Source: a virus
Direction: 5' to 3' (one strand)
Virus record (IMG/VR): IMGVR_UViG_3300018984_000002
Span: 102,777 to 127,110 of that record
Length of the DNA: 24,334 bases
In this document: positions 1 through 24,334 of the stretch, in pieces
Position numbering within the stretch: the stretch's first letter is position 1
Layout: every line of letters starts with the position of its first letter
The notes under the pieces: model-generated
Seen by the model: only the letters and a program-made list of their open reading frames with translations
Told to the model about the DNA's origin: nothing
The model's database searches: none
Translations under genes and position numbers: made by a program

Positions 1-183
1 TTCTAAAAGGTCAAAACTGTTATACCGCAATACCCACAATGTAATATTATTAATTGTTTTTTGAAGATAGTTGTAGATATAACAAATACGGTGACTTTTA
101 GGTAAACGTTGTCCACTAATCAACTCAGTATAACCACTATCACCGTTAGTAGTTCTGGTATCTCCGTTAATACGATTAGACAT
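1..183 (-). CDS. N-terminal part of a possible PduO-type ATP:cob(I)alamin adenosyltransferase-like protein (runs off the window edge)
   Basis: Manual translation from ATG 183: MSNRINGDTRTTNGDSGYTELISGQRLPKSHRICYIYNYLQKTINN... TTNGDSGYT..GQRLPK resembles the PduO ATP-binding motif T(K/R)xGDxGxT...RxxK. The downstream GxxDELN motif is not conserved, and only 61 codons are visible. Confidence 0.45.
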   Translation of the reverse strand, partial: MSNRINGDTRTTNGDSGYTELISGQRLPKSHRICYIYNYLQKTINNITLWVLRYNSFDLLE

Positions 184-195
184 AGCATTGTATCT

Positions 196-432
196 TTAAT
201 ACAGTAAAAATGATTGTCCACCTAACACTCTTTCTTTCATTAAGTCTTCTAGCATTAATTGCCTAGAAATACTTGCAAGAAGTAATACTTTTATAAAATA
301 TATCCTTTGTGTTTCGGACATATTGTGAATAGCATTGTTGTATAAATTATAAAAACTAAATTGATCTTCTAGATTCCAATTATTGATGGTTGCTATTTCT
401 TCGGCGCTTAATTTAGTAATATCGGGTTCCAT
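196..432 (-). CDS. hypothetical protein (78 aa)
   Basis: ORF tightly packed with its neighbours on the coding strand; no recognisable motif. Confidence 0.7.
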   Translation of the reverse strand: MEPDITKLSAEEIATINNWNLEDQFSFYNLYNNAIHNMSETQRIYFIKVLLLASISRQLMLEDLMKERVLGGQSFLLY

Positions 433-434
433 AT

Positions 435-869
435 TTAACGACCATTTCCACGAATATTTGTTTCTGGACTTCTAATCATTTTTAAATATTGCAATGGTTG
501 TACAGTATCCTTTAGTTTTACCCATTCACCTTTTTCGTTGTAACCATATGTTTCTCGGCGTTCTGTCATAGGAATATTATTTTGATAACGAGTACTTACA
601 ACTGTTTTATTTTCTACAGGTAAATTTCCTTCTACAACTATTTTGTCACTTAATTCAATATAAGAACTACGATGCTCTATGTCATGTGTCCATTCAGGAG
701 CTAATTTGTAGTAGCTTTCTAAATCATTTCCTACATAGTCATATGCAAATTCTTCAAAGGTATGCCAAGCTAAATTACCAGAATGTGTTTCAAATTTGTC
801 TGCACAAGTATCCCACCAAGCAAAACGATAAGGTATGTCTTGATTCGTTAAATTAATAAAGCGTTTCAT
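435..869 (-). CDS. hypothetical protein (144 aa)
   Basis: ORF track; GAGG-less but tight packing (2 nt to the next gene); no recognisable motif. Confidence 0.75.
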   Translation of the reverse strand: MKRFINLTNQDIPYRFAWWDTCADKFETHSGNLAWHTFEEFAYDYVGNDLESYYKLAPEWTHDIEHRSSYIELSDKIVVEGNLPVENKTVVSTRYQNNIPMTERRETYGYNEKGEWVKLKDTVQPLQYLKMIRSPETNIRGNGR

Positions 870-896
870 AATTAAAACCTTGTTAGTTTTAAAAAG

Positions 897-933
897 AGTC
901 CGAAATATAAATAGTACACTTATATTTCGGACT
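897..933. repeat. GTCCGAAATA-family inverted repeat (copy 1), possible terminator or protein-binding hairpin
   Basis: AGTCCGAAATATAA (897-910) and TTATATTTCGGACT (920-933) are perfect 14-bp arms; followed by CTTTTT on the minus strand. Confidence 0.85.
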
Positions 934-945
934 ATTACTAATAAA

Positions 946-1515
946 TTAATCTTTAGTAATTTTACTCAATCCATACGGCGTAATCATATAAAGCTTTGTA
1001 CGTTTAAAACTATCAGGAGTACAAACCATTCCTATAGCTACTAAATCTTGTAAAGACTTAAAAAACATACGATAAGCTAAAGAATTAGACATAGTTTCTT
1101 TGACTGTTTTACTAAAGGTATACTGTTCTTCCTTTGTAAAATAAGACTTGCTTACCAACTCCGTAAAGATTTCTCCAGCAGTAGCCGAGTCTTTATCTTT
1201 TTTGATAATATCAGCTAAATACATTAAAATTCCAATCTTAATATCCTTTGGTGGGTCATTTGTTTTGTCTTGCTGAATACTATCAGCTTTTTCAATAACC
1301 TTAATCATATCCTGCAATTCTTGAGGAACAAAAGAAATACGAACACTACCTTGTGTAATATCAACAAAATAGTTTAGTAAATCAGTTGCTTCGTCGATGG
1401 TTTCAGCTTCTTGGAGTAATAGTAAAATAGCTTCTTTGGTTTTATCGGCAATAAAGGAATAAACTCCTAAAGACTGTAACTTTTGTGTTAGCTTACTTTC
1501 TGGTGAATTAGACAT
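946..1515 (-). CDS. hypothetical protein with probable C-terminal winged helix-turn-helix
   Basis: C-terminal FFKSLQDLVAIGMV...KRTKLYMITPYG resembles the recognition helix, wing and 'YxITxxG' end of MarR/PadR-like wHTH domains. Confidence 0.5.
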   Translation of the reverse strand: MSNSPESKLTQKLQSLGVYSFIADKTKEAILLLLQEAETIDEATDLLNYFVDITQGSVRISFVPQELQDMIKVIEKADSIQQDKTNDPPKDIKIGILMYLADIIKKDKDSATAGEIFTELVSKSYFTKEEQYTFSKTVKETMSNSLAYRMFFKSLQDLVAIGMVCTPDSFKRTKLYMITPYGLSKITKD

Positions 1516-1538
1516 GATTTTTAATTAAATAAATAAGG

Positions 1539-2534
1539 TTAATATCCGCCCACAAGGGTAAGTGGAAATCTTAGAGTTTCTTCAGGATAGTAATCTAAAA
1601 CCTTAAAATCACTATACTCAAAGTCTGTAAGGTATTTTTGTCCACGGTCTTCTATTTGTAATTTAGGGAATGGTTTAAGACCATTGTTTTGACGTGCTAT
1701 TTGTTCTTTGGCGACTTCAATTTGGTCACTATAAATATGTACATCTGTTGCCTGGAATAATAGTGTACCAGGTTTAAATCCAGTACATTTAGCATACATA
1801 TGTAATAACAAACTATTTTGTGAAACATTAAAAGGGCAACCTAATAACAAATCCCACGATCTGACCCCGACACGTAAATTAAGATAGCCATTATTCACTA
1901 TTAGTTGATGTTCATAAACACAGGGAGCTATTACTACAGTTTCCTGCCCTGTTTGTTCAGACATTCCGTATATTCTTTCTGGGTTCCAACAACTAACTAC
2001 AAAGCTTTTACGATCAGGTGTTTTCTGTATAGTATTAATAGCCCATTTTGTTTGGTCGATAATCTCTGTATACAAAGAAGAGGAACCCCAACTAGTAAAA
2101 TCTGTATAAGGAATAGGAATAGTGTAATTAGGCTTACTTAATACAGTAGCTACAAAATCCTCAAAACTATAATCACTGGGAGTGTACTTATATTTTTTTA
2201 GGAAATACTTGTAAGCAAAGCCATTCCAGATAGGAACTTTTTGTTGATGTAATTCTGCTACATTACCATTTCCTTTTAAAAACCATAGCATCTCTTTAAA
2301 TGCCCCTGGATAATACACACTTTTACTGGTATAAATAGGAATTACATTATCCCGGCAATCAAATTCTAAGGTTGCACCAAATACACTTAGAATATATTTA
2401 TCATCTTTAGGTACCTCAGAATACACATTTTTATCAATAGTTCCTAACTTATCTGTAGGACTAAAGATACTTTTTTTGCTGCCTGTTTCTAATACTCTTT
2501 TTAGTAATTCTAAATACTGAATTTCTTCTAACAT
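1539..2534 (-). CDS. thyA: thymidylate synthase ThyA (start moved to MLEEIQYLELL at 2534)
   Basis: QYLELLKRVLETG, EMLWFLKG, PDRKSFVVSCWNP, catalytic APC, RSWDLLLGCPFN, DVHIYSDQ. The longer ORF start at 2597 runs through an intergenic hairpin. Confidence 0.95.
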   Translation of the reverse strand: MLEEIQYLELLKRVLETGSKKSIFSPTDKLGTIDKNVYSEVPKDDKYILSVFGATLEFDCRDNVIPIYTSKSVYYPGAFKEMLWFLKGNGNVAELHQQKVPIWNGFAYKYFLKKYKYTPSDYSFEDFVATVLSKPNYTIPIPYTDFTSWGSSSLYTEIIDQTKWAINTIQKTPDRKSFVVSCWNPERIYGMSEQTGQETVVIAPCVYEHQLIVNNGYLNLRVGVRSWDLLLGCPFNVSQNSLLLHMYAKCTGFKPGTLLFQATDVHIYSDQIEVAKEQIARQNNGLKPFPKLQIEDRGQKYLTDFEYSDFKVLDYYPEETLRFPLTLVGGY

Positions 2535-2565
2535 AATATACCTTTGGATAAATAAACAATAAAGA

Positions 2566-2611
2566 AGTCCGAAATATAAGTACAGAAAGCGGCGCACTAT
2601 TATTTCGGACT
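2566..2611. repeat. GTCCGAAATA-family inverted repeat (copy 2)
   Basis: AGTCCGAAATA (2566-2576) ... TATTTCGGACT (2601-2611), between the CYTH gene and thyA. Confidence 0.85.
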
Positions 2612-2628
2612 ATTACTTGGTAAAACTA

Positions 2629-3366
2629 TTAACCTACCAAAAATACTCCGGATGATAAAATAGGAGCTATAAAACGAATATCATTCCAAATTAGTTTATC
2701 TGTACCGTAATATTCTTTCCAATGTTTTTGATAGAAAGTAAACATATCTTCTAACAAGTTTATGTCTAATTCTTCTAAACCTAATTTGTTTAAAATATAT
2801 CTCAATTTAGGTTCAGTACAAAGAGCTTCTTCTTCAGTATCTACTACACTTTCTATCTCTAATACTTTCCCGTAACCTGCATTAGTATCTAAACATATTT
2901 CATGTTTAAAGTCTTTAAATTCATCACCAACATAGTTATAAATTTGACGGTTACGACTCCATTTACTAGCATAAATTAAACCGCTATCTAGCAGTAGATT
3001 ATCTAGATCAACTAGATCCATGTCAAGGTTAATTTGAATCTCTTTACGGGAAATACCATTTTGATGATTGGTATCTGTTAGTGAATATTTAACAATTAAA
3101 TATGTATTTTCTTTATAATCTTGTTCCTCTGTCCAACGTGTACGTATAGCTACATCATTTGTTTTGAAAGCTTCTAATAATTCTGTGTAAGCCTTGTGTA
3201 ATAAATGACCTTTTAAGTTATCAAATAATTCTGTTACCCAGTGAATACTATTTACTTTGAAATAATGGTTTAGTTGTTTCTCTGTATTAGTTAGTTTGTA
3301 ACCATTGTCGAATAAAGTTTGAACATCTAACTTATTAGCTAAGGCTTTTAGTTCTACTTCTATCAT
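2629..3366 (-). CDS. CYTH (CyaB/thiamine triphosphatase, triphosphate tunnel metalloenzyme) family protein
   Basis: N-terminal ExExK motif (IEVELK), QLNHYF, IRTR, SRKEIQI, WSRNRQIY, LD...GYGKVLEIE. Confidence 0.85.
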   Translation of the reverse strand: MIEVELKALANKLDVQTLFDNGYKLTNTEKQLNHYFKVNSIHWVTELFDNLKGHLLHKAYTELLEAFKTNDVAIRTRWTEEQDYKENTYLIVKYSLTDTNHQNGISRKEIQINLDMDLVDLDNLLLDSGLIYASKWSRNRQIYNYVGDEFKDFKHEICLDTNAGYGKVLEIESVVDTEEEALCTEPKLRYILNKLGLEELDINLLEDMFTFYQKHWKEYYGTDKLIWNDIRFIAPILSSGVFLVG

Positions 3367-3402
3367 TTTGTTTTAGTGTTGTTAAGTGAAAGTAAAAGAG
3401 AA

Positions 3403-3444
3403 AATAGTCCTAGATACAAGAAAGCCTTATATTTTCGGACTATT
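3403..3444. repeat. degenerate GTCCGAAATA-family inverted repeat (copy 3)
   Basis: AATAGTCCTAGATA ... TATTTTCGGACTATT immediately downstream of the nrdJ stop; T-rich tail on the minus strand. Confidence 0.65.
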
Positions 3445-3460
3445 GTGTTGTCTGTTATTG

Positions 3461-4573
3461 TCAGCGAACAGGACAAGATCCTTGACAATCTGCTTCTAAA
3501 TCATGAAGTTCTTCATTTACTTCGTATTGTTGTAATAAAGTTAATAGTTGAGCTTCGTTAAGAGTAGGAATACTCTTTTTTATTTCATCATACTCTTCTT
3601 TGGTGCAAGCTTCATTTGGCATTTGAGGGTGAGAACATTCTGGAGAATTAGGATCAAATCTTTTTAGTAAAGCTAAACCAATAACATAATCCCAATTATC
3701 GTACAACCATTTAGTAACATCTTCCCATTCATGATCTGCAACTGTAATGGTGTTACTAGTATTATGTCCATCCTTTGTATAGTTATTCTGAATAAGCTTA
3801 TAACGCTCAAGTTGAACTAAAGCAGATTCATCTATTGCGCGAATAGGTGTTGCTCCTTTTACACCAAACTTAAACACCCAAGTAGTACATTCTTCTGAGA
3901 AAAGAAGTTCCTCATTAGACATATTAAGCCTTTTGTTTCGGACATCCGTGTATTCCTTGTAGCTCATAAGATTGTTGTACAGACTACCTAGATCAGTGTA
4001 ATAAGCTTCTTCAGATAAGTCTGGATAATAATCACTACCTTGACTATTTTCTGGAGTAGGAATCATACCAGCTTCGTACAAAGCAGTAGCCAAAGGGTCA
4101 GACTTACTAAATCGAATTCGGCATATTTGATAAGGTGCATACCCACGACTAATTCCAGCTGATACTCCTGGTAGCTTACTGAGTGTTCCATTAGGTTTAA
4201 CTAAAGTAACTCTTGCGGAACGAGGAATACCTAAGTGCTTGTGGTATATGTCTGCTGCTTCTCGAATTGTCTTTGATAAAGCTTGATAAAAAAGTCTTGT
4301 CTCAAACTCATTCCAACCAAGTAAATCTAAAGCGTCTACAACACCTGTAATGTCTACTCCTAATAGCCTGTCTCGTTTTTGAACTTTATCCCATTCAGGA
4401 TGCCACTGGTCAGCTAAAGTTTGACGGCTACCTACTCGTGTTACCAAGTAAGCTGTTTGACTTAGTTTGAGATAGTCAACTAAATATTTACCTGTGTTCT
4501 CATCTTTAAAGATATGTTCCATTAAATTAATGGAAGTTAAATTGCAACTTTGTTTATCGTCTAATGCAGCTTC
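3461..4573 (-). CDS. nrdJ: class II (adenosylcobalamin-dependent, monomeric RTPR-type) ribonucleotide reductase, exon 3
   Basis: Frame is open 17 codons upstream of the ORF-track start: EAALDDKQSCNLTSINL-MEH...; also RLLGVDITG, TLVKPNGTLSKL, HNTSNTI and the C-terminal redox pair CQGSCPVR. Confidence 0.93.
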   Translation of the reverse strand, partial: EAALDDKQSCNLTSINLMEHIFKDENTGKYLVDYLKLSQTAYLVTRVGSRQTLADQWHPEWDKVQKRDRLLGVDITGVVDALDLLGWNEFETRLFYQALSKTIREAADIYHKHLGIPRSARVTLVKPNGTLSKLPGVSAGISRGYAPYQICRIRFSKSDPLATALYEAGMIPTPENSQGSDYYPDLSEEAYYTDLGSLYNNLMSYKEYTDVRNKRLNMSNEELLFSEECTTWVFKFGVKGATPIRAIDESALVQLERYKLIQNNYTKDGHNTSNTITVADHEWEDVTKWLYDNWDYVIGLALLKRFDPNSPECSHPQMPNEACTKEEYDEIKKSIPTLNEAQLLTLLQQYEVNEELHDLEADCQGSCPVR

Positions 4574-5744
4574 CGATTTGTTATCCTAAAGGTTTTTTAT
4601 CCTTTAGTTCTGTAGATTTCTATTTTCTACAGTCCCGCATATATTTTCTATATGGCTTTTTAAATAGAGAACTAAATCTTTTCTAGACAAAGAAGTTATA
4701 CCTAGAGCTAAACAAATAGATCTTGTATCCTTAATTCCTGTAGTTGTTTCTACATAATCAAGAAGAGGATTTAAAATAAGTCTAAGCTTATTAAGCTTTA
4801 TCTTTGACCCAAATAAATCTTTATTCTCTTCTGCCCAATTTAGAACTAAAGTTGTTAAAGATTGGGCATGATTAGTTCTATTAATGATTAGCTGATTTCT
4901 AGCTGCTTGTATAGTAATTCTATTTCCACAATCTAAAGAACAAAACTTCTTTTTGAAAGCTTGTGTCTCTGTTATATGTAACTCTAAATTACAAGCAGGA
5001 CAGTACCAGGAAACTCTTGGCGATTTAATTCTTCCTTTTAAAAATGTACGATCTTGGTTTTTAATTGCAGTCATGTATTTTTTGCGTACTTCAGGTCTTT
5101 TCCAAGCCTCTTTAATACCTATACTCATTTTATCTAAAGTACTTTTAGATACTTTAGCACCATATCTAGGATTCTTTTTTCCAGATACATCTGTGTGATT
5201 AGTTGCCACTGATTTCCAGTAGATTTTTAAATCATGAACAGGTAAATAAATAGATTTAAGTAGATTTTCTATATCTTTACTTGTCAAAATATCAATGTTG
5301 ATATTTAGCTCTTTCTTAAATTTATTTATTCTTTCAGTATCTCTTATTAAAAAGAAATCCCCTTTTATTTCAGTATAGGTTTTATCAGCTAACTTGAAAT
5401 CTGGTTTGTAAGCTTCTCCAGAATTTAAATACAAAGTCTCAGCTTCATACTCCCAAGGTGTTTTGAGGGCATCTAGATAAAATGCGTACAAAAATTCAAG
5501 AGTAGACCTTAAATACACGTCTTTATACTTTCCTGCATAACCAGATACATTTACATTTCTAGTCATATAGCTGCCCACTCGTGGTAGTTTATATTCTAGA
5601 TTATAAACAATAATGTAATCTAGGTTCACCTACTATGCTGTACGGTGTCAAAAGATTTTTAGTTCTTTTGCTTACCTCGGTATTTCCATTTCAGGATTCA
5701 CCGATTTTGGGCAGTTTTTAACGTGAGGCAAATTAAGCAAAGAT
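4574..5744 (-). mobile_element. group I intron nrdJ-I2 (1171 nt, probably IA3-like) with a homing endonuclease in the P8 region
   Basis: Follows an exon U (GTGGT) and ends in omega-G (...GATAACAAATCG). P3 CTGCCCA/TGGGCAG; P4-region ATCGGTGAA/ATACCGA; P7 GCATA/TATGC; P9 hairpins CTGTAGA..TCTACAG and TAAAGG..CCTTTA; P10 candidate GCTT/AAGC. Confidence 0.88.
4604..5566 (-). CDS. intron-encoded homing endonuclease, PD-(D/E)xK nuclease + NUMOD3 + Cys4 finger (likely start MTRNVN at 5566)
   Basis: YLRSTLE..WEYE..YKPDF..EIKG nuclease motif; GKKNPRYGAKVSKSTLDKMS (NUMOD3-like); CPAC...FCSLDC. The 3' end overlaps intron P7'/P9. Confidence 0.82.
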   Translation of the reverse strand: MTRNVNVSGYAGKYKDVYLRSTLEFLYAFYLDALKTPWEYEAETLYLNSGEAYKPDFKLADKTYTEIKGDFFLIRDTERINKFKKELNINIDILTSKDIENLLKSIYLPVHDLKIYWKSVATNHTDVSGKKNPRYGAKVSKSTLDKMSIGIKEAWKRPEVRKKYMTAIKNQDRTFLKGRIKSPRVSWYCPACNLELHITETQAFKKKFCSLDCGNRITIQAARNQLIINRTNHAQSLTTLVLNWAEENKDLFGSKIKLNKLRLILNPLLDYVETTTGIKDTRSICLALGITSLSRKDLVLYLKSHIENICGTVENRNLQN

Positions 5745-5749
5745 ACCAC
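5745..5749 (-). CDS. nrdJ: nrdJ exon 2: 5-nt micro-exon GTGGT
   Basis: Joining AAT CCG T|GT GGT|GAA GCT gives N-P-C-G-E-A, the invariant RNR active-site motif. The exon is preceded by an omega-G and ends in U. Confidence 0.88.
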
Positions 5750-5947
5750 CATCTATGTTAACTACAGTTTCATTTGTTATAGCTGTAGATCGGACTATAC
5801 CACCATCTTAAATAAGATGCCCATTGGTAGTCTCTAGCGGCTTCTAGATAATCTAGCTATCCGTCGGGATTGTCTACTTCTAGATGTTCCCCGATATTCT
5901 GGGTTTTCATAGTTAATCACTTAACTATGCCGCCTGGTTGATTATTG
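5750..5947 (-). mobile_element. group I intron nrdJ-I1 (198 nt, ORF-less)
   Basis: P1 exon CCGU pairs with IGS GCGG (U.G wobble); P10 ACCA/TGGT; P2 CATAGTTAA..TTAACTATG; P3 CCCA/TGGG; P4 TCGGG/CCCGA; P7 GACTA/TAGTC; P8 CATCTTA..TAAGATG; P9 CTACAG..CTGTAG; ends ...AACATAGATG. Confidence 0.88.
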
Positions 5948-7181
5948 ACGGATTACATCCCTTTACAGGACTATTAGCTAGTTTCTGTGAATTACCTATA
6001 ATCCAGAAACCAGGATCACCTATCTGTTTTATCTGCTCAATATCTTGAGATAATTTTTCATAACTTGGACGTTCATAGTACAGCATTGAGTTATTACTAA
6101 GTACTCGTGTCGCAGAATAAATAGACTTGTTTGGGTCAGTAAACAAATTTACTTTCGCGTCTACCAACTCTTTATTTTCTGGAGAAAATAAACCAATCAT
6201 AGCCGTTCGGCGTGTGCCACCTGAGACTACTCCTTCTCCAATACAATTGGCTATATCTAGGCAACAAATAGGAGTTAGCTTATAATTGTTAATGGTTAAA
6301 AAGCTTGCAATTTTATTAAACATTTTTTGCAAAGCTTGATGACCACTTGCACGTCCACCAAACGTTTTAATACGAGTTCCGGCAGGTCTTACATTATCGT
6401 AAATAAAAGTAATATGTTTGCTCTGACTAAATGTAAGAATGCTTAAGTATAAACGCAGAGCATTACACCAGCCTTCTTTACTATCCCCAACATAAATATC
6501 AAAAGTATTTCCAGAATCAATTGTCGCAATAAAATCTTTGTCATTAAGAATTAAGTCTTCTTTTGTGTATGTTCTCAATGACATTTCATCAATTTCATTG
6601 TACCAAGATACAATCAATTCAGTATTAGATTTTGATTCATCTTTTCCAAGATAATTATAATCATCGTGTTTAATAGTTGCTGGGTACAGCTTGGGCAAAT
6701 TAGCAACTGTTGTATCTTCTATATTAAATCCAGTACCAGCACCTAATAGTAGCCAATAAAAGATTTCACTAAAAGAACTAATACTATCAATTAGTCTTAA
6801 TGTGCAATTCCAGTTAGCACTAGAATCATATTTAGTTATTGCAGTATTCGCAATCCAATAACTACGTCCAGCAGCAAAACCACGTAAATTAAATAAGCAA
6901 TCAAACAGTAATTTAGCTTCTTCTTTTTTACTATCTAAACTACTAACAGTATCTAAGCTTAAACTATATTCCACAACACGCAAACAAGTTTCTGCAAACT
7001 TTTCACGGCGATTTAGTTCTGGAATAAAACGACTATATGTGCGTAGATAAACTACTACTCCAAGTTCACCAAATGGTGGTTCAATTTCTAAGTAAGGTTG
7101 ATAAAAATCCCAGTCAATATATTGGGGTTGTTGTAAATTAAAAAATGTTTTACAACTTTCTAATGATAATAGTGGTGTCAT
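5948..7181 (-). CDS. nrdJ: class II ribonucleotide reductase, exon 1 (spliced product 783 aa)
   Basis: GELGVVVYLRTYSR, NWNC, GAGTGF, DSKEGW, VRPAGTRIKTFGGRASG, VVSGGTRRTAMI, GDPG, GCNP; exon ends after the first T of the Cys codon. Confidence 0.95.
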
Positions 7182-7657
7182 TATTTCTTTACGTAAGTTT
7201 CAAAACGATAATCTTTTGAAGCAAATCTAGCTGATAGTAAACCATACCTATCTGTAGGTATTTCTGGAAAATAACTATCTCCTTCTGGACTTTGATGCAC
7301 TCTTGTTATAAGTAACTTATCTGCTAAATTAATGGTCTGCTTATATATTTCTGCTCCTCCAATTATATATAGGTCTTTCTTGGAATATCGTCCTACAGCA
7401 ATGGGCATAGGTAGATCTGGACAGACCACAACATTATCTATACCATGCCCTAATAGAGATTTGCTTATCACAAAATTAGCTCTATTCGGTAAAGGCTTAC
7501 TACCTAATGACTCAAATGTTCTACGTCCCATTAATACTATATTTTCGGACGTGAGTTCCTTGAATCGTTTTAAATCTTCAGGTATATGCCAAGGCAGTTT
7601 ACCATTATTACCTATTACTCCATTCTCAGCTACAGCAGCAATGATTATTATTTTCAC
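7181..7657 (-). CDS. folA: dihydrofolate reductase
   Basis: IIAAVAENGVIG..LPWHIPEDLKRFKELT..MGRRTFES..PLPNR..IIGGAEIY..GDSYFP. Its stop overlaps the nrdJ ATG. Confidence 0.97.
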   Translation of the reverse strand: MKIIIIAAVAENGVIGNNGKLPWHIPEDLKRFKELTSENIVLMGRRTFESLGSKPLPNRANFVISKSLLGHGIDNVVVCPDLPMPIAVGRYSKKDLYIIGGAEIYKQTINLADKLLITRVHQSPEGDSYFPEIPTDRYGLLSARFASKDYRFETYVKK

Positions 7658-7659
7658 CG

Positions 7660-7872
7660 TTATTCTTCTTCAGAGTAATTTCGACGTTGGTCTATTTCTT
7701 TAACAGTAGTATCTATGAAATCTAGGTTTGCGTCACTTTCACTTGGGAAGCTCTCCACACTAACTCTACCTAGATAATCCCACGAATAGCTACCATCTTC
7801 GTTTTGTTCAACCTTATAGTCACTATCTTTATCTTCTGAGTAAGTCATTTTAAGCACCCTGATAACTTGCAT
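7660..7872 (-). CDS. hypothetical protein (70 aa)
   Basis: ORF track; abuts folA. Confidence 0.65.
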   Translation of the reverse strand: MQVIRVLKMTYSEDKDSDYKVEQNEDGSYSWDYLGRVSVESFPSESDANLDFIDTTVKEIDQRRNYSEEE

Positions 7873-7923
7873 ATTATAAGGATAACTGAAATCAGTGTTA
7901 TCTATTTCTAAATGAATAGATAC

Positions 7924-8115
7924 TTAATCGCGACTTATTTCTATCCAACGCATATTACATTGAAGCTCTGATTTACCTGACTGGATACACATATCAATAT
8001 ATTCTTGTTTTGCGTTTCTTTCTGCGTGAGCTACAAATATTAGAAAACAAAGAAAAGCTAAGGCGGCTATATACAATGCACCCCATTCTATTAAATGCTC
8101 TTTTAAATTATTCAT
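7924..8115 (-). CDS. small single-TM membrane protein (paralogue of 8108..8356)
   Basis: Hydrophobic ALYIAALAFLCFLIFVA, then KQEYIDMCIQSGKSELQCNMRWIEISR. Confidence 0.75.
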   Translation of the reverse strand: MNNLKEHLIEWGALYIAALAFLCFLIFVAHAERNAKQEYIDMCIQSGKSELQCNMRWIEISRD

Positions 8116-8356
8116 AACTGTTACAACGACTTATTTCAAAATAACGCATTTCACAATAGGATTGTGTTTTACCTGTATTGGCACATAGCTGTAGATATTC
8201 AGCTTTACTATCTTTCACGTTATATCCTAGTGCAATACCCAAAACTATAAGCCAGATTATTGCCACCAAAACAAAAACATCAATTAAGAAATATTCTTTT
8301 AGATGTAAACGCAAAGTATCCCAAAGATATTCTAAATGATCTTTTAGTTTTTCCAT
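8108..8356 (-). CDS. small single-TM membrane protein (paralogue of 7924..8115)
   Basis: Hydrophobic VFVLVAIIWLIVLGIALG, then KAEYLQLCANTGKTQSYCEMRYFEISR. Confidence 0.75.
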   Translation of the reverse strand: MEKLKDHLEYLWDTLRLHLKEYFLIDVFVLVAIIWLIVLGIALGYNVKDSKAEYLQLCANTGKTQSYCEMRYFEISRCNSYE

Positions 8357-8359
8357 CGT

Positions 8360-8539
8360 CTAATCCTTTAATTTAAAGCCAGTAATTGTTCTATCTATTT
8401 CACCATTTTCTAGTAACTCATGTACTACTTCTTCATAATTATTGTCATAACCTTGTTGTACAGCTTTTTCATACAATTCAGGTTTACTAACTTCGCCTTC
8501 AGATAGTGTGTCTAAGATATAATCTCTTGGGTCATTCAT
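8360..8539 (-). CDS. small protein (59 aa), possibly a minimal winged helix; not in the ORF track
   Basis: Manual translation MNDPRDYILDTLSEGEVSKPELYEKAVQQGYDNNYEEVVHELLENGEIDRTITGFKLKD*; fills the intergenic gap exactly. Confidence 0.7.
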   Translation of the reverse strand: MNDPRDYILDTLSEGEVSKPELYEKAVQQGYDNNYEEVVHELLENGEIDRTITGFKLKD

Positions 8540-8572
8540 AGTTGATTAAGTAAAATAAAACAACAGTAATAA

Positions 8573-8610
8573 GAGTCCGAAATAAATAGTCACCTTTATA
8601 TTTCGGACTC
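8573..8610. repeat. GTCCGAAATA-family inverted repeat (copy 4)
   Basis: GAGTCCGAAATA ... TATTTCGGACTC, 12-bp perfect arms, intergenic. Confidence 0.85.
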
Positions 8611-8621
8611 ATAACTCTTAC

Positions 8622-8873
8622 TTAAAACGGTTGTTCGTCGTAGTCTACTAAATCTACGGTTTTGATGTAGGGCAGATATACCTTTCTTTTACGATAGTAT
8701 TTCCAGTCTATTTCTTCATTAGCTACAAATACGCTTACCCAAATAGCTGAATTTACTTGAATCAAAAGAGAATTAGTTCCTAGTAAATTTGTCCAACAAG
8801 TTAGCTGCCCAGAAAGATTACTTCCTGCTCCAGACCAAACTTCTGTAAATCCAATTGGTGGAATATTATCCAT
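8622..8873 (-). CDS. hypothetical protein (83 aa)
   Basis: ORF track; overlaps the upstream gene stop by 8 nt. Confidence 0.65.
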   Translation of the reverse strand: MDNIPPIGFTEVWSGAGSNLSGQLTCWTNLLGTNSLLIQVNSAIWVSVFVANEEIDWKYYRKRKVYLPYIKTVDLVDYDEQPF

Positions 8874-9225
8874 TATTAATCTTCTTTGATAAAACTAAGC
8901 CAAGCTCACCAGTCCAAGGAAAATCAGGTGCTGCTTTATATCTAAAAACATACCATTGATAATCTTTCTGGTAAATCTGAAATAGAATGTTAAAGTGTTG
9001 CAGCAATGCGTTTAACCTAGATTTAGTTGTTACAGTTCTATGATTAGCATCTTTTAGAATAATAAAATCATCATAAGCGATTATTGCAATTAAATTATTA
9101 AACAACCTGACTTCTATTAGTTTGTTATCTAACTGTAGTACTTTAGTGTTATTTTTCTGCCATGCTTTACCTGTAATGTAAACACTTTTAATTGCATTAC
9201 ACATTTCAGATTCTATTTTTCTCAT
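8866..9225 (-). CDS. conserved phage hypothetical protein of a family I recall from cyanophages
   Basis: MRKIESEMCNAI...W..NNT.V...VRLFNNLIA...TVTTKSRLNALL...IYQKDYQWYV pattern, recognised from memory. Confidence 0.75.
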   Translation of the reverse strand: MRKIESEMCNAIKSVYITGKAWQKNNTKVLQLDNKLIEVRLFNNLIAIIAYDDFIILKDANHRTVTTKSRLNALLQHFNILFQIYQKDYQWYVFRYKAAPDFPWTGELGLVLSKKINNG

Positions 9226-9536
9226 AGTAACACCAGTTTTACGGCGTCTTTATTAGTTGTTAAATGTAAGTCTTTAACTGCAATATCATCTGGTTCTAAT
9301 TCAAAACAATCTAAAGCTACAACAAACAACATATTAGACAGACAACAATTGTCTTTATTTACATGAAAATTTAATTCGTGTGTTAGAAACGTAGTTACAG
9401 TAATACCGCAAATATATTCATTCCACCACTGATAATACAGTTCTTTAGGAACGATAATTAATATATTTGAATAAGATTGTTTAATTTCATTAGCTGTTTC
9501 TGTAATCTTTTTTAATACTGATTCTGTATCTATCAT
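9222..9536 (-). CDS. hypothetical protein (104 aa)
   Basis: ORF track; ATGA-type overlap with the next gene. Confidence 0.7.
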   Translation of the reverse strand: MIDTESVLKKITETANEIKQSYSNILIIVPKELYYQWWNEYICGITVTTFLTHELNFHVNKDNCCLSNMLFVVALDCFELEPDDIAVKDLHLTTNKDAVKLVLL

Positions 9537-9546
9537 ATTGATTTAA

Positions 9547-9574
9547 GCCCACCTTAGTTTTAATTAAGGTGGGC
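9547..9574 (-). terminator. stem-loop closing the JAB-E2-E2-E1 operon
   Basis: GCCCACCTTA / TAAGGTGGGC 10-bp stem 15 nt after the stop of 9590..10186; the U-tract is weak. Confidence 0.55.
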
Positions 9575-9589
9575 AATAAAGTTTATTAA

Positions 9590-10186
9590 CTACATTGGTG
9601 GAAATGTCGGAGCAATAGGAGTCCCACGATGAACAATAATAGGTTCGTCTTCTTCACCGTCTAAGCCATTACCAAATTCATCTATGTCTGTGTCTTCGAG
9701 TTCTTCTTCTTCTTCGTCGGTATCCAAATCTGGCACACGTACTATATTGTTAGCAAGCTCATTTTGCACAGCCATTAGTAGTGGGTCATCATCTCCAACT
9801 GTAGCTACAGGTTCATCAATAATACCTTGTAGTTCATTTGCAACTTGTTGCAGATTATCGTTACCTTTTGTTTTCTTTTGAGGAATCCATTTAGATTCCA
9901 AAATTGCACTAAATCGTCGCAACAATTCTACTGGTTCTGCTTTAAATTCTTGCAGTTGTACTACCATGTCTGCATTAGATTCAACACCCAAAACATACAG
10001 AATGCTAATTGCTAGTTGCAAACGCTCTTTTGTTCCTTGTTCTGCAACAGAAGTAACGTAATTAATTAATGAACGTTTTGCTGGTAGTTTTACGGTGTCT
10101 TTTCTTACATACTGAGATGCCAGTTCACGAGCTTTCTCTTCAGATTGACCAGACTGAATTAGTAGGTTGTATAGGTTAAGATCCAT
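9590..10186 (-). CDS. helical protein with a highly acidic C-terminal tail; last gene of the ubiquitin-like operon
   Basis: AAGGAAA RBS upstream of ATG 10186; tail DLDTDEEEEELEDTDIDEFGNGLDGEEDE. Confidence 0.8.
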   Translation of the reverse strand: MDLNLYNLLIQSGQSEEKARELASQYVRKDTVKLPAKRSLINYVTSVAEQGTKERLQLAISILYVLGVESNADMVVQLQEFKAEPVELLRRFSAILESKWIPQKKTKGNDNLQQVANELQGIIDEPVATVGDDDPLLMAVQNELANNIVRVPDLDTDEEEEELEDTDIDEFGNGLDGEEDEPIIVHRGTPIAPTFPPM

Positions 10187-10216
10187 GTTCAATTTCCTTG
10201 TTGGTTTATTTAATAA

Positions 10217-11380
10217 CTAGAAAGGAGCAACAGCATTTAATTTTGTTCTTAATGCTTCTCTTTCAGTTGAATCTAAGGTCAAATCATTATAGTACTTATT
10301 TAGTAACTCTGTTGGAGAAGCTAATTGTACTTCTGTGGTGGGATTAGGTAAATCAGGTACTAAAGCGGGTGAGCTACTTGGTGGATTAATTTTTTCTTCT
10401 TCTTTTTTCTCAGCTATATGATGAGCAAGTAGCCCTTTACTTTGAGTTCTGTTTACATATTCTTTAGATATGTTTTCTAAGTAACTCTTCATCAACTTTT
10501 CTGGATCTACTAAAGTAGGCGAATCACTTGGCGGATTGATTTCTTTTTCCTCAGTTGTTTCTTCCTTTTTCTCAGCTAGTTTTTGCTCTAATATCTGTTG
10601 TCTTACCTCTACTAAATCAATAAGTTGACCCACAGGTTGCATTTGTCTAGTAGTCAAATCAAACTTTGTAAGCGGCTGAAATTTAAGCTGCTTAAACAAA
10701 CTAACAAACTCATTAAACATCAGTGTAGCTACTTGCTGATTCGCCATCACAGTCTGTGGCTCTGTCTGTTGCCGTTCTTGACAACTCGTTACACTAGGGT
10801 CTGCATTACGCACGTTTTCAAACAAAATACGAGGGTCTTGTCCTAATAATACTACAGTATCATCTATGGTTGTCTTGATGCAAGTTGTCACTTGCCCTGT
10901 ATATTCTGTGTTGCCACCATCAATAACAATAAAGTCTCCCTTATATTTCGGACCTTCATTTACGTATTTCCTTTCTTTAGCATCAAAAACACCCACAAGT
11001 TCTGACCAAATAGCATTCCTTGCCCTTGCCGAATCTACACACACAAACACTAGTATCTTTGCTTGCTGCTCTGACATTACTCCAATGTCTAATGGAAGGC
11101 TATCTACATCCAATTTAACGGGCAATGCTTCGACATACCCAAAACCGCTGGTGGCAATAAACTTACGTTTGATTACTTCAACCTTGGGTTTACCAGCTTC
11201 AAGCCGATCAAAGTCTTGACGTTCAGCATTTCTATCCTCAATGATATCATCATCAGCTAGAATTACACGCCGGGGATTAAAATGTGAAAATGGTATATAC
11301 TTTGCTAATAACTGACACAATTGACTACCAGTTCCACCTACTCCTACCACGTAGACGCTATACTCACTTAGTCTTAACAT
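10217..11380 (-). CDS. ThiF/E1-family ubiquitin-like-protein activating enzyme
   Basis: VVGVGGTGS (nucleotide binding), DDDIIEDRNAERQ, GKPKVEV, CVDSARAR, DGGN, putative catalytic SC in DPSVTSCQE...PQTVMAN. No CxxC zinc motifs, as in PRTRC-type ThiF. Confidence 0.92.
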   Translation of the reverse strand: MLRLSEYSVYVVGVGGTGSQLCQLLAKYIPFSHFNPRRVILADDDIIEDRNAERQDFDRLEAGKPKVEVIKRKFIATSGFGYVEALPVKLDVDSLPLDIGVMSEQQAKILVFVCVDSARARNAIWSELVGVFDAKERKYVNEGPKYKGDFIVIDGGNTEYTGQVTTCIKTTIDDTVVLLGQDPRILFENVRNADPSVTSCQERQQTEPQTVMANQQVATLMFNEFVSLFKQLKFQPLTKFDLTTRQMQPVGQLIDLVEVRQQILEQKLAEKKEETTEEKEINPPSDSPTLVDPEKLMKSYLENISKEYVNRTQSKGLLAHHIAEKKEEEKINPPSSSPALVPDLPNPTTEVQLASPTELLNKYYNDLTLDSTEREALRTKLNAVAPF

Positions 11381-11381
11381 A

Positions 11382-12125
11382 TTAATCTCCTACTCGTTTT
11401 AGACTGTAACCATCGAAGTGCATTGTATTTTCTTCGTCTGTATACCTTTGTGGATCTCCATAAGGTATAGTTTCAAACTCGCCAGGTTGAAAATGTTTGG
11501 GGCTATCTGTATCTAAAATCCACCTCAACTTTGTTTCATTATCGTTTCCAGAAGGGTCATAATCCCAGTATTGTTCTCTGGGTGACCAGTTTTCTACTAA
11601 ATATCTTAAATCTTCTCCTGAAAAATTATAGTCATCGTTGCGTACACAGTTAAAAAAATGACTATGTATATCAACTAAAAAAGTATGATCGTCTCTACTA
11701 CCTGAATATTCCCCTATGCAGAAGCTACCATCGGTGTCTACATTTCCTATGTACATAGGTAGCAAGCGAGTATTTAAATCAAACTCACCATTCGCTTCTG
11801 GATGAATACAATAAAAATAAGGTACATTACGCTTTAAAACCATTACGTAAGGTGGTACTCGTCTAGCTATATACTCTATTTTGTTTTCTGGTTTATACCC
11901 AAATCTACAATCATAATTCTGTATTACCTTTGTACCACCTTTGCAGATATTCGACGTGTGATATTTACATTGTCTGCAATGTGTGTAGTAACTTTTTTGA
12001 GATGTTATAGTTTCGTCAGACAATATTTTTAATACAACATCTACTTCGTCGCACAACATTGCAACCGTTTGAAGTTCTCCGTACAATAAACCTTTTGCGT
12101 TGTTTGGAGTTCTAAATCTAGTCAT
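11382..12125 (-). CDS. prokaryotic E2-like (UBC-fold) protein, paralogue B, with a Cys4 insert
   Basis: LLPMYIGNVDTDGSFCIG matches the spacing of the E2 active-site signature (HP)N(I/V)xxxGxIC; later FFNCVRNDD; CxxC-x7-C-x11-C insert; lies between JAB and E1. Confidence 0.75.
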   Translation of the reverse strand: MTRFRTPNNAKGLLYGELQTVAMLCDEVDVVLKILSDETITSQKSYYTHCRQCKYHTSNICKGGTKVIQNYDCRFGYKPENKIEYIARRVPPYVMVLKRNVPYFYCIHPEANGEFDLNTRLLPMYIGNVDTDGSFCIGEYSGSRDDHTFLVDIHSHFFNCVRNDDYNFSGEDLRYLVENWSPREQYWDYDPSGNDNETKLRWILDTDSPKHFQPGEFETIPYGDPQRYTDEENTMHFDGYSLKRVGD

Positions 12126-12128
12126 TAT

Positions 12129-12902
12129 TTAGTCTCCCATTCTTTTCAATAAAAATCTGTGAAATACAATTAAATCAGGGTTATCCAAATCTGTGTTGAA
12201 ACTGTTGTTAAATAACGCAGATTCGTAAGTTCCTGGTTCAAAAGTTCGCCAATTACTATTCGAGTTTATTCTCATTACTCTTTTGAAAGAGTTTAAACCA
12301 GGAATTCTTTTAAAATTTCCATTATTAGCTTGAAACTCAGGCAACCACTGTTTAACTAGTTCTGAAATTTTTAGATAACTATAGTTATAATCATTATTAC
12401 GTGTACAATTCAAAAAATGAAGATAATGTTTTTCTAAGAAGAGACACTCATTACTTAAATCTTCTAAGCCAGATCCAGTACAAAAACTTCCATCAGTATA
12501 CACATTACCCATCATAATTGGAAGTAGATTTGTGTTTAGAGATAAAGAATCTAAGTTTTGCCCTGGAGCAAAGCAATAAAAATAAGGTTCATACAATCCT
12601 TTTAAAACCATTAAATGCTGCGGTAGAGTCTTAGGTACATATTCAGTTTCTTTCAATCGTTTTGTTGACTTAAAACATCCTTCCGATAATTTCCTTAATC
12701 CACCAACACAAGTTTCTGTTATATACTTTTCACAAGGTCTACAAAGAGAATAAAAATCTTTCTGGCTAATATCATATTCTCCAGTATTTACTTTAAATAC
12801 CACATCTACTGGGTTACACCACATTGCTAAGTAGCGATTTTCTGCGTTATATAATAACTGTTTGCAATGTTTAGGAGTTTTAAATATTGCCATTGTAGTC
12901 AA
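12129..12902 (-). CDS. prokaryotic E2-like (UBC-fold) protein, paralogue A, with a Cys4 insert
   Basis: LLPIMMGNVYTDGSFCTG, FLNCTRNND, CxxC-x7-C-x10-C; alignable end to end with 11382..12125 (e.g. F.PG.(F/Y)E, LKR(M/V)GD). Confidence 0.75.
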   Translation of the reverse strand: MTTMAIFKTPKHCKQLLYNAENRYLAMWCNPVDVVFKVNTGEYDISQKDFYSLCRPCEKYITETCVGGLRKLSEGCFKSTKRLKETEYVPKTLPQHLMVLKGLYEPYFYCFAPGQNLDSLSLNTNLLPIMMGNVYTDGSFCTGSGLEDLSNECLFLEKHYLHFLNCTRNNDYNYSYLKISELVKQWLPEFQANNGNFKRIPGLNSFKRVMRINSNSNWRTFEPGTYESALFNNSFNTDLDNPDLIVFHRFLLKRMGD

Positions 12903-13842
12903 AGTTAAATTTATTTAAATTAGCAATAGTTTCTTCGATATCTTTTTGACTGTATTTAGTAAGTAAAGCTTCGACTATCTCATCTAAAGAATAGGTTGTA
13001 ATCACTTCACTTAAATACATCTGACCTATTAGGTTAGTAGAATCCCACAGATATTGTGAATTATTTACAGTCTTAGGTACATAGCCCACTTGACCTTGTA
13101 ATAAGTTGTAATTTTTATATTTAGGTACAACAGGCACAAAACGGCTTACTAAGTCATGCACCTTTGGAGAATAACTGGCGTTGTAAACTAGTATTTCTTC
13201 ACCATCTGAAATACCCTCAACAATTTCACTAACAGGTATATCTAATCTTTTGTTTCGAGTTCTTAAACCATCATTTACAACTACATTAGTTCGTAGTGTA
13301 AATACAGCTTTTTTGTCTTTACTACTACGCCAACAAGAAAATATACCATAGCCACAAGGTACATCCAATTCACCTGTACCTGGACGATTTGGAAATCCAT
13401 TGTCATCAATCCCACTTGGACCTGGTATATCGAATGGATGTACATGAAACTGCCAGAGGGTTAGCCAATTAATATCCGGCAAACTAACATCTTCTCCAGT
13501 CTCTAGATCACGAGCAATTTTATATTCAAATGTATCAACACTAGCCCCCGCAATAGTTTGAGTAGGAACAAATACTTTATGTGACTTCGTGTTGGGATTA
13601 TAGACTACTCTTGCGTGTACTTCTAAATTTTTACTAGCATAATCATAAAAAAACTTAGATAGTTTCTTGAATAAATAATCTGGAATTTTAGGGATACTAG
13701 GGCTTGGCTCAAAATGTTCTAATGCACTTTCGTCTAAGCTATTTGGTTCAGGTGTAGGGTCAAGCGCTAAGTAATGCCCATATGGTTTGATTTCTTTAAA
13801 ACAAATACGCAGCCCATTTGATAGTCTTATTGTGTTAGACAT
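12880..13842 (-). CDS. JAB/JAMM (MPN+) metallopeptidase, prokaryotic JAB / PRTRC protein A-like
   Basis: PKIP...E-VHARV...VPTQTIAGASV, and HVHPFDIPGPSGIDD = HxH-x7-S-x2-D JAMM motif. Confidence 0.87.
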   Translation of the reverse strand: MSNTIRLSNGLRICFKEIKPYGHYLALDPTPEPNSLDESALEHFEPSPSIPKIPDYLFKKLSKFFYDYASKNLEVHARVVYNPNTKSHKVFVPTQTIAGASVDTFEYKIARDLETGEDVSLPDINWLTLWQFHVHPFDIPGPSGIDDNGFPNRPGTGELDVPCGYGIFSCWRSSKDKKAVFTLRTNVVVNDGLRTRNKRLDIPVSEIVEGISDGEEILVYNASYSPKVHDLVSRFVPVVPKYKNYNLLQGQVGYVPKTVNNSQYLWDSTNLIGQMYLSEVITTYSLDEIVEALLTKYSQKDIEETIANLNKFNFDYNGNI

Positions 13843-13878
13843 AGTATTTAAAATATAAGTTGATTAGACATGAGTAAT

Positions 13879-13924
13879 AGTCCGAAATAATAAGGTTTAG
13901 TGGTTTCCCTATTTATTTCGGACT
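13879..13924. repeat. GTCCGAAATA-family inverted repeat (copy 5), directly upstream of the JAB gene
   Basis: AGTCCGAAATAA ... TTATTTCGGACT, 12-bp arms. Confidence 0.85.
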
Positions 13925-13937
13925 TTTTATTGTTGGT

Positions 13938-14654
13938 TTAAATTAATCCCAATATAAAAGCCAAAGCTTCATCTAAATAGATGATGTCACTACCAACATA
14001 AATAGTTTGATTTTTACTGTTCTTTGTGGGTTCAGACTGTTTACCCATTCTGTAGTATTGTGCAGCTTTCTTTCTTAATGCATCTAAATGAGTATTATCT
14101 AGTTTCTTTAAACGTAAGTATTGTTCTGCTGTAACTACTAAATCGTCTGCGTAATTATTTTTATTTTCTTCTTTTAAAACATCAGCACAACCCGGATGTA
14201 TAATACCTGCTAATTCTAGCTGTTGTTTCTCTTCTTGTAATTGATTTAATTTCTCGTGATCTACAGCCAAAACATTTAATTGTTGTTGCATCTGTTGCAT
14301 TAATTCTAAAAATGTATCTGGAATATTAGTTACTTGTTTAGCTACTTTTTCACATTCAAGGAAATACAATCTAACTTTATTCCCTTGTTCTGTTTTACTT
14401 AACATTGCCCACATTTTAAAACACTCTATTGTTAGAGATATTTTTTCTATGTTGGTTGAACCTATTTCTCGCTCCACAGTATTGTGGACTGAACTAAAAT
14501 CCACACCTTCAATAAAACCAGAATTTAAAAATGCACGTTTAGCACTATCTTTCCTGGAATAACCTAACCAAACAAAAGCGGCATCAAAATCAACTGGAAA
14601 TTGTTCGTCAGATTCTACTAACTGTTTTGCAACATCTAAACTAAATTCAGTCAT
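13938..14654 (-). CDS. phage antirepressor-like (AntA/KilA-N-related) DNA-binding protein with coiled coil
   Basis: FPVDFDAAFVWLGYSRKDSAKR...GFIEGVDF...LTIECFKMWAML..TEQG.KVRLYFLECEK, followed by a Q-rich coiled coil. Confidence 0.8.
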   Translation of the reverse strand: MTEFSLDVAKQLVESDEQFPVDFDAAFVWLGYSRKDSAKRAFLNSGFIEGVDFSSVHNTVEREIGSTNIEKISLTIECFKMWAMLSKTEQGNKVRLYFLECEKVAKQVTNIPDTFLELMQQMQQQLNVLAVDHEKLNQLQEEKQQLELAGIIHPGCADVLKEENKNNYADDLVVTAEQYLRLKKLDNTHLDALRKKAAQYYRMGKQSEPTKNSKNQTIYVGSDIIYLDEALAFILGLI

Positions 14655-14655
14655 A

Positions 14656-14952
14656 TTATTTCGGACTCCGTACTCGTTTTATATTTAATGTTTTACCAAA
14701 ATTTGTATGTGCTACAACCACATATTCTTGTACATTATTTGCATTCATATGAGAAGCATCAATTCCTGCAAGAAAAGGATATTGGTTTAATAAAGACTGT
14801 CTGCATTTTTCAACAGAATCTCCTTTAACTAAATCAATAGTATGTATGTCTCTATCTAGCATATATGCCATCATCCTTTTCATTTCATTTAGACCATCTT
14901 GAAATGCTTTTCCAGTAATTAAAGTCAGAATAGCTTCTATTGAGAATTCCAT
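14656..14952 (-). CDS. conserved phage hypothetical protein (likely start MEFSIEAIL at 14952)
   Basis: FSIEAILTLITG...C..SLLNQYPFL pattern; the shorter start removes the overlap with the upstream gene. Confidence 0.65.
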   Translation of the reverse strand: MEFSIEAILTLITGKAFQDGLNEMKRMMAYMLDRDIHTIDLVKGDSVEKCRQSLLNQYPFLAGIDASHMNANNVQEYVVVAHTNFGKTLNIKRVRSPK

Positions 14953-14983
14953 AACTAAGCTTTTATCCACTACTACTTTTTCA

Positions 14984-15223
14984 TTAATTTTCCCAAACCG
15001 TAAAATTAACATCTTCTATTTGTTTAGAAGCTATTAGCTCTAAATCGTCTTGCAGTTGTTCTGTTTCAACATTATCAAAGTCTTTATCTAACTTGATACT
15101 AGAAAATTGGTTTATTAATTTAGCTGCCGCTGGTTCTATGTATTTCTTATCGCAGTATTTTTTGAATTCTTCTTCTGTAACATAATATGTTTTATGTATT
15201 AAAACTTTAATTACTTTAACCAT
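14984..15223 (-). CDS. small hypothetical protein (paralogue of 15226..15456)
   Basis: IKVLIHKTYYVTEEEFKKY...DDLELIASKQIEDVNFTV. Confidence 0.7.
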   Translation of the reverse strand: MVKVIKVLIHKTYYVTEEEFKKYCDKKYIEPAAAKLINQFSSIKLDKDFDNVETEQLQDDLELIASKQIEDVNFTVWEN

Positions 15224-15225
15224 AA

Positions 15226-15456
15226 TTAACTATGTACGATTAAGTTTATTTCTTCCTTTTGTTTGTCTACCAAGGAAGTTAGTTCATCTAATAGGCTAGA
15301 ATTTATAACATCTCTAGCATCCTCAGCTAAAAAGAAATCAGAGCTATAAACTCTGGTAGCTACATCCCCATATCCATTTGTTTTTAAATAAACTAAAAAT
15401 TCTTCGTATGTTAAAACAATCTTTTTAGTTAATGTAACTTCTATCATGTGTGCCAT
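15226..15456 (-). CDS. small hypothetical protein (paralogue of 14984..15223)
   Basis: IEVTLTKKIVLTYEEFLVY...DELTSLVDKQKEEINLIV; AGGAA RBS. Confidence 0.7.
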   Translation of the reverse strand: MAHMIEVTLTKKIVLTYEEFLVYLKTNGYGDVATRVYSSDFFLAEDARDVINSSLLDELTSLVDKQKEEINLIVHS

Positions 15457-15481
15457 TTCAATTCCTAAATTAAAAAAGAAA

Positions 15482-15509
15482 ACAGAGTAGAGCCTAAACC
15501 CTACTCTGT
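15482..15509 (-). terminator. intrinsic terminator after Ubl-2
   Basis: ACAGAGTAG/CTACTCTGT stem followed by TTTCTTTTTT on the minus strand. Confidence 0.8.
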
Positions 15510-15539
15510 ATTAACTAACCTAGACAATAAAAAAATATC

Positions 15540-15923
15540 TTAGCCAGCAGTACCACTGGATTGTTGCAAAGAATATTCACTGTCTTCGTCTACAGTTTCT
15601 TCTGCAACTTCAGTATAAGCACTAGCATTGTTTGTTTTAGTATCCAGAATCGTCAATTCATTTACATTAACAGTCAAGCCTAAAAGCTTAACTGCTTGTG
15701 CAACAATTTCACGCACACTAGTACCTTTCTTGGTTTTGATTTCTTGTGAATTAAAATTAACACTAACTTTGACAGTAATGTCACCATCCGATTCCGAGAC
15801 TTGAGATACTTGTGCAGTTACGCTTTCAGTATTTTCAGTAGGCAAAGAAATAGAATCACTGTTATTACTAACGTTAGTAGAAGCAAACTTAGAAAAGAAA
15901 TTAGAGAAGATATTGTTAGACAT
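15540..15923 (-). CDS. ubiquitin-like (beta-grasp) protein 2, 127 aa (start MSNNIF at 15923)
   Basis: ITVKVSVNFNSQEIKTKKGTSVREIVAQAVKLLGL...LTILD...VDEDSEYSLQQSSGTAG* fits the strand-strand-helix-strand beta-grasp pattern with a terminal Gly; AGGAAA RBS. Confidence 0.78.
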   Translation of the reverse strand: MSNNIFSNFFSKFASTNVSNNSDSISLPTENTESVTAQVSQVSESDGDITVKVSVNFNSQEIKTKKGTSVREIVAQAVKLLGLTVNVNELTILDTKTNNASAYTEVAEETVDEDSEYSLQQSSGTAG

Positions 15924-15967
15924 TTGAGTTTTCCTAGAATAAAGTAAAAGTAAAAGTGAAAAAGAAA

Positions 15968-15995
15968 GCATAGCCAAGTAAAATCTCAGCTATGC
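15968..15995 (-). terminator. intrinsic terminator between Ubl-1 and Ubl-2
   Basis: GCATAGC/GCTATGC stem followed by TTTCTTTTTC on the minus strand. Confidence 0.65.
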
Positions 15996-16024
15996 AAAGC
16001 TAACCTAATTGAACTCAACCTACC

Positions 16025-16408
16025 TTAACCTGCTGTACCACTAGATTGTTGTAGTGACAACTCTGTATCTGCATTTACAGGGGATTCTGCAACTTCGGAA
16101 TATGCATTTGCCACATTTGTTTTAGTGTCCAATAGAGTAAGTTCGTTAATACTTACAGTCAAACCCAGCAGCTTCAAACCCTGAGCTACAATATCGCGGA
16201 TTGGTGTACCTCGCTTAACTGTGATTGGAGTCGAGTTAAAATTAACGCTTACTACAACTGTGATTTCATCAGAGTCCGATGTACTAGGAGTTTCAGTTAC
16301 TTGAGCTGTAATAGATTCTGTGTTTTCTGTAGGTAAAACAACATCGCTATTGTTACTAACGTTAGTAGAGGCAAATTTGGAGAAGAAGTTGGAGAATACG
16401 TTAGACAT
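16025..16408 (-). CDS. ubiquitin-like (beta-grasp) protein 1, 127 aa
   Basis: ITVVVSVNFNSTPITVKRGTPIRDIVAQGLKLLGL...VNADTELSLQQSSGTAG*; AAGGAAA RBS; close paralogue of Ubl-2. Confidence 0.78.
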   Translation of the reverse strand: MSNVFSNFFSKFASTNVSNNSDVVLPTENTESITAQVTETPSTSDSDEITVVVSVNFNSTPITVKRGTPIRDIVAQGLKLLGLTVSINELTLLDTKTNVANAYSEVAESPVNADTELSLQQSSGTAG

Positions 16409-16475
16409 GATTAATTTCCTTGATTGGTAAACAAACTAAACACACAGAGCATCGAATGGAAACACACACACCAAC

Positions 16476-16820
16476 TTAAGCTGCTTGCGCTAGATACAAG
16501 TCCCATAACTCGTCTTTAGATAATAACCCTGGTTTACGGTGTAGTATAGGTGCAATGAAGTCCGAAAATAATAGGGATTCTTGCTTTGCCCCATTTATTT
16601 CGGTCACTCTTACATCTTCGTCTGGACTACCTACACATAGCGAGAAATACCCCAATCCTGTAATGACATACACAGCTTTTGGATTACGGCGAACAAACAG
16701 GTACAGTGATTCATTGTCTAATCCATTGCAGACGCGATACAACCATTCAATAGTGACAGGATTTTGGGCAACTTCTAACCGGAGGGAGTTACCATTGTGC
16801 AATAATTCAATAGCTTGCAT
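16476..16820 (-). CDS. hypothetical protein (114 aa)
   Basis: AAGGAA RBS; contains an internal degenerate GTCCGAAA...TTTCGGTC inverted pair (16560-16605). Confidence 0.7.
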   Translation of the reverse strand: MQAIELLHNGNSLRLEVAQNPVTIEWLYRVCNGLDNESLYLFVRRNPKAVYVITGLGYFSLCVGSPDEDVRVTEINGAKQESLLFSDFIAPILHRKPGLLSKDELWDLYLAQAA

Positions 16821-16863
16821 GATTTTATTCCTTGTATCTTGATTATTGTACTAAACTATCTGA

Positions 16864-17001
16864 TTACTCTGCACACCCATAGTCAATTAAGACTTGTTCT
16901 ACCGATCCATGCACCCTAACTAACTCATCTGCATTGACACCATAAAGCGAGGAGATGCTAAATAGAGCTACAAGATGAGTAGCAATGTTGTATGTCTGCA
17001 T
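16864..17001 (-). CDS. small protein (45 aa), not in the ORF track
   Basis: AGGAG RBS; MQTYNIATHLVALFSISSLYGVNADELVRVHGSVEQVLIDYGCAE*. Confidence 0.6.
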   Translation of the reverse strand: MQTYNIATHLVALFSISSLYGVNADELVRVHGSVEQVLIDYGCAE

Positions 17002-17051
17002 TGGAAATCTCCTAGGTTAGCTTACTTTGATCTTGAAATTAATAGTTAAAA

Positions 17052-17309
17052 CTAGTTAAATCTACTGTCATGAGTTCCGCACAATATAATATAACGAAAA
17101 TCTAACTCAATTCCATTAGATTTGAAAACCTTTACTCCAATTGGATTAAATTTATTTACCAAGTACTTATGTAAAAGCACAATAGGATCTTGGTGAATAA
17201 GTGGATAAGTTGCTCTTGTATCCTTTTTGTTTTCAATTAATTTTCTCCTCTCAGAACACATATCCCAAAGTTCTTGTTGTCCTGCATCTATGTCATTAAG
17301 TAAACTCAT
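17052..17309 (-). CDS. hypothetical protein (85 aa)
   Basis: ORF track; abuts the upstream stop; GGAG RBS. Confidence 0.7.
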   Translation of the reverse strand: MSLLNDIDAGQQELWDMCSERRKLIENKKDTRATYPLIHQDPIVLLHKYLVNKFNPIGVKVFKSNGIELDFRYIILCGTHDSRFN

Positions 17310-17537
17310 CTACTTTTCTCCAGGTAGAGGTAATATGTCAGTCCAATAATCAGGCTCAAGATAAGCTTGCAATCCGGTAGGTCTATTTACATACCAAATA
17401 ATGGTAGGTTCCCTGGATAAATATGAGTCTACATTGCGCCAATACCCTGTATAAAAACGGTCAGGCTTTTTATATCCTATTAACACTACTTTGTTTTCAG
17501 TAGGATAACGATCTTCTAACTTTTGCCAGTCATGCAT
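17310..17537 (-). CDS. DUF551-like phage protein
   Basis: WQKLEDRYP....VLI ... PDYWTDILPLP, the typical W..xxDRxP / HW..LP.P pattern. Confidence 0.7.
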   Translation of the reverse strand: MHDWQKLEDRYPTENKVVLIGYKKPDRFYTGYWRNVDSYLSREPTIIWYVNRPTGLQAYLEPDYWTDILPLPGEK

Positions 17538-17584
17538 TGCTTAAGAGTCCGAAATAATAGGGTTTGTTTGGATCTTCACTGTTT

Positions 17585-17794
17585 TTAAGTTAATTCTTCT
17601 ACTTGAATAGTTAAATAATCATTTAAAAATTCCTTAACTTCTCTGTCTATTAATTCCTGCTTTTGTTGTTTATTTAAATTATGAATACTTTCTTCATTGA
17701 CATCTACTATTCTTACGTACTCTTTATTTGGAATGTAGCCCTTAGTTTTTTTGGTAACCATAGTGTGCATAGTAATCTTAATCGCTAGTTTCAC
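17585..17794 (-). CDS. hypothetical protein (69 aa)
   Basis: GTG start with AAGGAA RBS. Confidence 0.65.
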   Translation of the reverse strand: MKLAIKITMHTMVTKKTKGYIPNKEYVRIVDVNEESIHNLNKQQKQELIDREVKEFLNDYLTIQVEELT

Positions 17795-17796
17795 TG

Positions 17797-17940
17797 TTAT
17801 TCCTTGTTACTTTTCTTTCTAAACAAATACTCTAATTCAGTACGTTTAATGTTGTAATAAAGCTTTCTTAATTCAATACCAGCCTTAAAATTAAGAGTGA
17901 AAAGTAAACTAAAAACTATTGAATAAAACAGTATATCCAT
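17797..17940 (-). CDS. small protein with a hydrophobic N-terminus (47 aa), not in the ORF track
   Basis: MDILFYSIVFSLLFTLNFKAGIELRKLYYNIKRTELEYLFRKKSNKE*; fills the gap with 2-nt spacers on both sides. Confidence 0.65.
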   Translation of the reverse strand: MDILFYSIVFSLLFTLNFKAGIELRKLYYNIKRTELEYLFRKKSNKE

Positions 17941-17942
17941 AT

Positions 17943-18227
17943 TTAACTCTCTAAATACTTACTAATCATTTCTTTAGCTTCATCAGTAAATTCTTCTACA
18001 AGACACCTAAAACAACTATGACATTGTTTTGTACAATCTCCGTCATGTCTGCCGTCTTTCCAATACGAAGATATTTCTATCTCTCTAAGCATATTATTAA
18101 AACCTAAAACTGCTTCGTCAAAAGAATCGTAAAAATCTGTATCAAAAGCATAGAAATTTAACATAGCAATTAAATAAAGTCGCTTATCTGCTTTTAATTC
18201 ATTTTCAACTAAACGTATATTTGACAT
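17943..18227 (-). CDS. hypothetical protein with a Cys/His cluster (likely start MSNIRL at 18227)
   Basis: HDGDCTKQCHSCFRC; the longer ORF start falls inside a terminator hairpin. Confidence 0.7.
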   Translation of the reverse strand: MSNIRLVENELKADKRLYLIAMLNFYAFDTDFYDSFDEAVLGFNNMLREIEISSYWKDGRHDGDCTKQCHSCFRCLVEEFTDEAKEMISKYLES

Positions 18228-18255
18228 AGTTGTTATTTGTGTAAGTATACAAAAC

Positions 18256-18289
18256 AAATGCCCCTTAATTAAATAACTAAAGGGCATTT
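18256..18289 (-). terminator. intrinsic terminator downstream of the ncRNA candidate
   Basis: AAATGCCC(C)TT ... AAGGGCATTT stem followed by GTTTTGT on the minus strand. Confidence 0.7.
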
Positions 18290-18292
18290 ATC

Positions 18293-18446
18293 TTAGTGAC
18301 TGTAATCCAGTATTTCTACTGCCGTACTGCCTCCCTGTCCGGTTAAGATTCTACTCTGCTACTTCTTTGCAGACATCCAAGGTTCGCGACAATACTAGTC
18401 TCCCTTGTAGATGGGCGAGTCAGTCCATTCCGTAGTTAGTCACTAA
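18293..18446 (-). ncRNA. unidentified structured non-coding RNA candidate (~154 nt)
   Basis: Intergenic and GC-richer than its surroundings. Closing stem TTAGTGACT/AGTCACTAA; internal stems ACTGACTC/GAGGCAGT, CATC..CAAGG/CCTTGGATG, TCTGC/GCAGA and CAGTA-GAAA-TACTG (GNRA tetraloop, which supports the minus strand). Confidence 0.65.
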
Positions 18447-18448
18447 TA

Positions 18449-19339
18449 CTATTCTACATCATTCTGTAGGAGTGCCTGTAATCTAAACACAGACTTTTCC
18501 TTAAGCTTACTTTCTACCTCCAGCCAAGGCGCTTCCAACATACAAGGAGGATATTTCTCTATATAATCGCTATGTTTTCGGTCTAATATATCTTTCTCCC
18601 CATTACTAATATGTGTCGTAATCCATTCCGGAGTAGTCCAAGTCTGTTTGGCTAAATCAAATTCTTCTTTGATTATGCGATGAGTGTATGACCCACATCT
18701 ATTACTAACCAAACTATGGTGAAAGTCAAATAATACAGGAACTCCTGTTTGTTCACTAACCTTACAAAGTTCCTTAGTAGAATAACAATACTCATCATTT
18801 TCTAGGGTTAGTCTACTTTTAATGTTGTCAGATAAATTGTTAATAGTTTCAATTAGTGTTTTACTATTACCTCGTTTACCTCCGTGAATATTTAGTAGAT
18901 TAAAATGTGATTGGCTTAAACCTATTAAATCAAAGATATGTGCATGATGTTCTAGTTCATTAATACTATTGTTAATTACATCACTACTATCACTACTTAA
19001 AACAACAAACTGGTCAGGATGCATTACAACTCTTACTTTGCTTTGTTTGATATTTTCTTCTAACACTTTCAAAGTAGAGACAACATTACTTAAAGCAGAA
19101 ATACCAGCTTCTGTTTCATAAAAAGGAAACAAATGACTAGTTACTCTGTACATAGGTATACTATTATTAAAACAATATTTGATTGCTTTAATAAACATAT
19201 CTACATTGTCAGAATAAATACTATTTAATTTCTCTAATTGTTGCTCTAAAGACAAACTAAGAAATCGTGTCTTAGTAATAGTTTTGTAACTAACAGTTTT
19301 GTCACTCGTAAGACAACACAAACCAAGTTTAGGTAGCAT
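18449..19339 (-). CDS. uvsE: UV damage repair endonuclease UvsE (UVDE)
   Basis: LGLCC, MYRVTSHLFPF, RVVMHPDQFVVLSS, NIHGG, RLTLENDE, PVLFDFHH, THIS, HSDYI, EVESKLKE. Confidence 0.95.
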   Translation of the reverse strand: MLPKLGLCCLTSDKTVSYKTITKTRFLSLSLEQQLEKLNSIYSDNVDMFIKAIKYCFNNSIPMYRVTSHLFPFYETEAGISALSNVVSTLKVLEENIKQSKVRVVMHPDQFVVLSSDSSDVINNSINELEHHAHIFDLIGLSQSHFNLLNIHGGKRGNSKTLIETINNLSDNIKSRLTLENDEYCYSTKELCKVSEQTGVPVLFDFHHSLVSNRCGSYTHRIIKEEFDLAKQTWTTPEWITTHISNGEKDILDRKHSDYIEKYPPCMLEAPWLEVESKLKEKSVFRLQALLQNDVE

Positions 19340-19359
19340 AAATTATTTATCTTCTTTCT

Positions 19360-19551
19360 CTAGTCTTTGTAATTCAGAAAAAGAACTTTAACAAAAGATA
19401 TTGTATGTTCTGCTAATACATTTTCTTGACCACAACTACTTGCTCCACATACTGCATTTAAAATAGATGCTTCATTGTTGTAACCTAACTCTAGGGCTTT
19501 GTCGGCTAGGTTACTAATTTCTTCAATAAATTGTAATTTTTCAGGAGTCAT
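19360..19551 (-). CDS. hypothetical protein (63 aa)
   Basis: ORF track; AAGGT RBS. Confidence 0.65.
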   Translation of the reverse strand: MTPEKLQFIEEISNLADKALELGYNNEASILNAVCGASSCGQENVLAEHTISFVKVLFLNYKD

Positions 19552-19574
19552 TATTTTAATACCTTAAATAGAAA

Positions 19575-19610
19575 ACACTTAGCCAACTAAACAAATAATC
19601 AGCTAAGTGT
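19575..19610 (-). terminator. probable intrinsic terminator
   Basis: ACACTTAGC/GCTAAGTGT stem followed by TTTCTATTT on the minus strand. Confidence 0.6.
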
Positions 19611-19627
19611 GTATGCAGCGAAAACTA

Positions 19628-19732
19628 TTACTCAGACTTAGACTGTGGATCTTTTTCTTTTGGTTGCTCTTTTACTTGTTTGATGTTAGCGGTCTTAACT
19701 ATATCTACAAACAAGTCATTTAGATTACTCAT
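19628..19732 (-). CDS. small peptide (34 aa)
   Basis: MSNLNDLFVDIVKTANIKQVKEQPKEKDPQSKSE*, ending just before the terminator. Confidence 0.45.
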   Translation of the reverse strand: MSNLNDLFVDIVKTANIKQVKEQPKEKDPQSKSE

Positions 19733-19821
19733 TTTCTACACTCAGTAATAATGGAACTGTAGATGCTCCTACTATATGCATAACAGAAATAGTATGAGTG
19801 TAGTTAAACTTTACTCAATCT

Positions 19822-19959
19822 TCATTCTTTTTCCTCGTCTTTAACAAGCCGTATTTTACGACGAATAGACTTCTTAGTGGAATTAGGTATAGTCTCATCT
19901 AATAGTTGAGCTTCTAGTTTACCTAATTGTAAATCAGTCTTTGATATTGTTGCATTCAT
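19822..19959 (-). CDS. small protein (45 aa)
   Basis: MNATISKTDLQLGKLEAQLLDETIPNSTKKSIRRKIRLVKDEEKE*; ATGA overlap with the upstream ORF. Confidence 0.55.
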   Translation of the reverse strand: MNATISKTDLQLGKLEAQLLDETIPNSTKKSIRRKIRLVKDEEKE

Positions 19960-20063
19960 TGACTATCTTGTTTGCGTTTAAACAGTTTAGTTCTTTCTAC
20001 TAAGGTATCCCACCAGATATGCACTAAAAGATAAAGCTTAATCATTGTCTTTCGTTTAGACAT
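19956..20063 (-). CDS. small peptide (35 aa)
   Basis: AGGAG RBS; MSKRKTMIKLYLLVHIWWDTLVERTKLFKRKQDSQ*. Confidence 0.55.
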   Translation of the reverse strand: MSKRKTMIKLYLLVHIWWDTLVERTKLFKRKQDSQ

Positions 20064-20086
20064 TTGACTCCTAAATACAATAGGGA

Positions 20087-20130
20087 GTCCGAAATAATAA
20101 GATACTCTTGTGTTGTCTATTATTTCGGAC
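20087..20130. repeat. GTCCGAAATA-family inverted repeat (copy 6)
   Basis: GTCCGAAATAATA ... TATTATTTCGGAC, 13-bp arms, intergenic. Confidence 0.85.
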
Positions 20131-20142
20131 ATTCAACTTACT

Positions 20143-20517
20143 CTACTGCAACTCAGCTAGTTGTTTCTTAATATCCTCTACACTTAGCTGTTGTAGTTGT
20201 TCTGTTTCTTTTTGATTCAGTAATGCAATTAGTTGTTGCTTTTTAACTAACTTTTCTTGTGCAAGTTTGCGTTCATCGCGTTCTTGAATCTTAGTCTCAA
20301 TAATTAGCCGTACTACATCAAACTTTAATTGCAAACTAAAGTCAGTATTTTTGTTGTCAATAAAACTAATCTCGCGGTCTTGCAGTTGTTTGTTTAATTG
20401 AACAGCAATATCGTTCAAAGAAACTAAATCCATATTCCACAAATCTTCGGTATTTAAAATACCTTTGTCTGTAGAAAAACGTAACTTATTCTTAGTAGCT
20501 TGTGCAAATAATTCCAT
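20143..20517 (-). CDS. conserved phage hypothetical coiled-coil protein
   Basis: LFAQATKNKLRF.T.KG.L..EDLW...SFI...LKFDVV..II..K; from memory this family usually sits next to homologues of the upstream ~655-aa gene. Confidence 0.8.
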   Translation of the reverse strand: MELFAQATKNKLRFSTDKGILNTEDLWNMDLVSLNDIAVQLNKQLQDREISFIDNKNTDFSLQLKFDVVRLIIETKIQERDERKLAQEKLVKKQQLIALLNQKETEQLQQLSVEDIKKQLAELQ

Positions 20518-20532
20518 ATTAGTTTTCCTGTA

Positions 20533-21136
20533 TTAGATGGTTACTTTGTAGACTTTATTACTATTAACTTTGACAACAAAATCATTCCTCATTGTAGAAG
20601 AAAATCCCAAACCACTTAGTTGATTATCTGTGTAATCAATATTCAGTTTACTACCAAGTAACTCAAACACTTTACTGTGCTTGGATAAATCATTGTTTAA
20701 AAACTCATTAAAGATACCTCTTGTAGGTTCATTATTTTTAGCTTCTTCTAAATACAAGATAAAGTGTTTATTACCTGCACTGTTATTGCCCCAGTAGTTA
20801 GGAGAAAACATTATTGCTTTTACGGGGTAAAATTTATTAGTATTTAAACTCCATACTGTTTGAGTAGTTAATTTAGATTGTTTCTTGGTGTTTAAAGTAA
20901 TAACTCCACTTTTAACTGTAAATGAGGCTACTTCTACATACTGCTTGTAACGTGGACTGTTACATTCAAAATCATAAATCTGCCCATCAAATTCTACTTC
21001 TACTTTAAATGTTTTATCTTGAGTTTCGCGGTCTGTGAAATTATGGACTTTAATGTAGTATTGTCCATCCACAAGATTACAGTTGTAGGGATAGATAATA
21101 TTTTCTACAGGTGTGCGAGTAAGATTAGTGACATTC
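20533..21136 (-). CDS. exon 2 of a conserved ~655-aa phage protein
   Basis: Frame is open 21 codons upstream of the ORF-track start: NVTNLTRTPVENIIYPYNCNL-VDGQY...; also SPNYW, GNKH, RGIFNEFL, QLSGLGFSST. Confidence 0.85.
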
Positions 21137-22226
21137 CCTTTTTGTTTAATAGATGTCGTTAGTATCTATTGACTTAAATAAGTCCTCATACTTTCGTATG
21201 AGAGCAGACTATATCTTCATCTCTGCATAAACAGAGAGTCGCCCACTTCCATCTACTTAGATGTACTCCCTCGCGGGATAGTCGTTGAACCTTCCTCATA
21301 TCTTACAACTTAGAGGCTTGGCTGCTGATTTAGGAATCTTCATCTCTTTTACTTTACGGTAGGAATTAACTACCCCATTAAGTATGTTTCCATCTTAATT
21401 TAGTGTATGAAGCTCTAACCTAGTTCCAGTCAATTCAGGCGATAACCACTATATATCGCTATATAGCTGCACAATTGAGTTATTTGATATTACAAGCATC
21501 AAAAGCCTCTTTTTTTCTCTTTAGATACAGTTCAGCGTCTCTATACATCCAATCTCCAAACTTTAAACATTGCAATCTACCACAGTAAGCCAAAGTATTT
21601 ATATTATTATCTCTTTCAGGAAATCTAGGAATCATTTTGTTTTTATTGAACCCTAACTCAGTTACAAGTAATTCCTGTAAAGATAATAAAAAATCATTTG
21701 TACCTACTAAAGAAAAGTATTTTTTCTTTGATTTACTGATATGACCATCCCCATCAAAATAACCTCTTACAAAATGACTAAGTAAAGATTTATTTACTTG
21801 ATCGTTTGTTGGAAATTTAAGTGTGAATGTCTTTTTGTCAGTACACCCCAATTCGCTTAATCTTGTAGATATTTTTCTGCTACAAATAGTTAAGCGATAT
21901 TGTCGAGAAAGATTACTGTTGTGATAGGTTACAAGTTGAAGCGGTTTGCTTGGTTGAATTAAAGCGCTTAATTGAACCAGTATATCCGTATCCCTCTCCT
22001 GTAAATTAATAGAAATAGCCCCTCTTTTAGTATTGTTATATCCATCGGCATACAGTATACCTAAGAAATAAGCTTTATCAGGGGTATCTATAATATCGAA
22101 ATAAGTTTGGTCAAGAGGGTATTTTCGGCAAACGGTTTTACCTGTATTCAAAGAATTCATAGTATCTACATAAATATGTACATACTATTATATTGGCTTT
22201 GCCTATAATTTCATTTAACTTACTTT
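21137..22226 (-). mobile_element. group I intron (1090 nt, IA2-like) with a LAGLIDADG endonuclease ORF 5' of the catalytic core (L1 region)
   Basis: Splice GAC AT|G AAT restores ELDID-M-N; exon ends in U, intron ends in G. P3 TCGCC/GGCGA; P AATTGACTGGAA and Q AATCAGCAG; R TTCAACGACTA; P7.1/P7.2 hairpins (TCCCGCGAGGGA, CATCTAAGTAGATG); S GAAGATATAGTC; P9 CTCATACGAAAGTATGAG. Confidence 0.92.
21480..22160 (-). CDS. intron-encoded two-motif LAGLIDADG homing endonuclease
   Basis: DKAYFLGILYADG and FVRGYFDGDGH motifs, KKTFTLKFP, C-terminal YLKRKK. Confidence 0.92.
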   Translation of the reverse strand: MNSLNTGKTVCRKYPLDQTYFDIIDTPDKAYFLGILYADGYNNTKRGAISINLQERDTDILVQLSALIQPSKPLQLVTYHNSNLSRQYRLTICSRKISTRLSELGCTDKKTFTLKFPTNDQVNKSLLSHFVRGYFDGDGHISKSKKKYFSLVGTNDFLLSLQELLVTELGFNKNKMIPRFPERDNNINTLAYCGRLQCLKFGDWMYRDAELYLKRKKEAFDACNIK

Positions 22227-23590
22227 ATGTCTATATCTAATTCACCTTTAGTTGTACGACTATACTTGTTTCCATAATAAATATTGGTATCTGTTTCTTG
22301 TAGATGAAGATCGAGATCGTCGTAATTATACCATTCAAGGCTTATACGTAATTTACCATCTACTTTTCCACCTGCTTGTTTTACTTTATCTTTAAGACTA
22401 TCTGTTAAACCTTTGCTATAACACCAACTAAAGTGATTATTCCACTTAAACAAATGTTTAGCTTCAGGGTTTTGACTGGTAAGTAGACTAACTAAGTTGG
22501 ACTGATGTTTGTTTTCAAATAATACTTCTACTGATTTAGAACCAGGCAGTATCTTTGAAATAAAATCATCTAATTTAACTTCAACTGCCGACTTAAAACT
22601 ATTAGGATTAACAACTAAATCACTTTGCAACTTAGAAAAGATATCTGCGTTAATACTATTACGATTAACATAAATAACATCATTAACATTGATATCGTCT
22701 AAGGTAGCAAAGCGTCTGTACAGGGAGTCTAACAGCCCTAAGTCTGCAATGGTGCGTTGTGCATCTTCTAGCATCTTAGCTGACACAATAGGCTGTGGAC
22801 GCTTGTAGTTTGTAGGTGCAACCACCCTTTCAAACTTTCTCACTGCAACATCTAAATCTAAACCATTGCTAAGATCTATCAACAAAGTACCTATACTTGT
22901 ATTTCGGACTCTTGTAATTGCATTAGATTTAGTGGCTTGAATCCAGCAGAAGTTATCTTGTTGATTAACTGGAAGAGACAAATAGACGTTTTGTTCATTA
23001 ACAAAGGCTTCTAACAACCCTTTAAATTCAGATCCCCGATACAGATTGTTTTCACTAATTAAATCTAAAACAGTTGTTGTTGCTTCAATTGTTAGTTCAT
23101 CCAAGCTACGCTTAAATACATTTTTATTGTCACGATATTCACTCTTTTTACCTTCTATATTTTCTTTGCGGGTTTTAAAGTTTAATGGTAGCTCATAAAA
23201 CAAATGCTCCCATTTAAGACTTGGTGTTTCATAATTAAAATTAGTCCCAAGTTTGTTTGTTTCAGTAACAAAAACACCTGTAATAGGTTTACGAATAACT
23301 AAGTAATTTAGGTTATCTACTACTTGTTGATAAGTAGGATCTGGGACTAAAAATTCCCAGAAAGAATGTACTTGATAATCACTTCCAATAACAACTAAAT
23401 TACCGTAGTTCTTAATAAAGCTACGGCAAGCATTACAATTAAACTCTTGTCTTACATCACCTGGAAAACTATTAATGTAAGTGTTCCAAAGTGTATCTTT
23501 GTCTACGTCTGTGTAGTAAAGAAAATCGGCATTCTCTACCATTACAGAAAAGCTAGATTGAAACAGTTGTTTAAACCGAATAAATTCCAT
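22227..23590 (-). CDS. exon 1 of a conserved ~655-aa phage protein (CxxC N-terminal domain; YfaP/DUF2135-like motif near the junction)
   Basis: FNCNACRSFIKNYG, NNLYRG.EF, RNTSIGTLL, VAPTNYKRP, FKWNN.FSW.Y, VKQAGG.V.G.LRISLEW.NYDDLDLH. Confidence 0.88.
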
Positions 23591-23642
23591 AGTAAAGTAG
23601 TCTTAATTAAAGGTAGACAATGAGCTTGCAAACAAACTCTAG

Positions 23643-23663
23643 CTAGGGTGTTTTAAACCCTAG
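23643..23663 (-). terminator. intergenic stem-loop
   Basis: CTAGGGT/ACCCTAG stem 10 nt after the stop of 23674..23862; no clear U-tract. Confidence 0.4.
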
Positions 23664-23673
23664 TTACGATTTA

Positions 23674-23862
23674 TTAATAACCTAAGCTTTTAACTGCATA
23701 AGAAACGATATACCAGAAAGCAAATACCGTAGCTGTATATTTGCTTCTTTTTCTTGGTGCAACTCTAGCTGCTATTTCACTAGAAGTAGTTAGAGTTAAC
23801 ACAGTAAATGCAATTGCAAGAAGAATTGATGATAGGAAAGCAAGTAGTTTAATTAAATCCAT
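23674..23862 (-). CDS. small membrane protein (two hydrophobic segments)
   Basis: LLAFLSSILLAIAFTVLTL and ATVFAFWYIVSYAV separated by a basic loop. Confidence 0.7.
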   Translation of the reverse strand: MDLIKLLAFLSSILLAIAFTVLTLTTSSEIAARVAPRKRSKYTATVFAFWYIVSYAVKSLGY

Positions 23863-23869
23863 AATTAGT

Positions 23870-24136
23870 TTACTTTGTTGTAGACATTACTGTAAATGTA
23901 TTATCAAAATCTGGTGAAGTTAAAATATGCAAAGCTTGTATAACAGCCTTACGAAATTTAGCTTTGTTTTTGTGCTTCCCAACAATAATAGTCAACTTTA
24001 TTGCAGTATACATTACACCCCACCAAGTTTTACTATCTTTAACTACTTGTGTAGTAATATCAACTAATTTAATGGCTTCAGATTTTTCCAAACCATTCTC
24101 AATGCATACATTTACACAAGCATTGTAAAAAGTCAT
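23870..24136 (-). CDS. hypothetical protein (88 aa)
   Basis: GAGGT RBS; ORF track. Confidence 0.75.
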   Translation of the reverse strand: MTFYNACVNVCIENGLEKSEAIKLVDITTQVVKDSKTWWGVMYTAIKLTIIVGKHKNKAKFRKAVIQALHILTSPDFDNTFTVMSTTK

Positions 24137-24161
24137 ATTTTAACCTCACCAAATATAATAA

Positions 24162-24334
24162 TTAAACTGGGACTGTAGTAAGTCTATCTATTAGTTTTAG
24201 ACTTTTTTCTCCAAAGTTAAGATCGTTAATATAACAATCTGTAAAGTCATGCTTATTTAATCTCCTTCCTAATTTTTTTTCACAACATTCAATACATACC
24301 ATTCCATCTTTAGAATTATGTATTAAATTCCACA
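24162..24334 (-). CDS. C-terminal part of a conserved small phage CxxC protein (starts beyond the window)
   Basis: Manual translation ...WNLIHNSKDGMVCIECCEKKLGRRLNKHDFTDCYINDLNFGEKSLKLIDRLTTVPV*. Confidence 0.7.
   Translation of the reverse strand, partial: WNLIHNSKDGMVCIECCEKKLGRRLNKHDFTDCYINDLNFGEKSLKLIDRLTTVPV

What the first reader, a model, noticed from the sequence alone, without database searches (positions are those of the whole stretch)
9590..16408. A complete ubiquitin-like conjugation pathway (2 Ubl, E1, 2 E2, JAB) encoded by a phage
Seen: an operon JAB (HxH-x7-SxxD) > E2-A (GNVYTDGSFC) > E2-B (GNVDTDGSFC) > ThiF/E1 (GxGGTG, SC) > acidic protein, with gaps of 25 nt or less. About 1.7 kb upstream are two tandem beta-grasp-like genes, both ending SLQQSSGTAG-stop. 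No sulfur-transfer genes (ThiG, MoaE, rhodanese) occur in the window. Established: E1+E2+JAB+Ubl cassettes occur in bacteria (PRTRC cassettes, whose Ubl ends in GTKG; antiphage Bil and CBASS Cap2/Cap3 conjugation systems). Inference: here the virus carries the writer and eraser itself, with duplicated modifier and duplicated E2. The Ubls already end in Gly and need no maturation, so JAB is probably a deconjugase, which implies reversible tagging of host or phage proteins (host takeover, counter-defence, or exclusion of other phages). I know of no functionally characterised phage-encoded system of this architecture, but cannot exclude earlier bioinformatic mention.
Basis: partly seen in the sequence, partly recalled or inferred. 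Interest (0 to 1): 0.92.

Follow-up and report, generated by a model that had tools for sequence, protein, structure and literature searches.

The report
Phage-encoded ubiquitin-like tagging gene cassette
A complete 127-kb uncultured phage carries its own ubiquitin-like tagging kit (two tag proteins, an activating enzyme, two transfer enzymes, a trimming/removal protease); it is a very diverged relative of the bacterial "PRTRC" cassette, for which I found no functional study.

Summary

Evidence for each component:
- E1: Pfam ThiF above cut-off; the best NCBIfam match is PRTRC_ThiF.
- E2-A and E2-B: the AF2 model matches almost only UBC/E2 chains. The profile aligns to PRTRC_B / Prok-E2_D with the Asn...Cys loop in register (hhalign 86.7%).
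- JAB: E74, H133, H135, S143 and D146 are invariant. The family profile reaches viral proteins that Pfam calls Prok-JAB.
- Ubls: the Atlas model matches only beta-grasp families. The predicted E1:Ubl complex scores 0.83 against a best control of 0.01, with the tail Gly at the ATP loop.

The replicon is viral (TerL, major head protein, CheckV 99%) and probably virulent, since no integrase was found.

The module Ubl-Ubl-JAB-E2-E1-acidic protein recurs in three related contigs, one of them in IMG/VR. The second E2 and a 1.6-kb insert are private to this phage.

It is not a PRTRC member: it has no ParB, and no curated model passes. I class it as a new variant of a known kind. Targets and biological role are unknown.

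This scan has already noted PRTRC-like cassettes on many other phage genomes, so the class is recurrent. I found no paper describing one.

The parts
16476..16820 (-). Conserved 114-aa gene of unknown function directly upstream of the tag genes
   Evidence: Syntenic homologues sit in L007 (8623-8973) and L008 (2042-2386). It is absent from distant L009, so its membership of the module is uncertain. No family match.
16025..16408 (-). Ubl1: 127-aa ubiquitin-like tag. It has a conserved N-terminal motif (M-S-N-V-F-S-N-F-F-S-K-F), a low-complexity linker, a beta-grasp domain (about residues 45-120) and the C-terminus SGTAG-stop.
   Evidence: The ESM Atlas model of residues about 40-127 matches only beta-grasp clusters (Rad60-SLD/ubiquitin, UBX/TUG, DUF2604, YukD, MoaD/ThiS, SAMP2), with TM about 0.5 by query. 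Weak Pfam TUG-UBL1 match, E 1.2e-3. Predicted E1:Ubl complex ipSAE 0.83 against a best control of 0.01; partner pLDDT 89. The Gly-x-Ala-Gly end is invariant in the eight homologues aligned, in one of them followed by three extra residues.
15968..15995 (-). Terminator-like hairpin plus T-run just after Ubl1
   Evidence: Consensus scan: 11-bp stem, then TTTCTTTTTC. Function not shown.
15540..15923 (-). Ubl2: second 127-aa tag, 72% identical to Ubl1 (start corrected to ATG 15923)
   Evidence: Tandem tag pairs also occur in L007, L008 and L009.
15482..15509 (-). Terminator-like hairpin plus T-run just after Ubl2
   Evidence: Consensus scan: 12-bp stem. Function not shown.
13938..15456 (-). Lineage-specific insert of four genes (76 aa, 79 aa, 118-aa DUF7736, 238-aa Ant-like anti-repressor) that splits the tags from the enzymes
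   Evidence: PHROG anti-repressor Ant, 8e-12; DUF7736, 2.8e-7. In L007, L008 and L009 the second tag gene abuts the JAB gene, with a gap of about 70-115 nt.
12880..13842 (-). JAB/JAMM-type metallopeptidase (320 aa). Catalytic set: E74, H133, H135, S143, D146.
   Evidence: These residues are invariant in five homologues, identity down to about 30%. The family HMM hits the ORF just upstream of E1 in other IMG/VR contigs (L067 5e-8, L065 4e-6), which Pfam calls Prok-JAB (23.5 bits, and 29.1 bits above the cut-off of 25). hhalign against PRTRC_A gives P 0.013 with the motifs in register. No direct Pfam or NCBIfam hit. The AF2 model is unusable, pLDDT 40.
12129..12893 (-). E2-A (254 aa from the ATG). 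UBC-like core with catalytic Cys138 in G129-N130-x7-C138, and a Cys4 insert (C51, C54, C62, C73).
   Evidence: AF2 model: pLDDT 73, pTM 0.76. In the VIA wide search nearly all of the top 39 rows are UBC/E2 or UEV chains, Z 5-6, rmsd about 3.5 A, about 115 residues aligned. Atlas fold hits are Prok-E2_D clusters. hhalign against PRTRC_B-type proteins: 86.7%, P 4e-6. The Cys residues are invariant in the 12-member family.
11382..12125 (-). E2-B (247 aa), a paralogue of E2-A. Catalytic Cys136; same Cys4 insert.
   Evidence: 37% identity to E2-A, E 2e-45. Relatives L007, L008 and L009 have only one E2.
10217..11380 (-). E1: ThiF-type adenylating enzyme. Adenylation domain about residues 1-260 with G13xGGxG18, D43/D45, D116, R121 and invariant C200; a private C-terminal extension (about 262-387) carries an internal repeat.
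   Evidence: Pfam ThiF 49.9 bits (cut-off 28.1). The best NCBIfam match is PRTRC_ThiF at 52.5 bits, below its 144.75 cut-off. Invariant residues. In the predicted complex the Ubl tail touches residues 13, 15-18, 114-118 and 121.
9590..10192 (-). Conserved partner of unknown function: about 110-aa conserved N-terminal region plus a strongly acidic tail
   Evidence: Homologues follow E1 in L007, L008 and (more distantly) L009. No family in Pfam, NCBIfam, PHROGs or PADLOC.

Best explanation
This is a working ubiquitin-like protein conjugation cascade encoded by a virulent-type, about 127-kb tailed phage.

Proposed steps:
1. The ThiF-type E1 binds either 127-aa beta-grasp tag.
2. E1 adenylates the tag's C-terminal Gly127 and takes it as a thioester on the loop Cys200.
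3. The tag passes to the catalytic Cys of a UBC-like E2 (Cys138 of E2-A, Cys136 of E2-B). Each E2 carries a Cys4, probably zinc-binding, insert.
4. The E2 attaches the tag to amino groups of target proteins, possibly helped by the conserved acidic partner.
5. The JAMM peptidase removes tags, and in relatives also trims tag precursors.

What is shown: domain identities, conserved catalytic residues, conserved gene linkage and the predicted E1:tag docking geometry.

What is inferred: the chemistry, the targets and the biological role. My best guess for the role is a conflict function during infection, acting on host or rival-element proteins. The module lies among the nucleotide-metabolism and repair genes, not among the virion genes.
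For: Replicon:
- Viral: TerL (phrog_38, 1.6e-93) and major head protein. IMG/VR record, CheckV 99%.
- A 138-bp end repeat.
- No integrase or resolvase.

E1:
- Pfam ThiF above cut-off; the best NCBIfam match is PRTRC_ThiF.
- The ATP loop, the Asp residues and Cys200 are invariant.

Tags:
- Beta-grasp by Atlas structure matches.
- E1:Ubl score 0.83 against a best control of 0.01. That mark was reached by 58 of 80 solved complexes and 2 of 110 mismatched pairs. Runs agree in at least 96% of contacts; partner pLDDT at least 88.
- Tail residues 120-127 lie on the GxGGxG loop and D116.

E2:
- UBC fold matches and Prok-E2_D fold clusters.
- 3 of 12 family members hit Pfam Prok-E2_D.
- HMM and hhalign homology to PRTRC_B with the N-x7-C loop aligned. 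PRTRC_B is Pfam Prok-E2_D.

JAB:
- Invariant E...HxH...SxxD.
- Transitive link to Pfam Prok-JAB.

Linkage:
- The same order, Ubl-Ubl-JAB-E2-E1-acidic, occurs in L007, L008 and distant L009.
- Genes overlap or abut.

No rhodanese in the genome.
Against:
- The JAB and both E2s have no direct hit in Pfam, NCBIfam, PADLOC or PHROGs.
- The JAB fold could not be modelled.
- Foldseek against PDB found nothing for the E2 model. The VIA Z scores of 5-6 are modest in absolute terms.
- The E1:Ubl pass may partly reflect likeness to solved MoeB-MoaD-type complexes, and it used my own shallow alignments.
- No E3, target or host is identified.
- E1-like enzymes with beta-grasp partners can also make thiocarboxylates.
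Confidence: 0.7

Rival explanations
1. The same cascade is used for superinfection exclusion. Like bacterial Bil systems, it would tag structural proteins of competing phages, protecting the infected cell for the resident phage.
For: [quoted passage not shown] Phages often carry defence systems (10.1101/2024.10.26.620412, section 3.4). The component set here is the same.
Against: No integrase or resolvase was found, so there is no obvious long residence in a host to defend. The E1 is a single short adenylation domain, not the tandem IAD-AAD-CYS form of BilD (PMC11601596). No PADLOC hit beyond weak matches to the ThiF domain.
Confidence: 0.15
2. The tags are attached to the phage's own proteins (virion, replication or regulatory proteins) as a step in assembly or timing. 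This would echo the Ubl-JAB pair in lambdoid tail assembly genes.
For: Ubl plus JAB pairs occur in lambda and T1 tail assembly clusters (PMC1779556, section 13). Each tag gene is followed by a terminator-like hairpin, which would suit tags made in excess over the enzymes.
Against: The module lies among UvdE, DHFR, RNR and thymidylate synthase genes. It is on the opposite strand to, and about 80-100 kb from, TerL and the major head protein. The lambda system has no E1 or E2.
Confidence: 0.15
3. This is a sulfur-carrier or other small-molecule pathway. E1 adenylates the tag to form a thiocarboxylate for cofactor or nucleoside thiolation, as with ThiS/ThiF, MoaD/MoeB or TtuB.
For: The E1 also scores against ThiF and MoeB models. 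The tag matches MoaD/ThiS and SAMP2 clusters among other beta-grasp families.
Against: No rhodanese in the genome. None of the window proteins scanned matched ThiG, MoaE or another sulfur-transfer family. A conserved E2 with an invariant catalytic Cys and a conserved JAMM peptidase have no role in such pathways. The E1 lacks the paired CxxC zinc motifs typical of MoeB/ThiF (seen directly in the sequence; the comparison is from my own knowledge).
Confidence: 0.04
4. This is a decayed or non-functional remnant of a captured bacterial cassette.
For: The sequences are extremely divergent. A 1.6-kb insert splits the module.
Against: All reading frames are intact. Catalytic residues are invariant across relatives at 20-60% identity, and gene order is kept in four lineages. 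The same proteins occur on up to 7 contigs in public assemblies.
Confidence: 0.03

Closest known systems
PRTRC (ParB-Related, ThiF-Related Cassette; NCBIfam TIGR03735-03742; probably operon type 6d of Iyer, Burroughs & Aravind 2006, PMC1779556, judged from its component list)
   Same: The components match: Ubl, JAB peptidase, E2-like protein with a catalytic Cys and a single-domain ThiF-type E1. The best NCBIfam match of the phage E1 is PRTRC_ThiF. The phage E2 profile aligns to PRTRC_B (Pfam Prok-E2_D) with the Asn-x7-Cys loop in register. The JAB motifs align to PRTRC_A. I found no functional study of either.
   Different: The phage has no ParB anywhere in its genome and no PRTRC_C, E or F. 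No curated model reaches its cut-off. Gene order is JAB-E2-E1 here, against F-B(E2)-A(JAB)-ThiF in locus L013. The phage has two tandem tags with a conserved N-terminal motif, a Cys4 insert in the E2, a much longer JAB (320 aa against about 190-220) without DUF2016, and an acidic partner. It sits on a virulent-type phage; the PRTRC papers retrieved concern plasmids, genomic islands and ICEs.
Other viral E2(Prok-E2_D)-JAB-E1 cassettes in IMG/VR (L065/L066, L067/L068) and uncharacterised uncultured Caudovirales proteins in BFVD
   Same: An E2 or a large protein, then Prok-JAB, then ThiF, adjacent on viral contigs. The E2 model matches uncharacterised phage proteins (A0A6J5MFC0, E 1.5e-5) and Prok-E2_D Atlas clusters in which the commonest recorded phylum is Uroviricota.
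   Different: E1 identity is only 27-32%. The E2 of L065 is recognised directly by Pfam, whereas the window's is not. No acidic-partner homologue and no significant match to the tag profile were detected there with my profiles.
Bil (BilABCD) anti-phage Ubl conjugation system
   Same: It has separate Ubl, E2, JAB and E1 genes, and protein conjugation has been demonstrated (PMC11601596; PMC10557695).
   Different: [quoted passage not shown] This E1 is a single domain of about 260 aa. Bil is host-encoded defence. No PADLOC match was found here.
Type II CBASS Cap2/Cap3
   Same: E1 and E2 chemistry plus a JAB peptidase. The ThiF domain gives weak PADLOC E1-E2 hits.
   Different: Cap2 is an E2-E1 fusion that conjugates a CD-NTase rather than a free Ubl. 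There is no fusion here: E2 and E1 are separate genes.
ThiS-ThiF / MoaD-MoeB sulfur-carrier pairs
   Same: The same E1 fold, and the predicted docking of a beta-grasp C-terminal Gly in the adenylation site.
   Different: Those pathways have no E2 or JAB. Here no rhodanese was found in the genome and no sulfurtransferase partner among the window proteins scanned.

Membership tests
PRTRC cassette | ParB-family protein in the cassette | tested here: not met
   PF02195 ParB_N: no match in the whole 127-kb genome at E<=1.
PRTRC cassette | ThiF protein passing TIGR03736 (PRTRC_ThiF) | tested here: not met
   It is the best-scoring NCBIfam family, but at 52.5 bits against a cut-off of 144.75.
PRTRC cassette | PRTRC_B (Prok-E2_D) E2-like protein | tested here: not met
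   No direct hit with TIGR03737 or PF14460. Remote homology is nevertheless supported: family HMM E 9e-8 to 3e-4 on PRTRC_B-type ORFs, hhalign 86.7%, and 3 of 12 family members hit PF14460.
PRTRC cassette | PRTRC_A (DUF2016 + Prok-JAB), PRTRC_C, E and F | tested here: not met
   No NCBIfam or Pfam hit for any window protein. hhalign of the JAB family against PRTRC_A gives only P 0.013.
E2/UBC superfamily | UBC-like fold | tested here: met
   The VIA wide search gives almost only UBC/E2/UEV chains at the top: Z 5-6, rmsd about 3.5 A, about 115 residues aligned. Foldseek against PDB was silent, so this is moderate support.
E2/UBC superfamily | Catalytic Cys eight residues after the Asn of the HPN-type loop | tested here: met
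   G-N-x7-C is invariant in the 12 family members and aligns to P-N-x7-C of PRTRC_B. The equal spacing to eukaryotic HPN...C is from my own knowledge. The His and Pro of HPN are absent.
JAB/JAMM (MPN+) metallopeptidases | E ... HxH-x7-S-xx-D metal and catalytic motif | tested here: met
   E74, H133, H135, S143 and D146 are invariant in five homologues (the spacer is x8 in L009).
JAB/JAMM (MPN+) metallopeptidases | MPN fold, or membership of Pfam Prok-JAB | tested here: inconclusive
   No direct PF14464 hit. The AF2 model has pLDDT 40. There is a transitive link through L065 and L067, which do hit Prok-JAB. Atlas structure leads to Prok-JAB and PRTRC_A have TM below 0.4.
E1 / ThiF adenylating enzymes | ThiF domain with Gly-rich ATP loop and catalytic Asp | tested here: met
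   PF00899 at 49.9 bits against a cut-off of 28.1. G13xGGxG18, D43, D45 and D116 are invariant.
Beta-grasp ubiquitin-like modifiers | Beta-grasp fold ending in an exposed C-terminal Gly | tested here: met
   The Atlas model matches only beta-grasp families. Partner pLDDT is 89, and tail residues 120-127 sit in the E1 active site in the predicted complex. The Gly-x-Ala-Gly end is invariant in eight sequences, in one followed by three extra residues.
Bil (BilABCD) | E1 with tandem IAD-AAD plus a mobile Cys domain (as described in PMC11601596) | tested here: not met
   There is a single ThiF match over residues 2-232, and the conserved core is only about 260 aa in the four homologues.
Type II CBASS (Cap2/Cap3) | E2-E1 fusion protein next to a CD-NTase | tested here: not met
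   E2 and E1 are separate genes. PADLOC E1-E2 hits cover only E1 residues 3-90, with E values from 3.6e-5 to 0.03.
ThiS/MoaD sulfur-carrier systems | Sulfurtransferase (rhodanese) or synthase partners (ThiG, MoaE) | tested here: not met
   No rhodanese in the genome. None of the window proteins scanned matches such a family.

The most novel reading that the evidence does not exclude
A virulent phage uses its own two-tag ubiquitin-like system offensively. Early in infection it would covalently tag host proteins (defence, repair or replication factors) or rival elements. The Cys4-finger E2s would act as combined E2/E3 enzymes that choose targets directly. The acidic partner would serve as an adaptor, and the JAMM peptidase would make the marks reversible. 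That would be the first ubiquitin-type writer/eraser system shown to be wielded by a virus of prokaryotes, and it would give a functional handle on the whole unstudied PRTRC / Prok-E2_D lineage.
Probability: 0.3. Interest if true: 0.85.

Novelty: new variant of a known kind. Interest (0 to 1): 0.6.

Why it matters
Bacterial ubiquitin-like conjugation has so far been shown to work only as host defence (CBASS Cap2/Cap3 and Bil). The PRTRC / type 6d lineage was predicted in 2006, and I found no functional study of it.

Here a complete, self-contained version sits in a virulent-type phage, next to its nucleotide-metabolism and repair genes. Catalytic residues are intact and gene order is conserved across related contigs.

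If it is active, phages also use ubiquitin-type tagging in the arms race, not only their hosts. The cassette is small: six genes, each tag only 127 aa. That makes it a tractable system for finding what PRTRC-type cassettes modify.

The family-specific features also mark it as a distinct branch worth biochemical study. These are the paired tags with a conserved N-terminal motif, the Cys4-finger E2 and the acidic partner.

Tried and rejected
- DNA searches of the region and of the whole window against deposited phages found no match.
- tblastn of JAB and E2-A against deposited phages found none. The E1 gave one weak hit, MT835919 at 26.7%.
- Word-based homologue search for E2-B returned only the protein itself. 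The profile search for JAB added nothing beyond four close relatives.
- A single-protein IMG/VR scan with E1 found nothing. The E2 alignment was too variable to scan with.
- phmmer and hmmsearch against PDB sequences for E1, JAB, E2 and the family profiles gave nothing meaningful.
- Direct family searches in the genome with Prok-JAB, Prok-E2_D and PRTRC_B gave no candidates.
- Pfam on more distant JAB and tag homologues found no JAB or Ubl family.
- The AF2 model of JAB from four sequences had pLDDT 40 and was unusable, so no fold search was run on it.
- Foldseek against PDB with the E2 model gave no hit at E<=0.001.
- My tag, JAB and acidic-protein profiles found nothing significant in the bacterial PRTRC-type loci.
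- Literature: I expected the 2021 jumbo-phage survey to mention phage E1/E2/JAB sets. It does not. No paper in the searchable library describes a phage-encoded Ubl-E1-E2-JAB cassette.
- The idea of one E2 per tag is rejected as a family rule, because relatives have two tags and a single E2.
- The 119-aa gene downstream is not a fragment of the PcfJ-like gene of L007.

Full report
**1. What is in the sequence**

All genes of the window run on the minus strand. In the direction of transcription they are:
- a conserved 114-aa gene (16476-16820);
- Ubl1 (16025-16408);
- Ubl2 (15540-15923);
- four small or accessory genes (13938-15456);
- a 320-aa protein carrying HVHPFDIPGPSGID (12880-13842);
- two paralogous proteins of about 250 aa, with GNVYTDGSFC and GNVDTDGSFC (12129-12893 and 11382-12125);
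- a ThiF-type protein (10217-11380);
- a 200-aa protein with an acidic tail (9590-10192).

The five enzyme-side genes overlap or are 1-24 nt apart. The two tags are 72% identical, and both end SLQQSSGTAG-stop. The two E2 candidates are 37% identical.

The ORF lister's 145-aa form of Ubl2 begins at a TTG inside a terminator-like hairpin. The real start is ATG 15923, preceded by AGGAAA, which gives 127 aa. Each tag gene is followed by a hairpin and a T-run.

**2. The replicon is a phage**

The window is the last 24 kb of a single 127,110-bp contig whose first 138 bp recur at its end. It is an IMG/VR virus record that CheckV rates 99% complete.

It encodes a large terminase (phrog_38, 1.6e-93), a major head protein and primase/helicase-type proteins. 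Inside the window it encodes thymidylate synthase, DHFR, a split B12-type ribonucleotide reductase, UvdE and homing-endonuclease-like genes.

No integrase, resolvase or ParB was found. No species-representative bacterial genome carries a close copy of the E1; the best is 28% identity. A virulent lifestyle is therefore likely.

TerL is at most 38% identical to that of any deposited phage.

**3. Identity of each component**

*E1.* Pfam ThiF scores 49.9 bits against a cut-off of 28.1. The best NCBIfam model is PRTRC_ThiF, below its cut-off. The GxGGxG loop, D43/D45, D116, R121 and Cys200 are invariant in four homologues.

*E2.*
- Nothing in Pfam, NCBIfam, PADLOC or PHROGs hits either paralogue.
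- An exhaustive profile search of 1.8 billion representative proteins found only 14 relatives.
- Their alignment shows an invariant Cys4 pattern (C51, C54, C62, C73) and an invariant G-N-x7-C-x-G loop.
- Three of the twelve aligned members weakly hit Pfam Prok-E2_D.
- The AF2 model has pLDDT 73 and pTM 0.76. Foldseek against PDB gave nothing. The full-library VIA search gave a top list made almost only of UBC/E2 and UEV chains: Z 5-6, rmsd about 3.5 A, about 115 aligned residues.
- The Atlas shape search returned Prok-E2_D clusters, in one of which the commonest recorded phylum is Uroviricota. BFVD returned uncharacterised proteins of uncultured Caudovirales.
- The family HMM hits the gene just upstream of E1 in bacterial loci at E 9e-8 to 3e-4. 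NCBIfam calls those genes PRTRC_B and Pfam calls them Prok-E2_D.
- hhalign gives 86.7% probability (P 4e-6), with the Asn...Cys loop in register.

*JAB.*
- There is no direct family hit, and the AF2 model was unusable.
- E74, H133, H135, S143 and D146 are invariant across five homologues, identity down to about 30%.
- The family HMM finds the ORF immediately upstream of E1 in other IMG/VR contigs (5e-8 and 4e-6). The alignment covers the Glu strand, and in L067 and L068 also the HxH...SxxD segment.
- Pfam calls those proteins Prok-JAB: 29.1 bits (above the cut-off) and 23.5 bits.
- hhalign to ten PRTRC_A proteins gives P 0.013 with the motifs aligned.

*Ubl.*
- There is only a weak TUG-UBL1 hit.
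- The ESM Atlas's own model of Ubl1 (residues about 40-127) matches only beta-grasp families.
- The predicted complex of E1(1-262) with Ubl1(40-127) scored 0.83 against a best control of 0.01. That mark was reached by 58 of 80 solved complexes and 2 of 110 mismatched pairs. Runs agree in at least 96% of contacts; partner pLDDT is at least 88.
- Tag residues 120-127 lie against E1 residues 13, 15-18, 114-118 and 121, which is the adenylation site.
- This supports binding but does not prove it. It may partly reflect likeness to solved MoeB-MoaD-type complexes.

**4. Conservation of the module**

JAB homologues led to three further contigs: L007 (111 kb, also in IMG/VR as L064), L008 and the much more distant L009.

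All three carry Ubl-Ubl-JAB-E2-E1-acidic protein in that order (in L009 one small ORF lies between E1 and the acidic gene). In all three the second tag gene abuts JAB, and there is a single E2.

So the tandem tags are a family trait. The second E2 and the 1.6-kb insert (an Ant-like gene, a DUF7736 gene and two small ORFs) are private to this phage.

In the window and in L009, the two tags resemble each other more than they resemble any orthologue. L007-U1 and L008-U1 are orthologous.

One L009 tag ends ...NAGEAG-SRN, so trimming is needed there.

Only one cassette exists in this genome.

**5. Mechanism**

Best reading, about 0.7: a working cascade E1 (Cys200) to E2 (Cys138 or Cys136) to target, with JAMM-mediated removal and trimming.

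The chemistry, the targets and the role are inferred.

The position beside UvdE, DHFR and RNR, and far from the virion genes, suggests a role during infection. That favours a conflict or takeover role over an assembly role.

Rivals: superinfection exclusion in the manner of Bil, self-modification of phage proteins, a sulfur-carrier role, and decay. These are weighed in their own sections.

**6. Comparison and novelty**

The nearest known system is PRTRC, probably operon type 6d of Iyer et al. 2006 (PMC1779556). The phage module fails PRTRC membership:
- no ParB;
- no PRTRC_C, E or F;
- no curated cut-off is reached;
- the gene order differs.

It also differs from Bil, whose E1 has tandem domains (PMC11601596), and from CBASS Cap2, which is an E2-E1 fusion.

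In the searchable literature I found no description of a phage-encoded Ubl-E1-E2-JAB cassette.

Other notes of this scan report PRTRC-like cassettes on many other phage genomes: 187 notes in at least 153 genomes. My own searches also show Prok-E2_D-JAB-E1 sets on other IMG/VR contigs.

The class is therefore recurrent but unstudied. This branch is a rare and distinctive variant of it.

Noticed in passing
window 3461-7181 (minus strand): The B12-type ribonucleotide reductase is split into two ORFs (5925-7181 and 3461-4522), with an endonuclease-like ORF (4604-5629) between them. That points to introns or an intein.
   Followed up: no
window 10217-10600 (E1 residues about 262-387): The E1 of this phage alone has a C-terminal extension of about 125 aa. 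It contains a twice-repeated stretch (EKKEE...INPPS-SP-LV). Relatives end at about 260-295 aa.
   Followed up: partly
window 16370-16408 and 15885-15923 (N-termini of both tags): All eight tag homologues share an N-terminal motif of the form M-x-x-(I/V)-F-(S/T)-N-(F/L)-F-x-x-F, ahead of a variable acidic/Ser-Thr linker. Its role is unknown; it may dock to a partner or a target.
   Followed up: partly
window 12650-12760 and 11900-11990 (E2 residues about 48-76): An invariant C-x2-C-x7-C-x10-C pattern is inserted before the UBC core. It is poorly modelled by AF2 (pLDDT below 50) and lies outside the part of the profile that aligned to PRTRC_B-type proteins. It is likely a zinc knuckle that could recognise targets.
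   Followed up: partly
L007:13236-14690: In the related phage, a 484-aa protein with a PcfJ-like domain (E 1e-4, below the cut-off) follows the acidic gene. The window has two unrelated small genes there instead (9222-9536 and 8866-9225).
   Followed up: partly
L009:4277-4585: One tag of the distant relative ends NAGEAG-SRN, whereas its neighbour ends NAGEAG-stop. This is a natural precursor form that implies proteolytic maturation.
   Followed up: partly
G000:C1 1-138 and 126973-127110: The first 138 bp of the contig are repeated at its end, which indicates a circular assembly or a short terminal repeat. IMG/VR nevertheless lists the record as linear.
   Followed up: partly
window 21480-22160 and 2629-3366: There is a free-standing LAGLIDADG-type endonuclease gene and a CYTH-domain protein gene among the nucleotide-metabolism genes.
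   Followed up: no
window 22220-23590: A 456-aa protein of unknown function (phrog_1735, 2e-149) is conserved at 42-45% identity in large Bacillus phages. It also has matches in Salmonella, Klebsiella and other phages: 556 phage records in all.
   Followed up: no
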